Positions 1-64,000 of a stretch of 64,000 nt of DNA are shown here, one piece after another (within the stretch, counting starts at the first letter, position 1; the number at the start of each line of letters is the position of its first letter). The notes under the pieces were generated by a model. The model saw only the letters and a list, made by a program, of their open reading frames with translations, did not search any database and was not told the origin of the DNA. Both the position numbers and the translations under genes were made by a program. Origin of the DNA: a virus; IMG/VR virus record IMGVR_UViG_3300027792_000013, positions 1-64,000 of that record; one strand, given 5' to 3'.

Positions 1-158
1 CTTTCGTCAAGAAAGTCCCCAGAGTCATGATCAAAATAAAGTCTATATACATTTTTTCCAAACCAATTGTTATAATGTTCTCGGTTCCAATCCTTTGAAA
101 ATTTTTTGGCTACATCAAGACTTAATGCTTCTTCGAATATTTGTTTTATTGTTTTCAT
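1..158 (-). CDS. Hypothetical protein, partial (runs off the left edge)
   Basis: ATG at 158 just downstream of the gp48-like stop; open frame MKTIKQIFEEALSLDVAKKF... to the window edge. Confidence 0.5.
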   Translation of the reverse strand, partial: MKTIKQIFEEALSLDVAKKFSKDWNREHYNNWFGKNVYRLYFDHDSGDFLDE

Positions 159-160
159 GT

Positions 161-856
161 TTAGCCCCACAAAATATCGTCTCTATATAGTGGAGCAGTT
201 TCTGTCATATCTAAACGAATAACTGTTTTTACTGGAAATCCATTTTTGAAAGCATAAAAAAATCCATCCGGGGTATAATTTGGAATATATGTGGTCAATG
301 CAAAATCTCTATCTTTCAATCCAAAATCAATGGTCTGATCTCTTTTACCATTCATTCCTAAAATATCTATACCCCAAACACAAGGAAATCCTAGAGTTGC
401 TGAAGTTGGGGAACCTTCAGGTAAACTAAATTTTTTGAAACACATTATGATGTCATGTATTTCATTTAATTCTTTTTGGTTTTTTGGAACCAACTCAAAT
501 GAAAAACTAAAAGAACGTAATTCAGGTCCACTATACAATAAAATTTCCGAGGGGTTTATGGCTTTCCCAGTTCGTTTAACAACTTCCATTGTTACTGCCC
601 CACCCAAATTCAATTTTTCCACTGCTTTCTTAAGTGGAGTAGACCAACCTAATTGGGCTGTTGGTCCCCATTGTTGAATGTTAATTTCGCTTAATTCATT
701 TGGATGAGGTAAACAAATTTGAGTAATCAATCTTTGATTTACGCTTGCCTTTTCTCCGTCTTGCCCAACAATTTTATATGATTTGCAACTGAAAATAATG
801 TACCTATCTCCAGTTATTCTACCATCTAACGGATACTTATATTGTTGTTTGGGCAT
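161..856 (-). CDS. gp48: T4 gp48-like baseplate/tail-tube cap protein
   Basis: INP.E.LLY.GPELRSFSFSFELVPKN..E...I..II..FK motif typical of gp48; divergent from gp4; late promoter upstream. Confidence 0.7.
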   Translation of the reverse strand: MPKQQYKYPLDGRITGDRYIIFSCKSYKIVGQDGEKASVNQRLITQICLPHPNELSEINIQQWGPTAQLGWSTPLKKAVEKLNLGGAVTMEVVKRTGKAINPSEILLYSGPELRSFSFSFELVPKNQKELNEIHDIIMCFKKFSLPEGSPTSATLGFPCVWGIDILGMNGKRDQTIDFGLKDRDFALTTYIPNYTPDGFFYAFKNGFPVKTVIRLDMTETAPLYRDDILWG

Positions 857-872
857 CTATTTCCTCAAAAAC

Positions 873-884
873 TATTTATAAATA
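873..884. promoter_or_regulatory. Bidirectional T4-type late promoter (TATAAATA on both strands)
   Basis: Perfect palindrome TATTTATAAATA in the 34-bp gap between the divergent gp48-like and gp4 genes. Confidence 0.75.
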
Positions 885-890
885 CAATCA

Positions 891-1355
891 ATGGGAACGA
901 AACATTTTTATAAAGGATTTTATCACGCAATCAATCCTAAAAAAATATTAGGTGACCCACAAAAAATTATATATCGAAGTGGGTTAGAAAAAAATTTCAT
1001 GATGAAATTTGATACCAATGAAAGAATTTTACATTGGTTCAGTGAAAGACTAATAGTACCATATGTTTTTTTCAATCCCATAACGAAAGTCCATGAAAAC
1101 CACAGATATTTCCCTGATATTGGTTGCATTTGGTTAGATCGAAAAACAAATGCCCCAACAAAGATCATAATTGAAATCAAACCCTTTGAACAATGTTTTC
1201 CTCCAGAACCTCCGAAAAAAATGAATAGACATTACAAGTACAAATTGTTTGAATATTTAAAAAACCAATCAAAGTGGATGTACGCTAAAAAATACTGTGA
1301 GAACCGCGGATGGAAATTCCGGGTTCTCACAGAAAAGGATTTAGCTAAGATCTAG
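891..1355 (+). CDS. gp4: Head completion protein (T4 gp4, TnsA-like nuclease fold)
   Basis: KG.Y...NPKK..GDP.KIIYRSGLE, RYFPD, IEIKP, N..KW..A..YC..RGWKF.VLTE motifs. Confidence 0.9.
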   Translation: MGTKHFYKGFYHAINPKKILGDPQKIIYRSGLEKNFMMKFDTNERILHWFSERLIVPYVFFNPITKVHENHRYFPDIGCIWLDRKTNAPTKIIIEIKPFEQCFPPEPPKKMNRHYKYKLFEYLKNQSKWMYAKKYCENRGWKFRVLTEKDLAKI

Positions 1356-2524
1356 TCACCGAAACTATCTAAAATCTCTTGGGGAGTCATTCCACCTGTT
1401 TTCGTCGGAATCACTGGTTCTTCTTTTTTTGCTTTTTTTGTTTCTTTTTTCTCTGTTTTTGGTTCTTCTACCGGTTTTGATTCTGTAAATGGTGGTTTGG
1501 TATCAAGGTCTTCTAGCCCATCAAAATCTAGCTCTTCTTTTTTTGTTTGGGTTGGCGGGGGTTCTGTTTTTGTTTTTGCAGATTCAAAGAGTTCAGTAAC
1601 ACTCTTTAATTTTCCATCGTCTTCAATTTCAGAATTAAGAATATCTTTGTTTCCCTTGGAAACCAAATCGGTATCAACTACAACATTGGATTTAGAATAA
1701 ACCATTCCGTCTTGTAGTTTCTTTTGGATTTCACTATAACTCTTGGATTGAAATTTGGGTTCCATCAAAAGTTTTCTTAAATCAACGATATATTTAGAAG
1801 CTTCAATAATTTTTTCTTCTGACCACTCAGTAATTTCAGTTTTATAACCACTTTCACCATAGTTAGCAACTGAATATTTTTTGCCGTCAATGACAGTTTC
1901 AACACTGGTAAGTCTGAATACAAAATCACTTGAACGTCTCAAGTTAAAAGGATTTCTAACTTGGATGTCAATGAATTTTGGTTCAACCGTAGATAAAATT
2001 TTCTGAATCAAACTGTTATTGTTTCCAGGTCCAAACCCATACAAAAAATATTTTCCTTCGTTTTCGGGTTCAAGTGGATCCGCGATAACATAAACATTTG
2101 TGATGTACTTTTTCTTTCTATGTGTACTTTTCAAAAATTCCTTTTTTACGGGATCTTCTGATTTAAACAGTTCAGCATTCATTTCACAAATTGGGCACTT
2201 ACCATATTCACCAGGAAAATGAGTTGTTGGGCAAACCACAATCATATACCTCCCGTTGGGCATTTCGAAATTGTGATTGAATACTTCGATGATATGTTCG
2301 TCTTTAAATTCTCCTTGGTTTCCGGTTGGGCAGAAACGAACGATAGCACTTCCATTACCATCTTCACCGCGTTTAGGAGACCAAAACCGTGGATCTTCTT
2401 CCTGTTTAAATCCACCACCTTTGGCCTTTGCTTTTAACGAGTCAAAACTGTTTCGGTCAAATTCAGATCCACTTCCGGCTAAACGAGTTAGCAAGAAATT
2501 TGCTTCTTCAGATCTTTCTTTCAT
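1352..2524 (-). CDS. gp32: Single-stranded DNA-binding protein (T4 gp32) with long charged C-terminal tail
   Basis: D.RFW.P...EDGNGSAIVRF.P; Zn ligands H..C..CPIC; NVYVIADP..PENEGKYFLY. Confidence 0.93.
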   Translation of the reverse strand: MKERSEEANFLLTRLAGSGSEFDRNSFDSLKAKAKGGGFKQEEDPRFWSPKRGEDGNGSAIVRFCPTGNQGEFKDEHIIEVFNHNFEMPNGRYMIVVCPTTHFPGEYGKCPICEMNAELFKSEDPVKKEFLKSTHRKKKYITNVYVIADPLEPENEGKYFLYGFGPGNNNSLIQKILSTVEPKFIDIQVRNPFNLRRSSDFVFRLTSVETVIDGKKYSVANYGESGYKTEITEWSEEKIIEASKYIVDLRKLLMEPKFQSKSYSEIQKKLQDGMVYSKSNVVVDTDLVSKGNKDILNSEIEDDGKLKSVTELFESAKTKTEPPPTQTKKEELDFDGLEDLDTKPPFTESKPVEEPKTEKKETKKAKKEEPVIPTKTGGMTPQEILDSFGD

Positions 2525-3126
2525 AAATTTTCTCCTTTTGATATTAAAATTGATATCTTTTCTTTTTCTAACATTGGTATTCCCAATAGTTTAAATTTGT
2601 CTATAAGAAATCCATATTTCTCCCATAGTTTCATATGATAGAGTTTCTCTCTGGTATAAAATGAATCTATCATAACCGTAGTTAAAAAATGAATCTTTTT
2701 TATTTCCAATAGTTCAAACATTTTTCCACGAGCAAATGGAATCATTGACATAATTCTAGGTTTGTCTGTAAGTGAAACTTCTTTTAAAATCTCATTGTAA
2801 ATGAATTTCAAATCTTTTTCAAATCCAACGGAAAGATTTTTTGTATATTGACGCCATTTCTGATATGTTTCAAAACAGGAAGGATTAAAAAAATCAAAGG
2901 CATATTTGTTTGGATCATCAATGAAATTAGAAATACAAAATGTATTAAATTGTGGTAATGTTAACTCTTTTGATTTTACTAAATTTGAAAGTACTTCAAC
3001 CACTTTTTTGTCGCCGTCATATCTCTGTTTGATTTTCCTAATGTGAGTTATTCCAAACATGAAATTCTTGGAGGTAAAATGAAATTTCAAAGTCAAGTAG
3101 TTTTGATACAAATCAAATTCAAACAT
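2521..3126 (-). CDS. gp59: Helicase loader (T4 gp59-like)
   Basis: YQ.YL.LK.HF N-terminus, ~200 aa, immediately upstream of gp32 as in T4. Confidence 0.7.
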   Translation of the reverse strand: MFEFDLYQNYLTLKFHFTSKNFMFGITHIRKIKQRYDGDKKVVEVLSNLVKSKELTLPQFNTFCISNFIDDPNKYAFDFFNPSCFETYQKWRQYTKNLSVGFEKDLKFIYNEILKEVSLTDKPRIMSMIPFARGKMFELLEIKKIHFLTTVMIDSFYTREKLYHMKLWEKYGFLIDKFKLLGIPMLEKEKISILISKGENL

Positions 3127-3131
3127 AATTT

Positions 3132-3160
3132 ATTATATTGAATATCATGTTAAAACTTTA
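3132..3160 (-). promoter_or_regulatory. Class II promoter TAAAGT-N17-TATAAT upstream of gp59
   Basis: Matches the motif repeated at 12 sites; -10 box lies 5 nt before the ATG. Confidence 0.6.
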
Positions 3161-4050
3161 AGAATTTCGGAGGATAAACTTTTCGCGACTTCTATGATTT
3201 CATTTAATGATGGTTCACCGTTCATGTAAAAAGCTCCGGCATAAGGATGTCCTCCATATGTTTTAATCGATTTATTTCCCGAAAAAACAATATCCATACA
3301 CGAATTTAGGTTTACTTTAGAATTATTGGTTTTAATTCTAATATGAATTCCTTTTGTTGATTTGTCATAAAAGAAGTATAGTTTACAGTTGGGATGAAAA
3401 AACCCTATATCATTTAATATCAACATAGAATTTGTATCACCATTTAAAAACAGAGTAGAATCTGCGATTTCGATTTTTTCTATAGTCTTAAAGGTTTCAA
3501 TTTTTTGTTTAATTTTACTTTCGACAATATTGACTTGTTCTACCGAAAATTTTTCGAAACCATTGTCGAAGATATCAACAAAATTAAAAAATCCATGATG
3601 CCAAAATAATTCGTTTAGATAATAAGAAGATTTAAATTTATGTATCCACAAATCATAGTCACTTGTAATCTCACAAAGTTTTTTAAATCTCCCTTTAGTA
3701 TCTAACAAAAACATTTGGTCTTTAAAGAATTCATAACATAGTAGGGCGGCGCTTTGATCAGTTTTTAGCAAAGTACTTTTTACAAATCTTCCGATGTCAT
3801 TTGAAATTGATTCTTCATGATGATCTATGTAAGTAACATCGAATTTTTTAGAAAGTTTTTTAATGTTGGGAATATCAATAACGAAATCCGTGACGAAAAG
3901 TTCTTGTGGTACTTCTCTCTCTAGGATTTCCATTATCTTTTTATCTTTCTTTTCGTAACCACAACAATAGTATTTGAATTTTCCATAAATTGCTTTCAGA
4001 ATTATGGTGCAAACAGCACCATCAAGATCATAATGAGTTAATTGAATCAT
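3145..4050 (-). CDS. DHH-family phosphoesterase (NrnA-like)
   Basis: THYDLDG, FVTDF, IDHH and C-terminal GGHPYAG motifs. Confidence 0.85.
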   Translation of the reverse strand: MIQLTHYDLDGAVCTIILKAIYGKFKYYCCGYEKKDKKIMEILEREVPQELFVTDFVIDIPNIKKLSKKFDVTYIDHHEESISNDIGRFVKSTLLKTDQSAALLCYEFFKDQMFLLDTKGRFKKLCEITSDYDLWIHKFKSSYYLNELFWHHGFFNFVDIFDNGFEKFSVEQVNIVESKIKQKIETFKTIEKIEIADSTLFLNGDTNSMLILNDIGFFHPNCKLYFFYDKSTKGIHIRIKTNNSKVNLNSCMDIVFSGNKSIKTYGGHPYAGAFYMNGEPSLNEIIEVAKSLSSEILKVLT

Positions 4051-4060
4051 TTTAGCCTCT

Positions 4061-4708
4061 TTAAATAGTTGAAATTAATACATTTTTGGGGGACATTACA
4101 AATTTATCTTCTATGATTTTAGTACCTTCATCCCCATCGCCAATTGGCCATCCATATGTTAAAATTTCTAAACAATACAATTTATATGCTCCGATTTCTT
4201 TTTTAAATGAGTTGGAGTAAAAGTATTGCCCGGACATTTTGTGACAACATGGCATCATAACCAATTGAACTGTTTTGTTAAATAATAATGATTTAAAAAA
4301 ATCGACTACGAGATATGCTAAATCTTTACATGGATGAATAGCAATGATTACAATATTATTTGATTTTTTCTCCAGCCATTCATCCTCCAAATCTGAATAA
4401 GATTTTATAATATCACATTCAATATATTTGAAATTTTTAACTGCATCATAATTATATTTTCGTTTTTTAATATCATAAGCCGTAACTGACTTAAATTTAT
4501 ACATGAATGCCGCCAATACAGAAGTCAAAGCATTTCCTGCACATAAATCAATTAGATGGTATTTTTTATGGTCTAGTTTACTCAACCTTTTTAGAACTGC
4601 CATTGATTCTGTAATTTCTTTTGTTCTGTTTGGAATTTTACCTAAAATATCTAATATATCCTGATGACATCTCAAAGAATAAAATTGATCGACGTATTTA
4701 TTTGACAT
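4061..4708 (-). CDS. Class I SAM-dependent methyltransferase (Methyltransf_32-like)
   Basis: IDLCAGNALTS SAM motif, IHPCKDLA, MPCCH. Confidence 0.75.
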   Translation of the reverse strand: MSNKYVDQFYSLRCHQDILDILGKIPNRTKEITESMAVLKRLSKLDHKKYHLIDLCAGNALTSVLAAFMYKFKSVTAYDIKKRKYNYDAVKNFKYIECDIIKSYSDLEDEWLEKKSNNIVIIAIHPCKDLAYLVVDFFKSLLFNKTVQLVMMPCCHKMSGQYFYSNSFKKEIGAYKLYCLEILTYGWPIGDGDEGTKIIEDKFVMSPKNVLISTI

Positions 4709-4724
4709 TTTTACTCCTGTCTTT

Positions 4725-4754
4725 ATTATATAATACTTCTATACAAATACTTAA
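4725..4754 (-). promoter_or_regulatory. Class II promoter TTAAGT-N18-TATAAT
   Basis: Motif upstream of the AGGAG RBS of the methyltransferase gene. Confidence 0.55.
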
Positions 4755-4865
4755 GAAACCCATGGTTAAAATTAAAAATATCAGTAATTTCAGGAATTCA
4801 TTTTTTATTGGTTTACATATAAAATAAAAAAGGCAAGCCCCAAAAATAGTAGCTAATATAATCAT

Positions 4866-5039
4866 TTAGTTTTCTTTTATATCTATAGATTCTAGCATAG
4901 ACAATGGAAATTCACATCTAAAAACTTTTTTAGATTTTACATCAATCCAAGTACAAATGGCAATTTGTTTTTCTTCATCAATAGATTCAATTGACATATC
5001 AGAGGGGACATCAATAGATAATAAATTTTGCTTGTTCAC
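4866..5039 (-). CDS. Small protein (57 aa, YodC/DUF2158-like), not in the ORF track
   Basis: GTG start overlaps the upstream stop; P.DMSIE....AICTW....F..EFP pattern. Confidence 0.4.
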   Translation of the reverse strand: MNKQNLLSIDVPSDMSIESIDEEKQIAICTWIDVKSKKVFRCEFPLSMLESIDIKEN

Positions 5040-5488
5040 AATAATTCCACCATTTCTATTATTTTATATATCATTTTTTGATTTTTTAATTTTGCTATTA
5101 AATGTGATGCAATATGATCTGCCCAATTTGCCGTAATTCGTATTTTAACCTTATTTGTACAAACCATTATAATTCCTGCTATAATATTGATGGCATCATT
5201 TATTTTGTTATAGACATCTTTGAAATCGAAAGAATTTCCGGGGATTGTAGTTGTAGAAACAAGGGTTCCTATTATTTTATCATTATTTGATACTTTATAA
5301 ATTTCAATTTCCATAGGAGAATCTAATGGTGTTATTTTATCATCACTTAATGTTCTATAAACTTCGATTATTATGGGATGATCTTTTATTTTTATACATT
5401 CAATATTAACATTGATTATAATCACGTCATTCCCCAAATTTAACAAGAAACTCTGGGTTGATACATTTAAACGAAACTTTATTTTCAT
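5036..5488 (-). CDS. Hypothetical protein
   Basis: 150-aa ORF in the minus-strand gene run. Confidence 0.45.
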   Translation of the reverse strand: MKIKFRLNVSTQSFLLNLGNDVIIINVNIECIKIKDHPIIIEVYRTLSDDKITPLDSPMEIEIYKVSNNDKIIGTLVSTTTIPGNSFDFKDVYNKINDAINIIAGIIMVCTNKVKIRITANWADHIASHLIAKLKNQKMIYKIIEMVELL

Positions 5489-6527
5489 AATTTCTAAACA
5501 CTCCGCCCTCAGTCATCACTTTGTCGTTTAGAGCAGATGGTCGATTTACTAATTTTCGTAATTCTTCAATTGTATCAGGTAACACAAAATTATTGGCAAT
5601 CAACGGCACTCTTTTAACTCCGAATATATTTTCACAAAAAATTTCTTGTTCATTGTATTCAATGGTAAATTTATCAAAATCCCAGTAATTGTGCCATCTA
5701 AAAAGAAACATGTTAAATGCAAAAAAATCTAAAACATCTAATTTATATTTGTTTTTTTGAATTCCGGGCCCAACTAATTCTCCTTGAATACAAATCGCTG
5801 TTGATTTATTTTTGCCATAAAATTTAAGATAATCTTTCATTCTTTTTTTCAAATCATGTTTGTAAACAGGTACCCAATATTGTTTATCATTTTCATATAC
5901 TCGTCTATTACGTGAACAAACAATAAATTCGAATTTATGACCATACCAAGTTTTTATCTTTTTCATTGCATATGTAACAGAACAACCATCTAGTTTTTCT
6001 GTTACAATATATGGAATTTTTTTGTTTAAAAAATAAATGTTATTTTCAATGCGGGGTTCATCTGTTTTGGAAATCCAATCAGGAAATTCATTCCGTCTAC
6101 TTTTTCGTAAAAAGAGTGAGCGAACAATTTTAAATCTAAACCACCAATTTTGTTTTTTCTTTTCAATCAATACATCATCTTTGTCATATTTCGTTATCCC
6201 AAGAAGTTCAGTAACATCATCACTGACTTTATATTCATTATAAGGTAATATGCTCAAAGAAAAACAAATACCTTGAGATATCACTTTAAATTTATTCAAT
6301 TTCATTGTTTTGATATGAAAATTTTTAGATCTTAGAAATTCAAATTCTGATCTTTCTGGTAGTAAAGAATCGATTTCAACATAAACACATAAATCTCCTG
6401 CTTTGAATTCATTTTTCTTTACCACAACACTCCAACCATCAATAATTGCTAATTGGATATTATCAGCATTTTGAATATCAATTACATCATCAATTACTCT
6501 AATTGTCGCCAATTTTCTTTCAGTCAT
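5427..6527 (-). CDS. RNA ligase, DRB0094 family
   Basis: N-terminal RKLATIR..NAD.I.LA.IDGW.VVVKK.EF..GD.CVY.EIDS.LP module; TEKLDG, QGELVGPGIQKN, EGGV, SFK motifs; start moved to MTERK after a GGAG RBS. Confidence 0.88.
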   Translation of the reverse strand: MTERKLATIRVIDDVIDIQNADNIQLAIIDGWSVVVKKNEFKAGDLCVYVEIDSLLPERSEFEFLRSKNFHIKTMKLNKFKVISQGICFSLSILPYNEYKVSDDVTELLGITKYDKDDVLIEKKKQNWWFRFKIVRSLFLRKSRRNEFPDWISKTDEPRIENNIYFLNKKIPYIVTEKLDGCSVTYAMKKIKTWYGHKFEFIVCSRNRRVYENDKQYWVPVYKHDLKKRMKDYLKFYGKNKSTAICIQGELVGPGIQKNKYKLDVLDFFAFNMFLFRWHNYWDFDKFTIEYNEQEIFCENIFGVKRVPLIANNFVLPDTIEELRKLVNRPSALNDKVMTEGGVFRNYENKVSFKCINPEFLVKFGE

Positions 6528-7054
6528 TTTTTCTCCTTGCATAAATGAATAATTCTTTCATCCGTTCGATCTACCATTTGTTCACATTCTTTACAAACAC
6601 GAATATATGGCTGTATTTCATCAAATGTGCGTCTATATAGCGGAACTGTTTCAAATGGATCACATCGAACTAATTTAATTCTTTTTGCGAATATCGTACC
6701 ACCTGGAAATGACATTATATGTGGCAGGGCTTCTATAATTTTACCACGCGCCAATTCATGCATGTGACAACAAATTTGGCATTCGGTTTCAGCTGGGTTA
6801 TACTCTATTTCCATTAGTTTAAAAAAGTTGTTGGGTTGAATAACCCAAAATTCGGACATGTATTTAATTGCTAATTTTTTATCAGAAAAACACGTCAATT
6901 CAAATCCTTTTTGGGCTAACCATTTAGGTGGTTCTATAAAACGATCAAAGAAGTACTGTACTCTTGCTTTTCCATAAGCATATGATGAATAGTATTTTAA
7001 TTTATCTTTCACTACTTTAACAGAAACTACTTTGTAACCTTTTTTAATTTCCAT
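6524..7054 (-). CDS. Hypothetical protein, paralog family A (copy 1)
   Basis: KGYK.V..Y.S...KARVQYFFD.F..PP.WL...GF.L.CFS shared with 8269..8736 and 31858..32268. Confidence 0.65.
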   Translation of the reverse strand: MEIKKGYKVVSVKVVKDKLKYYSSYAYGKARVQYFFDRFIEPPKWLAQKGFELTCFSDKKLAIKYMSEFWVIQPNNFFKLMEIEYNPAETECQICCHMHELARGKIIEALPHIMSFPGGTIFAKRIKLVRCDPFETVPLYRRTFDEIQPYIRVCKECEQMVDRTDERIIHLCKEKK

Positions 7055-7056
7055 AT

Positions 7057-7260
7057 TTAATCCAATGGCTGACTCATAAGAGAATCTTCAAATTCTTTTA
7101 TGATTTCAATAGCATCATTAACTCTTTTTATATCTGCTTCTTCTTTTAGTAGGTTATCTGGAATAATATAATAGCTTGTTATCTTATTCCAGAAATCATC
7201 ACTTGAAATCTCATGACAAAGGTTTAACATTTTCCAGATGTCTTTTTTAACTTTCATCAT
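7057..7260 (-). CDS. Hypothetical protein
   Basis: Likely start MMKVKK after an AGGAG RBS. Confidence 0.5.
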   Translation of the reverse strand: MMKVKKDIWKMLNLCHEISSDDFWNKITSYYIIPDNLLKEEADIKRVNDAIEIIKEFEDSLMSQPLD

Positions 7261-7261
7261 T

Positions 7262-7501
7262 TTATCTCCTTTTCTTATATTTTCTATATGATTCGACCGC
7301 AGTTTCTTCTGACTCAGCACAATAACTCCAATGCGTACACCGATCACCACATGCATATAAATTCATGCAACAATCCATAGAAAATTCATCAACTACTCCA
7401 TTAAACATTTCTGCGTGGGTTTTAGCATCTGATTCATTACCCCAGATTCCAATAATATCACCTCGATGAGATTTAACTAAAAAGACGATTTTATCTTTCA
7501 T
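7262..7501 (-). CDS. Hypothetical Cys-rich protein
   Basis: 79-aa ORF with ATGA coupling to the upstream gene. Confidence 0.5.
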   Translation of the reverse strand: MKDKIVFLVKSHRGDIIGIWGNESDAKTHAEMFNGVVDEFSMDCCMNLYACGDRCTHWSYCAESEETAVESYRKYKKRR

Positions 7502-7800
7502 TTTTCTTTTATCCTGAATTCAACTATGCAATCATCAAACATAGAATATTTCTTAAATTTCGTAATCAATAATCCCATCACCTTTCCCGCAACTTCTTTT
7601 GTTTTATATCCTCGTTTTTCTACTTCCCAGTCATGTTCTATTTTCCCTTTCCATTTTGGAATTATATTTTTCTTTAAAGTTATTTTTGATTCAATACAAA
7701 AATTACCTTTTGGCTTTTTTGATTTCAATTTGGGAACCTCAGTTTGTAGTTCTCTTTTTCGTTTTTTGTATTTTTCTCTTTCTTTTGCTCTTTCTGTCAT
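7498..7800 (-). CDS. Hypothetical basic protein
   Basis: 100-aa ORF in the operon. Confidence 0.5.
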   Translation of the reverse strand: MTERAKEREKYKKRKRELQTEVPKLKSKKPKGNFCIESKITLKKNIIPKWKGKIEHDWEVEKRGYKTKEVAGKVMGLLITKFKKYSMFDDCIVEFRIKEK

Positions 7801-7801
7801 T

Positions 7802-8272
7802 TTATAAACTCTTTCTCATTATTATCATAATTTCTTCAATAGCATATGATTCTGAAAATTTTATTTTAGAATTGAGGTAATGCAAGTCTATTAAAATCCC
7901 AATAAAAAAAATAAAAATACACCCAAATGTTATCCAAAAAATAGCTATCAAATCTTCATCATAATTTTTACATAGATGATAACAACGAGAAATAATTACT
8001 ATTACCAACATCAATGCCAATATTGATCCTAGTACAATTACTACCGACACTTCCTCTCTTTTTTCAATTTCGGCTTCTATTTTGATATTTCTAGCTAAAA
8101 TTTTAATTACATTTGGGTTTATTTCCAAATATTTGGCAAAATTTTCAAAGGTCTTTGATGTAAAATTTAAATTAATGTTTTTATCTAGAAATTCAGTGGT
8201 TTCAACTTTTGTTTGAGCAATCAAACTTAAACCGAAAACCACGATGAGAATACCAAAAATAATCTTTTTCAT
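7802..8272 (-). CDS. Membrane protein (signal peptide plus 2 TM helices)
   Basis: Hydrophobic N-terminus and two hydrophobic stretches. Confidence 0.6.
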   Translation of the reverse strand: MKKIIFGILIVVFGLSLIAQTKVETTEFLDKNINLNFTSKTFENFAKYLEINPNVIKILARNIKIEAEIEKREEVSVVIVLGSILALMLVIVIISRCYHLCKNYDEDLIAIFWITFGCIFIFFIGILIDLHYLNSKIKFSESYAIEEIMIIMRKSL

Positions 8273-8736
8273 TTTTTCTCCTTTGAAATATCATCATTTA
8301 TAATTTTTTGTTTCTGTTTTTCAAAAGACTTAACTAATATTGTATTGACTAACTTGATTTTTGACGCAAATCTTGTTCCTGTTGGATAATGATGTAATCC
8401 AGAAGTTTCAAATCTTCCTATACTCAACAACTGCAAAATACAACAGAAAGGGGAAGGAATTTTACTTGGTTTATATTCTATTTGTATCAATTGAAGAGTC
8501 CCCTTACTTCTAAGTCTAAGGGTTTTATGAAAAAATAATACTTTTTCAAATTCTTTAATCGCAATCTTCTTGTTGGAAAAACAGTTAAGCCAAAACCCTT
8601 TTTCTTTTAACCATTTTGGAGGTTCTACAAACTGATCAAAGAAGTACTGTACTTGGGCTTTTCCTTCTGCATACACAGAAAAGTACTCAGGCCTTCCACC
8701 TTTGTTTTTACAATATACAATCTTGTAGCCTTTCAT
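8269..8736 (-). CDS. Hypothetical protein, paralog family A (copy 2)
   Basis: Shares family A motifs with 6524..7054. Confidence 0.65.
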   Translation of the reverse strand: MKGYKIVYCKNKGGRPEYFSVYAEGKAQVQYFFDQFVEPPKWLKEKGFWLNCFSNKKIAIKEFEKVLFFHKTLRLRSKGTLQLIQIEYKPSKIPSPFCCILQLLSIGRFETSGLHHYPTGTRFASKIKLVNTILVKSFEKQKQKIINDDISKEKK

Positions 8737-9083
8737 TTTGACTCACTTACATATTTAAACAGTCCTTTCAAATATGGTAAACACTTTTTGCAGATTAAAT
8801 ATACTTGACCATCAAATTCCGATTGAATTGATTTTCGTAACAATACAGGATAAGTTAAAACTTTATTTCGACAGCAATAATCACATCTTCCAGTTTGAAT
8901 TTGATCATTTACCGTTTGTGGAGGTTGACTAATTCCTAGGGCATATCGCAAAGCGTTTCCTACTTGTTCAAAATCTTTTGCGATTGCCTTTGAATCAACT
9001 GCTTCTGGATCATCTGAGAATAACCCATCGTAAATGTTCAAGTACTGATCCAAATCAAATCCGAAGTCTTTTATGTTTTTCAT
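8733..9083 (-). CDS. Hypothetical protein with CxxC...CxxC Zn finger
   Basis: CDYC and CKKC. Confidence 0.55.
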   Translation of the reverse strand: MKNIKDFGFDLDQYLNIYDGLFSDDPEAVDSKAIAKDFEQVGNALRYALGISQPPQTVNDQIQTGRCDYCCRNKVLTYPVLLRKSIQSEFDGQVYLICKKCLPYLKGLFKYVSESK

Positions 9084-9092
9084 TTTTATTTC

Positions 9093-9407
9093 TTAAAAAA
9101 TAAAATTAATTATCAACATGATTAAATTCAAAAACATAATTAATACAAAAACAATTTCCATTTGTATAAGTTTATTTGCGTCCTTTTTTGGTTTCTCTGT
9201 GTCTTTTAACAATGAAAAATTAAAATGTTTTGCTAAAATTGAAGGAGCACAATAATCCAAAACATTGTTACATAACCAATTAGCACAATTATGTGGGTTT
9301 TTTTCATTCTTTAAAAGTTCAGTGTATTGATCCCATCTTTCACAATTTTTACAGAAGTAACAAACCTTTTTAGTGCATTTGTTGCAATCAATTATACATT
9401 TTTGCAT
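9093..9407 (-). CDS. Cys-rich protein with C-terminal TM helix, paralog family B
   Basis: Tandem paralog of 9392..9658. Confidence 0.6.
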   Translation of the reverse strand: MQKCIIDCNKCTKKVCYFCKNCERWDQYTELLKNEKNPHNCANWLCNNVLDYCAPSILAKHFNFSLLKDTEKPKKDANKLIQMEIVFVLIMFLNLIMLIINFIF

Positions 9408-9658
9408 TTTATTAATCCTTCATTACGTTTTGAAGTTTCTTCAAGTTCTTTAATTCTTAAATTTACAAAATGTCTCGCTAGAATAGATGGAGCACAATAA
9501 TCAAGAGCATTATCCCTTATAGTTAAAAAATGAGAACAATTTCCTGGATTTTTTTCATCTTTTAAAAGTTCCGTAAGTTGTTCCCACTTTAAACACCCCT
9601 CGCAAAATGGACAAATCTTCCTTTTGCACCGGTAGCAATTAATTACGCATTTTTGCAT
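9392..9658 (-). CDS. Cys-rich protein, paralog family B
   Basis: MQKC..C..C...C.FC..C..W.Q.TELLK.EKNP.NC...LDYCAPSILA.HF in both copies. Confidence 0.6.
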   Translation of the reverse strand: MQKCVINCYRCKRKICPFCEGCLKWEQLTELLKDEKNPGNCSHFLTIRDNALDYCAPSILARHFVNLRIKELEETSKRNEGLIKCKNV

Positions 9659-9663
9659 TTTTT

Positions 9664-10110
9664 TTAGATCTCCGGAAGTCGAATAAATCCTAAAAACAAT
9701 GGATCGCTGAATTTGTGTTGAACAAATTTTACCTTTGATGGATATGCCCCAACATTACCTTCAATATTTTTGTATGTTGCTGGATTGACTTCAGATACAA
9801 TACCAACATGACCAGTCCAAGTCTGTGGAGGCCTTGAATAAAATGCTAGATCGCCTAGTTGTGGGTCTGTAACTTCAAATACTTTTCTATATTCATTCCA
9901 GGCCTTTCTTGCTGAAATATGATATTCCAAAAACAAATCATTGTCAAAATATCCAACTTGAAGCATACAATAACTTACAAATGGCATACACCAAGCCTGG
10001 CCCTCATCTGTTTTTCCGTTATAATAACGAATAATGTGTGGGCCCATATTGTTTCCACCTTCTTCTCCATTTCCAAGTTCAGTTAAAGCATACTCTAAGA
10101 GTTTATTCAT
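9664..10110 (-). CDS. CHAP-domain peptidoglycan hydrolase (endolysin candidate)
   Basis: AWCMPFVSYC catalytic Cys, GHVGIV catalytic His, IEGN. Confidence 0.85.
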   Translation of the reverse strand: MNKLLEYALTELGNGEEGGNNMGPHIIRYYNGKTDEGQAWCMPFVSYCMLQVGYFDNDLFLEYHISARKAWNEYRKVFEVTDPQLGDLAFYSRPPQTWTGHVGIVSEVNPATYKNIEGNVGAYPSKVKFVQHKFSDPLFLGFIRLPEI

Positions 10111-10149
10111 TGTTTTTCTCCCAATTAGCTAACATATTTTGTAAAAATC

Positions 10150-11382
10150 TCATTTGTCCTCCCTAAATCCCAAAAACACAGGAAATCTCAATGAGATTTT
10201 ATCATCGGTTAGATTTTGATATTGAACACTAACCGTTTTTCCTATGTACTTAGATTGATTCAAAAAGATTTCAACCCTTGTTTTATCATCAAATCCACTA
10301 CCAATTTTACATTGGATTTGATGCCCATCTACATTTCCTTTGGCTATTAAAGCCCCAAGTTTACCAATATGTTTTCCTTCACCTTCTTCAAATCCAACTA
10401 CAGTCAAGTCCGCATCCATCATAAATTTTAATTTCAGAAGGTCATCTGACCGATCAAAATTATAATGTCGTATAGGATGTCTCAACATAGCCCCTTCATA
10501 ATTGTTTTCAACAAAAACTTTGGCTAAAACCATAACCTCGCAACTATTGACATCGATTCCAATTAAAAATTTTAGATATTGAAAATCACAGATATTTTTA
10601 ACTTCCCGCATTTTGTCGGACATTTCATTTGTATTACCAATAGATTTCGAAATCATAGCAAAAATCATGTATTTAATTTTTTGTTTCTTTTCTGGATCTA
10701 TGTTGACATTAGAAGTTACGATTCCTTGGATTTCCTGGAACCCAATATTATCAGCGTACAATTCCCCATCGAGCATTTCTATGTCTTCAAATTTTTTAAA
10801 AATAGTTTCGATTTCAGCGATAATATGATCAAACCCAAAAATTTCTTTTCCTCCACGGGAGAAAAATCCAAGGCCTCTGATATAGACAGCTCGTAAACCA
10901 TCAAGTTTTGGAGTAACATTCCAAGTGTCCGTATCATACTTTTTTTGTGGATCATATTTATTGGCTAACTGAACTTTGAATTCAGAAACAAAGGTTGGAC
11001 CAAAAATTTTATTCAATGTCTTTGTAGAAACCCCAATTTTCATATCTTTGTTGATGATTTTTTCAAAGATTTCCAAAGTGGATTTATCACAACCATCAAG
11101 AGTTTCAGCTATTTTGTTAAGTGCTTCATGCCCGGTATATACTCTATTTGATAAGTTCAATAAGAGATCGAAGATAGTTTGTTGTTTGCTTTCAAAACTC
11201 CAACCTTGATCAACTGTTCGTATATCGGGTAATTTGTTTACATGAAACATTTTTGTGGGTTCATACGTCATATTAAAAACCATTTTTAGGGTTTCACATG
11301 AAAATTCTTTTATAATTTTTTCTTTTTCGAGTCGTGATGAAGTTTCCCCAACCTTTTTTAATGTTTCGTAAATAGAAATCAT
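10150..11382 (-). CDS. gp30: ATP-dependent DNA ligase (T4 gp30)
   Basis: PKLDGLR adenylation motif, LDGELY, EGAMLR, LLKLK, GSGF, SLRFPVF. Confidence 0.95.
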   Translation of the reverse strand: MISIYETLKKVGETSSRLEKEKIIKEFSCETLKMVFNMTYEPTKMFHVNKLPDIRTVDQGWSFESKQQTIFDLLLNLSNRVYTGHEALNKIAETLDGCDKSTLEIFEKIINKDMKIGVSTKTLNKIFGPTFVSEFKVQLANKYDPQKKYDTDTWNVTPKLDGLRAVYIRGLGFFSRGGKEIFGFDHIIAEIETIFKKFEDIEMLDGELYADNIGFQEIQGIVTSNVNIDPEKKQKIKYMIFAMISKSIGNTNEMSDKMREVKNICDFQYLKFLIGIDVNSCEVMVLAKVFVENNYEGAMLRHPIRHYNFDRSDDLLKLKFMMDADLTVVGFEEGEGKHIGKLGALIAKGNVDGHQIQCKIGSGFDDKTRVEIFLNQSKYIGKTVSVQYQNLTDDKISLRFPVFLGFREDK

Positions 11383-11401
11383 TTTTAGCTCCTTTTTATC
11401 T

Positions 11402-11430
11402 ATTATATAATAAAATTAAAAAGAACTTAA
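11402..11430 (-). promoter_or_regulatory. Class II promoter TTAAGT-N17-TATAAT upstream of the ligase
   Basis: Exact motif and spacing. Confidence 0.65.
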
Positions 11431-11796
11431 AATATTTTGCCACTCTTTTAAAAATAGAAATGGTACTTGGGCTTCCAGACATTGATTGTTTAATTTTGTT
11501 ATCCACTTTCTTATACCTTCTTGACAGATCACCCAATTAACAGACCCTAAAAATGGAGTATCACCACAAAAATGTTTGTCAAGGCAATCTACGTATGTAT
11601 ATCGTTGTCCAGTTTTTGATGGCAAATCAATAGAGATATTTTTTAAATCAATAAATTCAGATTTTGGATTTACTATAACAAATCGTTTTCTAGCTTGTGT
11701 TTGTAACAATATTGGTATATATTCATTGGCTTGTTTTTGTGTTTCAATTTTGATACCAATCCAAAAGTTTTCAGATGTTGTTAAGATCTGCAACAT
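11416..11796 (-). CDS. Truncated DUF5131 (phage Gp37/Gp68)-like protein
   Basis: QILT, NFWIGI.IETQ.QA.E.IP.LLQT.A..RF, NWVI, VPFLF match the C-terminal half of the family; no N-terminal Cys motif. Confidence 0.5.
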   Translation of the reverse strand: MLQILTTSENFWIGIKIETQKQANEYIPILLQTQARKRFVIVNPKSEFIDLKNISIDLPSKTGQRYTYVDCLDKHFCGDTPFLGSVNWVICQEGIRKWITKLNNQCLEAQVPFLFLKEWQNILSSF

Positions 11797-11799
11797 TTT

Positions 11800-12261
11800 T
11801 TAATCTCCTTTGTTTATAATTGATTCAACAAATTCTCTAGTTTTTTCATTAAAAATAATTTTATTTTTGTTTTTATTATACCATTCTTTGCAATCCCATT
11901 TTCCAGTAATAGCCCTTCCCGCCCCCATCCAATCAGCGATCATTTCTAGGGCATAATGTTTAGGAATTTCAATTGGTATAATTTTTCCACTATCCTCTTT
12001 TAAAATCCAATATTGCCAATGATGTGGATTTCGATGTTGATGCAATAACCATGCTAGTTTAAAATTTTTATCTTCTATGTATTGCTTTTTACCGGTTCTA
12101 CTATAAAATGTTTTTGCGTATGATAAAAACTCTCGGGGTAAAAATTTACTGGTGTCATGAAAGACAATTCTGAAAAATGGAGCATTTATTCTATAGCCGG
12201 CGATTAAAACAAACCATTTGTGTTTAATAATATATTTTAAATAATTTATATATCTTTTCAT
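11800..12261 (-). CDS. DUF5662-like HD-type protein
   Basis: HKWFV, HDTSKF, AWLLHQHRNPHHWQYW, EMIADW. Confidence 0.7.
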   Translation of the reverse strand: MKRYINYLKYIIKHKWFVLIAGYRINAPFFRIVFHDTSKFLPREFLSYAKTFYSRTGKKQYIEDKNFKLAWLLHQHRNPHHWQYWILKEDSGKIIPIEIPKHYALEMIADWMGAGRAITGKWDCKEWYNKNKNKIIFNEKTREFVESIINKGD

Positions 12262-12429
12262 TTCTTTAAAGTACCATAGATATGATCCAAGTATTCTTTT
12301 ATAGTTTCGATAATATTCATTTGTATTTTAGTTTACAGAAATTATAATTACATTGAACAATAATCTGTTAGAATTATCACAATTTTTACAATTAATTTTT
12401 TCTTTCATAGTTAAAATCTTTTAACCTAT

Positions 12430-12639
12430 TCAAGAATTTCCGCAGTATCTTCCAATGTTACATGTAGAAGAAACAACAAAAGTAGACAATTTTTTCCAGC
12501 GCCACTCCGGTCCTCCCATTCTTAAAGATACATCACGATTCAAGTCCTTTGCTTCTTCGTCAGTTAGCGCAATGACAGAATAAATTTCATTCAACTCATC
12601 AACTAGACCATAAACAAACCTAATTTTTTCTTTTTTCAT
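12430..12639 (-). CDS. Hypothetical protein (similar to 32271..32480)
   Basis: Likely start MKKEK after GAGGAA; Y.L.D..N.I....W.W.KLS shared with 32271..32480. Confidence 0.5.
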   Translation of the reverse strand: MKKEKIRFVYGLVDELNEIYSVIALTDEEAKDLNRDVSLRMGGPEWRWKKLSTFVVSSTCNIGRYCGNS

Positions 12640-12659
12640 TTTTTCCTCCTCTACTAATT

Positions 12660-12983
12660 TTACCACCAATAAATCATTTCTGGTATAGTGTACTTTGAAA
12701 TGTCATTGTAGAAATCTGAGGTATGTTTAGAATGAGAATAATAACCAAACCCCAAATATTCGATATCGCTAAAATCTGACAAATTTCTACGAGTTCTTGA
12801 CCATTCTGTATATTCCACAACTTTGTCTAATCTAAAAATATACGCAAAGTTCTTGGTTGACCCACTGATTGTTCGTTGTTTTTTTGAAAACCAAAAATAT
12901 CCATATTCGCTATAACGAGTAAATCTAAGATATTTTTTCATATATATAATTAGTCTTCGATCTAGAAATAATAGCGTGGCCAT
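12660..12983 (-). CDS. Hypothetical protein
   Basis: 107-aa aromatic-rich ORF. Confidence 0.45.
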   Translation of the reverse strand: MATLLFLDRRLIIYMKKYLRFTRYSEYGYFWFSKKQRTISGSTKNFAYIFRLDKVVEYTEWSRTRRNLSDFSDIEYLGFGYYSHSKHTSDFYNDISKYTIPEMIYWW

Positions 12984-13063
12984 TAAGTTCTTTTATTTTT
13001 ACAAAATATCCGCCAAGAGGTTCTTTTTTTAAAACAATCGTGTATGGTAAATCTAAATAGTAT

Positions 13064-13921
13064 TTAATGTCTTTCACGTATTCTCCTGGCTTCAATATGA
13101 GCTTTATGCAGTAACTTTATTTTTTTTATAGTAGCATTGGGGATTGACAAATATGGAGTAGGATCAAATGGATCATCGCTATGTAACATCGCGATTAAAT
13201 TTTGAATTAATTCCATATTTAAAAAAATACAATTATTTTCAACTTTTTTGTTAAAAATATATAATGGAGCTGATCCTATATTAAAATACCCAGAATAACA
13301 ATTACCGCAATTACCACCGCCAGTATTTTCATCTCCAATGTTGCCTTTACCGGAATTTCCATTGCCGATATTTTTGTAACCGGAATTTCCATTGCCGATA
13401 TTTTTGTAACCGGTATTTTGATTTCCTAAATTACCATAACCGGTATTTTCATTACCAGTGTTTTTATTACCGGTATTTTGATTTCCTAAATTACCATAAC
13501 CGGTATTTTCATCGCCGGTATTTCCATCGCCGGTATTTCGATCTCCAAAATTTCTATGGCCAGTATTTCTACTACCAATGTTTTTAGAACCAGTATTGGT
13601 ATTTCCGGTGTTAGTACTACCAATAGCTATTTCTCTAACCAGTTTTATTTTTTTACATACAAACTTTACAGCTGCTCCTGAATCAGATGAAGTGTTTAAC
13701 AACACATATTCGGCTTCAATCTCAAACAATCTTGATCCCTCAACCCAACTCCATGGGCCAGAAGGAAACTTACAGAAGTGAAATCCAGCTTGACATAAAA
13801 CAACTTTACCTTTGTGGGTATGCCATTTTCCTAACTCGAATTGAAATCCTCGGCATTTCATATCGATGTTTGTCAACTTAAAGCCTTTTACAATTACACC
13901 TTTTTTTGTAAATTTATTCAT
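13064..13921 (-). CDS. Pentapeptide (GxxNT/GNxNxG) repeat protein with N-terminal phage domain
   Basis: C..GFHFC N-terminal domain followed by ~20 GxxNT-type pentapeptides. Confidence 0.8.
   Translation of the reverse strand: MNKFTKKGVIVKGFKLTNIDMKCRGFQFELGKWHTHKGKVVLCQAGFHFCKFPSGPWSWVEGSRLFEIEAEYVLLNTSSDSGAAVKFVCKKIKLVREIAIGSTNTGNTNTGSKNIGSRNTGHRNFGDRNTGDGNTGDENTGYGNLGNQNTGNKNTGNENTGYGNLGNQNTGYKNIGNGNSGYKNIGNGNSGKGNIGDENTGGGNCGNCYSGYFNIGSAPLYIFNKKVENNCIFLNMELIQNLIAMLHSDDPFDPTPYLSIPNATIKKIKLLHKAHIEARRIRERH
13351..13512. repeat. Exact DNA repeats within the pentapeptide array
   Basis: 30-bp perfect tandem copy at 13351-13380/13381-13410; 42-bp exact copy at 13411-13452/13471-13512. Confidence 0.85.
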
Positions 13922-13924
13922 TTT

Positions 13925-14098
13925 TTATCTCCTTCTCTTGTTCCGAGTGGCGGTTGATTTACAAAATTTCTTTCCTTTTTCCCAATTTTTTATTTTCTTA
14001 TTCATAAGGTTTGAATCAAAGCAATTATCAGCAATAATCTTTTTTTGTATATCTTTTAAACCAATCTCGGCAAAATGTCTATACACTTCAATTTTCAT
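13925..14098 (-). CDS. Small hypothetical protein (MKIEVYRHFAEIG...)
   Basis: GAGGTG RBS; N-terminus duplicated at 14436-14501. Confidence 0.5.
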   Translation of the reverse strand: MKIEVYRHFAEIGLKDIQKKIIADNCFDSNLMNKKIKNWEKGKKFCKSTATRNKRRR

Positions 14099-14501
14099 CG
14101 CATCACCTCTTCTATTGCCCGTCGTGCCTTCTCCTGTCGAGCATAAAACCATATACTGTAGCTCGCTTGTTCAAGTGTTTTTATGTGTTTCACTATCCAC
14201 TCACCTAATTCCCGATCTATTTTGCATGCCCGTCTAAACCACTGTGTTTGCTCATCGAAAGTAACGCAATACTTCTTGCCGTTATTCTTGTCAATTTCCT
14301 TGACAAAACCGACACACCACCGGTCGCGAGGGTCGCCGTCGCTAAATTTCGTTGCCAATACGTAGTCGCCAACCTGAGGTTCTCCCCTATAAATCTTCAC
14401 CCCATCACCTCCTCCCTGGAGATTATCGCCACATTAATAATCTTTTTTTGTATATCTGTTAAACCAACCTCAGCAAAGTGTTTATACACCTCAGTTTTCA
14501 T
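14033..14501. repeat. 66-bp direct repeats (14033-14098 and 14436-14501) flanking a GC-richer ORF
   Basis: 59/66 identity by manual alignment. Confidence 0.8.
14095..14400 (-). CDS. Hypothetical protein (GC-richer insert)
   Basis: GTG start with GGAGGTG RBS; GDYVLATKFSDGDP.D.W.VGF. Confidence 0.6.
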   Translation of the reverse strand: MKIYRGEPQVGDYVLATKFSDGDPRDRWCVGFVKEIDKNNGKKYCVTFDEQTQWFRRACKIDRELGEWIVKHIKTLEQASYSIWFYARQEKARRAIEEVMR

Positions 14502-15009
14502 TTTTAACTCCTGTGGATTTTTTCATTTCCACTAATATTTCACGGATATGATTAAGCTGCCAATAATTTTCTGCAATTATTATCTTTAGCCACTCATTAT
14601 CTTGTTCTTCTGTGGTATTCATTGACCATTCTGTATCAAACACTACATTATGAGATAATTCCTTTATCATAATCCACTCAGTTTCAGATTCATTACCACA
14701 TAGATATTTTTGTTTAAATTTAAGGACAATTTCAGGTCGGTCGTCATTTGGATGTCGTTTTGACCAAATTGGCATAACATGCTCAATAAAATCATAATCT
14801 AGTTTTCTCTGTAGTTTCTCTGGAATTATCTCTGGCCGTATAAGTATCCACAACTTTTCCAATATTATCATTTCTGGCAATCCATCAATTATTTCCAACG
14901 GGGTTTTCCCTTTGCCAAAAAGTTTTTTTAAATTTTCAGGATAAAATGTCTCTCCTTCCTTATTGAATCCAGGCCCCCATTTCGTAATCATTTTTTGAGT
15001 GATTATCAT
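14491..15009 (-). CDS. Imm5-like helical domain protein
   Basis: DFIEHVMPIW...PNDDRP resembles the Imm5-like (CAE.VLP.F...P.D.RP) signature. Confidence 0.45.
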   Translation of the reverse strand: MIITQKMITKWGPGFNKEGETFYPENLKKLFGKGKTPLEIIDGLPEMIILEKLWILIRPEIIPEKLQRKLDYDFIEHVMPIWSKRHPNDDRPEIVLKFKQKYLCGNESETEWIMIKELSHNVVFDTEWSMNTTEEQDNEWLKIIIAENYWQLNHIREILVEMKKSTGVKNEN

Positions 15010-15026
15010 TTTTTTATCCTGCTTTT

Positions 15027-15055
15027 ATTATATAATAAAATAAATAAAAACTTAA
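15027..15055 (-). promoter_or_regulatory. Class II promoter TTAAGT-N17-TATAAT
   Basis: Exact motif and spacing in an intergenic gap. Confidence 0.65.
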
Positions 15056-15065
15056 ATAGACCATA

Positions 15066-15428
15066 TTAATTCATTTTAATTTGTTTTAATCGATTTGTTA
15101 CAAACAAAATTGTTCCAACTCTAATATTATTTAGAGAAAGTCCTTCATTAACAACTTCTTCTAAACTATACTCTCGTATTTCGATTGAATCTATTAGCAG
15201 ATTTTTACCAGTGGGTTTACAAACTACCCTTACAAAATCTTCTGTTTTTTCTACGCATACCACGGTATAACATTGTTTTCTTATACTCTCTTTGACTTGT
15301 TTAAGTGTATCATCTTCGACAAAATTTAGCAATAAAAAGGACGCTTTTACAAAATCTGTCATTTCTCTTGTAGATCTAAGAATTCCTTTATCGTTAAATA
15401 CTATAAAACCAGAATTAATATTGTTCAT
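15066..15428 (-). CDS. Hypothetical protein
   Basis: Likely start MNNINSG after GAGGAAG. Confidence 0.45.
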   Translation of the reverse strand: MNNINSGFIVFNDKGILRSTREMTDFVKASFLLLNFVEDDTLKQVKESIRKQCYTVVCVEKTEDFVRVVCKPTGKNLLIDSIEIREYSLEEVVNEGLSLNNIRVGTILFVTNRLKQIKMN

Positions 15429-17262
15429 CTTCTTCCTCAAATTCAACCTTTTTAATCTTAGATTCAATCATTCTCAATGCTTTAGCATCATCTGAAGTAA
15501 TCGGTCTTTTAAACACAACTTTTTTCTTCCACCATTCAATTGCTTTTTGTATTAATTTATCATCAATATCAGGATTTCTATTTTTAACTAGTTGAGCAAA
15601 ATCATGTTCAAGTTTCATTTCCTCTATTTTTTGTTTTTTAACTTCAATCAAACTAGGAATCATTCTCAAATAGTTTGCCCGATCAATTCTATTGTTTAAA
15701 TAGTAATCAATATCATCTACAGAAATATCGTCATAATTTAAAATAAAATCATCATCACGGCGAATCTCCAATGTTATCGCTCGTTTTCTTTTATATTCAA
15801 CCACATCATTTTCCCGTCTATTGTATTTCCATCGTAAATCTCCGGGGTTGATTGCAATATATAACCATTCGAAATTCAAATCTTTTGTAACAATATTTAA
15901 TTCATCTTTTCTTGTGCATACATCAAATATTTTATATTGTTCTCTGTACCGCAAACGATTAATGTTATAAATTCCAGAAGCTGGGTTTTCATAAATTTTC
16001 CATCCTCGATGTTTTAAAAAATCAAATCTTAAATTACAATTTGTAAAAATTATTCTGCTTCCTAATTTAATCTTGCTATTAATTTGTTTTTTCCAATCTA
16101 TCCAAGGTAATCTTCCATTTGGTAATTTGTAATCGTCGACATCATAAACAAAAACTATTCCCGTGTTTTCAATTGGATTTATTCTTGTATCGAATTCAAA
16201 GATCGGGGTTCTTTGAATAACTCCTTGCAGAAATACTGCTATTTTTTTATAAACAAAAACATCATCTTCGCTTATGGCATTTGGATTCTGTTTTTCCCAG
16301 TCAAAAGAATGTTTTCTAGAAGAAATTTTGTAATCCCTTTGAGGAAAAACTCTCGTGTTGCCCACTTCCATATCTGAAACAATGCGATACAAATTTTCTC
16401 CATTTCGTATCAACCAATATGTTTTTTTATCATATTGATCAAAAAAACTTTTGGCTAAATAATCTACGTCATCATAATCCTTTTTATACCTTCTTGGTTG
16501 TATTGCAATTATAGATTTTTCATGTGGACATAACTTCTTGTAATTTTCATTTTCAACTAACCAGTCATCAAATTCTTTTAGTCTGGAATGATCTAGTCCC
16601 CCATCAGTTGGATCTCCAATTTCTTCATCCATAAAATATACCATTTGATGAATATAAAGTTTTTCGTCTTTAGAAGTGTTTGCCCCTTCTTGAATCTGAA
16701 TAATCTCTTCATTAACCCCCAAGAAAACTTCAAATATACCAATAACTTTTCTGATCTTTTTTAACTTTTTTTCAAATTCATGAGCAATTTGATCCAAAGC
16801 ATTCACTTTGTGCTCAAGTAATATCTTGTAGATTTCAATCTCTCGTTTTTTCGTTTCAATTTCAAACTTCAATACCTGAACTAAATTTGAGTGATTCCGC
16901 CCAATTAAAGCTTCACATTTAGTTTCGACATCAATTTGTTCTTCGTTTTGATTAATAATTTTTTCAATTTCAGAATATAAATCAGTTGGATTTAAAACCT
17001 TTCGTATTATATCATCAGTTAATGCAATTAGTTTCATATCCTTTTGTAATTCTGTCATTGAATAAGAATAATCGTCGAATAAAACAGTTTTTAAGTCAAT
17101 ATCAATTTCATCGAAATGATATTTGTCATTAGAAAACCCGGTAAATCTGAATAAGTCTTTAGACTTTAAATCTATATATAAATTATTTTTGACAAACTCT
17201 GGAAGTGGATCTTCTATTTTCGTTACTGCGTTTTTTTGAACTATAACTTTTTTAATCTTCAC
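15415..17262 (-). CDS. Large hypothetical protein with coiled-coil segment
   Basis: 615-aa intact ORF; heptad-rich region around aa 130-180. Confidence 0.65.
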   Translation of the reverse strand: MKIKKVIVQKNAVTKIEDPLPEFVKNNLYIDLKSKDLFRFTGFSNDKYHFDEIDIDLKTVLFDDYSYSMTELQKDMKLIALTDDIIRKVLNPTDLYSEIEKIINQNEEQIDVETKCEALIGRNHSNLVQVLKFEIETKKREIEIYKILLEHKVNALDQIAHEFEKKLKKIRKVIGIFEVFLGVNEEIIQIQEGANTSKDEKLYIHQMVYFMDEEIGDPTDGGLDHSRLKEFDDWLVENENYKKLCPHEKSIIAIQPRRYKKDYDDVDYLAKSFFDQYDKKTYWLIRNGENLYRIVSDMEVGNTRVFPQRDYKISSRKHSFDWEKQNPNAISEDDVFVYKKIAVFLQGVIQRTPIFEFDTRINPIENTGIVFVYDVDDYKLPNGRLPWIDWKKQINSKIKLGSRIIFTNCNLRFDFLKHRGWKIYENPASGIYNINRLRYREQYKIFDVCTRKDELNIVTKDLNFEWLYIAINPGDLRWKYNRRENDVVEYKRKRAITLEIRRDDDFILNYDDISVDDIDYYLNNRIDRANYLRMIPSLIEVKKQKIEEMKLEHDFAQLVKNRNPDIDDKLIQKAIEWWKKKVVFKRPITSDDAKALRMIESKIKKVEFEEEDEQY

Positions 17263-17657
17263 TTTTCCTCAGTTTTTAGAAAAATGGCAATATTTGCTGC
17301 CTCAGCAAAAACATCCGCATACCCAGCAGCATGTCCATTTTCCCATGTTATTCGCCTAAGCGAAGCAGCCTTGGGGTGATTAGGATCTATACCAAGCTCA
17401 ACAAAAGCATCTTTCCAAAATTCTTCAACTATGCGATTTTCTTCTGCATACCATTCTTCTCTCTGTTTGCGGTAGTATGCCTGTGATTCATCATATAGTT
17501 TTTGAAGGTTTTGTTGTATTTCTAATTCCTGTTTTTTAAACTCTAAAATTTCTTTTGTATTACAATCTCTCAATGCGTCCGTGTCTGCTTGAAATTGTGG
17601 TTTACGAATTGCATGTTTGGGATAAGGTTTAGTGTTTACATACTTTTTAAAATCCAT
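17259..17657 (-). CDS. Phage hypothetical protein
   Basis: HPKA..L...WENGH..GY..V motif; GGAG RBS. Confidence 0.55.
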   Translation of the reverse strand: MDFKKYVNTKPYPKHAIRKPQFQADTDALRDCNTKEILEFKKQELEIQQNLQKLYDESQAYYRKQREEWYAEENRIVEEFWKDAFVELGIDPNHPKAASLRRITWENGHAAGYADVFAEAANIAIFLKTEEK

Positions 17658-18219
17658 GTTTTTCTCCTTTGTTTTTTCTATTTTTTATAAAATTAAAGTT
17701 GTCTGGCAATAAATCCATACATTTTTTAACCTCTAAAAAACTGATGGGTCTAAACTGATTACAATCAACCCCAACATCCATTGATTTTCCGTATATTTCG
17801 CGTAGCCTCCCATGAGAATGTCCAAATAAATGCCAGGAGTTGTAGTGGGATCTTGGCCATACCCGCATTGCATAATGACATAATACGATATGATGTCCAT
17901 CTATATTTACTTCAAAAATATTTTCTATGTCATCGTTTAACCAATTGTCATGTGATCCTTTTACAAAGTGATGATATTTTCCATTCAACAAGTCAATTAT
18001 GCTTTGAGTTTTTTCTTTGTCGCCAAAAGAAAAATCACCTAAGTGAAAAACAATGTCTTCTTCTCCAACGACTTCATTATGATATTTTACAAGATCTGCA
18101 TTCATATAGTGAATACTATGAAATGGTCTGTTACAGTACTTGATAATATTTTCATGAAAATAGTGCTCGTCCGCTGTAAACCAAACCATTCCTTGTACTT
18201 TAGTATTAATGCGCATCAT
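17647..18219 (-). CDS. Calcineurin-like metallophosphoesterase (copy 1)
   Basis: FTADEHYFH, HLGDF, GSHD, LCHY, LFGHSH, DVGVD. Confidence 0.88.
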   Translation of the reverse strand: MMRINTKVQGMVWFTADEHYFHENIIKYCNRPFHSIHYMNADLVKYHNEVVGEEDIVFHLGDFSFGDKEKTQSIIDLLNGKYHHFVKGSHDNWLNDDIENIFEVNIDGHHIVLCHYAMRVWPRSHYNSWHLFGHSHGRLREIYGKSMDVGVDCNQFRPISFLEVKKCMDLLPDNFNFIKNRKNKGEKHGF

Positions 18220-18225
18220 TTTCTT

Positions 18226-18660
18226 TTATTTCTCCATATCAATATCAAAATAAGACCACCAGCCCGGAGTAAATTTCTTCTCTGGGAGTTTTTCAAGTAA
18301 TGGGATGATGTCTCTAAAAAATTTTGCTCTTCTTTGAAATTTTTCAATCATAATTAAATGGTTTTTTTCTGAATTATCTTCTCTCCACTGATTGTAGGCG
18401 TTCATCGCATCGATATAACTAGAAAAATAGGTACAACCATATTTATTCGCAATATATCTAGGATTATTATCATAATGCATGAAACACCCGCGACAAGCTG
18501 CCTGTTTTGTGTAGAATGTGTGATAGTCGTTATTTTTGAAATAAATTTTACAAAATACACAGCGCGAACAACAGAAATACATGTAATTTTTGTCAAAATT
18601 TTCATATAGTCCAATCATTTTTCTACAAGCTTCCAATGTTTGTTCTTTATATGATTTCAT
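18226..18660 (-). CDS. Hypothetical Cys-rich protein
   Basis: CVFC, CRGC. Confidence 0.5.
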   Translation of the reverse strand: MKSYKEQTLEACRKMIGLYENFDKNYMYFCCSRCVFCKIYFKNNDYHTFYTKQAACRGCFMHYDNNPRYIANKYGCTYFSSYIDAMNAYNQWREDNSEKNHLIMIEKFQRRAKFFRDIIPLLEKLPEKKFTPGWWSYFDIDMEK

Positions 18661-18911
18661 TTTAATGACCTCCTACAAAATAATTGAATTCTTGCATTGT
18701 ATTCCAAAACTAGATAATCCAAAAATTTTACCAATATGGGATCCGGATCTTTTATGTTTGCATATACATATAGTATTCCAACAATAGCACACCCAATCCG
18801 AGTTCTTTTCCGTCTGACATAACTATAATTGCTTGGATTAGATAACATCCCATGAAACTCAACCAAAAGAGTTTGAAAACATTCGTTGGTAAAATCTATT
18901 TCGTCACACAT
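18657..18911 (-). CDS. Hypothetical protein
   Basis: 84-aa ORF with ATGA coupling. Confidence 0.4.
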   Translation of the reverse strand: MCDEIDFTNECFQTLLVEFHGMLSNPSNYSYVRRKRTRIGCAIVGILYVYANIKDPDPILVKFLDYLVLEYNARIQLFCRRSLK

Positions 18912-19018
18912 TTTTATCTCGTTTTATCAATTCCAAAGTCAGACCATCCACACAGTTTTCAACTTTTGAAATAAATTCATTGTATTCTTTTCTGTATATA
19001 TTTTTTGATTTCATATCC

Positions 19019-19342
19019 TCAAACATCTTCGGTCTCCAATATAAGTGATTTACCGAAAAGAATTGTCATAACTGTTTCTGTTTTTTCCCATCCGAGTCTA
19101 TGGTCTTGACAAACTTTACAGATCTTCTCTTTGTAAAATTTGCAATAATGTAAAGTTGATATTCTGTTCCACGAATTAAGTTCGTCTATTACCCAACTTG
19201 GAATCCCTTTACTATCTGGTTGAGTCAAATCATCTAGACATTCATCATAGAAATCATTAAAAATTTTTTCTATCAATAAGAACTTCCGTTGGTTTTCAAG
19301 CGTCAACAAAAATACTTTCCGTATTTCTTCTATTGAGTGCAT
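19019..19342 (-). CDS. Hypothetical protein
   Basis: Likely start MHSIEE after an AGGAG RBS. Confidence 0.5.
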   Translation of the reverse strand: MHSIEEIRKVFLLTLENQRKFLLIEKIFNDFYDECLDDLTQPDSKGIPSWVIDELNSWNRISTLHYCKFYKEKICKVCQDHRLGWEKTETVMTILFGKSLILETEDV

Positions 19343-19369
19343 TGTTTTTCTCCTTCTAATTCCTCGGAA

Positions 19370-19396
19370 AGGAGATTGGGACGCTCCCAATCTCCT
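19370..19396 (-). terminator. Stem-loop downstream of the ParB-like gene
   Basis: AGGAGATTGGGA-cgc-TCCCAATCTCCT, a perfect 12-bp inverted repeat 10 nt after the stop; only a short T tail. Confidence 0.55.
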
Positions 19397-19406
19397 CGCT
19401 GAAAAA

Positions 19407-20069
19407 TCAGATTTTCCAGTACTTCTTGATGAGAGAGATTGCTGCCTTCCAGTCTTCTGTCAATTCACCTCCATCCAAATGAACATCGAGTTCTTCCAGA
19501 AAATCAGAAATGATCTGCTTTTCTTCTTCCTTGCGCTGTTTGGTTTTGGAAGACTCAACCGTGATTCCTTTTTTGCCTTCCAGGATTTCCTTTTTTTCGG
19601 AAGCCGTGGTTGAATTGATAAGCTTTATCCGATTGAGAACTGTCATCTCGGATTTTCCGATTTTGGAAGCGATGTCCTTGAGTTCCCAGCCCATGTTCTG
19701 CAAACGAATGAACAATTTGCCTTCTTCAATGGGATTGAATTTCAACCCATCATTACTGACGTATGATCGAACCAAAGACTCATCTTCGCTCAAATTCTTT
19801 TCGACCCGAACCGGTACCGTTTTGATGTCAACCCCTTCGTTGATCAAAAACATAACGGCTCGGAGACGACGCTCACCATCAATCAAAACAAATTCTTCAT
19901 CGTTCTGGCTGATTGTTAATGGACAATGGCTATAAAAACCATTAGTCCTGATAGAAGCGATCATTTCCTCCATCCCGGTCTCAAAATCTTCTCGGGGATT
20001 GTATCCCTGCTTGATTTTGACTTCTCGTGGGTCAATGTTTGCCCATCCACAAGCTCTGAAATTACTCAT
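19407..20069 (-). CDS. ParB/Spo0J-like protein (ParB-N domain plus HTH)
   Basis: YNPR, SIR.NG, LIDGERRLRA Arg patch, NPIEEG, IASKIGKS.MTV.NRI HTH. Confidence 0.85.
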   Translation of the reverse strand: MSNFRACGWANIDPREVKIKQGYNPREDFETGMEEMIASIRTNGFYSHCPLTISQNDEEFVLIDGERRLRAVMFLINEGVDIKTVPVRVEKNLSEDESLVRSYVSNDGLKFNPIEEGKLFIRLQNMGWELKDIASKIGKSEMTVLNRIKLINSTTASEKKEILEGKKGITVESSKTKQRKEEEKQIISDFLEELDVHLDGGELTEDWKAAISLIKKYWKI

Positions 20070-20116
20070 ATTGTAAACCTCCTAAAGAACTTATTATTAA
20101 GTTCTTCTATACATAT

Positions 20117-20164
20117 ATTATAATATAAATACATTTAAAATTCAATAAAAATTTTTATTTTGTT
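20117..20164 (-). promoter_or_regulatory. Class I promoter: A/T-tract UP element, TTGAAT-N17-TATAAT
   Basis: ACAAAATAAAAATTTTTATTGA...TATATTATAAT, repeated at 4 sites. Confidence 0.7.
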
Positions 20165-20316
20165 TTATTTTCATAAAAAATAAAACCAGTGGAACAAATG
20201 AACCCAAAAACAAAGGCCGTTGATTTGTTATGTGGTAACAAAACTGAAACCACAACTACGAAAAACAAGGTGAAGACCACGAATCCGATTAACCAACAAA
20301 TAAAAAGGTTTTTCAT
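20155..20316 (-). CDS. Small membrane protein (53 aa), not in the ORF track
   Basis: GGAG RBS, class II promoter upstream, MKNLFICWLIGFVVFTLFFVVVVSVLL. Confidence 0.5.
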   Translation of the reverse strand: MKNLFICWLIGFVVFTLFFVVVVSVLLPHNKSTAFVFGFICSTGFIFYENKTK

Positions 20317-20335
20317 ATTATAAACTCCAAATTAT

Positions 20336-20364
20336 ATTATATTATGAAATCACAAATAACTTTA
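20336..20364 (-). promoter_or_regulatory. Class II promoter TAAAGT-N17-TATAAT
   Basis: Exact motif and spacing. Confidence 0.6.
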
Positions 20365-20371
20365 TAAAAAT

Positions 20372-21262
20372 TCATTTTTTGAAAAATTCTTCTGTTGGAT
20401 TATGTTTTTGTAAGGTATGTTTTGTATATTTTCTTGTTGGTTTTGGTGAATCAATTGACTGCGGTTTTGCTTTTTCCTGTATTAAAGATGTTGTAATAAT
20501 AACAAATGCTATAGCCAGAGGATCTAAAACTAAAACAATAAAAATGATAAAAATATTCACAACTTGATTTGCTTTAATTTTAAAAAGTTTTGCTATATAT
20601 CTAAGTGGCCCAATATCGGCCTCGTTTATTTTTTTAGACAATTGATTTTTTGATAGTTTCAGGTCTCGAATTGAATTATTAAAACCATTGATTTCGGTAA
20701 TAATTGAAGAAATCTGTTGATTCAAAGATTTTATTTCGTTATCGGCTTCGCTAATATCCCTTCTGATATTATTGATCATTCTTCGATCAGATCTTTCAGT
20801 CACAGAAGACAATCTTTGTTCTTGTGATGTTCTGGTATTATTTAGCATTCTGATTCTACTCTGCAAATCGATCATTTGTTGTTCTTTAATTCTGATTTGC
20901 TGAAACAACAATCCTTGTTGATCATCTAGTGTTGAACTATCGGTTTCTAGTTTTTCAACTTCGCCCGCTCTTGTCTGATAAGCATTACTCAGAAATCCAT
21001 ATACGCCCCAACTAGTCGCTATCATTAAAACTATTATGGCTAAGGTTACATAGGTACCTAAAAATTTATTCACCTTTTTTCGATATTGATACAAATATGA
21101 GGTGATTATAATTTTTGAAAACTCGAGACTACTAGCCATAATAATAGCTGCATTTGTTGCTCCTGCTAGCATTTTTGAAATTCCAAATACACTAAAATAT
21201 GCGGCACAGCCACCAAGAAGAACGGCACAAAATCCAGTGATATGATAAAATTTTAATTTCAT
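20372..21262 (-). CDS. Membrane protein with 3 N-terminal TMs, long coiled coil and C-terminal TM
   Basis: AAYFSVFG, LEFSK, GVYGFLS.AYQ, IGPLRYIA, VLDPLAI motifs. Confidence 0.7.
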   Translation of the reverse strand: MKLKFYHITGFCAVLLGGCAAYFSVFGISKMLAGATNAAIIMASSLEFSKIIITSYLYQYRKKVNKFLGTYVTLAIIVLMIATSWGVYGFLSNAYQTRAGEVEKLETDSSTLDDQQGLLFQQIRIKEQQMIDLQSRIRMLNNTRTSQEQRLSSVTERSDRRMINNIRRDISEADNEIKSLNQQISSIITEINGFNNSIRDLKLSKNQLSKKINEADIGPLRYIAKLFKIKANQVVNIFIIFIVLVLDPLAIAFVIITTSLIQEKAKPQSIDSPKPTRKYTKHTLQKHNPTEEFFKK

Positions 21263-21708
21263 TGGTCAGATTTTCTTATTGTTAGTGGAATATATGGATA
21301 ATATATAGGTCCATTTATTACCGTTGCCACTTGTTGCTTTTGTTTCGCAATGAATTCAATAATTTCAGCAGAATTAATTACAGATTTTATTTCCCATTCA
21401 TGCTTTTCATCATGTTTTAGAACCTTAAGTTTATCAAACTTTGTTTCCGCAATTGACTCATCCAAAATTTTTATATGCCCCCAACGTTGAAGCAAAGTTG
21501 TTACGGAGTGTAGTTTTGCTATATCAGATTTGTCTAAAGGTTGCCCAATAATTTCTTTGTAGTGGGCAATAAAGTAATGATTGTATATACGTAGAACAAA
21601 ACAGATTTGATAAAAAATTTTAGTTTTGTTTTTTGGTACACCAATTCGTTCTAAGGTTTCCATTACAATACGAAACTTGCTATTGTCTAAACTATTTATT
21701 TCTATCAT
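21259..21708 (-). CDS. regA: Translational repressor RegA
   Basis: F..V.ETL.RIG......YQ.C..L.....Y.I.H.KE; LL..WG; K.EW. Confidence 0.85.
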   Translation of the reverse strand: MIEINSLDNSKFRIVMETLERIGVPKNKTKIFYQICFVLRIYNHYFIAHYKEIIGQPLDKSDIAKLHSVTTLLQRWGHIKILDESIAETKFDKLKVLKHDEKHEWEIKSVINSAEIIEFIAKQKQQVATVINGPIYYPYIPLTIRKSDQ

Positions 21709-21713
21709 ATTTT

Positions 21714-21721
21714 TATTTATA
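21714..21721 (-). promoter_or_regulatory. Putative late promoter TATAAATA 5 nt before the regA ATG
   Basis: Intergenic exact match; an 8-mer alone is weak evidence in AT-rich DNA. Confidence 0.45.
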
Positions 21722-21742
21722 TATTTTAATAAGTTTTTAACA

Positions 21743-22195
21743 TTAACTTAATGTTTTACCCATTAATTTTTTAGGAGGTTGTAATGGACCATACCATTTA
21801 AAACCTTCACATGATTTTTTTGTAACAGGTCTCGCAAGCGCAATTTGTAAAAAAATATAAAGTTGTCGGTCATGTGGAAATCTAAATAATTTTACAAATT
21901 GCGCACCAATAAAATACGGAGCTATGCACCAATACCATCCTTTCATAATTGGAATTTTTTCTCTATATTTTTTAGATGTTTCAACAGGTGCTCGTAAGGG
22001 ACCTACCCATTGATATTCACGAGATTTTACATTTACTCCAAAGTGAAGAAGCCACTGTAATTCTTGTTTAACATCCCAATTTGGGGTTCCGTGCTTAAAC
22101 TTAATGGTTGGCATAAAATTAACCTGTAAAATGAAAGGATCACCTTTATCTTTGACCCAATAATATCCGGGTTTAGTTGGTGGTATATATTTCAT
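21743..22195 (-). CDS. Hypothetical protein made of two tandem P..PG.YW...W.GPL..P domains
   Basis: PTKPGYYW..WVGPLRAP and PIMKGWYW..WYGPLQPP. Confidence 0.6.
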   Translation of the reverse strand: MKYIPPTKPGYYWVKDKGDPFILQVNFMPTIKFKHGTPNWDVKQELQWLLHFGVNVKSREYQWVGPLRAPVETSKKYREKIPIMKGWYWCIAPYFIGAQFVKLFRFPHDRQLYIFLQIALARPVTKKSCEGFKWYGPLQPPKKLMGKTLS

Positions 22196-22201
22196 TTTTC
22201 C

Positions 22202-22453
22202 TCAATGTGGGCACTTTATTCGTATTAAACTTCCATTTAATTTCCAAACCATAATTTCTTCTGATTCTCTTAAATTATTTTCAAAGTTATATTCTGTTCC
22301 ACAATAATCACAACTATAACCTCTAATTGGCGCTCCACAATTTCGGCAATTAGAGCTATAATTAGAGCTATAATTAGAGCTATAATTAGAGCTATAATTT
22401 TTTGATTGAAATGGCATAGGTGGTAGTATGTATCCCATATTATGTTTTCCCAT
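22202..22453 (-). CDS. Zn-ribbon protein with SSNY repeat
   Basis: CRNCGAP...CDYCG. Confidence 0.6.
   Translation of the reverse strand: MGKHNMGYILPPMPFQSKNYSSNYSSNYSSNYSSNCRNCGAPIRGYSCDYCGTEYNFENNLRESEEIMVWKLNGSLIRIKCPH
22348..22399. repeat. 12-bp tandem repeat (AATTAGAGCTAT x4.3)
   Basis: Four perfect copies encoding NYSS. Confidence 0.9.
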
Positions 22454-22667
22454 TTTCTTTTATATAACACAATGGGGTCTTCTTTGGTTTTACAGGGGGA
22501 GTGCCCATTCCAATTGCAGTATTCACGTTACCTTTGAATTCCCCGGCTTGATATCCAAATGTGTTAGATGAAAAGTCAGGTCTTTTTTCGTTGCCTTCAA
22601 TCCAAGATCCACAATAAGGACATTTTGATTTCCATCGGATCTCTTTCTTACATTTTTGACATTTCAT
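22440..22667 (-). CDS. Small Zn-ribbon protein
   Basis: CQKC...CPYCG. Confidence 0.55.
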   Translation of the reverse strand: MKCQKCKKEIRWKSKCPYCGSWIEGNEKRPDFSSNTFGYQAGEFKGNVNTAIGMGTPPVKPKKTPLCYIKENGKT

Positions 22668-22696
22668 TTTTTTGCCATTTTTTAATCTTTTTCATT

Positions 22697-22725
22697 ATTA
22701 TATTATATTTTATGTTATAACTTAA
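22697..22725 (-). promoter_or_regulatory. Class II promoter TTAAGT-N17-TATAAT
   Basis: Exact motif and spacing. Confidence 0.6.
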
Positions 22726-22743
22726 TTGATCGATTCTATCCTC

Positions 22744-23097
22744 CTATTTTATTCGTGCGTTGCTGTACGCACAGTACCCTAAAAATGCTGATAGTGCAAA
22801 GTTGCAAACTATCGGCAACCACCGGTTCTGCCTGCGAACCCTGGACATCCCCCAGATAATCAACTCCCCGGCAATTATTTTTGTAACTAATGCCAATGTA
22901 TCATTTTTATATAGTGGTCTAAACAACACATTAGATTCATAGGTACCAGGAATGTCCAGCGCCCGTATGGAGCTGTACCAATCCAAGGTATTTGTAGCTC
23001 GAAGTGTCCACTTGCTTGCTTCCCAAATGACATCACTTCCTATCAAATAGGGGGTGCAAAACAATAGAATTATAACAATAGTTTTTTTCATTGTCAT
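22744..23097 (-). CDS. Putative membrane or secreted protein
   Basis: Signal-like N-terminus and two hydrophobic segments. Confidence 0.5.
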   Translation of the reverse strand: MTMKKTIVIILLFCTPYLIGSDVIWEASKWTLRATNTLDWYSSIRALDIPGTYESNVLFRPLYKNDTLALVTKIIAGELIIWGMSRVRRQNRWLPIVCNFALSAFLGYCAYSNARIK

Positions 23098-23549
23098 AAC
23101 CCTTCTTCCTTTAACATGTTAGTTATTTGAGGATTTGACATTGCAATATCCAAAAACTCAATTCTCTCCCATATCTTTTCCGAAGTCAATACTTTTATCG
23201 CCCTGTCAATATAAAAGGCTATGAAAAGATCCAATTTAAATAACGGAGTAAAAAAACGCCCCGGCTCTGTACTTCGGATTAACCGAAGTTTTTTTCCTAG
23301 ACTAATTTTTGCGTTTTCCACGATTTGTGGCAGAGCTTTGTGGACCTCTGTCACAAACTTTTTGTTAAAAACAATGGGATTTTGACACGAGGAAAGTTCC
23401 CTGGTCAGCATATCCAGTGCTTTCCAGTCCTCTGAACAAACCTGAATGAGCTCTGTAACCGACATATCCCGAAATTTCGGGACATCCTCATTCTCCCAAC
23501 ATCTTTGGTAGACGTCGGGAGCGTGTGGATAATGAAACTTCTTGTTCAT
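23094..23549 (-). CDS. Hypothetical protein behind a class I promoter
   Basis: AGGAG RBS; 151 aa. Confidence 0.6.
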   Translation of the reverse strand: MNKKFHYPHAPDVYQRCWENEDVPKFRDMSVTELIQVCSEDWKALDMLTRELSSCQNPIVFNKKFVTEVHKALPQIVENAKISLGKKLRLIRSTEPGRFFTPLFKLDLFIAFYIDRAIKVLTSEKIWERIEFLDIAMSNPQITNMLKEEGL

Positions 23550-23583
23550 TTTTGAACTCCTTATTAACTTTCTCCATATATTT

Positions 23584-23636
23584 ATTATAATATAAATTGA
23601 GAGAAAATCAATAAAAATTTTTATTTTGTTAAATTT
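23584..23636 (-). promoter_or_regulatory. Class I promoter: UP element, TTGATT-N16-TATAAT
   Basis: TTTAACAAAATAAAAATTTTTATTGATT...TATATTATAAT. Confidence 0.7.
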
Positions 23637-23642
23637 TATATA

Positions 23643-24653
23643 TTAAAATAGACCAAATAGAGATTGTTTACGAATAATAACTTTATCCTCATTATTAACT
23701 TCTCGTAAACAATACGGGGAAATAAATAAACATTCCCTATGTCGATTGACCATACCAGAGGTAATTTTACCCCCACCCAAATTTCCATATCCGCCACCAG
23801 CACTCCATTTATGTATCTTCCACCCAGACTCAACTAAAGATTTGTATTCAGTATCATATCCGGCCACTATTATTCTGTGAGTTTTCTTCTCCCCACGTAT
23901 CAAACACCATTTTTCAACATCATGAGAAACAGTAAGAGATTCTTTATGGTAAACTCTAGTATCTCTATCAGGATCGCCATACGGTGGATCAAAAAATATG
24001 CCGACCGTTCCCATGTTATCCTGCCAATTCCCGCCACATACACGACTCCAATCCCCACAGACCACTCGAACATAGCGCAATCGTTCTGATAGTCGGCGGA
24101 ACCAATCGTAGATATTGGTGTTGTACGAATCGGTAACCCTTTTCCCAGTGCCCATCGGATGTGGGAGCTTGTGTACCCCCTTCCCCGCATTGGTCAGGTG
24201 CGGGATCGACCCAACCCTAGTCAGCCCCGAACCAATCCAACACGACGCAGCCCATATCCAATACCCAGCCATTACTGGATCAAACCATTTATCGTCACTC
24301 AGCAACCCATCAATGAGCTTGCCCTCATTTGCGATCAGCGCTTTTTTCCTGGCCGACAAGTCGGCATGATTCACCGGCCAATCACACCACTTTGCGACCT
24401 CATCCGGCGCGAATTGCAAAGACCGCCATACATTCGCCACGTGCCCGTCCGCGTCACATACCGTTTCGACATGTGTTTGCTGGTCATAATCCGGCCTGCG
24501 CAATAATACCGCACCTGAACCGAAAAACGGTTCAATATAATGTTTGACATAGCCAAGAAACTTCCAAACTTTTTCGGCGATTATTGATTTACCCCCAAAA
24601 TAAGGGAAAGGTGCTGATAGTTTCACTTCATTGTCATTATATAACTGTTCCAT
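23643..24653 (-). CDS. DNA adenine methyltransferase (Dam/D12 class)
   Basis: PFPYFGGKS, EPFFGSGAV, DPPY; core visibly GC-richer than the genome. Confidence 0.9.
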   Translation of the reverse strand: MEQLYNDNEVKLSAPFPYFGGKSIIAEKVWKFLGYVKHYIEPFFGSGAVLLRRPDYDQQTHVETVCDADGHVANVWRSLQFAPDEVAKWCDWPVNHADLSARKKALIANEGKLIDGLLSDDKWFDPVMAGYWIWAASCWIGSGLTRVGSIPHLTNAGKGVHKLPHPMGTGKRVTDSYNTNIYDWFRRLSERLRYVRVVCGDWSRVCGGNWQDNMGTVGIFFDPPYGDPDRDTRVYHKESLTVSHDVEKWCLIRGEKKTHRIIVAGYDTEYKSLVESGWKIHKWSAGGGYGNLGGGKITSGMVNRHRECLFISPYCLREVNNEDKVIIRKQSLFGLF

Positions 24654-24705
24654 TTTTTACTATTCTTCAAATACTAAATACAATCCAAATAACAAGTAAA
24701 AATCG

Positions 24706-24972
24706 TCATGTTATTTTATCCTCTGGTAAAATTTCTACGGGCCAGATAATCGGGGTACATCCGCAATTAATACGAATAGCCGGGGAAGTCATTCCAAAAT
24801 TATCCCACGTCCATATACGGTCAAATTTTAATTCCGTCAAATCGTCATTAGACTGTACATACCCTGGCTCAAGTAATGGACATAATGAAGAACAGTGGAT
24901 TTCATGCCCCACTGCCCTTATACAAAGCAATTCCATAACAAAAATATCAGCTTTTTTTCTAATTTTTACCAT
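24706..24972 (-). CDS. Hypothetical protein
   Basis: 88-aa ORF. Confidence 0.4.
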   Translation of the reverse strand: MVKIRKKADIFVMELLCIRAVGHEIHCSSLCPLLEPGYVQSNDDLTELKFDRIWTWDNFGMTSPAIRINCGCTPIIWPVEILPEDKIT

Positions 24973-25490
24973 TCTGAATTTTTCTCCTCAAAAGCTTCTT
25001 GTCTTGTTATTATAGAAAGATATTTTGGTGAAGATCTTTGATATTGCTCAGGTACCCCATCCATAAATTCTGGCCATAAATTCAAGTTAAAATCTCCGTA
25101 TAATGTATCTGGTTGATTTTGCCAACATTCAAATACGAAATTAAAAATTGGTTCTGCTTCGAACCAACTCTGACATGCAATAAAATTTGCTTTTTTATGA
25201 AGCATAAAAATTCTTCGTGCAACGGATTTTCTCCATTCATCTAATTTAACAGTGGCCATGTGAACATCAAAAATCTTACCGTGTCTACGTTGATCATCGA
25301 AATCAATTGCTTCAACAACAATACCGGAATTCAACTCATCAAATGCTGGTATTATTCCCAAAAATTTTCGCCATCTTTTTTCTTCGTTTTCCGGTATTTG
25401 TAACATCAACCCCGGCATACAATGTAAAAGATCTTCTGCCAATACCCTAACTATAATTTTTCCGTTGGTATTAATGCCTATGATTTCCAT
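24966..25490 (-). CDS. Hypothetical protein
   Basis: GAGGAG RBS; 174 aa. Confidence 0.55.
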   Translation of the reverse strand: MEIIGINTNGKIIVRVLAEDLLHCMPGLMLQIPENEEKRWRKFLGIIPAFDELNSGIVVEAIDFDDQRRHGKIFDVHMATVKLDEWRKSVARRIFMLHKKANFIACQSWFEAEPIFNFVFECWQNQPDTLYGDFNLNLWPEFMDGVPEQYQRSSPKYLSIITRQEAFEEKNSEW

Positions 25491-25559
25491 TTTTCTCCTC
25501 TAATGCTTTTTCAATCGTCCACCAAATAACAACAATAAAAATCATTACTATTAAAAAAA

Positions 25560-25961
25560 TCATTGGTGTTCTCCTAAATGTAAATGCATTTTTGAAAACT
25601 CTTCGGTAGAATATACAACAACTTTACACCCAAACCCTCGCAAAAATGCTTGACATTTTGGACATGGTTTTGAATTCTTTAATTTACCAGATTTCGTCAT
25701 TCTGATATTAATTATCTCAAATGGAAGCTGATGGTTTAGAAGTCCTTTTGCTAATTTACATGCCATGAATTCACTGTGGTACATTTGATAGTTAGCATAT
25801 CTTGTTCCATTTATCATTGTTCCAGATTTGTTGGTAGACCAAGTTACCAATTTGTTTTCCTGGATAATGAAAGTATAATGTTTGTGTCCGTCTTTGCGCT
25901 GGTGGTTTGGTAAATGATTTTTAGCAATTCGCAAACATGTTCGTATAATGCTTTTATTCAT
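25560..25961 (-). CDS. Zn-dependent nucleotide/nucleic-acid deaminase (CDA fold)
   Basis: HSE and SKPCPKC motifs (HxE...PCxxC). Confidence 0.75.
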   Translation of the reverse strand: MNKSIIRTCLRIAKNHLPNHQRKDGHKHYTFIIQENKLVTWSTNKSGTMINGTRYANYQMYHSEFMACKLAKGLLNHQLPFEIINIRMTKSGKLKNSKPCPKCQAFLRGFGCKVVVYSTEEFSKMHLHLGEHQ

Positions 25962-25983
25962 TTTTCACCACATATAAATTTTA

Positions 25984-26055
25984 TGGGCCTACCAGGAGTT
26001 GAACCCGGAACGCTTCGGTTATGAGCCGAGTGATCTACCATTGATCTATAGGCCC
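25984..26055 (-). tRNA. tRNA with CAT anticodon, probably tRNA-Ile2 (lysidine type); Met not excluded
   Basis: GGGCCTATAGATCAATGGTAGATCACTCGGCTCATAACCGAAGCGTTCCGGGTTCAACTCCTGGTAGGCCCA folds into a cloverleaf; GGGCCT acceptor stem and A discriminator resemble Ile tRNAs; no encoded CCA. Confidence 0.9.
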
Positions 26056-26621
26056 TTTTCATTTTCTGAATACCCCGATATTTCTGCAAAATATTTTTCG
26101 GCTCTTTCTTTGATTTTGTTTTCAATAGTAACAATTGAGATTGGGAAAAAATTATTGTTGTCTACTCCTACATCAAACTTTAAGTTATCGTAATAAAGTC
26201 TATCACTTCGGGAATTATTTTCTCCATGACAATGCCCATGTAAATGAATATAGGCTTTGTCCTTTCCTTCCCAAGAAAAAATTGGATAATGAAATAATAC
26301 ATATCGATGATTTTCATATTTAAGAACATAATAGTCTTTAACAAATTCAAACGAGTTTTTTTGTTCTGTGTTTGGTGAATCGTGGTTACCTAAAATCCAA
26401 TGTTTTTTGCCATTTAACCTTTTAATCAGTTCCGTTGTTGGTTTAGTTTTCCCTAAAGACAAATCACCCAAAAAATATATGATATCATTTTTTGCTATTG
26501 TGTTATTCCAATTATCGATAAGAGTTTCGTGCATTTCCTCAAGGCCCAAAAATGGTCTACCTGCTCCCGCAGTCAAAATCTTTTCATGAAAAAAATGAGT
26601 ATCTGATGTAAACCAAATCAT
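26046..26621 (-). CDS. Calcineurin-like metallophosphoesterase (copy 2)
   Basis: FTSDTHFFH, FLGD, GNHD, LFHYP, LHGHCH, DVGVD. Confidence 0.88.
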   Translation of the reverse strand: MIWFTSDTHFFHEKILTAGAGRPFLGLEEMHETLIDNWNNTIAKNDIIYFLGDLSLGKTKPTTELIKRLNGKKHWILGNHDSPNTEQKNSFEFVKDYYVLKYENHRYVLFHYPIFSWEGKDKAYIHLHGHCHGENNSRSDRLYYDNLKFDVGVDNNNFFPISIVTIENKIKERAEKYFAEISGYSENEKGL

Positions 26622-27109
26622 TTTAAATCTCCACTTTTAAATCGTTTTATAATTTTATTGGTTTTAAATGGGGTTGGTATTTTAGGAATTGGTGTTGGTG
26701 TCACAGAAACAGGTGGATTCAACTTTGGCAATTCTTTTGTTACATTTTTACAAATTTGTTTTATTATGTTTTCCCATTTTTTAATTGCTTTTTTTCCATG
26801 ATCTATATTTAGAGGAGCCATCATTGCTAATTGTTTTGGATGGACTTCTTCTGGTTTCCATTGACCTTCTAAATTATAACATGAACAATGTGATGCTTGA
26901 TTGTAATATAATTTCTTATCTCTTTTGTATAAAATAATTGCATCGGCACAATCTCCTGTATCAATATAAGATGCAAATAAAATTTCTTTGTCAGTTGGGA
27001 AATCAATGATATGAAGTTCAACTAATATATCATGGACAGTAAATGGAGTTTCAATAAATGAATCATGAACTTCTTTTATATTCGCCCATTTGTTAAAATA
27101 TTTTGTCAT
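26618..27109 (-). CDS. Phage hypothetical protein
   Basis: ILFASY...A.ILY.RD.KLY...ASHCSCY.LEGQW.PEE; Pro-rich tail. Confidence 0.6.
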   Translation of the reverse strand: MTKYFNKWANIKEVHDSFIETPFTVHDILVELHIIDFPTDKEILFASYIDTGDCADAIILYKRDKKLYYNQASHCSCYNLEGQWKPEEVHPKQLAMMAPLNIDHGKKAIKKWENIIKQICKNVTKELPKLNPPVSVTPTPIPKIPTPFKTNKIIKRFKSGDLK

Positions 27110-27504
27110 TTTTGAACTCCACCATAATCCAAAGATTTTTGCAAATCTTGAAGTCTCTTTTTAATCATAGGAAATATTTTCTCAATTTTTTTCAATGAGT
27201 ATTCCGGAAGAAATAGTTTTGCCACTTCAATGAGCTCTTGATGCTCTACTTGTTTTTCTTTTTTCAAATCTAGAAATGGTGCCTTTTTGAGTTTGTCACA
27301 ACCATAAAAATAGAACATATACACCGCCATTTTTTGCTGTGCCAATCCCCAGGTATTGACAGCATCAGCTAGAAATATATTCATTCTATCATGGGACATA
27401 ATTCTATTGAAACCCATAACATCAAAACTTTCCTGGATTATTTCATCAGAAAGCTTCTCTTTTTCGGTAATAACATTTCGGTAGATATCAAATACTGTTG
27501 CCAT
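27106..27504 (-). CDS. gp62: Clamp-loader small subunit (T4 gp62-like)
   Basis: Size, FD....I, NR.MS, and C-terminal GG typical of gp62; near gp44. Confidence 0.65.
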   Translation of the reverse strand: MATVFDIYRNVITEKEKLSDEIIQESFDVMGFNRIMSHDRMNIFLADAVNTWGLAQQKMAVYMFYFYGCDKLKKAPFLDLKKEKQVEHQELIEVAKLFLPEYSLKKIEKIFPMIKKRLQDLQKSLDYGGVQK

Positions 27505-27509
27505 GGTAG

Positions 27510-28469
27510 TTAAAACATAAATTCGTTAGAAAGCATTAGAGACTTTTGAACTCGTTCATTGCCATTTGAAATCACCTGAAATGCCTTTAACAGCATATTG
27601 TAAATAGCCCAGCAAGTATCAACATTCTCATTGTACAAAATATTTTCGTAATATTCATCCCAGGTTTCCTTTAGTTTCTTTTTGTTTTTTAGATTTTTAT
27701 CTTTTCCAGAAAAGTAATTGGTGTAAAAATCAAATCCCTTAACAGAAATATCATAGCTTGCATCGGAGGAACCCGGCAAACAAGTTAAACATGGAATCTT
27801 TGAATATTTTTGAATTAAACAAAGTGCAATTGTAAATTCTTGTCTGGTTAAAAGGGACCAAAAACCCGCCGATATTTTGGAATCAATTCCTTCGGTTGAC
27901 ATGTCTTTGATTCTATCTGAAATTTTTGTCAACCGATCGTTTTCGAGCATTGATTTGATCATAATGTCAACAATTTCATTCAACTCTTTTTGAAAATTTC
28001 CTTTGTAGTGTTTGATTTGAATTTCGGCCACATTTTCTGATGGAACAACAATCATGTTCGAACAAATATAACGAAATAGGCCCAATCGAAACTTCAATCT
28101 GGTCAATCCATCATATGAATTTGTAACAACCAAAGTTACTCCCATATCATCTACTTTGATATCAGGGAATCCAAAAACCATTTGAAACATTGCGTTCTTT
28201 TTCTGCGATGACAATTCCGGAATAAAAATTGGTTTGGGATTATTAAATGTTTCAATTGCGTTTTTTAGATCCAAATTTTTGATTATTGGGTACAAATTCG
28301 TTCTCACGGAAATTGGGGATGCATCACCATCAGTTTTCTCTCGATATAAAATTTTCCATTTTGTTGCTTTACCTTTCAGCAAAACATTTTCAACTTTTGG
28401 TTCAAAAAACAAATCCTCGTTGTTGATTGGAAACCATTCAATATTTTTTGAAAAATCTAAGTTTACCAT
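27510..28469 (-). CDS. DUF932-family protein
   Basis: VTNSYDG...LKF.LGLFRYICSNM.V signature; WAIYN near the C-terminus. Confidence 0.75.
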   Translation of the reverse strand: MVNLDFSKNIEWFPINNEDLFFEPKVENVLLKGKATKWKILYREKTDGDASPISVRTNLYPIIKNLDLKNAIETFNNPKPIFIPELSSQKKNAMFQMVFGFPDIKVDDMGVTLVVTNSYDGLTRLKFRLGLFRYICSNMIVVPSENVAEIQIKHYKGNFQKELNEIVDIMIKSMLENDRLTKISDRIKDMSTEGIDSKISAGFWSLLTRQEFTIALCLIQKYSKIPCLTCLPGSSDASYDISVKGFDFYTNYFSGKDKNLKNKKKLKETWDEYYENILYNENVDTCWAIYNMLLKAFQVISNGNERVQKSLMLSNEFMF

Positions 28470-28490
28470 TTTAAACCTCCAATAAATTTT

Positions 28491-28519
28491 ATTATATAAT
28501 TATTTTTCATAAAACTTTA
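28491..28519 (-). promoter_or_regulatory. Class II promoter TAAAGT-N17-TATAAT
   Basis: Exact motif; leader nearly identical to that of gp45. Confidence 0.65.
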
Positions 28520-28726
28520 TTTTTCTTCGATAAAAGAAAATTCTTTACAATTTTCAGCTGTTTTCAATTTTTCTTTGTATGCTTGCTCAGAATCTTCTGT
28601 TCCTTTACAATTCCATTTTCCTTTTGAACACCAAGATTCCCATTTTGTACCCGATGCGAGCCCCCTTGGAACCCCAGAACTAAATTTCCAATGTTTGCAT
28701 TCAAAACATCTTTTTGGACTATCCAT
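28517..28726 (-). CDS. Small Cys-rich protein
   Basis: Likely start MDSPKRC after GAGGAG. Confidence 0.5.
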   Translation of the reverse strand: MDSPKRCFECKHWKFSSGVPRGLASGTKWESWCSKGKWNCKGTEDSEQAYKEKLKTAENCKEFSFIEEK

Positions 28727-28736
28727 TTTTATCTCC

Positions 28737-29693
28737 TCAAACAAATTCCAGGGATGACATAAATTCACAAATACAAGCCATCAAAGGAATTTCCTGATTA
28801 GGTGCAAATGAACTTTTGAATTGGTATCGATCAATAATTAGAACCGCTTCGGGAATTGATTTTGGTTTCACGAATTTTTCCAAATCATTAAAAAATTGTG
28901 TATAAACAAATTGCATGTCTTTTTGACCCAAATCCTTGACAAAACTTTGGGCTTTTTTGTAATTCTTCTCTTTAAGGATTTTATATAATTCGATGAATTT
29001 TGACTCATCCAACATAAACAAAAACCCTTCATCGATTTTTTTTGTGGCATAACTATAAAGCTGCAAATCCTCAAGGATTCTTCGCATATCTGGAAAAACT
29101 CTTTTGATATACTCTATAACCGCTTTTTGCCCCGCTGAATCAATTTCAATGTTTTCTTGTTTGAGTATATCAAATACTCGTAACGCAAATTGTTTCATTA
29201 GTTTTACTGACTCTTCTCTATCCCAAGTAAAATTGATGACTTGAAGTCTTGACAAAACTGGTTGAGTCAACTTTTGTGGATAGTTTACTGTAAAAATAAA
29301 TCTGGCATTTGCTGAACAGCCTTCAATTAATCCACGCAAGGCCTGTATAGATGTCTGAGTAAAATTATCTCCTTCATCATTAATAATGACTTTTGGGACA
29401 CCAGGAACATTGGATGCTGTTACCGCAAAGGTTTGAATCTTTGTTTTTAGGGCATCGATTCCACGCTCCAAAGATGTGTTATTGAAAATATAATCACAGC
29501 CCAGTTCCTCCACCAATGCCTTTGCACTCGTGGTTTTTCCTGTTCCCGGTCCACCACTTAATAGCAAATGTGGTATGTTTTTTTGTTGTACAAAAGTCCG
29601 AAATACGCTTTTTATTTTTTCGGGTAGAATAATATCTTCAATTGTTTTAGGTCGATACTTTTCTACCCAAAGACTCGATTCAATTTGATTCAT
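28737..29693 (-). CDS. gp44: Clamp-loader large subunit (T4 gp44, AAA+)
   Basis: LWVEKYRP, GGPGTGKTT, DEGD, SR, FPDMRR. Confidence 0.95.
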   Translation of the reverse strand: MNQIESSLWVEKYRPKTIEDIILPEKIKSVFRTFVQQKNIPHLLLSGGPGTGKTTSAKALVEELGCDYIFNNTSLERGIDALKTKIQTFAVTASNVPGVPKVIINDEGDNFTQTSIQALRGLIEGCSANARFIFTVNYPQKLTQPVLSRLQVINFTWDREESVKLMKQFALRVFDILKQENIEIDSAGQKAVIEYIKRVFPDMRRILEDLQLYSYATKKIDEGFLFMLDESKFIELYKILKEKNYKKAQSFVKDLGQKDMQFVYTQFFNDLEKFVKPKSIPEAVLIIDRYQFKSSFAPNQEIPLMACICEFMSSLEFV

Positions 29694-29704
29694 TTACATT
29701 ACTC

Positions 29705-30436
29705 CTATTGAATAATTTTTCCTAAAAAGTATTCTAAACGCCCAAAAGCTTTTTGATCTGCTCGTAAATACGCTATAGATTCATTAAACAAAAGAACTTC
29801 GTAATCACAGCTATCAATTACTTTCATATCAGACATTTGAAAGGCGAAACTTCCGGTAAACCCATTGGCTAATATATTCTTCCCCAAAATCTTTTTGAAA
29901 TTATTTGAGGTTGGATTTTTTAAGTCTCGAACAACACCGACTACAACATCACCTTTTATTTCGAAAAACAAATAGTCATACTTCAAGGCTCCGCTCATTT
30001 TTCTCAGCTTAAGAAAGTCATCTTTACTGAATGTAAATTGGACATTTTTTATTTTGTCATCAAAAAAGTTTTCCTTTCGTAGAGGAGCTGCTTGGGCCTC
30101 CATAAGCTCTTGAACAGCTTGAGATGGGTACATAAATTTTGCCTGACTTGTTTTTGACTTCAAAATTAAAAAAACATCTTTAAATTCGATATCAAAATCT
30201 TTTTCAGTTTTGAATTCATCAACAACACTAAGAAAATCATTGAGGTCATAAATAGCAAATCTTGGAATTTGCTTTTCTGATTCCTCTAGTTCATAAAAGG
30301 CAGTGATTACATTGTCTCTAACACTAAGATATCCTTTATGTCCCTCCTTATTCCTGTCTTTATCATTGAAAATCAAACCTTTACTGATACCGGAAAAGTT
30401 TCGAAGTACTTCAATTGTTTTGTTTGTTAATACCAT
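29705..30436 (-). CDS. gp45: Sliding clamp (T4 gp45)
   Basis: T..VL.NFS.I..G, FAIYDLNDFLSV; directly upstream of gp44. Confidence 0.85.
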   Translation of the reverse strand: MVLTNKTIEVLRNFSGISKGLIFNDKDRNKEGHKGYLSVRDNVITAFYELEESEKQIPRFAIYDLNDFLSVVDEFKTEKDFDIEFKDVFLILKSKTSQAKFMYPSQAVQELMEAQAAPLRKENFFDDKIKNVQFTFSKDDFLKLRKMSGALKYDYLFFEIKGDVVVGVVRDLKNPTSNNFKKILGKNILANGFTGSFAFQMSDMKVIDSCDYEVLLFNESIAYLRADQKAFGRLEYFLGKIIQ

Positions 30437-30455
30437 TTAAAACCTCCAATAAATT

Positions 30456-30484
30456 ATTATATAGTTATTTTTCAAAGAACTTTA
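30456..30484 (-). promoter_or_regulatory. Class II promoter TAAAGT-N17-TATAAT upstream of gp45
   Basis: Exact motif and spacing. Confidence 0.65.
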
Positions 30485-30718
30485 TAGTTTCCACAAAATA
30501 ATTGAAACCCAACCCGTTATAGACGAAATTGTATACAAGACTAAATATTTTAAAAGATCTAATAGAGGATAGGTTTCTTCAATTCCTTGAAGAACCAAAG
30601 AAACTATTTTGTACCCAGAAAAAATCATTGTTAATAATGAACAAACACATAAAAGAATTAAAAACATACCCAAGGTGGCCCATAAAACCTGAAAACTAGT
30701 TTTCTTAAAATAGGTCAT
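30482..30718 (-). CDS. Small membrane protein (2 TM)
   Basis: Hydrophobic helices. Confidence 0.55.
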   Translation of the reverse strand: MTYFKKTSFQVLWATLGMFLILLCVCSLLTMIFSGYKIVSLVLQGIEETYPLLDLLKYLVLYTISSITGWVSIILWKL

Positions 30719-31260
30719 TCTTTATTCTCCTTTGAATCAATTTCAGAAATCAAATCATAGATAATCTTGAAATCCGCTAACCCATCATCTCCTCTTCTTA
30801 GATAATAGCTGGGATGATACGTTGCGATAACGGCGTAGGTTTGTTTGTCAAAAATTTTATTTCTGGTTACTCCAATTGGTTTTGATAGCACCGATGTAGT
30901 CGCCGTATCACCCAAACAAATAACAAATTTTGGTTTAAATTTTTTGATCATAAATTGAACAAATGGTCTGAAATAATTGATCTCATCTAAACTTGGTTTT
31001 CTAATTGATTTTGTTTCTGATAGAGGAATCAATGGAACAGAATTTGTAATACCAATCTGATCTTCTAATTGATATTCAGAGATCCATCGATTAAGAACTT
31101 GTCCAGCTCTACCAACAAATGGAATACCCTGGGCACTTTCTTCTTTTCCCGGAGCCTCACCAATAAACAAAATTTTTGGTTTTGTTACTCCCCTATACAA
31201 TACAATTTTTTTAGTATCATCATATAGACTGGACTCTTTGATGTATGCTTCAATATTCAT
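30715..31260 (-). CDS. Uracil-DNA glycosylase, family 4-like
   Basis: ILFIGEAPGKEE...G.PFVGRAG, LG.TA, TYHPSY; start MNIEAY after GGAGG. Confidence 0.88.
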   Translation of the reverse strand: MNIEAYIKESSLYDDTKKIVLYRGVTKPKILFIGEAPGKEESAQGIPFVGRAGQVLNRWISEYQLEDQIGITNSVPLIPLSETKSIRKPSLDEINYFRPFVQFMIKKFKPKFVICLGDTATTSVLSKPIGVTRNKIFDKQTYAVIATYHPSYYLRRGDDGLADFKIIYDLISEIDSKENKE

Positions 31261-31261
31261 T

Positions 31262-31861
31262 TTAGTCCTCCACAACTTCTATTTTTTCGATTTTGTAAGC
31301 TTCAATTTCATTTAAAATTGTAAATCGAAATCTTATATGTAGTACCGGAGATATTCTAATAGGCACCCCGTCATCATTTAAAGTTTCTTTTTGAACATCA
31401 ATATTTATATCATTAAACAAAAACCAATAAAAAGGTTGACCATTTTGGGATTCAATATATTGATAAATTTTTTCTTTAAAATTTGGAAACAATTTTTTTA
31501 TCTCTTTGTAATAATCTGTTAATCCTATATTATCTAAACTAAATTTTTCTTTTATATGATCGTCTATACACATACGAATTCTATTAATTGATTTATTTTT
31601 TTGAAAAACATCTATTTCGAATATTGGACCTTTATTTACAAAAATACAATTTGGGTCATTTAAATAATTGAAAAATTTTTTTGGTAATTTGTTAATTTTT
31701 TTGCGCATCAATCTTTCTTCTCGTTCATAAATAAATTTTTTCCACCATTTAATACTAAACAATTTAAAAGAGGATTTCAATGTTTTTTTAAAACTCGAAA
31801 AATTGTTATTGTAAAGATACACAATCAAATAAATAAGTAAAAGAATTTCTGTTAATGTCAC
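31262..31861 (-). CDS. Hypothetical protein with N-terminal TM helix
   Basis: 199-aa ORF. Confidence 0.5.
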   Translation of the reverse strand: MTLTEILLLIYLIVYLYNNNFSSFKKTLKSSFKLFSIKWWKKFIYEREERLMRKKINKLPKKFFNYLNDPNCIFVNKGPIFEIDVFQKNKSINRIRMCIDDHIKEKFSLDNIGLTDYYKEIKKLFPNFKEKIYQYIESQNGQPFYWFLFNDINIDVQKETLNDDGVPIRISPVLHIRFRFTILNEIEAYKIEKIEVVED

Positions 31862-32268
31862 TTTCGTTTCTCCTTTCTAAAATTTTCGATTTTTATTGGT
31901 TCTATCAATTTAATCTTAGATGCGAATTTTGTTCCTTTTGGGTATGAATAATTTGCGGGGCAAATTTTTCCATTTGCTAGTACACTAGTGAAACAATACC
32001 ATTGAGATGATGATTTGGGTTCATATTCTATTCGCATTAATTCTAAAGTTGGTGGTTTACTATTAACAAAAGATTTTATTGCATTTTTAAAAAATCGAAT
32101 TGCATCTTTTTTGTTGGAAAAGCAGTTAAGCCAAAACCCATATTCTTTTAACCACCTAGGGGGCTTTGAAAATTTATCAAAAAAATATTGAACCCTTGCT
32201 TTTTTTGTTGTCACACAGGAAAAATATTTTTTGTTTTTACAACATACAATCTTGTAGCCTTTTTTCAT
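31858..32268 (-). CDS. Hypothetical protein, paralog family A (copy 3)
   Basis: Shares family A motifs with 6524..7054. Confidence 0.65.
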   Translation of the reverse strand: MKKGYKIVCCKNKKYFSCVTTKKARVQYFFDKFSKPPRWLKEYGFWLNCFSNKKDAIRFFKNAIKSFVNSKPPTLELMRIEYEPKSSSQWYCFTSVLANGKICPANYSYPKGTKFASKIKLIEPIKIENFRKEKRK

Positions 32269-32270
32269 TT

Positions 32271-32480
32271 TTAGTCATCACTTTTTACTAGCAATTCATT
32301 TGTTTTTACAAATTTAGCAACTGGTAGATCAGATAGTTTTTCCCAACGCCACCCATCAGAAGCATTAGCAGATTTCATAAAGGTTTCTGGTGTTGCCATT
32401 ATTGCGTTTATTCTATTTTTATCGTCAATTAAAGCATATATTTTTCTAAATTCCTTTGTTTTAAACTTATTAAGTTTCAT
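32271..32480 (-). CDS. Small hypothetical protein
   Basis: Similar to 12430..12639. Confidence 0.5.
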   Translation of the reverse strand: MKLNKFKTKEFRKIYALIDDKNRINAIMATPETFMKSANASDGWRWEKLSDLPVAKFVKTNELLVKSDD

Positions 32481-32499
32481 AATATTATCCTTTTCTGTT

Positions 32500-32528
32500 A
32501 TTATATAATTTGTTTTGAAAAAACTTAA
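32500..32528 (-). promoter_or_regulatory. Class II promoter TTAAGT-N17-TATAAT
   Basis: Exact motif and spacing. Confidence 0.6.
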
Positions 32529-32531
32529 AAT

Positions 32532-34367
32532 TTAACTTAACCACGTTTTCCTCAATTGAGAATCATATCCAAATATAGTTTCAATACTTAGTTTTCCTTT
32601 ATCATCAAAACAATAGGTATCAATAATTGGATCATTTAACATTTTTCGATATTCTTCTTTGTCTAGGCCTCCTAATCCCTTATTGTATGAAATCTTATAA
32701 TCCTTTAGATTTTTTTGATCTTGATTAAATTCCTCTATTGTATAATATTTTCTGATATCCCCTTTCTTTTCCGCGATTATAATTGGAGACTTATATTTAC
32801 AAATTATTTTCTGTTCAAATAACTCAGGCCAGTACTTGTAAAAGAAATTGATAAGTAAAGCTGTAATACAATTACCGTCTGGATCCGCATCTGTTAAAAG
32901 CACAATCTTACCATAGTTTAGATCAATTGCTTTTTCACGAAGTCTTAAACCAATACAACCCATAATAGATTGGATTTCCTGATTGTCAAGGACTTCTTTG
33001 TCCTTACAATTCAAAACATTCAGAACTTTACCTCTTAGAGGAAGAAATGCGTGATATTGTTTGTTTCTAACTTCCAACGCTGTTCCCCCGGCACTATCAC
33101 CTTCGGTAAGAAATAGAACGCATTTATTTTTTTCATTGCTTTGAGCATCGATAAGTTTAGCAATTTTTTTTCTACTGTGAATGTTTTTATTCTTTTGTTT
33201 GACTTCTTCCAGATCCTTTTTTTGTTGCTTCAACAGATAGGTTTCAACAATAGGATCAAGAATTTCTGGATATGAAACAATTTTATCAACTATTGTTGTT
33301 ACTGATCCGTTTAAACTAAAATATTTCGAAATTTCGCCCCATTGATTAATAAGTTTTTCTTTTGTTTGAGAGTCAAATTTTGGATTTTGAACATTCCTAG
33401 CTGAAACAACAAATAACAATTTGTCCGAAATATCTTTCGGTTTTACCTCTTTGATTTTGCATTTTTTCTGAATTTTGATTTGTAATTCTTTAACCAGTGC
33501 CCAAACTATTCCATCAATATGAGTTCCTCCACGAAAGGTTTCAACCCCATTTACGAAAGATAGAAACGAATATTCTTCGCTTGGCATTACAGCAAATTTA
33601 AAATCACCACTTTCGAATATCACATAGGGTTTATTAAAACATTTTACATATTCTTTAAATAACGAAGTTCGAATTGTGATCCCATTGAATTTGAATTTTA
33701 TTTCAGGAAAAATCATAGCCAAATCATAAATTCTTTTTTTCAATAATCCTAACATAGTTTCGTCAATACCATTGATTTTAAAATATTCGAAATCAATTTT
33801 CCACTTAATCATAGTTCCACTTGGACCACTGACTTTTCGTACTTTTGCTATATATTCTCTGCTGTTATTCTGACAAATCAAATGCATTGACTTGCCTTCT
33901 GTATTTGTGGTTTTGACTTCAAAATATTTGGAAAAAATATTGGTTAAAGATACACCAACACCAAATCTACCAATACTAACATTGTTTTCTGAATCAATAA
34001 AATTTGAACCCGCTCTCAGTTTTAGAAATGCCAGAGCCGCTGAGTATTCTTTGTTTTCTTCGTCCCATTCAATTGATAATCCTCTACCATTATCAGCAAT
34101 TGTAATTGTTCCGTCGACATCGACATCAATCATAATTTTATTCGAAAACTTAAAATTAGTTTTAAGTGCCTCGTCAATGCTATTTGTTAAAACTTCATCG
34201 ATAAGTTTTAAAATAGCGGGAACAAATTCAATTTCCTTTTTACAAATTTTTTCTTGGTCAACAACCCAATGTGATTTTGTTACAGATTGAGTTGATCCAA
34301 CCCAAATTTCTGGTCGGAGTAAGGCGTGATTAATTTCATCAAGAATTTTAATTTCTGCAGGTTTCAT
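32532..34367 (-). CDS. gp39: Type II topoisomerase large subunit (fused gp39+gp60)
   Basis: EVLTNSID, DNGRG, G.FGVG GHKL motifs; TEGDSA, PLRGK.LN, TDADPDG TOPRIM; KGLG. Confidence 0.95.
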   Translation of the reverse strand: MKPAEIKILDEINHALLRPEIWVGSTQSVTKSHWVVDQEKICKKEIEFVPAILKLIDEVLTNSIDEALKTNFKFSNKIMIDVDVDGTITIADNGRGLSIEWDEENKEYSAALAFLKLRAGSNFIDSENNVSIGRFGVGVSLTNIFSKYFEVKTTNTEGKSMHLICQNNSREYIAKVRKVSGPSGTMIKWKIDFEYFKINGIDETMLGLLKKRIYDLAMIFPEIKFKFNGITIRTSLFKEYVKCFNKPYVIFESGDFKFAVMPSEEYSFLSFVNGVETFRGGTHIDGIVWALVKELQIKIQKKCKIKEVKPKDISDKLLFVVSARNVQNPKFDSQTKEKLINQWGEISKYFSLNGSVTTIVDKIVSYPEILDPIVETYLLKQQKKDLEEVKQKNKNIHSRKKIAKLIDAQSNEKNKCVLFLTEGDSAGGTALEVRNKQYHAFLPLRGKVLNVLNCKDKEVLDNQEIQSIMGCIGLRLREKAIDLNYGKIVLLTDADPDGNCITALLINFFYKYWPELFEQKIICKYKSPIIIAEKKGDIRKYYTIEEFNQDQKNLKDYKISYNKGLGGLDKEEYRKMLNDPIIDTYCFDDKGKLSIETIFGYDSQLRKTWLS

Positions 34368-34387
34368 ATAATGAACTCCATATATAC

Positions 34388-34440
34388 ATTATAATATAGA
34401 TCAAACAAAAAATCAATAAAAATTTTTATTTTGTTAAATT
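34388..34440 (-). promoter_or_regulatory. Class I promoter: UP element, TTGATT-N17-TATAAT
   Basis: Near-identical to the element at 23584-23636. Confidence 0.7.
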
Positions 34441-35001
34441 TAAACATTTTGTTCCGATTTTCCCCAAAACTTTTTCAACATTGCAACCATGACTTTTGTA
34501 TCTTTGTATCACATCAATGTGTTCACTGAACCCTTTGTCAAAAACATTTTCCTTGTTTTTTAACCCCCAGGTAGTTTTAATATGTGCCCTAACAGCCTTC
34601 CCCAATGTCTCAATATTGCAATTTGTTTCCGGAATTCCCAAAGAATGTAAAAGTAAACTAGCCGCTGTTCCTATAGAAAAATTTGTTTGATTAATTATAT
34701 TACGTAACAATTTAGATAAAACCATTCCTGAAATATTGAGAAACTTTGTCAGTCTAATTTCTTCATTATTTACTATACACCAAACTGGATTGCTACCATA
34801 TTCTAAACTCATACCATCAAATTTAGATCCTCTCAAATATTTTCTAATGTCTTTTTTTGACATTTTCCAATAATGAGATAAAATCAAAATGGCTTTTGGT
34901 AAAACAATAGATTCTTCACGCAATAATGTTTCAATACAATCGATAACAAATTCTGATTTTTGACTTTCCTCAATAATGTTAATCTTGAATTGAATATCCA
35001 T
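34426..35001 (-). CDS. Hypothetical protein between the topoisomerase subunits
   Basis: 191-aa ORF coupled to the gp52 stop. Confidence 0.55.
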   Translation of the reverse strand: MDIQFKINIIEESQKSEFVIDCIETLLREESIVLPKAILILSHYWKMSKKDIRKYLRGSKFDGMSLEYGSNPVWCIVNNEEIRLTKFLNISGMVLSKLLRNIINQTNFSIGTAASLLLHSLGIPETNCNIETLGKAVRAHIKTTWGLKNKENVFDKGFSEHIDVIQRYKSHGCNVEKVLGKIGTKCLNLTK

Positions 35002-36335
35002 TATCTCTCCTTTTGTTTTAAATCTTTAATGTAGATTTCAATCGGCGTTGTTTTTAATAAGTCTTCAATAGTTTTTTGATGTTCTTCTTTTGTTTTCAAA
35101 GAATGTTCAATTTCATCTTTAGTAAACTTATAGATTTTTAATTCCAAAAGATCGTCAATGAATTTATAGTTATCTTTTTTTAATTGATCTTTTAATTGTA
35201 CTTTATTCAATTCTGTAATTTTAAGTTTACCAGAAATAATTGAGTCAATGAATCTAATCTTTTCGTCTATGAACTCAATAATTTGATGACTTAAAGCCAA
35301 CAGCCTTTCAATTCGTTGTTGGTACTTTTTGACTCGGTATTCAATAAAATAGTCAACTAATTCATCAATATTGTTGAAATTTCTTAGGTGATTTTCATTG
35401 TCAATAACGTTAACATTCTCACTTAATTTTGTTCTCAATTTTAAATATTTGATTACTTTTTCATCGTCTTCAATATTAACATTTCGATAAAATTGAACTT
35501 CAAAAACAATGTTTCCGTTGTCATCAAAATCCGGATCTGAATAGTTTCTTATGATTTGTTTTTCTTCAAGGTCAACCAAACATTTTTCGATATACTTTTC
35601 ACGGGTCCATCCAATAGGAAGTTCTGTTACCGTAATTGTACTATTTGATTTTCTCTGAAATGTACCCTCAACAATCCAATTGTTCTCCAATTGATTGTAT
35701 TCAATCTTTCCTTTGAAACCCCTGAAAAATGGTTTGTAGTGACTATATGGAAATTTCTTTTTGGTTTTTAATTTTTCAATTGTGGTATCGATTAATAATT
35801 TTGGGTCCCTAGGCAAAATTGTTGTAGCGAACCCAACTGCTATACCCTCGCTTCCATTTACTAACACCCAAGGAATTTTAGGTAAATAACATAATGGCTC
35901 TGGATTTTCTGGATCATGATTTTGATCCAAGATTTCAAAGTCATCAAAATATTTGAGAAATTGTTTATTAAGATGTACTTTTGTATATCTTGCTGCGGCT
36001 GCCTCTGGAACCAATCGATTACCAAAACTTCCCCCACCCTCAAACATTTCAACGTTGTTGGACCCGACAAAATTTTGAGTTAATAAATTTACTGCACTTG
36101 CAATAGAAGCATCACCGTGATGGTAATTACTATCTGCCATTGTAAATCCCACAAGGGATGCGGTTTTGAGAAATTCGGTTTTGCATCTGGCTAAAGCCGT
36201 ATAAAGAATTTTTCTTTGAACCGGTTTTAAACCATCGATTGCGTTTGGAATTGCCCTATTATGTAAAACATAAAGGGCGTATTCTTTATATTCTTGGTCT
36301 ATAAAATCACTAACAGATCTTGAATTTTCTTTCAT
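35001..36335 (-). CDS. gp52: Type II topoisomerase medium subunit (T4 gp52)
   Basis: RAIP..IDGLKPVQRK, YHHGD.S, AAARY catalytic Tyr, NGSEGIAVGF. Confidence 0.95.
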   Translation of the reverse strand: MKENSRSVSDFIDQEYKEYALYVLHNRAIPNAIDGLKPVQRKILYTALARCKTEFLKTASLVGFTMADSNYHHGDASIASAVNLLTQNFVGSNNVEMFEGGGSFGNRLVPEAAAARYTKVHLNKQFLKYFDDFEILDQNHDPENPEPLCYLPKIPWVLVNGSEGIAVGFATTILPRDPKLLIDTTIEKLKTKKKFPYSHYKPFFRGFKGKIEYNQLENNWIVEGTFQRKSNSTITVTELPIGWTREKYIEKCLVDLEEKQIIRNYSDPDFDDNGNIVFEVQFYRNVNIEDDEKVIKYLKLRTKLSENVNVIDNENHLRNFNNIDELVDYFIEYRVKKYQQRIERLLALSHQIIEFIDEKIRFIDSIISGKLKITELNKVQLKDQLKKDNYKFIDDLLELKIYKFTKDEIEHSLKTKEEHQKTIEDLLKTTPIEIYIKDLKQKER

Positions 36336-36684
36336 ATTGAACCCCTTGATTTTCTACATAGTTTTTACAATCTTGTAAAGTTGAATCTACGTAAAAATAT
36401 TTAAAATATTTAAAAGCTCGTAAAAGTCCAAATTTTAAATATAAATAGTTTAACCAATATGAACTGAATTTTTCCCAAATGCCTCCAAATGGATTTATTT
36501 GTTCTTTTGCTACTTGATCCAAATAGTGATTATGTTCATCAACTATTTGGTCGGTTAGCTCCAAGTTTCCTCGCATGGATGTTACAAACTCATTATCAAC
36601 AGTAAAAATTCCGTCTCTGAAGTTTTTCCAAATTTTAAAATACCTTTCATCGACCGAATTTTCTTTCATATAATAAACTTTCAT
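36310..36684 (-). CDS. Hypothetical protein behind a class I promoter
   Basis: 124-aa ORF. Confidence 0.55.
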   Translation of the reverse strand: MKVYYMKENSVDERYFKIWKNFRDGIFTVDNEFVTSMRGNLELTDQIVDEHNHYLDQVAKEQINPFGGIWEKFSSYWLNYLYLKFGLLRAFKYFKYFYVDSTLQDCKNYVENQGVQYERKFKIC

Positions 36685-36692
36685 ATATACAT

Positions 36693-36752
36693 ATTATAAT
36701 ATGAGTTCAGTGAAAATTCAATAAAAATTATAAAAATTTATTTTGTTAAATT
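36693..36752 (-). promoter_or_regulatory. Class I promoter: UP element, TTGAAT-N17-TATAAT
   Basis: TTTAACAAAATAAA...TTTTTATTGAAT...ATATTATAAT. Confidence 0.65.
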
Positions 36753-37015
36753 TTGGCATGTGCAATTTCACGTTTTATAGCATCAACGGGAATTGTACCA
36801 ATTAAAGTTTTACTTGGTTTATCATCAATCATAATAACTGTTGATGGAACACTTGTTATATGAAGTTGTTTTGTTAAACTATTTGGCCCTTTTATATCAT
36901 CTTCTATTAGAACCTCTTCCCATTTTAAATCCCGTGATTCTAATAGTTTCTGCTTGAAAATTTTACATGGTTTACAATTTACTGAGGAAAAAACTAATAC
37001 TCTAACATTTTTCAT
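36746..37015 (-). CDS. Thioredoxin/glutaredoxin
   Basis: CKPC redox motif, SVP cis-Pro loop. Confidence 0.85.
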   Translation of the reverse strand: MKNVRVLVFSSVNCKPCKIFKQKLLESRDLKWEEVLIEDDIKGPNSLTKQLHITSVPSTVIMIDDKPSKTLIGTIPVDAIKREIAHAKI

Positions 37016-37040
37016 AATTCCTCCTAAAGGCTTTTGTTGG

Positions 37041-38084
37041 TTATGATGAAAACAACCATTTACTAACGGCTAGATTTTTTGATAATTTACCAAAAACGGA
37101 ATGTTGTTTTACAAAATCAGTTAATTGTTGTATCGTCACATTTGTATTTATAAATTCCTTACAAACCAATTCATTGAGATCTTTTGTCTTTAATGCTCTT
37201 GGCCATATAAACAATCCGTAGGTATCATGATTGGCAATATGTTTGTAATGACTTACAACTTCTTTATTCCTTGGTTCATTATCAATAACAAAAATAATAT
37301 CATCTGTTTTCAATGTATTCAGAAATTCTTGGCTAATATTAAGAGAAAGCATCGCTATACTATTTTTCAGAAACAAAGCATCAAATATACCTTCGGTAAC
37401 AAAAATTTGTTCCCCGCATTGTAAACGATCAATTCCATAGCATAAATATGAATCCTCAACTAATTTAATCGTATAATATCTGATTTTGTTTTCTTCAATT
37501 GATCTCCCTTGTACCCCAATCAAATTTTTGTCTATGTCATAAATAGGAAATATAATCCTTGGATCTAATTCTGTATCATTATTGTATTTTCCTTGTATAT
37601 AGTTATTATTTATCCATTTTTTATAGTTTTCAACATAATAAATATTTTGATAAAATATTGAATTAATTTTTCTTTTTTGTAAATATTGAAATGCCAAGTG
37701 ATTTTGATTAAGTTCTGAAATACAATCAGCATTTTTTATACTGTATACATTAAGTTCCGGTTTTGGTTCTTCAACAGTTTCTTTTTCTTCTATTTTTGGT
37801 TTTCGAAATTTCAGAACCGAAATTTCTTTGATATAAAGATTCCATAAACTGACATTCAATTTTTTTAAAAACAAGCTAAATTCAAAATTAGCACCACATT
37901 CATTGTGACAAATATAATACAGAGTATCTTTTCGTTTATGTTTTAGCAAATATCCACGTTTTTTAAATCTGCTTTTTTTTGAATCACCACAGAACGGACA
38001 TCTAAAATTATAAGTGTTTTCGTTTAGTTTTTTAAAGCCTTCCAGTTTCAACTTCCGTAAGTATTTTAAATCAATAAATAGCAT
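37041..38084 (-). CDS. gp61: DNA primase (T4 gp61)
   Basis: NFRCPFCGDS...KRG, CHNEC, QGR, VTEGIFDALF, DNEPRN, KDLNE. Confidence 0.95.
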   Translation of the reverse strand: MLFIDLKYLRKLKLEGFKKLNENTYNFRCPFCGDSKKSRFKKRGYLLKHKRKDTLYYICHNECGANFEFSLFLKKLNVSLWNLYIKEISVLKFRKPKIEEKETVEEPKPELNVYSIKNADCISELNQNHLAFQYLQKRKINSIFYQNIYYVENYKKWINNNYIQGKYNNDTELDPRIIFPIYDIDKNLIGVQGRSIEENKIRYYTIKLVEDSYLCYGIDRLQCGEQIFVTEGIFDALFLKNSIAMLSLNISQEFLNTLKTDDIIFVIDNEPRNKEVVSHYKHIANHDTYGLFIWPRALKTKDLNELVCKEFINTNVTIQQLTDFVKQHSVFGKLSKNLAVSKWLFSS

Positions 38085-38090
38085 TTTAAA

Positions 38091-38966
38091 TCAACAAAAA
38101 AATTCATTAAGGCGTCCAGAAAGAACTTTTAAACTTTTTTGCTCAAAATATGCCATTACAGTAATTCTATCCTTTACAATATTTGAAGTCACATATTTAT
38201 GAATAATTGTGTTTTCAATGATTTGTGGAATTTTACTTAAATCAATTAACCTTCGGTTTCTATTCCAGTTTCTATAGAGATTTTCTGTTTTTAAAAAGTT
38301 TTCAATTCCCTCGATCATAATTTTTTCAACAGCTTTAGGACCCAAAGGTTTCTGTCGTTTTTCTGCGGTAACAAAAACATCGTCGTCACTTCGAACGTTG
38401 GGAACATCATCACCAGAATCACCCATTAAAATCTTTTTTTGCAAGTCAATCCAAGGATCATTAGATTTTGGAATTACTTTTTTCTCAATTGGATCATATT
38501 GCATTAAAAACCCAGGAAACAATTGTAACTGATAAAAATCAGCGTCCTTGCTGATAATGCAACATTTTTCTTTGTCTAATCGCTTTAAAAGAATTGCGAT
38601 AATATCATCACCTTCACATCTTTCAACTTTTATGTTATGAAAAGGAAAAATTTTTAGTTCTTCTGTCATTTCATCAATTAGTTTAAAGAATTTTTCAAAA
38701 TTAAGATCTTCCTGTTTTTCTCTTGATTTCGCCCTCCGAGCTTTGTAATACGGAAAAATTTCCTTTCTCCAACTTTTAGGAGAATCAAAACATAAAAAAA
38801 TTTGATTTCCTCTTACGTTGAATTTCTGTTTCAAATGTAATAGTTTTACTAAAATTGTATGTCTAAATAGATTTGATGAATCTTTGTCAGGTTCAACTTT
38901 GCTCAACTCATAAAAGTGACTCCAGTAAATATTTGACATATCTACTAATAGAATTGTTGGTTCCAT
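38091..38966 (-). CDS. rnh: RNase H / 5'-3' exonuclease (T4 rnh)
   Basis: SWRK..FPYYKA.R, EGDDII, S.DADF.QL, GDSGD.VPNV. Confidence 0.93.
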   Translation of the reverse strand: MEPTILLVDMSNIYWSHFYELSKVEPDKDSSNLFRHTILVKLLHLKQKFNVRGNQIFLCFDSPKSWRKEIFPYYKARRAKSREKQEDLNFEKFFKLIDEMTEELKIFPFHNIKVERCEGDDIIAILLKRLDKEKCCIISKDADFYQLQLFPGFLMQYDPIEKKVIPKSNDPWIDLQKKILMGDSGDDVPNVRSDDDVFVTAEKRQKPLGPKAVEKIMIEGIENFLKTENLYRNWNRNRRLIDLSKIPQIIENTIIHKYVTSNIVKDRITVMAYFEQKSLKVLSGRLNEFFC

Positions 38967-39343
38967 TATTCTTGCACCAAGATTATAATTCTTCTATTTC
39001 CCGAAATCCTAACGTCTTTTATTTCAACTTCTTTATTGTATAATATTTTAACTATTATTGTAATCAATCCTAAAAACTCTTTTTTGTTTTGAATAAAATA
39101 TTTTCGTCGGCCTTTCCACATTAATTTATACGAAATTAAATTATCTCTTACCCAAGTTTCGATATTCAATGCTGTATTTGCAAATATTCCTGGTAAAGCT
39201 CTTTGTATGAAGGCAATTGCCGAATCCAATTTTATTTTTTCTTCGTCGCTAACCGTTTTTTGTTTTTCTGTGATGAGATTGAATTTATTGACGTAGGGAT
39301 TGATAATTTCGAAAAGTGCCGAAATTTCTTCAATTTGTGACAT
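38966..39343 (-). CDS. Hypothetical protein
   Basis: GGAG RBS; 125 aa. Confidence 0.5.
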   Translation of the reverse strand: MSQIEEISALFEIINPYVNKFNLITEKQKTVSDEEKIKLDSAIAFIQRALPGIFANTALNIETWVRDNLISYKLMWKGRRKYFIQNKKEFLGLITIIVKILYNKEVEIKDVRISGNRRIIILVQE

Positions 39344-39482
39344 TTAATTTCTCCTTTTGAGTTAAAAAGTGAAGATTTAGAAACCGGAATTGAAATAAAA
39401 ATAACGTTTTTTATATTAAATGATAAATCTTTTAATGCTTTCCAGGATTCCTCTGGAATTTCTTGGGTGTCTTCAATGTACT

Positions 39483-39719
39483 TTATTTTTTCCATTTCCA
39501 TTTTAATTGATATTTTTCGCTTTTACTCGGGATTTCGGTAACTTGAAATAATGCCTCTTTTACAATCGAATTTAAAAAAGTTTCTCCAATTTTTCCAATA
39601 CATAAATCTTTTCGATTGTCTTCAACTACACGCATTATTTCTGGCATGATTTTTTCTGCTAAAACCATTCCACTTTTAGTTAATCCCCATTTTTTCCAAA
39701 TACAACCATTTTTTACCAT
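39483..39719 (-). CDS. Hypothetical protein
   Basis: Likely ATG at 39719, just downstream of a class II promoter. Confidence 0.45.
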   Translation of the reverse strand: MVKNGCIWKKWGLTKSGMVLAEKIMPEIMRVVEDNRKDLCIGKIGETFLNSIVKEALFQVTEIPSKSEKYQLKWKWKK

Positions 39720-39726
39720 TTCGTAT

Positions 39727-39755
39727 ATTATAAATGAAATCAAAGAAAAACTTTA
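39727..39755 (-). promoter_or_regulatory. Class II promoter TAAAGT-N17-TATAAT heading the rnh-primase run
   Basis: Exact motif and spacing. Confidence 0.6.
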
Positions 39756-40259
39756 TCTAATTTTTATAAAAATTCCGCCATGCCTAAAATAAAAAGACTT
39801 ATAAGGATAGAGATCTGCCCATATACGAACTTCTGGGTCAAATACTAAGTCTCTCCAATAACCTGTTTTATTTTTGAGTTCAACAATTTGATTGAATTCT
39901 TCTTCATTTTCGATTTCAAAAACTGGTTGATTATAATACAAACTGTCAGGAACTTTTAGTAATGGAATTGGGATCTCAAATTCATATGTTGGACAACTAA
40001 ACTCCTGAATCAATTCTGGTTTCCGTTGTTTCAATAGATCTTCAACTTGTTCTTTAAGATAATCTGATTCTGGTAGTTTTGCTCTAATCCAATGTTTCAA
40101 TGTACCAACAACGGCTTTCCAATACTTATCTTTGTCTTTTTCTGGAGACAATCCAAAATGTTCAGAAACAAATTTTTTAGCCGACTTCCAGTATTCTTCG
40201 GCTTTTTGTATTGTTATTCCAGATTTTTCAGCAAAACTTTTTAATGTTTCCAATGGCAT
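39753..40259 (-). CDS. Hypothetical protein, probably late/virion-associated
   Basis: GGAGG RBS; TATAAATA at 40277-40284. Confidence 0.55.
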   Translation of the reverse strand: MPLETLKSFAEKSGITIQKAEEYWKSAKKFVSEHFGLSPEKDKDKYWKAVVGTLKHWIRAKLPESDYLKEQVEDLLKQRKPELIQEFSCPTYEFEIPIPLLKVPDSLYYNQPVFEIENEEEFNQIVELKNKTGYWRDLVFDPEVRIWADLYPYKSFYFRHGGIFIKIR

Positions 40260-40276
40260 TTTTTACCTCCAATAAT

Positions 40277-40284
40277 TATTTATA
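40277..40284 (-). promoter_or_regulatory. Putative late promoter TATAAATA
   Basis: Overlaps the epimerase stop, just upstream of a GGAGG RBS. Confidence 0.5.
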
Positions 40285-41395
40285 TTCCACAAACGATTTT
40301 CTGAACGATAGAACTTACATCCGGAATTTTATATTCTATAGGTGGTTGGTTTATTGAGTTCATATTTTTGGCCACATTGATTGCTGCCGATATTTTTTCG
40401 TAATCACATCCAACTAAAATATTCGACCCACATTCAATTGTTTCTGGTCTTTCGGTAACATCTCGAATTGTTATGCAATGCTTTTCATATATACTCATCT
40501 CTTCACAAACGGTCCCAGAATCGCTAATTACAGCAACAGAATGCCTTACTAAACTATGAAATTCACCGAAATTTGGTGGGATAATGAAAACTAATTTTTT
40601 GCGATCTTCCATAGGAACATTCCTTCCAAGATTTTTAGCTAAATGTGGGTGTAAAGAAATAACTATGTCAATATTATGGTCAACTCGAATCCTATTAAAA
40701 ATCAAAATAAAATTAAATAGTCTATTGGGGTTATCGATATTTTCTGATCGGTGTAAAGTAACCAAAACATAAGGCCTTTTGATTTTATAAAGTTGTTGTA
40801 TTTCTGTTAGCTCTTCATCTAAATTCAATTCACTTTTTAAATAATGTCTCATGACTTCATAAATTGGATTACCGGTGACATAAATTCTGTTTAAAGGAAA
40901 TCCTTCTTTGATTAGATTCTCTTTTGATCTCTGAGTATAAGGCATCAAAACATCGCTGCAAGAATCAATAATTCTTCGATTGATTTCCTCTGGAACTCTA
41001 TCATCGAAGCATCGATTTCCTGCTTCTAAATGATAGGTTTTTATACCCATTCGTTTTGCTATGATAATACTCAAAGCACTATTTGTGTCTCCTAAAACCA
41101 AAAACTTGTCTGGTTTTTCTTTTTCGATGATCTTTTCTAGTTGGCAAAATATATCACTGATTCGATGAGATAAAGGTGAATCTTGTGTGGCTGTATTATA
41201 AAGTTCATAGTTTGGATTTCTGATGTTAAATTCCCTTATGAACTGTCTATTAAGTACTTCGGCATTGTTTTGTTTAGTGTTTACCAATAATTGTGTAACG
41301 CCGGGAAATTCATCAATTCTAGAAATAATTCTCGATAATCTAATAATTTCTGGCCGGGTACCAAACACGGTTAGAATTTTCATAATAGTTTCCAT
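40280..41395 (-). CDS. UDP-N-acetylhexosamine 2-epimerase (FnlC/QnlB/Cap5G type)
   Basis: GTRPEIIRLS, LGDTNS, HLEAGNRCFD.RVPEEINR, HR.EN.D, SDSGT..EE, TERPE. Confidence 0.9.
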   Translation of the reverse strand: METIMKILTVFGTRPEIIRLSRIISRIDEFPGVTQLLVNTKQNNAEVLNRQFIREFNIRNPNYELYNTATQDSPLSHRISDIFCQLEKIIEKEKPDKFLVLGDTNSALSIIIAKRMGIKTYHLEAGNRCFDDRVPEEINRRIIDSCSDVLMPYTQRSKENLIKEGFPLNRIYVTGNPIYEVMRHYLKSELNLDEELTEIQQLYKIKRPYVLVTLHRSENIDNPNRLFNFILIFNRIRVDHNIDIVISLHPHLAKNLGRNVPMEDRKKLVFIIPPNFGEFHSLVRHSVAVISDSGTVCEEMSIYEKHCITIRDVTERPETIECGSNILVGCDYEKISAAINVAKNMNSINQPPIEYKIPDVSSIVQKIVCGI

Positions 41396-42257
41396 ACTCC
41401 TCTATTAATTTTTCAATACTAGGAACATCAGAATATCCTAGTTTTTGCCATAGATCTAAATTGATTTGTTCATAATCAGTACTTAAAGTTCTATCAATGG
41501 TATCGACAACTGATACCTTTACTGTTATATCATTTCGTTTAAATACATTGCGAATGATATGAATTAATTCAAATTTTGTAACTATGTCTTTGGGAACAAT
41601 ATGTAACAAATTTGGTAAAACCAAATTATTACTGATAACAGCATCTAAGATTTTAGCAAAATGTAAAACAGTTATTCCATTCCAATAGTGAGTTACATAA
41701 CCATCTATTTGCCCACCAATAGGAATAGACAAAACATAACCCATCAAAGAATAATTGTTATTTGGTTCTATACCGACAATTGAACATCTTAAATTTTTGA
41801 AAAAATCATCTTGCACTTCCCCCAAACTTTTAGCTTTACCATATACAGAATGGGAGTCATGTTCTTTTGTTTCTATATAATAACCTAGACCTCCAGAAAA
41901 AACACAATCGGTAGCTATTTGAAATACAATCGAATTATTTTCTTCAGAGTATTTGGCTAATTTATGAGGAAATAATGCATTGATTTCAACCATACTAGAA
42001 ACATCACATTTACGTTGTGGGATTGCCCCGATACAATTTATAATGTAATCTTGTTTAGTAATTTTAAGATCTTCCAATCTGTCTTTTTTGGCATCAAAAA
42101 ACAATACACTAAAATCATATTCTTTTGTAAATTCAGAATTATATGAATCCTTCCTAATAGTAACAGTCAGATCATATTTTTTAGTTTTCAAAAAAATATC
42201 GGTTACACAAGCACCGAGCATTCCCGATGCCCCCAAAATCAATATTTTAGGTTTCAT
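41340..42257 (-). CDS. RmlD-like NDP-4-keto-sugar reductase (QnlA/WbvR type)
   Basis: LGASGMLG, INCIG, IN..FPH.LA, TDCVFSG, YG..K.LGE; no C-terminal cupin of Cap5F/FnlB. Confidence 0.85.
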   Translation of the reverse strand: MKPKILILGASGMLGACVTDIFLKTKKYDLTVTIRKDSYNSEFTKEYDFSVLFFDAKKDRLEDLKITKQDYIINCIGAIPQRKCDVSSMVEINALFPHKLAKYSEENNSIVFQIATDCVFSGGLGYYIETKEHDSHSVYGKAKSLGEVQDDFFKNLRCSIVGIEPNNNYSLMGYVLSIPIGGQIDGYVTHYWNGITVLHFAKILDAVISNNLVLPNLLHIVPKDIVTKFELIHIIRNVFKRNDITVKVSVVDTIDRTLSTDYEQINLDLWQKLGYSDVPSIEKLIEEYGNYYENSNRVWYPARNY

Positions 42258-43277
42258 TTAGATAATCCTATATTTTTTCAAATATAATTTTACTTCATCA
42301 TAGGTCATTAAATAGTTTTCTGATGAATATTCTTTTTGTAAACAATCAGTAATCTTTTTCTTTTGTAGTTCTGGAAGGTGAGGACCTATAACATAAAATC
42401 CTTTGAAACTAAATGTTCTATAACATTCGGATTCACTAACCAAAACTTCATGTATTTTTTCTCCTGGTCTAATTCCAGTGATTTTAATTTTTAATTTTTT
42501 ATTTTTCTCTTCAATAATAGAATTCGCAATATCTGTGATTTTTGCCGATTTAACAATGGGAATAAATGTTTCACCTCTATCACCTTGAGATAAGGCCATC
42601 ATTATTGTTTCTACTCCGAGTTCAAGCGGTAATAAAAATCTTGTCATATCCGGGGTTGTAATAGTCAAATCTTTGTTAGCTTCAACTTGATCCAGAAACA
42701 AAGGAATAACAGAACCTCTGGACGCAATCACATTTCCATAACGAACGCAAACAAATCTGGTGTCAGATAAAAGATTTGCTGAAATAAAAATTTTTTCTTG
42801 AATTGCCTTTGTCATACCCATTACATTTATAGGCTTAACTGCTTTATCGGTAATAACACCTATAACAGTTTTGACTGGCAATTTATGTTTTTGTATAACA
42901 TTTACAATATTTAATGGACCACCAATATTAGTTTTAATGGCTTCATCAACAAAATATTCACATGTCGGAACTTGTTTTAAAGCCGCGGCATTAATAACAA
43001 TATCCGAATTTCTAATGGCTTTAAGAACTGAATCCTCGTTTCTAATGTCGCCAATTTGAAACTCAAGAAATGAATTACCATCATAAATGATTTCATCTGT
43101 AGATTTATTCAAATTTTTGTAAGCTAATCTCATATTATGTTGTTTTAATTCATCTCGTGAAAACACAATAATTTTTTTGGGAATTCCGTACTTACCGGTT
43201 AAAATATTTTCCAATAGTTTTTGCCCTAAACTCCCGGTACCCCCAGTAATTGTAATCACTTGATTTTCTAAAATCAT
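42258..43277 (-). CDS. fnlA: UDP-GlcNAc 4,6-dehydratase/5-epimerase (FnlA/Cap5E type)
   Basis: TGGTGSLG, AALKQVP.CE, TDKAV.PIN.MG.TK (Met variant typical of FnlA), RYGNV.ASRGSVIPLF, GIRPGEK.HE. Confidence 0.85.
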   Translation of the reverse strand: MILENQVITITGGTGSLGQKLLENILTGKYGIPKKIIVFSRDELKQHNMRLAYKNLNKSTDEIIYDGNSFLEFQIGDIRNEDSVLKAIRNSDIVINAAALKQVPTCEYFVDEAIKTNIGGPLNIVNVIQKHKLPVKTVIGVITDKAVKPINVMGMTKAIQEKIFISANLLSDTRFVCVRYGNVIASRGSVIPLFLDQVEANKDLTITTPDMTRFLLPLELGVETIMMALSQGDRGETFIPIVKSAKITDIANSIIEEKNKKLKIKITGIRPGEKIHEVLVSESECYRTFSFKGFYVIGPHLPELQKKKITDCLQKEYSSENYLMTYDEVKLYLKKYRII

Positions 43278-44143
43278 TTTTCCTCTTTTTTTATTATATT
43301 ATTATATACTTCAGAACTTAATTTTCTCTTTCTAATATCATCAATATAATTATTGATAAATCCGTTGAATGTAAACCAACCAAAAAAATCTGTATCGTGA
43401 TGAAAACACCAATAAAGAAAATCATTATTAACATAACTAAGTCCAAAGTACTGAATAATTTTTGGATGGATTGGAGTCATCCACTGTGGTTTCATAATAA
43501 AATCATTGACAATATTTTTAGATAATTTTTTAAATCCAATATACTCTAAAATATTTTGTAACAAATCCAATTTATACTGAATAGATAAATGATTATATGT
43601 ATTAAAACAATATTGGGCAGTAAAATCGGTAAAAATGTTACTTAATTTAATATCACAAAAACTATCTATGTAATTAATTCTTTCTATGTCGGTTTTATAG
43701 ATATAATTAAGGACTTGTTCATCAAATTGTATTTCGTGTACTTTTTTAATAATTGTTTGATTGTCAAAATCCAAATTGTCATAAATAATATTTGTAATAT
43801 CTGAACCCAATCTATAGTTATATTCTCCAATTGATGACTTTCTTTGATATGGCCACAAACAATTAAATGTTGGGTATGGGTATGCAATTTTTTGCCCATT
43901 AATTTTTTGAATGTTTTCATTTAATAAAGCAGCTCGTTGATAAATCAAAAGATCACAGTTTTCCATTTCTTTATTTGATGGTACTGTATTAATGTATTTG
44001 TTTTCTGTTATAAAATATGGAACGATTTTATATTCTTTAACAAATGATTTGTGTTTTTTCAATAGATTGTAAAAATTAATTGCTAAGCAATGTCCCTCGA
44101 TTATACATATTTTTTTACTCATTTTTAAACCACCAATTTTCAC
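43274..44143 (-). CDS. WcbI-like polysaccharide biosynthesis protein (putative acetyltransferase)
   Basis: G.C near the N-terminus, F...WP, F.T.NH, PIHP.I..YFGL. Confidence 0.6.
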   Translation of the reverse strand: MKIGGLKMSKKICIIEGHCLAINFYNLLKKHKSFVKEYKIVPYFITENKYINTVPSNKEMENCDLLIYQRAALLNENIQKINGQKIAYPYPTFNCLWPYQRKSSIGEYNYRLGSDITNIIYDNLDFDNQTIIKKVHEIQFDEQVLNYIYKTDIERINYIDSFCDIKLSNIFTDFTAQYCFNTYNHLSIQYKLDLLQNILEYIGFKKLSKNIVNDFIMKPQWMTPIHPKIIQYFGLSYVNNDFLYWCFHHDTDFFGWFTFNGFINNYIDDIRKRKLSSEVYNNIIKKEEK

Positions 44144-44663
44144 CGGTCACATAAAATGGAATTTTCATATCATTAATTGCCATTTTAACACTTTCAATAC
44201 TATAATCATGCCCGGCAATAATTTTCAATTTTTTTGTTTTTTTGATAGCATTTTTAACATCTCGTATAACATCATTGAATTCATGAGATCCATCAATATA
44301 GAAAAAATCTATTGATTCATCGGGAATATAAACAATATCAAAAACTTCTAAACTGTTATAAACCACAGTAATAATATTTTTTTCTATGTCATAATTTTTT
44401 ATGTTTTGAAAAAATCGATTTTTTATTTCTAGTTCTTTTGCGGCTTTTTCTGTCGGTGGGTTACTTCCCTGAAATGTGTCAATACAAAAAACTCTAATAT
44501 TTTTTTGTTTAATTATATCAGCCACGGAACAAATTGATCGTCCCTCCCAACAACCAACTTCAATAGTTATAGAATAATTCGGTAAATTAGTATATTGTTT
44601 GCGATAAAACACAATATCATATGTATTAAACCAACCCCAAGGAAGTTCACTATTTTCGTTCAT
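44115..44663 (-). CDS. SAM-dependent O-methyltransferase (Methyltransf_24-like)
   Basis: EVGCWEGRS, IDTF.GS, YIDGSH....V..D, AGHDY. Confidence 0.85.
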   Translation of the reverse strand: MNENSELPWGWFNTYDIVFYRKQYTNLPNYSITIEVGCWEGRSICSVADIIKQKNIRVFCIDTFQGSNPPTEKAAKELEIKNRFFQNIKNYDIEKNIITVVYNSLEVFDIVYIPDESIDFFYIDGSHEFNDVIRDVKNAIKKTKKLKIIAGHDYSIESVKMAINDMKIPFYVTGENWWFKNE

Positions 44664-45582
44664 AATTCATACATGTTTTTTTGCAAATAGAATCATCGTT
44701 GTTTTTAATACAATTTCGCAACCTATTCAACTGCGGGCTATTATTCCAAATATCAACAAAACTATTGGTATTAATATTACCAACAACGAATCTACTCAAA
44801 AAACAACAAATCGCAACTTCACCTTCGGGAGCAATTGAAACCTCGGTCCAAGGAGAAATACAACTTGTAATTGGTTGCTTTACAATTTTTTCTGAAGTTC
44901 CCTCTGTTGGTCTCAAACTACCATAAATATCTATATTATATTTTTTAGCCAATTCATACGTCAAATTTAAAGTCTCCTTTTCTTTACTATCATATTTTAG
45001 TCCAAAACCTTCTGGATAAATATGTGATAATTCTAATATTGGTTCCTGTAATCGTACAACTTCAGCTCCGGTATTATGCGCATATTCTATGAATTTTGGC
45101 ATTTCCAAAAAATTGTAACGATTAACAATAACCGAAATTATTACATGATATGATCTTGGCTTTTTAACAAAACTTTCGTAGTTTCTAATAGTTTGTTCAA
45201 AGTTCCCTTGACCACCACTCAACATTATTTTGGTTTCCTTATCCAGTGAGTTCAGTGAAAAATTAATCCATTTAAGTGGAGAATCTCTCATAAGTTTTTG
45301 TTTTTCCACATCTAAATTTTCGCCAGTCGTAATAATACTATATTTTAACTTTCTGTCAATTAGCAACTGAATAATTTGATTAAAATTCGGATGTAAAAAA
45401 ACATCCCCATATCCACTTATATCAATATATTCTGTTTCCTCTGATTTAAAAGATCTAATAAAACTTTCTATTTTCTCAAAACTCAATAATATAGGTTTCA
45501 TATTTTTGTTATTACAAAAAATACATTTGTAACCACATGTAGTATTTGTACATAATGTTATACGAGATGGCATTTTAATCAT
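44650..45582 (-). CDS. Radical SAM/SPASM enzyme
   Basis: CGYKCIFC; C..PW....I...G.V..CC SPASM/twitch. Confidence 0.88.
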   Translation of the reverse strand: MIKMPSRITLCTNTTCGYKCIFCNNKNMKPILLSFEKIESFIRSFKSEETEYIDISGYGDVFLHPNFNQIIQLLIDRKLKYSIITTGENLDVEKQKLMRDSPLKWINFSLNSLDKETKIMLSGGQGNFEQTIRNYESFVKKPRSYHVIISVIVNRYNFLEMPKFIEYAHNTGAEVVRLQEPILELSHIYPEGFGLKYDSKEKETLNLTYELAKKYNIDIYGSLRPTEGTSEKIVKQPITSCISPWTEVSIAPEGEVAICCFLSRFVVGNINTNSFVDIWNNSPQLNRLRNCIKNNDDSICKKTCMNYERK

Positions 45583-46153
45583 AATATTCCTCCGATTTTA
45601 AAGTTGACCACATAATGAGATTTGATAAAAATCGAAATGATTTTTCTAATAGATGATCGGTTTGTAATACTGTTTCTCTTTTAAATAAACAGTCAAAATC
45701 GATCATAGTAAGTTTTGATTTATCTTCAGTGATAATAAAATTTCTTGGAGATGGATCTAAAATTACAATATTTCTATTATAAATTTCTGACAGAATTAGC
45801 ATCATTCTAGATAAAATCTCTCGTTTTTCTTCGAATTGAAACCATCCATTTTTTTCGGCATCATAAACACTAGAACCTTCTAAATACTCACTGAGTAAAT
45901 AGAATTTTTCGTTGTTCCACCAAAAATCGTAGATTTTTACAATATTTTCAATATCTTTAATTTTTGGATATATTTTTTTATATGGATTTGTATAAAGTTC
46001 ATAATTGATTTTACCGTTAATATTATCGTTTTCATCGGGGCTCATAATTTTTAAAGTGTACAATTCATAATTTTTTTCAACTAAGAAAATATTGGTTCTA
46101 TTTGTTTGTAGATTTGAATAAATATGCTTAATAATTTTATAATCCTTTACCAT
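45575..46153 (-). CDS. Protein-kinase-fold enzyme (putative glycan kinase)
   Basis: LK, SEYLEG hinge, D..PRNF catalytic loop, IDFD. Confidence 0.7.
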   Translation of the reverse strand: MVKDYKIIKHIYSNLQTNRTNIFLVEKNYELYTLKIMSPDENDNINGKINYELYTNPYKKIYPKIKDIENIVKIYDFWWNNEKFYLLSEYLEGSSVYDAEKNGWFQFEEKREILSRMMLILSEIYNRNIVILDPSPRNFIITEDKSKLTMIDFDCLFKRETVLQTDHLLEKSFRFLSNLIMWSTLKSEEYYD

Positions 46154-46788
46154 TTTCTCTCCAGTAAAAAAATCATTCTAGTTTCATTACTATGCATTCC
46201 CAAAAATACACCATAGAAAAAAGGAGTTAACCCCTCAAAGATTTTTTGGATGTTAAAGTTTTGTTTTTCTTCTGGCATATAATGATCGAACATAGTATTA
46301 CAGGAAATATCCTCCATTCCTACCGGTACCTCTAAAAACACTGATTTTGTTATTGTTGACAACTTTTCAAAAATCTTTGAATGGTTTTTATAATCTCTAT
46401 AAATATGATGATAAACACTACACATAATAACTAAATCAAATAATTCATCACTGTTATAATCAGTAAATGATTCAACTCGATATTCAATTGATTTACTGAA
46501 ATGTTCGGCAAAAATTTTGGCAGAATCGATAGAATCTTTTATGGTATCAATTCCAAGAATTCTCGTAGCGTATTTGGAAGATTCTAAACAATATAAACCA
46601 AAATTACAGCCTATATCAAATACACTACTTGGATTCAATTTTTCTAACACATGTCGTAAATGCCTGATTGTGTTACCGGCCTTTTGATCAATTTCGTAAC
46701 CACTTTCTGTAATTTTGAAATTTTGGTAAAAACTAATTCCATTTTTGTGTTTTTCGTCAATGATTTTTTGAAGTTGTTTAATTTCCAT
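46147..46788 (-). CDS. Class I methyltransferase, WbdD-N-like
   Basis: FDIGCNFG, GID, FDLVI..SVYHHI. Confidence 0.75.
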   Translation of the reverse strand: MEIKQLQKIIDEKHKNGISFYQNFKITESGYEIDQKAGNTIRHLRHVLEKLNPSSVFDIGCNFGLYCLESSKYATRILGIDTIKDSIDSAKIFAEHFSKSIEYRVESFTDYNSDELFDLVIMCSVYHHIYRDYKNHSKIFEKLSTITKSVFLEVPVGMEDISCNTMFDHYMPEEKQNFNIQKIFEGLTPFFYGVFLGMHSNETRMIFLLERKW

Positions 46789-48642
46789 TTAACCGTCCTT
46801 TCTACAATTTTTACAATATGCTATATCACCATTTTTTATAGCATTTCTAAGTTTAGTATATCTATCTCCGTTCCAAATCTCCTCGAAACTCTGTTTAAAA
46901 ATATTTCCCATAATCATTTTGGACCAACAGCAAGGAGTAACCACACCCTTAGAATTAATAAAAAATTTAGTATAAACCCAGTCACAATTTTTTATTTGTT
47001 CAGATAAGTTTTGAACTCTTTGAGTTGATCCAACTTGGGTATCAAAGTTAAAAATGTTAAATTGAGCTCCGATTTTTTCCGCATATGCTTTCCATTCAAT
47101 AATTTTAGTACGATTTTCCAGAGTATCTTTAATAATTAAATCCGGTGTATATGTTAGAGTTGGGGTCAATCCTAAACATGAAATATTTTTGTTGTAGTGT
47201 TTTGCCAATCTAATAAAACTAGGAACCTCATCAAAATTGTAGGCATTCATAACAAATGAAAAATACAAAGTCTTTTTGTATTGTTTGACGAATTCATTAA
47301 TGTTATATAAAACAACTTCTAATCCATCAACCCCCATTAACTGCTTATAAGTATGTTTGTTCAATGAATTCAATGAAACTACAACTTCATCAACAGTAGA
47401 ATTATAAATTAAATTACGATTTTTTTCATTCAGCAAATAACCATTTGTTACAAATCGAATAGGAACATTTTTATCTGATAATTTTTTAATAATATTTTCA
47501 AAATCCGGATGAGCTAAAATTTCACCATAGCCGGTAATATCAACCATTCTGGCATATTCTAAAAGGGAATCTATCCCTTTTATATCATTTAATGTTATAG
47601 TTCTTCTTTCATTTGGTTGCATTTTAGGATTATGACAAAACACACATTTGTAAATACATTTCGTGGTTAATTCCAAAAATAAATCTATACTTTTTGTTTT
47701 CATAACATGCTCCATAATTTTACCCAAAATCGTATTTTTGTAATCTAAAAAATTATTATAATCTACGTGATTTAAAAATACTTGAGAATCCGGAAATCCA
47801 GCATACCAATGAATCCCAATTGTTTTGCTAGTAAAATTTAGCTGAGATCTAATTAAAAAAAGTTCAGGAATCTGTTTATGTGTATGATATGGGTAAACAG
47901 TCATCATATCAATATTACCAACAACGCAATTTTGAAATCTCTTTTGTATTTCAGCCGGGGAACTAAACTCTTTGTTTAAAAGTTCAGATCCATGAGTTTG
48001 ATAACTATTAAAATTTATTTTGGTTCTAATAGCTTTTTGGTGGATGTATGTATAGTATTGATTTTTTGGTGAACTTAACATAAATCCGATGCTATGATAT
48101 GTATCTTTACCATTATCATTTATACTAACTATAGTATCAATATTTGCGTTTTCCGGCGAATTTAAATGCAACTCATTCATTGATCGAAAATATAAGATAT
48201 CCATATCTGACCACAACCCACCTACATTTGATAGGATGTCCCAACGTAAATAATCAGATTTTATTACCTCGGGTATTTCCCTGGGATCTTCTATATTTGG
48301 AATGTTAACATCTAATTCAAAAAATTTCAGTGGGAGTTTTCTCAATAAAAACATATAGTCATTGTTTAAATTTCTTTCAAACTTATGCTCAAATGTTGTC
48401 CATGTTTTTTTCTCACTTAATGTCAAAGGTGAATAAAATCTAATTTCCCAATCCGGATTGTATTTCATAAACGAAAACACTGTTAAATATTTTAAAAAAG
48501 GCAGAGTTTTAGCTCCCCAATAAAAATGAACTATTTTAGGAATTTTTTTCAAATACCACTCATATTTAGTTATTTTTTGGTATTCTGAAAGTCTCCATAA
48601 ATTCATATTTTGTTCGTTACGAATGGAATTCAAATCAAGCAT
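46789..48642 (-). CDS. GT32-like glycosyltransferase fused to a radical SAM/SPASM domain
   Basis: IPKIVHFYW, SDYLRW.IL...GG.WSDMD (DxD); then CIYKCVFC and SPASM CC...C..C. Confidence 0.85.
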   Translation of the reverse strand: MLDLNSIRNEQNMNLWRLSEYQKITKYEWYLKKIPKIVHFYWGAKTLPFLKYLTVFSFMKYNPDWEIRFYSPLTLSEKKTWTTFEHKFERNLNNDYMFLLRKLPLKFFELDVNIPNIEDPREIPEVIKSDYLRWDILSNVGGLWSDMDILYFRSMNELHLNSPENANIDTIVSINDNGKDTYHSIGFMLSSPKNQYYTYIHQKAIRTKINFNSYQTHGSELLNKEFSSPAEIQKRFQNCVVGNIDMMTVYPYHTHKQIPELFLIRSQLNFTSKTIGIHWYAGFPDSQVFLNHVDYNNFLDYKNTILGKIMEHVMKTKSIDLFLELTTKCIYKCVFCHNPKMQPNERRTITLNDIKGIDSLLEYARMVDITGYGEILAHPDFENIIKKLSDKNVPIRFVTNGYLLNEKNRNLIYNSTVDEVVVSLNSLNKHTYKQLMGVDGLEVVLYNINEFVKQYKKTLYFSFVMNAYNFDEVPSFIRLAKHYNKNISCLGLTPTLTYTPDLIIKDTLENRTKIIEWKAYAEKIGAQFNIFNFDTQVGSTQRVQNLSEQIKNCDWVYTKFFINSKGVVTPCCWSKMIMGNIFKQSFEEIWNGDRYTKLRNAIKNGDIAYCKNCRKDG

Positions 48643-50872
48643 TTTTAGCGTCTCTCATTTGAATCAATTTAGATGTCATTTCGTGAACATATTTCATTCC
48701 TTCTCTTTGTAATTTAGCCGATAAATTAAATGGATGTCTACGATGCCATCCACAAACTTTGGGTAAATATGCGAATCTAACACCATTTAAAACCATTCTA
48801 CAAAACATATCATGGTCTTCACAGGGAGTCAGTTGCCAATCACCAACATTTATTCTAGCATGTTTTCGCCACAACCAAATTACCCCGATATTATATCGTT
48901 CAAAAAATTTATGTGGATTCCATTCCATGTTCACTTCTTCATTATAATTTTTTCTTCGTTTTTCAATTAACCCAGTTTCATCCATTACACCAATTTCACA
49001 GCAAGTGTAAACAAAATCAATTTCGGGATGTGTATCAAGAAACATTACCATTTCTCTAAGTGCTTGAGTATAGTACTTATTATCACTGGCTATCCAGGTT
49101 TCGTATTCACCTTTACATACACTAAAACCAACATTAAGGGCACTTCCTGTACCACCGTTTTCTTTATGGATAATTTTTATTCTTGAATCCCTGATGTTGT
49201 CAATAATATTTTTTGTCTCATCCGTTGAACCATCATTTACAATGATCAATTCAAAATCTCTAAATGATTGATCTAAAACACTTCTGATTGATTCTTTGAT
49301 ATATTTAGATTGATTGAAAGTTGGCATTACAATTGAAACTTTTGGTTCTCCTTTTGTTGTATTTGTTGGCAAATGCATAATCATTCCCTTTCGTGTCATT
49401 CTTGAAGTTTGATAATGTTCAATTACAGATTCGTTAATACCTTTCATCAAATCAAAAATTTTTGTATATTCTGGTGGCAGTTTATAAACTTTAATATCAG
49501 GAAAAGCATTGACGACCTCTTGTAGATTTGTTTGTTCATTGCATTCGCTGGTATTAAGTTTTTCATTGTTTTTTTCAATCCATCTGTCAAATACAAATCT
49601 TCCTCTGTCGGTGTTTTTTACAAAAAGTGTTCCACTCAATAACTCAGTTCCATTTCTATAATGAGCGGCTAGATCACAATCAGTCAATTTAGTAAATAAG
49701 ATCGGATAAGTTTGAACTACGGCATCAGCATCAATCCAAACAATATCTTTTCCTCTATGTTTGTCCATCATTTCTCTAATAAAAGCTGCTTTGTAATATG
49801 AATTTATTCTCCAGTTCTTCCTAACTGTTGAGGGGTCATTAAGAGGTGCATAGTTTCCACTTAAAATCTTTTTGATGTCATAATCAATCCCAAATCTATT
49901 AAGCGATTCTATTAAGTTTTTAACGTTTTCTTCGTAAATTGTAGCTTCGGTAAAATAGGAAACCACTATAAATTTATTGGGGATATTAAATTCAAGTTTG
50001 TTATAATCAATAAAATCAAAACAACGAAGACGGGATTTTTCATTTGTATTAAATATTTTAAATCCCTCTTTTTTATATGTATTAGCAACTATCTCAAATT
50101 GTTTTACGTAATCCAATAAAACATTTTCATTTAGATTTGCTAGAGGATATCCGGCATGGTGATGAGTTTTTTCTGGTTCAACATAAAAGTCATAGCCTAA
50201 CAAATAGATTGGATTAGCGCCTAAAGCTAGAGCCAAAGACAATCCAGAAAATCCACTACAATTACCGCCAAAAATTCCTTTAGAAAGATCTAGACTCAAA
50301 CCATGGGGCCCTAAGTATGGAATTGTATATACTTCAGGACCGAACGGATAGTCATGAGTATCTAACCACGTTTTAAGTCCTTTATACTGATTGTATAATG
50401 CCTGATTTTCCGGTCCTAGTTTTGAAGCCTGAATCCATCTATAAAATCTTGAGTCACAACTATGCATAATTGGAGCAAACATGCAGGTTTCAAAACTACG
50501 ATTTAAAGCAATTATTTTTTCTGATTTTAATTTTGATATTTCTAATTGACTAACACTTGTACCACCACCAATAATAAAACATCTTTGATTTTTCCAAGCT
50601 CCACTTGTCATTATGTCACTTAAAAGTTTCTTTTTATTTGGTTGTGGTACCGGCGAAGATGATTTTGGTTTATTTACATTTTGTCTATGAGCATCTAAAT
50701 GTTTTTGCGAAACTATTGGTTGTTGTCCTGGTCTAGCTAGCATATTTTTGTATCGTAAATCTAGCCCTTCTGGTAAATTTGTGTTAATACCTACCTTAAT
50801 TTTATAAACCTTTTTTTCCGACGTTACTTCTAAATTCCATGGAGTTCCCAATAAATTAATATAGTCGGCCAT
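48635..50872 (-). CDS. Multidomain glycosyltransferase: Maf/DUF115-like domain, GT-A (WIDAD) and GT2
   Basis: CFIIGGG.S..IIALN...SG...L.LA..LGANPIYLLGYD; YKA.FI...IVWIDADA; KVSIVMPTFN...SVL.Q.F.DFELIIVNDGSTD. Confidence 0.85.
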   Translation of the reverse strand: MADYINLLGTPWNLEVTSEKKVYKIKVGINTNLPEGLDLRYKNMLARPGQQPIVSQKHLDAHRQNVNKPKSSSPVPQPNKKKLLSDIMTSGAWKNQRCFIIGGGTSVSQLEISKLKSEKIIALNRSFETCMFAPIMHSCDSRFYRWIQASKLGPENQALYNQYKGLKTWLDTHDYPFGPEVYTIPYLGPHGLSLDLSKGIFGGNCSGFSGLSLALALGANPIYLLGYDFYVEPEKTHHHAGYPLANLNENVLLDYVKQFEIVANTYKKEGFKIFNTNEKSRLRCFDFIDYNKLEFNIPNKFIVVSYFTEATIYEENVKNLIESLNRFGIDYDIKKILSGNYAPLNDPSTVRKNWRINSYYKAAFIREMMDKHRGKDIVWIDADAVVQTYPILFTKLTDCDLAAHYRNGTELLSGTLFVKNTDRGRFVFDRWIEKNNEKLNTSECNEQTNLQEVVNAFPDIKVYKLPPEYTKIFDLMKGINESVIEHYQTSRMTRKGMIMHLPTNTTKGEPKVSIVMPTFNQSKYIKESIRSVLDQSFRDFELIIVNDGSTDETKNIIDNIRDSRIKIIHKENGGTGSALNVGFSVCKGEYETWIASDNKYYTQALREMVMFLDTHPEIDFVYTCCEIGVMDETGLIEKRRKNYNEEVNMEWNPHKFFERYNIGVIWLWRKHARINVGDWQLTPCEDHDMFCRMVLNGVRFAYLPKVCGWHRRHPFNLSAKLQREGMKYVHEMTSKLIQMRDAKNA

Positions 50873-50888
50873 AATAGTTCCTTATTTT

Positions 50889-51440
50889 TTAAATTTTGCA
50901 TATCATCTCTTTTGTAATATATTGATTTTTAGACAACTCATAAATGGGAATTCCAAACACCGTCTCTTTGGGAATTAAATTTTCAATTAGTTCAAACTCT
51001 GAATTCTCAAAAAAGTATTCGTGTATGCCACAAACAAATTTATATGAACCTCTTGGTATGATATCAGAACTCAAAGTTTGTTCAAATAGAATCTGATAGC
51101 GATTTCTATTCAAATAGGCATCCAGTTCCGGATATGTTTTTCGTACTTCAGAAACTGTTGTTTTAAAAATTTCATCACTTGAGTATTCTTTGAGTAAGTA
51201 CAAAGTTGAAAGTATAGCCGCTGCCCGTGATTCACCAACTAATAAATTAATTGTTATTTTTAATTTGCGAATCATTTTTTCGAAGATTCCCAAGGCGTTT
51301 TTTTCATGAGTTAAAACTGGTTGTCTGATAATTTGTCCGGTTTGATCGATTAGACCTAATTCGAAGGCATCCCAATCTTTAAATGGTCTTGCCAATAGAT
51401 CCGCAAATTTATAAGCTAGAAATGCGCTTACAATACTCAT
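50889..51440 (-). CDS. Conserved T4-like phage hypothetical protein (possibly virion)
   Basis: YKF..LL..PF.DWDAFELG.ID..G motif recalled from T4-like phages. Confidence 0.55.
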   Translation of the reverse strand: MSIVSAFLAYKFADLLARPFKDWDAFELGLIDQTGQIIRQPVLTHEKNALGIFEKMIRKLKITINLLVGESRAAAILSTLYLLKEYSSDEIFKTTVSEVRKTYPELDAYLNRNRYQILFEQTLSSDIIPRGSYKFVCGIHEYFFENSEFELIENLIPKETVFGIPIYELSKNQYITKEMICKI

Positions 51441-51643
51441 TTGTTTCCCAATAGACTCCTATATAATTCAGAAACTGTTTTATTTTTCCAGTCATCATAG
51501 TTAAATTTTGGGTTTAAAATATATAGGGCATCACTAGGAAATTCATCGTCTTCAAATACTCGTTGTAATTTTTGTGAGGATTTCTTTTTTGTATAGATCT
51601 CAAATTTTGATAACGCACTGAAATAATCACCAAATGTTTTCAT
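51437..51643 (-). CDS. Small hypothetical late protein
   Basis: MKTF.DY start, GAGG RBS, late promoter upstream. Confidence 0.5.
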   Translation of the reverse strand: MKTFGDYFSALSKFEIYTKKKSSQKLQRVFEDDEFPSDALYILNPKFNYDDWKNKTVSELYRSLLGNK

Positions 51644-51652
51644 TAGAACCTC

Positions 51653-51666
51653 TGATTGTATTTATA
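51653..51666 (-). promoter_or_regulatory. Late promoter TATAAATACAATCA
   Basis: 14-bp exact match to the gp4 promoter at 877-890; intergenic. Confidence 0.7.
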
Positions 51667-51675
51667 AAAATACAA

Positions 51676-52065
51676 TCATTTTCTCGTATCGTTAGATTCT
51701 AACCAAAACAAAAAATTTCTTGACATTCTATTACTAATTTTTATATCAAAAAAATAATAGACAAGACTACAAAAATGTTCGTATACTGCTTCTGATTCAC
51801 TAAAATATTCTACGGCTATATATGACAAGCTCTGAGAACCGAAAACATTTTTTATTAAAACGAATAAGTTATAAATCACTAAAAACTGAACATTGCCTTT
51901 GCTTATATGTTGTTTTATAGCTTTTCTTAGCTTTGAAATCTTGTTGAAATCTTCATTAAATTCCGTAAGTTTGTTACCATTTGAATTCTCGTAGAGATTC
52001 AATAAATTGATGTCAATTTCAGTAGCATTTAACTTCTTTTTTAAACTAAATATTAGGTTTGACAT
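51676..52065 (-). CDS. Conserved T4-like phage hypothetical protein
   Basis: EF.EDF.KI...I.N....I.NVFG pattern. Confidence 0.55.
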   Translation of the reverse strand: MSNLIFSLKKKLNATEIDINLLNLYENSNGNKLTEFNEDFNKISKLRKAIKQHISKGNVQFLVIYNLFVLIKNVFGSQSLSYIAVEYFSESEAVYEHFCSLVYYFFDIKISNRMSRNFLFWLESNDTRK

Positions 52066-52067
52066 TT

Positions 52068-53429
52068 TTAACCATCAAAATTAAAGTCATATTTTTTTAC
52101 TGTAGATTCTTTATTTGGTGATTGTGGTAAATCAGCTGTAATGCCACCTTCAATATCATAATGGGTCATGTTATCATTATTTATACCAACCATGAATTTT
52201 CTTGTAGCTTTTTCAATACCAAACAATCTATTTTTCAAAATTTTTATAACTAATTGATTTTCATCAATCATACTTTCGGTTCCTATAATTGCTGCCATTA
52301 AATCCGCGGTAGCATTTATACCAGCTGATTCTGCTACTGCACTTTGTAAAACATCCGTGGTATCCCATCCATTTCTATTCAATTGAGATGCGCTTAACAT
52401 AATGGTATTGGTTTCGACACAAAGTTCTCGTAATTCTTCACAAATACTTTTTATAAACAAATACATCCCCTGTTTAATTTCAACTTTAAACGATCTGATA
52501 ATATTCAAATAATCTACAGTAATAATGTCGGGTTTGAAGTTCTCTTTCAGTTCTAAATCTCGTAATAACACTCTAAAATTTTCTGTAGTTACCCCCCCGG
52601 TTGGGAACTCATGAATTTTTAGTTTTCCATATGATTTTTGTTTCAACCCATTTATTTTAAATTCATATTTATCTTTTTCAACTGTTTGAAATGAATTAAT
52701 AGGCATTTCAAGTAAATTAGCATCAAATCTTTTTCTAACTGTAAACTCATCTAACTCCATTGTGAAATAAATTACATTTAATCCCTGTCGAATATAATTG
52801 GCGCTCAAATCAACTAAAAGTCTGGATTTGCCCACATTCGGCATACCAAGAAAAATTATTAATTTTTTTCGTTCTAAACCACCTCCAGTGGCTCGATTAA
52901 ATCCGCCCAAATTTGTAGGATATTTTGTGGCTTCGTTATGATAATAATCAAATGCTTTTTCTGAGTCTCTAAAATAATCATGTCCCTGTGGAATATTAAA
53001 TCCAACTCTAAGAGCTTCTTGTAGTATTGTTGGAATGCTTTCAACCATTCCCTTTTTAGCTTTATCAAATATTCCTATGGAATCCAATAAGGCGTTATAG
53101 ATTGCTCTTGTTCTGCACCAACCCTCAGCTTCCGTAACCAACCAATTTTCATCTATCTCTTCTGTTGGGGATTCCAACAATTGTAGTTTTGCCAGTATAG
53201 CATCTAGTTGAGACTGGCTCAAAGATTTATCTTTTTCTTTAAAATATATCTTTAAAATTGTAAAACTTGGAGATTTTCGATATTGTCTAAAAAATGAAAT
53301 AATGGCACTACAAACCTTTTGGTCTTCGAATGATTCAAAATATTTTGGTTCAATAAAATATAAGATTTTATCTCTAATATTTTGTTTACATAAAATATTT
53401 TTGAGGATTAAATCACTTAATAGCATCAT
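52068..53429 (-). CDS. gp41: Replicative DNA helicase (T4 gp41)
   Basis: G.PNVGKS Walker A, YFTME, IHEFPTG, VDYLNI, ICEELR, SQLNR.G, ESAG..ATAD, KNR. Confidence 0.95.
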   Translation of the reverse strand: MMLLSDLILKNILCKQNIRDKILYFIEPKYFESFEDQKVCSAIISFFRQYRKSPSFTILKIYFKEKDKSLSQSQLDAILAKLQLLESPTEEIDENWLVTEAEGWCRTRAIYNALLDSIGIFDKAKKGMVESIPTILQEALRVGFNIPQGHDYFRDSEKAFDYYHNEATKYPTNLGGFNRATGGGLERKKLIIFLGMPNVGKSRLLVDLSANYIRQGLNVIYFTMELDEFTVRKRFDANLLEMPINSFQTVEKDKYEFKINGLKQKSYGKLKIHEFPTGGVTTENFRVLLRDLELKENFKPDIITVDYLNIIRSFKVEIKQGMYLFIKSICEELRELCVETNTIMLSASQLNRNGWDTTDVLQSAVAESAGINATADLMAAIIGTESMIDENQLVIKILKNRLFGIEKATRKFMVGINNDNMTHYDIEGGITADLPQSPNKESTVKKYDFNFDG

Positions 53430-53447
53430 GTATATTTTAAATGGTTT

Positions 53448-53780
53448 TTATTGAAAACTTATAGGAGATTTTTCAATATTTGGATATGACATAATCACTT
53501 TTGGTATTTCCTCTTCTAAATTTGTAGACTTTAAAATTATTTTTTGAAGTTTTTTTGAAAGATACTCAAGAAATTCTTCTACAATTTTATCTTCGTATAT
53601 ACAATAAATTTTTAATTTATTAACAGTTGAATCATAAGTTATACCATGAAAAAATAGAAATATATCTCCAATTTTATACATTCTGTTTTCAGCATAAATA
53701 ATGGATTCGGTTTTATTTGAAGGTTTGAAACTTGCGATCCACTTATCTATTTTATTCGTCTTCATTGTTTGATTCCGCAT
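53448..53780 (-). CDS. Hypothetical protein (T4 gp40 position)
   Basis: Lies between uvsX and gp41; positional evidence only. Confidence 0.45.
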   Translation of the reverse strand: MRNQTMKTNKIDKWIASFKPSNKTESIIYAENRMYKIGDIFLFFHGITYDSTVNKLKIYCIYEDKIVEEFLEYLSKKLQKIILKSTNLEEEIPKVIMSYPNIEKSPISFQ

Positions 53781-54975
53781 CTATTACAGTTTCGTTATTA
53801 ATTTGAGCTTCATCGGAATTTAAAACCTCTTCGGCTACATCCTTTCCCCCAATTTCGTTTAGTTTCTCCTCGTCAATCATATCCTGGATATTTTTTAATT
53901 CGTCTTCTGCCATTGATTTTTCTAATGCTTCATCAACTTGTTCTTTTCCATAAGAAAATACTATTTGAGCTTCTTTATCTAATAGATCTAAAATTTCCTT
54001 GGTAAAACAAACTTGGGGATTTTCGTCTATCTCATTTGGGAAATATCTTTCTCCGTTGGGAAAAATAATTTTTCTGCCTTCCTTTTTCAATATTCCACTT
54101 TCGAGCCCCAAATCAGTTAGCCCATAAAATCTATCAAGTCCTCTGGAAAATGATAGTCTCATTTGAATCGTTGAGTATTGTTTGGCTGAACTCCTAGTTT
54201 TTTCAGCTTTGGCAGTTAAAATCAGACCCGAAATTGTATTAGTAGCAGTTTTTTCAACTTTGGGAAATAAACAAACAATAAAACTACTGGCATAAGTTAA
54301 TCCAGTACCACCACTAATATTGCTTTTAGTACTAAAAGGATTCGCTGGATTATCATAAGTGTGTGATGTAACAATCATCGGGAACTTTAAAAATCCCAAC
54401 TCAATTGTTAGTAACCTGAAAATTCCTTTTACTAGCTTAGCTCTTAGTCCCATATCCATTTTATTTTTATCATCTAGACTATCTTTGATTTCTTTTTCGC
54501 TAACCATCATTCCTAAAGAATCTAAAACGAATAGAAATCGAGGGTTTGGGTTATTCGGAGCCTTGTTTGCTTCCCTATCAGCCTTTATAATTTCCAGCAT
54601 TTGCATTGTTTGATTTCGGTAATCCTCGATTGATTTTACAGGGCTATGCAAAACTCTGTTGGAATCCAATCCCAATTCGATAATTGTCTTTTTTTCCAAC
54701 GCATTTTCACTGTCACTGTAAATTACATAATTGTTTGGGTCTAGATTTAACCAGCTTTTACAGATATGTAAACTTAAAAATGATTTTCCGCAGGAATAAG
54801 ATCCAGCTAGTCCAACAATCCGATTTGTTGGGAATCCACCAAAAATAGAACCAGATAGTAGAGCATTGAACATATAACTTCCGGTATCAATTGTTTCAGT
54901 AATATCGCTTAACATTCCATCATAAGCGATATTCGAAAAAGGATTAATTCTTTTGAGTTTCTTTAACAAATCCAT
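53752..54975 (-). CDS. uvsX: RecA-like recombinase UvsX
   Basis: DTGSY.FNALLSGSI.GG.P, AG..SCGKS, DSE.A, DSLGM, SGG.G..YA. Confidence 0.95.
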   Translation of the reverse strand: MDLLKKLKRINPFSNIAYDGMLSDITETIDTGSYMFNALLSGSIFGGFPTNRIVGLAGSYSCGKSFLSLHICKSWLNLDPNNYVIYSDSENALEKKTIIELGLDSNRVLHSPVKSIEDYRNQTMQMLEIIKADREANKAPNNPNPRFLFVLDSLGMMVSEKEIKDSLDDKNKMDMGLRAKLVKGIFRLLTIELGFLKFPMIVTSHTYDNPANPFSTKSNISGGTGLTYASSFIVCLFPKVEKTATNTISGLILTAKAEKTRSSAKQYSTIQMRLSFSRGLDRFYGLTDLGLESGILKKEGRKIIFPNGERYFPNEIDENPQVCFTKEILDLLDKEAQIVFSYGKEQVDEALEKSMAEDELKNIQDMIDEEKLNEIGGKDVAEEVLNSDEAQINNETVIDAESNNEDE

Positions 54976-54977
54976 TG

Positions 54978-55463
54978 TTATTCTCCTTCTACATATAGAT
55001 GCACTTTATTTGTTTTGCTAATTGTTATTTTCAATGTGATTAAATCTTTATCTTTCCACAAAATTTCATCAAAGCTATGAAATAATTTCAATAGTTTTTT
55101 GAATTCAGTTTTTTGATAATTAATTGACAAATCAAATGATATTATTTTTTTTTCACTCAATCTTTTTAACTTGTCAATCCAATTTTGTTTGTTTTTAAGT
55201 CTCCACTTAATCAAATATTCTGGATGTTTCTTTCTGTAATTCATAGTTCTTAGTATTATTTTCTCTCTATTTTCCTGATAATATTGTTTCTGTTTATTTC
55301 TAATAGAATCTTTGTTTTGTAAGTAATTTTTTCTAGCATATTTTTTTTGATATCCCTTTACTTTATCTTTATTTGTTTTTGCCCACTTCTTTGTATATTT
55401 GTTTATCGCTTCTCTATTTTTATGGACCCGCTTATGCTTTTTTAATTTTTGTTTGTCTTCCAA
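54978..55463 (-). CDS. Basic helical hypothetical protein
   Basis: Lys/Tyr-rich repeats (KQYYQENREKI); TTG start after GAGGTG. Confidence 0.5.
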   Translation of the reverse strand: MEDKQKLKKHKRVHKNREAINKYTKKWAKTNKDKVKGYQKKYARKNYLQNKDSIRNKQKQYYQENREKIILRTMNYRKKHPEYLIKWRLKNKQNWIDKLKRLSEKKIISFDLSINYQKTEFKKLLKLFHSFDEILWKDKDLITLKITISKTNKVHLYVEGE

Positions 55464-55474
55464 TTGTCACCTCT

Positions 55475-58045
55475 TTAAAACATAGTTTTCAATGAAATTT
55501 TTTCGGGATTAAAAAATTTGTCATGAATTGTCCAACCACATACTTTTCCTAAGTTATCTAAAGGATGTAAAAACGTTTTTTCGAATTGAGTTTCATAATC
55601 TATAGATTGGTCTAAACCCAACTCGGGAGGTAGAATAGTTAAAAACGCTATTACATTTTCCCCAATTTTGTTTGGAGTTTTAAGATAAATAAATTTAATT
55701 TTGGTTTTTTCCTGAATTAATCTATATTTCCCCAATAGGTTTAATTTTTTAATCCAGTAATTATATAATAGAGATCCTCTGACATGAATGGGGGTTGCTT
55801 TGGCATAAATATTTACATCGTCTCCATATTTTTTTAATCCTTGAACAGATCTTGGAAATGCGATTTCATCTGGTTTCATTTTATCATATTCTTCCCAAAA
55901 CTTCTTTATGCCAGACATTATTTTTTCCTCTGATTTCAGAAAAATATCATTCACAATTTCCTTTAATTTTGTTCTGATGACCTGCGGGGTGGAAGATCTG
56001 ACAATTTCAATTCCGGTAACTTTTAATGTTGGGGGATCACAAATTATATCTTCGTCAATATATTTCTGAATAATATATTTCTTTTTGGCTACAAAAAGAC
56101 CTTTTCCAACAACCTCTTGTTTCATAACAAGAGATTTTTTATAGACATTCAATATCGAATAAATCTCTTCAATTGCTTTTTCAATATATTTCGACACTTT
56201 TTTGTCACCAAATTCTTTTACAAATTTAGCGATTTCAGTATCTGACAATCCCGGTGATAATTTATTTGTCAATTTTGAACAAGAAATATATTCGGAATCT
56301 GTATCACAATAAACAACATCGATATGATCCTTTAAATTAGCTTTCAAATATTCCTCAATAAACCGAACTACATATTGACCTGTACATGTAATAGCCGAAG
56401 CAATTCTAATATCAAAATATCTAAATTTTTCATTTGCAAATGCTCCGTATCCGCTATTTAATAGAATTTTCAAAGCCTGTTGTTTCAAATCCAGACTTTT
56501 ATATAGAGATGTTTTACTTTTTGCGGATTTCATTTTCTTTTTGGTTTCTACTCGATCATTGTAAATGGTCTCCATAATATCACCAAAAATAGACGATTGA
56601 TCTTTTCTATAAAATTGTAAATTTGCTGTCATTGTTAAATTCTTTTCTTGTAAAATTGAAGTATCAACTTTTCTGAAAATCAAATTGTCCAATATAGAAT
56701 TATCGTCTTTTTTTGTTTCATCATAAAAACAAGCTAAAGAATCTATTCCAGGATTGTTAGGAAAAATTTTTGAAATCAAATCTTTTCTTGTATCCTCATC
56801 TGTTATTAGAGTCTGAGGAGAGATATTGCAATCAATAATAACATTTGGATACTCAGAATTTACATCGTATGAAATTACCCAATCATGAAACCCAATTTGT
56901 GGTTCTCTGACATATCCACCGGGATATTCTTCCTTTCTTGAATCTTTTTTAAAAGGCGGAACTATAAGATTTCGTTTTTTCTGCTCATTGTAAACAATCA
57001 CGTCCCAGACCTTTACGGCTGAAAAAATATCACAAAAAAGAACTTTGGCAGTATAAGCAATTGTTGTAGCTAAATTCAATAACTGTAATTTTTCTTCCAA
57101 AAGATAAACTAATTCAACATCATAGATATTATATTCGACAAACTTTTGTTTGTCATTTAAATAGAATTCATCTAAAGAATCTTCGTCAAACTTAACTTTT
57201 TCTTTGTTAAGTTCGACTTGTGAAATATGCGATAATGAATATGATTCCCTTGTTGTTGGTACATACTTTTTGTATAGATCCAAATAGTCTAAAATAGGAA
57301 TATGAAAATCCCAATGAGACAATCGACTTCCATTCACAAAAGATTCAATGGGATTGACATGCCCAATAGGACTCAAATCGTTTAAAACATTTGATCCAAT
57401 TACTTTGCAAATCCGGTTGGTTAAATATGGGATATCAAAATATTGGACATTCCACCCGGTAATAATATCCGGAGACAAAGATTTTATGACGTGAATAAAT
57501 AACTCCAAAAGTTCCCTTTCAGTTGTGACTTGTTTGAATTGAATTTTTTCTTTATCTATGTCTAATTGACATTTTGAAGTTTCAAAGGGGCAAGTACTTA
57601 AAACAAAAAATGATTTCGTTATACTATCTTTTATAGTAATCGAAGTAACCGGATATAATGCATCCTGTGGTTCAGCAAAACCTTGACTATTTGAAAAAAC
57701 TTCGATATCAATATAAACAGTTTTGATAAAATCTAGATTCCAAAATACTGATTGTTCTTCTCCCCATCTTGAATTAATAAATTGATATACTGGCGAAATT
57801 TCCCCATATAATGGAACATCTAGTTGTTTTTGATCATTTTTAAAATTATGATATTCTTTGATCGATAAACTATGTTTTTTCAAAAATTTATTATCAGTCC
57901 CTATATATTCAGTGGGTATTTGTGCCAAAGTATAGATTTCCGGATAAAAAATAACATCTCGTTTAAATTTCTTACCGGTTTCATTGTAACCAATACAACA
58001 TAAACTGTTACCGTTTGAAATCACATTTGTGTAAAATTCTTTCAT
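55475..58045 (-). CDS. gp43: Family B DNA polymerase (T4 gp43)
   Basis: ExoI DIE, GWN...FD, YN..DV; motif A D..S.YP, K..LNS.YG, DTDS, KKKY, G.EIVRSSTP. Confidence 0.97.
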   Translation of the reverse strand: MKEFYTNVISNGNSLCCIGYNETGKKFKRDVIFYPEIYTLAQIPTEYIGTDNKFLKKHSLSIKEYHNFKNDQKQLDVPLYGEISPVYQFINSRWGEEQSVFWNLDFIKTVYIDIEVFSNSQGFAEPQDALYPVTSITIKDSITKSFFVLSTCPFETSKCQLDIDKEKIQFKQVTTERELLELFIHVIKSLSPDIITGWNVQYFDIPYLTNRICKVIGSNVLNDLSPIGHVNPIESFVNGSRLSHWDFHIPILDYLDLYKKYVPTTRESYSLSHISQVELNKEKVKFDEDSLDEFYLNDKQKFVEYNIYDVELVYLLEEKLQLLNLATTIAYTAKVLFCDIFSAVKVWDVIVYNEQKKRNLIVPPFKKDSRKEEYPGGYVREPQIGFHDWVISYDVNSEYPNVIIDCNISPQTLITDEDTRKDLISKIFPNNPGIDSLACFYDETKKDDNSILDNLIFRKVDTSILQEKNLTMTANLQFYRKDQSSIFGDIMETIYNDRVETKKKMKSAKSKTSLYKSLDLKQQALKILLNSGYGAFANEKFRYFDIRIASAITCTGQYVVRFIEEYLKANLKDHIDVVYCDTDSEYISCSKLTNKLSPGLSDTEIAKFVKEFGDKKVSKYIEKAIEEIYSILNVYKKSLVMKQEVVGKGLFVAKKKYIIQKYIDEDIICDPPTLKVTGIEIVRSSTPQVIRTKLKEIVNDIFLKSEEKIMSGIKKFWEEYDKMKPDEIAFPRSVQGLKKYGDDVNIYAKATPIHVRGSLLYNYWIKKLNLLGKYRLIQEKTKIKFIYLKTPNKIGENVIAFLTILPPELGLDQSIDYETQFEKTFLHPLDNLGKVCGWTIHDKFFNPEKISLKTMF

Positions 58046-59253
58046 TCAAATATTTCCTTTAGATCATGTTTAATTGTATCTTCTTCAAATTTGTTAAAAA
58101 CCATTCCACTTTTAATTAACTCGTCAAGTTTTTTTCCTTTTGGTAAATCAAATATTTTGTCAATTAATGTAAAAATAAAAATATCATTTCGAGGAAAAAT
58201 GTCTCTTATAATTTCTTTTGAATTCAAGAAAAGTATATTTTCTAACTCAGTTTTATCTTTTATAAAGTGATACAAATTATGCAAGGATAAAAAACTATAA
58301 AAACGTGTCGTAAATGCCTGATTTTTTTCGTTAAATTCTTGATATATATGTCGCCAAGTTAAACCTTCACAAACTGGACAATCACAAGGTAGTGGAATAT
58401 CTAAATTAAGATGGTCAATTGAATCTATCTGTTTTGTTATAGTTAATTTGCTCGATTTAAAAATAGAAGTTTTGTAAGACCCGAATGCCGATGATAATAT
58501 AGGTGATGATGAATCGTATGAAATTTTGCATTTATACCCTAATTGATTTAGTTTATGTTGAAAATAAATCAACATGCGCATAATTTGATATGATGTTGCT
58601 CCAAAAATATGAAAAATTTTTCCTTTGCTGTTAAATCTATCAAATTCCCCGGATTCTAAAAACATAATAAGAGCATACAAAGTTAAAAATATATTTCGTG
58701 ATACAGATCCAATCGCCCACCCACCACTAAAATTAAAATCCTTGACTTTCTGATACCACGTAATCAATTGATCGATGCTTCTTCCTTGTAAAACATTCAT
58801 AAATTTTGTTTTGTTACTTTGATGAGTTTCAAACCATTGAAAATTAGAAAATGACATTTCTAAACATTCTTCAAATGTTTTTCTTCTGTTTCCTTTACTA
58901 GATGATATAAATGGTGGTATATCCAAATTTGGAGAGTAATTGGTATTTTCTTCTAACCAATCAAATATTTTTTCTCTAATCTCATCAGAATATTCTAAGT
59001 AGTCCGTAGTTATTTGATATCCACCAGAATCTCCCATCACTAATGTTTTAGTTAAGTCAATTTTTAATATTTCCTTAACCAAATTTGGTTTTTTATAATT
59101 ATGTCCGGCCGAAAACATAATTTTGTCATAATGAAAAATAGAATTTTCTTTATTGAAAAATCGCATAGACTTTTCTTTTATTAATTTATCAGTAATCATT
59201 TCATCATATAAACATCCTGTCGATATTGCTGGAATATATAAAGTTCTATTCAT
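58042..59253 (-). CDS. TGT-fold transglycosylase (DpdA-like, DNA deazaguanine insertion)
   Basis: DSGGYQ, LDIP, VLQG, GWAIG, HIFG, SYDSSS, Zn site CDCPVC...HN. Confidence 0.8.
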   Translation of the reverse strand: MNRTLYIPAISTGCLYDEMITDKLIKEKSMRFFNKENSIFHYDKIMFSAGHNYKKPNLVKEILKIDLTKTLVMGDSGGYQITTDYLEYSDEIREKIFDWLEENTNYSPNLDIPPFISSSKGNRRKTFEECLEMSFSNFQWFETHQSNKTKFMNVLQGRSIDQLITWYQKVKDFNFSGGWAIGSVSRNIFLTLYALIMFLESGEFDRFNSKGKIFHIFGATSYQIMRMLIYFQHKLNQLGYKCKISYDSSSPILSSAFGSYKTSIFKSSKLTITKQIDSIDHLNLDIPLPCDCPVCEGLTWRHIYQEFNEKNQAFTTRFYSFLSLHNLYHFIKDKTELENILFLNSKEIIRDIFPRNDIFIFTLIDKIFDLPKGKKLDELIKSGMVFNKFEEDTIKHDLKEIFE

Positions 59254-59276
59254 TTAATGACCTACCTTATTTAATT

Positions 59277-59305
59277 ATTATACCAAAAAACTTAAAAAAA
59301 CTTTC
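59277..59305 (-). promoter_or_regulatory. Class II variant promoter GAAAGT-N17-TATAAT for the DpdA-like and gp43 genes
   Basis: Spacing conserved; one mismatch to consensus. Confidence 0.5.
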
Positions 59306-59331
59306 TTTTTTTAGTAGAAAAATATATGTTT

Positions 59332-60339
59332 TCATATATACTCCTTGATTTTTTCAAACCCAACAAATTTATTAATCAATATTTGTCTTTGTATTTTTAA
59401 TAATTCATCCAATTTATTTTTATTCATTGAGTTAATTTGTTTGACAAAATGCAAAAACGTTTTAATTATTTCATTGTCGGATAAGAGATTCTCATATTTA
59501 AATTCTGATATATACATTTCTTCGTAAGACAATCGATTTGGAATAAATGGAACCACATCTAAAAATACTCCCTCAACAGCACTTATACCAAATGTTTCTT
59601 GAAGATTGGCACTAAATAAAAATTTACTACTCGTTAGTAATTTATAATAATCTTTTTTTGTTTTGCATTCTTCTAAACTAACAACAAAAGACATGTCTTT
59701 TATTTCATTTTTCATTCTCCTAAATAAGTCAATTCTTTTTTCCACTGATAGTCTATGTGGAAAAATTACCTGATTTTTCTTTAAATCACGATCCATTTTA
59801 TACTTATTTAAATAATCTATTTTGTATGGAAATCCAACTACTTTTATTTTGTCTTTATATGTATTCCCAAAATTATTTATGATCATTTTTTTATGAAAAT
59901 CAGTTGTAACAAAAGATATGTCGGAACAATCTAATAAACTTTTTTCAAATCCATTGAAATACTTATTTGCACCAACTAATCCTAATAAATCATATGGATC
60001 ATAACTTCCAGCATGCCAATAAGAATAGATTTTAATATTAATTCCACTTAAAAGTGACATATATTTTACTGCTATAATCCCATAATGCCAGGCATCATAA
60101 AACAAAAATTTATCATTTGGTTTAATTAATTTTTTATTGAATAAATCTGCCATTTTACTAATTTGTTCTGATTTCCACTTATTAGTATTAAAAATATCTA
60201 AAAAATTTTTGTTATTACTTATACCAGATCTAGTTTTTCCGTCTATTTCAATCGAGTCCGGAAATTCTTCTTTAAACCATACTTTCCACTGTTTTGTATA
60301 TCTTGTCTCTAATGGTTCCAATGTAACTAAATATAGCAT
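59332..60339 (-). CDS. GT-B (GT4-like) glycosyltransferase
   Basis: LEP.ETRYT.QW, WHAGSYDP.D.LG, FPHRLS.EK, LQETFGIS..EG, P.RLSY.E. Confidence 0.8.
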   Translation of the reverse strand: MLYLVTLEPLETRYTKQWKVWFKEEFPDSIEIDGKTRSGISNNKNFLDIFNTNKWKSEQISKMADLFNKKLIKPNDKFLFYDAWHYGIIAVKYMSLLSGINIKIYSYWHAGSYDPYDLLGLVGANKYFNGFEKSLLDCSDISFVTTDFHKKMIINNFGNTYKDKIKVVGFPYKIDYLNKYKMDRDLKKNQVIFPHRLSVEKRIDLFRRMKNEIKDMSFVVSLEECKTKKDYYKLLTSSKFLFSANLQETFGISAVEGVFLDVVPFIPNRLSYEEMYISEFKYENLLSDNEIIKTFLHFVKQINSMNKNKLDELLKIQRQILINKFVGFEKIKEYI

Positions 60340-60359
60340 ATTAACCTCCATAATCTATT

Positions 60360-61091
60360 TTAATATATATATTCAATATCTTTAATAGACCAACCATCTT
60401 TTTTTAAAGAAATTCCATAATTATTTACTTTTTTACTCCAAGCCAATTCAGATACCCACTTTTTTTCTGAATAACTATATCTAAGATGGTAAATACTATC
60501 ATTACAAAATATATAGTGAGGTTTTATTTTTTTATGTTTGAAAATTAAATCAGAAAAAACAAACCAATCTATTGTTTTTTTAGTATTTAATAATTTTTTT
60601 AAAATAACAGTATCTTCTATAAAAGTATCATATTTTTGTAAATAACAACATCCCAACATTGAAAGATAAATATCATCATTTACAAACATCGGTGCTTTTC
60701 TGATTCCTATATCAACTCTATTTTCTATAAATGACATATAGACTATGTTTTTATTTTCCACAAATTTTAAAATGTTTTGAATAACTTTTTCATTAAAAAT
60801 AAAATCATCGTCAAAAATAAAGTAGTTTTTACGATTTAAATTATTCATATATTTAAGCATGTAATAAGTAGTTTTATTTATATTGCCACCACCTAATCCT
60901 GAAAATATATTCCACTTTTTTATCATCAATACTTCGAGTAACTTTTTCTGAAACCCAGTTAAGTCATTTTCCCCATCTTTGATTACTAACAAATTACCAA
61001 CAGTATTAAATGTTGATAGTACTGTTAAAAAAGCAGTAAAACATTCATACCCAAGAGTTCTTACCACAATTGTAAAATTTTTTTCTTTCAT
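60360..61091 (-). CDS. GT-A-like glycosyltransferase (divergent)
   Basis: TIVVRT N-terminal strand, FIFDDD DxD motif, DW, YH. Confidence 0.5.
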   Translation of the reverse strand: MKEKNFTIVVRTLGYECFTAFLTVLSTFNTVGNLLVIKDGENDLTGFQKKLLEVLMIKKWNIFSGLGGGNINKTTYYMLKYMNNLNRKNYFIFDDDFIFNEKVIQNILKFVENKNIVYMSFIENRVDIGIRKAPMFVNDDIYLSMLGCCYLQKYDTFIEDTVILKKLLNTKKTIDWFVFSDLIFKHKKIKPHYIFCNDSIYHLRYSYSEKKWVSELAWSKKVNNYGISLKKDGWSIKDIEYIY

Positions 61092-61097
61092 ATTTAT

Positions 61098-61727
61098 TTA
61101 CATAAAAAGATTAAACACTTTATCATTTTTAAACCATAATCTTTCACAAAAAAGATTGTTTTTATGTAAATAAAAATACAAGCTATTTATTAAAGAAATA
61201 TCAATCTGTGATTTATATAACATAACCAATCTTATTTTATCAAAAATATCTATATTAATAAATGCATGATTAAAATTATTATTTTTTAAAAAATCATTGG
61301 TTTTAAATTGTACATTATCGGCATATGGTAAATCCTCATAAAAAATTAATTTATCATCGGGTAATATATTTTTAAAAGTTTCAAAGCATATAACATGATC
61401 TATATGTTCTTCAATTGATAATGGCAAGAAAACGAAATCATACCAACATAAATTTATTTTAACATCTATGTTTATTTTTAATTTCGAACGTAACTTAGAA
61501 TCTAAAAAATTTAAGTGAATATAATTTGCATTTACATGTTTACAGAAACTTTTGTCTTCTTGTAATCTTGTATTATATGGATTTTCCGATTTTATATTTT
61601 CATTTAATAGATAATTACTTTTATTAAAAACCGTTAAAATAGTTTTTTTACCTATTATTCTTTGTATAGATCCACCAATAGAAAAAGCAATATCATCGAA
61701 ATGTGGTTGAACAAATAATATCTTCAT
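61098..61727 (-). CDS. PIG-L/LmbE-family N-deacetylase
   Basis: PHFDD...S.GG, R..ED, HIDH, YEDLPY, YKSQ. Confidence 0.88.
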   Translation of the reverse strand: MKILFVQPHFDDIAFSIGGSIQRIIGKKTILTVFNKSNYLLNENIKSENPYNTRLQEDKSFCKHVNANYIHLNFLDSKLRSKLKINIDVKINLCWYDFVFLPLSIEEHIDHVICFETFKNILPDDKLIFYEDLPYADNVQFKTNDFLKNNNFNHAFINIDIFDKIRLVMLYKSQIDISLINSLYFYLHKNNLFCERLWFKNDKVFNLFM

Positions 61728-62167
61728 TTTTTGTAATCTACCATATATTTTTCCCAGTCATTATAACTAAAAGAATCTGAAATAAATATACCATCAATTG
61801 ATTCTATTTTTAAAGATACTTGATTTATATTACTCAAAGTCAGATTATTAGTTTTTAAAGTAAATATTTTATGAATGTAGTGATTTGATAATATATAAGC
61901 CGGTATCTTAAAAATTTCATCTATTTCATATTCAGCAACAATGATATATTTATTTACATCTATTGTTGATAAAAATTCAAATAATTCTTTATTGTCTATT
62001 TTTGATTGATTACATGCTCCAAAATAAATCCTTTTAATATCCACATCTTTTTCTAGTATATTTTTAATTTCATTTAGAGAAAAAGATCCTTTGACAAATA
62101 AAGTTTTGATTTTATCTTTTTCTATCCCTTCAACTTCTACCGATACAAAATAAGGTTTATCTAACAT
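61724..62167 (-). CDS. Hypothetical protein of the modification cluster
   Basis: YF...EVEG.....KTLFV, IYFGA.NQS; start approximate. Confidence 0.55.
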   Translation of the reverse strand: MLDKPYFVSVEVEGIEKDKIKTLFVKGSFSLNEIKNILEKDVDIKRIYFGACNQSKIDNKELFEFLSTIDVNKYIIVAEYEIDEIFKIPAYILSNHYIHKIFTLKTNNLTLSNINQVSLKIESIDGIFISDSFSYNDWEKYMVDYKK

Positions 62168-62873
62168 TTTTTTTCTCACTTTCACCATGATCATTGCTGT
62201 ATCCTAAACAAGTTTCACATTTTTTAATAATTCTATTTTCAATATTCGTTTCCCAAATATTCCCCAAAACACAATCACTACTATCATCAAAACACTCACA
62301 ACATCTTACTATTTTACCATTAGATAGTACTACCACCTCATTATTTACAAGAAAAGAACAATTTTTGAAATCACTCCTTTTCTCTGTATTATTTAATTGA
62401 CCCAGGTCCCGCAATCGTTTGGTAAAACATTTGAATCCATTATTTAAAAGATCTAGTATAATGTCTTTATATTTTTCTTCGTCAAAAAATAATATATTTA
62501 TTTTATCTTTGTCATTTTTTATTTCACTCAAATTTTTAATTGAGTTATAATTGTGAAAGGAAATGTATAATTTACTTAACCCCATTTTTATTAAAGACGA
62601 AAAATTACTATTAGTTAATAGAATTCCATTCGTATTTAATTCAACTTTTATTTTTTTATTATTTAATACTTTTATTGTATATAATAATATATCTAATTCC
62701 AAAAGACTTTCTCCAAAATGATGTAATCGTACTTTTTTCGATGTGATAATATTACATATATGGTCTATCACATCTTTATCAATTGTTTTAATAGGTCTTG
62801 TCATCGCACTTCTTGGGCAATAATAACAACTTAAGTTACATTTATTTGTTATTTCAATTTGATATATATTCAT
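62157..62873 (-). CDS. Radical SAM enzyme with SPASM/twitch domain
   Basis: QIEITNKCNLSCYYCPR, LHHFGESLL, NTNG, C.....G.IV.CC...LGN...C..C. Confidence 0.85.
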   Translation of the reverse strand: MNIYQIEITNKCNLSCYYCPRSAMTRPIKTIDKDVIDHICNIITSKKVRLHHFGESLLELDILLYTIKVLNNKKIKVELNTNGILLTNSNFSSLIKMGLSKLYISFHNYNSIKNLSEIKNDKDKINILFFDEEKYKDIILDLLNNGFKCFTKRLRDLGQLNNTEKRSDFKNCSFLVNNEVVVLSNGKIVRCCECFDDSSDCVLGNIWETNIENRIIKKCETCLGYSNDHGESEKKNVR

Positions 62874-63206
62874 CTAATAATACTCTTTTAGTGATCCATT
62901 TTCATTATCTTCTGATATTTCAATTTTAATTTTTCTTTTAGGAAATTTGGTGGAAATTTTTTTATAAAAAAAATCAGATATTGCCTCACAAGATTTGTTA
63001 TTAAGATTCTTATTTTTTATTAAAGATTCTACGAAACTTTTGAATAAAAAGAACTCTATATCACGATCATTGTGGAAAACTTCTATCCATATTTTTACAT
63101 AAAAAATATGACGGTGGATATTTTTTAAAAATTTTACTTCTGGTGGGGCATCTGTATATCGATGAAACCCAACAAAATTAGTAGTAATCCATATAAAACT
63201 ATTCAT
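62874..63206 (-). CDS. QueD-like T-fold protein with LxxxHRHxF motif (DpdL-like)
   Basis: GFH, LKNIHRHIF, HNDRDIEF, SCE, SEDNENG; lacks the CxxxHGH of QueD; start MNSFIW. Confidence 0.75.
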   Translation of the reverse strand: MNSFIWITTNFVGFHRYTDAPPEVKFLKNIHRHIFYVKIWIEVFHNDRDIEFFLFKSFVESLIKNKNLNNKSCEAISDFFYKKISTKFPKRKIKIEISEDNENGSLKEYY

Positions 63207-63207
63207 T

Positions 63208-63822
63208 CTATTTCTTAATGTAATGTAAAAATTCTTCTTTTGTACTAATATCAAGAAAACAGCCTTTTAATGAAGTAGTTATCATCCAGGCATTCGGTTC
63301 TTGAATTCCTCTGATCTGCATGCAACCATGTTGAGCTTTAATATAAACTCCACATCCTACCGGTTGAAGTTTTTCATCAATGAACTCCGATATTTGTTCC
63401 GTTAATTCTTCTTGAATTTGTGGTCTTTTGGTAAACCAATCAACAATTCGAGCCAGCTTAGAAATGCCAGTAATTAGCTTATTGGGAATGTATCCTATAT
63501 AAGCCTCACCAACAAATGGGACAAAATGATGAGAACATAATGAATTTACGCGAATTGGACCCAAAACAATCATAGAGTTAATCTGTTTGGTATTGACGAA
63601 AAATGTTATCTTTGGAGACGGTTCATAACAGCCTTTTAAAAGTTCCCTAACATACATTTTGGCAATTCTTTTAGGGGTTTCGTTTAAATTTTGATCTAAA
63701 TTCATATCAAATCCCAAGATCTTTAAAATTGATATAAAATGAGTTTGTACTTCGTCTTCCATGATTTTCAATTCAGATTCCGTTTTTATCTTATTGTCAT
63801 TCGCAATTCCTAGTCCTGGCAT
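63208..63822 (-). CDS. folE: GTP cyclohydrolase I
   Basis: ETPKRIAKMY, SLCSHHFVPF.G, GISKLARIV, RPQIQE, H.CM..RG. Confidence 0.96.
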   Translation of the reverse strand: MPGLGIANDNKIKTESELKIMEDEVQTHFISILKILGFDMNLDQNLNETPKRIAKMYVRELLKGCYEPSPKITFFVNTKQINSMIVLGPIRVNSLCSHHFVPFVGEAYIGYIPNKLITGISKLARIVDWFTKRPQIQEELTEQISEFIDEKLQPVGCGVYIKAQHGCMQIRGIQEPNAWMITTSLKGCFLDISTKEEFLHYIKK

Positions 63823-63856
63823 TTTTACTCCTTCTTTTAAATCAATTTATTGGTCT

Positions 63857-63885
63857 ATTATAATATATTTCATATTTTTACTTAA
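63857..63885 (-). promoter_or_regulatory. Class II promoter TTAAGT-N17-TATAAT heading the folE operon
   Basis: Exact motif and spacing. Confidence 0.65.
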
Positions 63886-64000
63886 TATAATCTGGCATGT
63901 AAATAAAACTTATCAGCTATATTTGTACTAAGATTCAAAATAACTAGTTTTGTTTCAAATATTAACGTCCAGTTATCAGGTAAATCAGTTCCAAATAATC

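Follow-up and report, generated by a model that had tools for sequence, protein, structure and literature searches.

Among the closest described systems is the 7-deazaguanine (dDG) system of Cellulophaga phage phiST, which comprises FolE, QueD, QueE, DpdL and DpdA3 (Cui, Hutinet et al., NAR 2023, PMC10516641). DpdL is defined by the motif LxxxHRHxF; an attempt to reconstitute its activity was unsuccessful, and the only DpdL phages whose DNA has been measured, the phiST group, have no GT4 and carry plain dDG (PMC10516641). Decarboxylation of 7-carboxy-7-deazaguanine (CDG) to 7-deazaguanine is a step proposed in the literature. Modules of DpdL, GT4 and TGT genes also lie beside QueD, QueE and FolE in cultured phages (ACP17, PA5oct-like Wroclawvirus, Xanthomonas BUDD and X1, Sinorhizobium Phosso, Burkholderia BCSR5), for which we found no measurement of the modification chemistry in the literature. 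Sugar transfer to a phage DNA base is familiar from the alpha- and beta-glucosyltransferases of T4, GT-B fold enzymes that act on 5-hydroxymethylcytosine in DNA after replication. In the thiol pathways, BshA/BshB and MshA/MshB carry out GlcNAc transfer followed by deacetylation, and BtrM and BtrD have their roles in the butirosin pathway.

The locus described here belongs to an uncultured T4-like phage (IMGVR_UViG_3300027792_000013), for which we analysed a contig of 116 kb (64% complete); the window is the stretch of 64,000 nucleotides at positions 1-64,000 of that contig. Nine ORFs, all co-directional on the minus strand, lie where the first-pass annotation had placed them. The features of the run and its surroundings, all on the minus strand, are as follows.

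55475-58045, minus: gp43-type family B DNA polymerase, given as context (Pfam DNA_pol_B and exonuclease domain; 38% identity to cyanomyophage gp43)
58042-59253, minus: 403-aa DpdA-like transglycosylase with a TGT fold; stop codon and gp43 start overlap as ATGA
59332-60351, minus: GT4-type glycosyltransferase, GT-B, retaining; likely start M5 at 60339
60360-61091, minus: GT-A-like glycosyltransferase candidate, 243 aa (ESM Atlas fold; ORFan by sequence)
61098-61727, minus: PIG-L/LmbE-family de-N-acetylase, 209 aa (PF02585, 4.1e-9, above cut-off)
61724-62194, minus: protein X, a 156-aa ORF called hypothetical in the first-pass annotation; probable start 62167
62157-62873, minus: BtrN-like 'twitch' radical SAM dehydrogenase, 238 aa (family profile to BtrN)
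62874-63206, minus: DpdL, a QueD paralogue without the catalytic Cys (motif LKNIHRHIF; tblastn)
63208-63822, minus: FolE, GTP cyclohydrolase I (PF01227, 9.4e-54; TIGR00063, 186 bits, cut-off 181.6)
63823-63881, minus: 59-bp gap 5' of folE; contains a TATAAT-like box and, as ribosome site, AAGGAG
63882-64490 of the contig, minus: 202-aa ORF crossing the window end, its 3' part (63882-64000) in the window
64507-64737 of the contig, minus: 76-aa ORF past the window end
64747-65490 of the contig, minus: QueE, CDG synthase, past the window end (TIGR03963, 1.4e-29; Radical_SAM and Fer4_12)
65492-66001 of the contig, minus: QueD, CPH4 synthase, past the window end (PTPS PF01242, 1.7e-18, above cut-off)
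40280-43277, minus: CapG/CapF/CapE-like genes for UDP-2-acetamido-2,6-dideoxyhexose, possibly related

A probable QueC-less route to the base

The FolE assignment of the first-pass annotation stood (Pfam 9e-54, TIGR00063 above its cut-off). Its statement that the operon has no canonical QueD or QueE did not, as both are encoded about 0.9-2.2 kb beyond the window, on the strand of the run, and belong to the module. The best NCBIfam matches of QueE are all QueE models (1.4e-29 to 2e-22, under their equivalog cut-offs), and QueD carries the signature C-R-N-L-H-G-H (CxxxHGH). Homology strongly indicates that FolE, QueD and QueE would be enough to make CDG from GTP, and a GTP-derived base would thus arise by the ordinary CDG route. 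The search for queC beyond the window that had been advised returned no QueC; neither QueF nor a thymidylate-synthase-type hydroxymethylase was found in the 116-kb contig (64% complete), in keeping with the reported absence of QueC and QueF. The 202-aa and 76-aa ORFs between folE and queE have no Pfam, NCBIfam or PHROG match and no relative in related loci.

The T-fold protein is, by motif and homology, DpdL, as had been suggested. Its ATG at 63206 lies 1 nt past the folE stop, it matches DpdL of ACP17 (tblastn 2e-13) and phiST (7e-7), and it aligns with DpdL of phiST, ACP17 and PA5oct, in contrast to QueDs.

The claim that one promoter heads the whole run is weak. The TATAAT and AAGGAG elements are present before folE, but the number of sigma-70-like matches in this AT-rich DNA is that expected by chance (23 found, 21.7 expected). 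The 78-bp gap that precedes the TGT gene holds a second, TGgTATAAT-like site. Nor does the operon start at the proposed folE promoter, as co-directional pathway genes continue upstream. Of the original observation, the gene run is confirmed, and the single-promoter start and the lack of QueD and QueE are not; of its interpretation, DpdL, the DpdA-like enzyme and the missing QueC and QueF are supported, and a pathway without QueD and QueE is wrong.

The TGT-fold gene adjoins the polymerase gene, with the ATGA overlap that had been described, and its reading as DpdA-like is upheld. The family alignment keeps D75-S-G-G-x-Q, D111, D247 and CxCxxC...H325, i.e. catalytic aspartates and zinc-site residues, and the family profile matches archaeosine TGT (1.5e-7) and bacterial TGT (1e-5) with motifs in register; 22 of 40 members match PF01702. 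At least 595 viral contigs carry the family. The protein matches ACP17 ASD50403 (hhalign 96.7%) and PA5oct EST35_0316 (tblastn 6e-14, 26% identity), and is a phage DpdA-like enzyme of the ACP17/PA5oct type. Its relation to phiST DpdA3 (259 aa) is not detectable beyond the fold (13.8%), which counts against our main reading. It is the context that points to DNA, rather than RNA, as the putative substrate.

In sum, the locus resembles phiST in its CDG pathway without QueC, its DpdL signature, the position of a TGT-fold gene between DpdL and the DNA polymerase gene and a similar gene order. It differs in that phiST lacks GT4, X, the second radical SAM enzyme, PIG-L and GT-A, and has a polymerase of the Pol III alpha type.

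Sugar enzymes in the deazaguanine module

Neither glycosyltransferase ORF has a direct Pfam, NCBIfam or PHROG match, and the two assignments of the first-pass annotation survive as GT-like folds reached by way of homologues, structure modelling and the ESM Atlas. For GT4, 569 homologues were found (PF00534 matched in 28 of 38 sampled), in whose alignment R196, K201 and E248-x7-E256 are invariant. Its AF2 model (pLDDT 94.4) has BshA, MshA and other GT4 enzymes as top Foldseek matches; the nearest are the UDP-GlcNAc transferases BshA and MshA, and the PIG-L gene lies two genes upstream.

The linkage of GT4 to the TGT gene was assessed in 80 TGT-seeded related viral loci, 55 of which had enough flank, and holds across dozens of viral lineages. 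GT4 lies directly upstream of the TGT gene (end <400 bp away) in 43 of these 55 and within 6 kb (<=6 kb) in 49, whilst QueC adjoins the TGT gene in 4 of the 5 loci without GT4 and is absent from three GT4-type genomes of 100% completeness. Cultured PA5oct and ACP17 likewise carry the DpdL, GT4 and TGT trio; Phosso has DpdL next to GT4, with a TGT-like match ~170 kb away. Relative to the cultured phages, GT4 identity is 32-37% (down to 1e-64) and DpdL identity 36-43%; ACP17 also has protein X, and none has a BtrN-like enzyme, PIG-L or GT-A. The module adjoins the polymerase in most related loci, with replication genes around it. In other lineages, sugar-tailoring genes occupy the DpdL/GT4 slot and encode a GFO/IDH/MocA oxidoreductase, a second GT4, ADH and SDR enzymes, a DAO oxidoreductase, methyltransferases of two types and a cytidylyltransferase.

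The radical SAM ORF, recognised as such in the first-pass annotation, has a CxxxCxxC motif (C12xxxC16xxC19) and a Cys-rich C-terminus, with C172, C191, C192, C219 and C222 also kept in the alignment. The family profile matches BtrN 4M7S/4M7T over its full length (2.5e-24), with MoaA next (8e-12); in Foldseek, the AF2 model (pLDDT 89.5) finds BtrN first, followed by the twitch dehydrogenase SpeY. Homologues of 44-47% identity adjoin DpdL and GT4 in three loci (L088-L090). Protein X matches the radical-SAM-adjoining proteins of two of them, weakly but consistently (L090 3e-6, L089 1e-4), and is matched by the HMMs of families f11 and f78, the latter also matching ACP17 ASD50402 (1.2e-12). With no Pfam, PHROG or PDB relative, and with shared motifs over ~140-175 aa (G-x-EVEG, TLFV, IYF, Y-x-x-D; alignment A6), family X is, on the alignments, a new conserved family; it is present in 36 of the 80 loci, with GT4 in all 36. 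The suggested survey across phage genomes thus favours the proposed tie between sugar enzymes and deazaguanine module: GT4 stands upstream of the TGT gene, DpdL and X travel with it, the BtrN-like gene lies beside DpdL and GT4, and the sugar enzymes look functionally wired into the module.

The PIG-L deacetylase had been recognised correctly (37.5 bits, Pfam cut-off 28.2); its PHFDD and HIDH align with PHxDD and HxDH in the diacetylchitobiose deacetylase 8BGN (1e-3). The GT-A candidate, with no homologue among 5.8 billion proteins, has an ESM Atlas model (pTM 0.76) that matches GT2 family clusters at TM 0.66-0.74 over ~220 residues, and carries a DxD-like FDDD motif. Neither has a counterpart in 83 related loci, both being found in this contig only. 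They could be unrelated cargo, and are putative members of one pathway with DpdL, GT4 and the TGT enzyme.

Proposed pathway and alternative explanations

We propose, as on balance probable, that the DNA of this phage contains a 7-deazaguanine-type base bearing a tailored amino sugar; with moderate confidence, the module would be a QueC-less, DpdL-type 7-deazaguanine DNA modification extended by sugar chemistry. FolE, QueD and QueE would convert GTP into CDG, for which homology is strong. DpdL with protein X may turn CDG into the base for insertion, and the DpdA-like TGT, encoded against the polymerase gene, may exchange guanine in DNA for this base after replication; both steps are weaker. Gene linkage suggests that GT4 would use an NDP-sugar to glycosylate the deazapurine, either within DNA, as the T4 enzymes do with hydroxymethylcytosine, or as a free base not yet inserted. 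PIG-L would convert HexNAc into a cationic amino sugar, following the logic of BshA/BshB, MshA/MshB and BtrM/BtrD; the BtrN-like dehydrogenase would oxidise a secondary alcohol of the sugar, and GT-A would add a second sugar. The CapG/CapF/CapE-like genes (Epimerase_2 1.2e-76, RmlD-like 3.4e-11, Polysacc_synt_2 8.9e-84; top PDB match CapE, 6.6e-61) could, by inference only, supply the HexNAc donor.

The likeness to the T4 glucosyltransferases would lie in sugar transfer onto a non-canonical phage DNA base after replication by a GT-B fold enzyme. The T4 acceptor is a hydroxymethyl-pyrimidine instead of a deazapurine, this contig has no hydroxymethylase, and no T4 enzyme is among the top matches listed for the GT4 model, which comprise BshA, MshA and further GT4 enzymes of cells. 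BshA/BshB, MshA/MshB, PIG-A/PIG-L and butirosin BtrM/BtrD/BtrN are paralleled by GT4, PIG-L and a BtrN-type enzyme in one short run; unlike in those pathways, no cyclitol synthase, aminotransferase or thiol ligase was found here, and the genes are embedded in a viral nucleobase pathway.

The base, rather than another site, is the putative carrier of the sugar. Plain 7-deazaguanine offers no obvious hydroxyl to a retaining GT4, and a separate glycan island of 11 kb, at 40-51 kb, indicates that the phage also has sugar genes for other purposes; both count against our reading. They fit an unlikely alternative, in which FolE, QueD, QueE, DpdL and the DpdA-like enzyme make unsubstituted dDG as in phiST, the sole measured product of any DpdL system (PMC10516641), and GT4, GT-A, PIG-L and the radical SAM enzyme are cargo of a variable region, with targets such as proteins of the virion, a glycan of the host envelope or some small molecule. 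The restriction of PIG-L and GT-A to this contig agrees with it. Such cargo would leave unexplained why GT4 lies against the TGT gene in most loci and in unrelated cultured phages, why QueC takes its place where GT4 is missing, why the BtrN-like enzyme reappears next to DpdL and GT4 and nowhere else, and why sugar-tailoring genes crowd the same slot in other lineages.

A further reading, in which the enzymes yield a free glycosylated pterin or deazapurine, or an aminoglycoside-like small molecule, and DNA is not the target, is improbable. The BH4-glucoside and cyanopterin pathways use FolE, PTPS-type T-fold enzymes and GT-B enzymes such as the cyanobacterial pteridine glycosyltransferases, and FolE, two PTPS-family proteins and a GT-B are all encoded here; the BtrN-like, GT4 and PIG-L enzymes likewise parallel butirosin steps. 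However, QueE commits the pterin to a deazapurine, the linkage of GT4 is to the TGT gene and not to folE, no 2-deoxy-scyllo-inosose synthase is among the scanned cluster ORFs, no DegT aminotransferase was found in the contig, and the module lies amid replication genes, beside the polymerase, in most loci.

Animals glycosylate queuosine with GT4- and GT2-family enzymes. A phage counterpart, in which the TGT enzyme, whose nearest solved relatives are tRNA enzymes, acts on host tRNA (position 34 or 15) and the deazaguanine is then glycosylated, as in the mannosyl- and galactosyl-queuosine of animal tRNA, to retune translation in infection, is very improbable, given that the only tRNA gene of the contig is for Met, leaving no phage GUN-anticodon tRNA to modify, that the TGT gene overlaps the polymerase start, that Cui et al. 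took the ACP17 homologue as the phage's DpdA (PMC10516641), that PA5oct virion DNA withstood restriction at sites containing G and is targeted as G-modified DNA (PMC12191111), and that every phage with deazaguanine genes and DpdA studied to date has the base in DNA (PMC10516641).

We found no description in the literature of a sugar-bearing purine of the predicted kind in DNA. If our reading of a glycosylated deazaguanine is true, the phage DNA would contain a sugar-bearing deazapurine, by which its G sites would be shielded from restriction and other DNA-targeting defences.

A gene run leading into the phage DNA polymerase

The contig (115,928 bp, linear, about 31% G+C, CheckV completeness 64%), of which the window is the first 64 kb, comes from a distant T4-like phage. 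Its family B DNA polymerase is 38% identical to cyanomyophage gp43, a megablast search with the region returned no nucleotide-level relative in a set of 50,697 phage records, and the relation of the phage to cultured ones is only distant. The module genes all lie on the minus strand with intergenic gaps of 0-78 nt. From first to ninth in transcription order, the run reads:

63208-63822, minus strand, FolE
62874-63206, minus strand, T-fold protein (DpdL)
62157-62873, minus strand, radical SAM enzyme
61724-62194, minus strand, 156-aa ORF (protein X)
61098-61727, minus strand, PIG-L
60360-61091, minus strand, 243-aa ORF (GT-A candidate)
59332-60351, minus strand, 339-aa ORF (GT4)
58042-59253, minus strand, TGT-like ORF
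55475-58045, minus strand, polymerase

As first described, the TGT-fold gene overlaps the gp43 start, its stop sharing the sequence ATGA with the polymerase start. The first-pass annotation had also placed the run under a single promoter, a claim that we have dropped because promoter-like matches occur at the chance rate in such AT-rich DNA (23 found against 21.7 expected) and because another site precedes the TGT gene. The 59-bp gap before folE contains a TATAAT-like box followed by a good ribosome site, and the 78-bp gap between the GT4 and TGT genes (59254-59331) contains a T-rich stretch and a TGgTATAAT-like box, which could serve the TGT-polymerase pair as an internal promoter.

The same annotation reported that the operon lacks canonical QueD, QueE, QueC and QueF. 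A search of the rest of the contig showed that the missing QueD and QueE are an artefact of the window edge, as both genes lie just beyond its end in the same direction as the module:

just past base 64000, before QueE, co-directional, two unknowns, a 202-aa ORF and a 76-aa ORF
64747-65490 (contig), co-directional, QueE, with Radical_SAM and Fer4_12 domains
65492-66001 (contig), co-directional, QueD, PF01242 above cut-off, with C-R-N-L-H-G-H

QueE has the radical SAM domain with a Fer4_12-type N-terminus that marks this enzyme, and its best NCBIfam matches are five QueE models (1.4e-29 to 2e-12), every one below the equivalog cut-off; QueD has the CxxxHGH motif. The absence of QueC and QueF holds for the entire contig at its 64% completeness. 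The 202-aa ORF was considered as a divergent QueC or a MazG, and searches gave no support for either. Together with FolE, these genes give the phage the ordinary route from GTP through H2NTP and CPH4 to 7-carboxy-7-deazaguanine (CDG).

Base exchange and an apparent alternative to QueC

The 403-aa TGT protein on its own scores only 16.8 bits, under the Pfam cut-off; searches for related loci seeded by it or by the PIG-L protein alone gave no close relatives, and PDB searches with the GT-B, GT-A or TGT protein as single sequences gave no match, so that profiles were required. We found 43 relatives of the TGT protein, each of about 400 aa, and a family alignment across 40 of them shows conservation of D75-S-G-G-Y-Q, D111, D247 and C-D-C-P-V-C...H325. 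These supply what characterises the TIM-barrel transglycosylases of the TGT superfamily, namely three Asp residues (the catalytic one in DSGG(F/Y)Q, one that binds substrate, and the nucleophile) together with the zinc site CxCxxC...H. The family profile matches archaeosine TGT at 1.5e-7 and bacterial TGT at 1e-5 with the motifs in register, and 22 of the 40 members match PF01702. Among cultured phages, the protein aligns by hhalign (96.7%) to the ACP17 protein located where the 'dpdA' of Cui et al. must be, and is homologous to PA5oct EST35_0316 (6e-14). No relation to the DpdA3 of phage phiST (CGPG_00065), a subfamily that also occurs in Campylobacter phages, was detectable (BLASTP E 0.12, hhalign probability 13.8%), and the protein is therefore not filed as DpdA3; the neighbourhood of a 'TGT domain' in vibriophage GR7B was uninformative. 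PA5oct virion DNA is resistant to several restriction enzymes, the pattern of resistance suggesting modified G, and is a target of defences that recognise modified G (PMC12191111). The overlap with gp43, the homology to ACP17 and PA5oct proteins and the G-modified PA5oct DNA together suggest that the substrate of the TGT protein is DNA, in which it would exchange guanine for a 7-deazaguanine, rather than tRNA.

Paralogues of this family (420-480 aa) also occur in about 45 mostly alphaproteobacterial chromosomal loci in GTDB contigs (L096-L139, match at ~8001), in bacteria that include Novosphingobium, Azospirillum, Roseovarius and Pseudohongiella. The paralogue mostly stands directly after an unannotated 570-650-aa protein without a Pfam match, and neither GT4 nor DpdL was found within 8 kb of these loci, which may represent an undescribed TGT-based system of bacteria.

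In the QueD-like T-fold protein, LKNIHRHIF stands in place of CxxxHGH, confirming the LxxxHRHxF-type motif noted at first, and this aligns with LSLNHRHLF of phiST and LGSPHRHLF of ACP17 (tblastn 7e-7 and 2e-13, respectively). The change from CxxxHGH to LxxxHRHxF defines DpdL, for which a role as CDG decarboxylase giving 7-deazaguanine has been proposed without proof, reconstitution having failed (Cui, Hutinet et al., PMC10516641). Its setting here is that of DpdL, with FolE, QueD, QueE and a DpdA and without QueC, and complete relatives are without QueC as well.

The assignment of the 339-aa protein to the GT-B fold was upheld by homologues and by a structure model, both of which make it a GT4-type enzyme, of the retaining kind. 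It has at least 569 homologues, 28 of the 38 sampled matching PF00534 (Glycos_transf_1). R196, K201, E248 and E256 are invariant in the family, so that the R/K phosphate binders and the E-x7-E motif of the C-terminal domain accompany two Rossmann domains, and the closest structures to the model (pLDDT 94) are the GT4 enzymes BshA and MshA. Prediction of the TGT protein and GT4 as a complex scored 0.00, which counts neither for nor against binding.

A profile scan of IMG/VR found the TGT family in at least 595 contigs, of which 80 were fetched for locus analysis by clustering of all ORFs.

Gene families in the 80 fetched TGT-seeded loci (number of loci)
TGT, 77
GT4, 65
Polymerase, 50
DpdL, 39
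FolE, 35
QueE, 31
QueD, 23

In 55 loci the sequence upstream of the TGT gene extends for at least 1.3 kb; GT4 ends 400 bp or less from the TGT start in 43 of these, and in 49 it is found within 6 kb. The trio of DpdL, GT4 and TGT is found in the cultured phages PA5oct and ACP17, and Phosso has DpdL and GT4 adjacent. Xanthomonas phages BUDD and X1 and phage BCSR5 are further cultured phages of the GT4 type. Five loci are without GT4; in four of them, among which is L007, the relative with the closest synteny to this contig, QueC adjoins the TGT gene; QueC is absent from three 100%-complete genomes of the GT4 type. CDG therefore appears to be a branch point, leading either to QueC (the classical preQ0/ADG route) or to DpdL and GT4. 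The QueC-type loci, without GT4 and DpdL (L007:6283-7077, L008:5348-6151, L023 at contig 17862-18464, and L071), also contain two families of small conserved ORFs, f91 (about 140 aa) and f92 (about 165 aa), and L008 has in addition a 217-aa radical SAM protein distantly related to that of this contig (1.5e-12).

Protein X was at first called hypothetical. It indeed has no Pfam, PHROG or PDB relative, but it is no orphan, as family members occur in related loci. HMMs of the ORF families f11 (34 loci) and f78 match the X of this contig, f78 also matches ACP17 ASD50402 (1.2e-12), encoded just upstream of the ACP17 TGT gene, and weakly similar proteins adjoin radical SAM homologues in two loci (L090 and L089). 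The joint alignment has G-x-EVEG, TLFV, IYF and a C-terminal Y-x-x-D in common. An X HMM found the protein in 36 of the 80 loci, in every case together with GT4 and usually 0.4-0.75 kb upstream of DpdL. Taken singly, the scores that place the copy from this contig in the family are modest (17-21 bits), and its assignment is based on motifs and position; the Atlas model has low confidence (pLDDT 0.51), and structure matches from it are not usable. X is probably a fourth core gene of the module. From their linkage, we infer that DpdL, X, GT4 and the TGT enzyme form one pathway, alternative to QueC.

Putative tailoring genes of this contig

The radical SAM enzyme reported at first has the CxxxCxxC motif and further cysteines; it is BtrN-like, and it is not a second QueE. 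The family is compact (about 240 aa, with roughly 90 BtrN-like relatives), with five conserved cysteines besides CxxxCxxC, and its profile matches BtrN over the full length (residues 5-224) at 2.5e-24, the next match being MoaA at 8e-12. A fold search with the model (pLDDT 89.5) returned BtrN first and then SpeY, both of which are 'twitch' radical SAM dehydrogenases of aminoglycoside pathways. Size, CxxxCxxC and the C-terminal set of auxiliary-cluster cysteines agree with the BtrN type (about 240-270 aa), and dehydrogenase chemistry is predicted. Copies 44-47% identical occur in three further viral loci, each adjoining DpdL and GT4, and we therefore regard the enzyme as a recurrent accessory of the module.

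The PIG-L deacetylase stands as annotated (PF02585, 37.5 bits against a cut-off of 28.2), with the zinc motifs PHFDD and HIDH, of the form (P/A)H(P/x)DD and HxDH, in alignment with 8BGN. For the 243-aa protein no family match and no homologue by sequence was found; its ESM Atlas model resembles GT2 clusters at the level of fold only (TM 0.66-0.74), and the sequence has an FDDD motif, making it a candidate for a GT-A (GT2-like) enzyme, a type marked by one Rossmann-like domain with a DxD motif. The co-occurrence check proposed in the first-pass annotation, when run across related viral loci, bore out the association of GT4 and DpdL with the TGT gene and failed for PIG-L and GT-A: counterparts of these two were found in none of 83 related loci, and their link to the module is therefore only positional.

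In other lineages this slot holds different sugar-type enzymes: L006 has a second GT4 with an ADH and a GFO/IDH/MocA oxidoreductase, L088 a second GT4 with an SDR and a DAO oxidoreductase, and L017 and L090 have Methyltransf_24 and FkbM methyltransferases. In some relatives, homing-endonuclease-like genes also lie between DpdL and GT4 (HNH/GmrSD_C at L079:8367-8951; NUMOD3 at L013:7953-8618), so that the junction is an insertion hot spot for any type of gene and not only for sugar genes. In 14 related loci (L018:8216-8647 and 13 others) a 143-aa cytidylyltransferase-like protein (family f21; PF01467, 1.5e-10) is encoded just upstream of DpdL, a hint that GT4 in these phages could use as its donor a CDP- or ADP-linked substrate activated by the phage.

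The window contains a further and larger sugar island at 40280-50872, on the minus strand. It encodes a UDP-GlcNAc 2-epimerase (1.2e-76), an RmlD-like reductase, a CapE-like 4,6-dehydratase (Pfam 8.9e-84; PDB CapE 6.6e-61), WcbI, two methyltransferases, a radical SAM/SPASM enzyme, a small kinase-like protein, a GT(DxD)-radical SAM/SPASM fusion and a 745-aa GT2 protein. A 6-deoxy-HexNAc donor could come from its CapE/CapF/CapG-like set at 40-43 kb; the island may provide the DNA module with a HexNAc donor or be used for a different glycan.

Candidate modification and its significance

By homology, FolE, QueD and QueE make CDG, and the run also encodes a base-exchange enzyme of the TGT fold, a GT4, a PIG-L and a BtrN-like enzyme. 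In what we consider the most likely working of the module, with DNA as the target and following enzyme logic, GT4 would add a HexNAc, PIG-L would free its amine, as in the BshA/BshB, MshA/MshB and BtrM/BtrD pairs, the BtrN-like enzyme would oxidise a sugar alcohol and GT-A would add a second sugar, the tailoring taking place either on DNA or on the free base. The sugar acceptor is the main weakness of this reading, because plain 7-deazaguanine has no hydroxyl (CDG has a carboxylate). A bolder reading, which we tentatively propose as possible rather than probable, is that guanine in the phage DNA is replaced by a 7-deazaguanine with an aminoglycoside-like decoration, in which the HexNAc from GT4 would be de-N-acetylated to a cationic amino sugar, oxidised by the BtrN-like enzyme and lengthened by another sugar. 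The alternative of a plain 7-deazaguanine (dDG) system, with the sugar genes as unrelated cargo, we consider rather unlikely, and a free glycoside of a pterin or a deazapurine, or else an aminoglycoside-like metabolite, improbable. Least probable is tRNA as the target; the contig has only a tRNA-Met (CAT; 25984-26055, minus strand), the sole tRNA in its 116 kb. Action of GT4 on hmC or hmU was rejected, as the 64%-complete contig contains no thymidylate-synthase-type hydroxymethylase.

The FolE/QueD/QueE/DpdL/DpdA core is already published. Cui et al. (PMC10516641) do not mention a glycosyltransferase in such loci, and our literature search found no paper with one there or with a glycosylated deazaguanine in DNA. 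New here are the insert of BtrN-like, X, PIG-L and GT-A genes, the dichotomy between QueC and DpdL/GT4, and X as a putative fourth core gene. To our knowledge, the natural DNA bases that bear sugars are all pyrimidines (glucosyl- and arabinosyl-hmC, base J and sugar-bearing hmU derivatives), and the known 7-deazaguanines in DNA bear small groups only. If the decorated 7-deazaguanine that we propose is present, it would be the first purine in any DNA to bear a sugar, and GT4 and X would be the missing factors that explain the failed reconstitution with DpdL and DpdA alone. GT4 is linked to the TGT gene in several cultured phages and in hundreds of T4-like contigs from the environment, and a DNA base of a new chemical class is predicted from this. 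It would account for the recognition of such phages by END nucleases and deazaguanine glycosylases, would yield new enzymes for site-specific DNA glycosylation, and may provide parts that are missing from the unproven DpdL step. This contig has the richest tailoring set among the loci compared, and its BtrN-like, PIG-L and GT-A genes suggest that the sugar has diversified by lineage under the pressure of an arms race with host defences.
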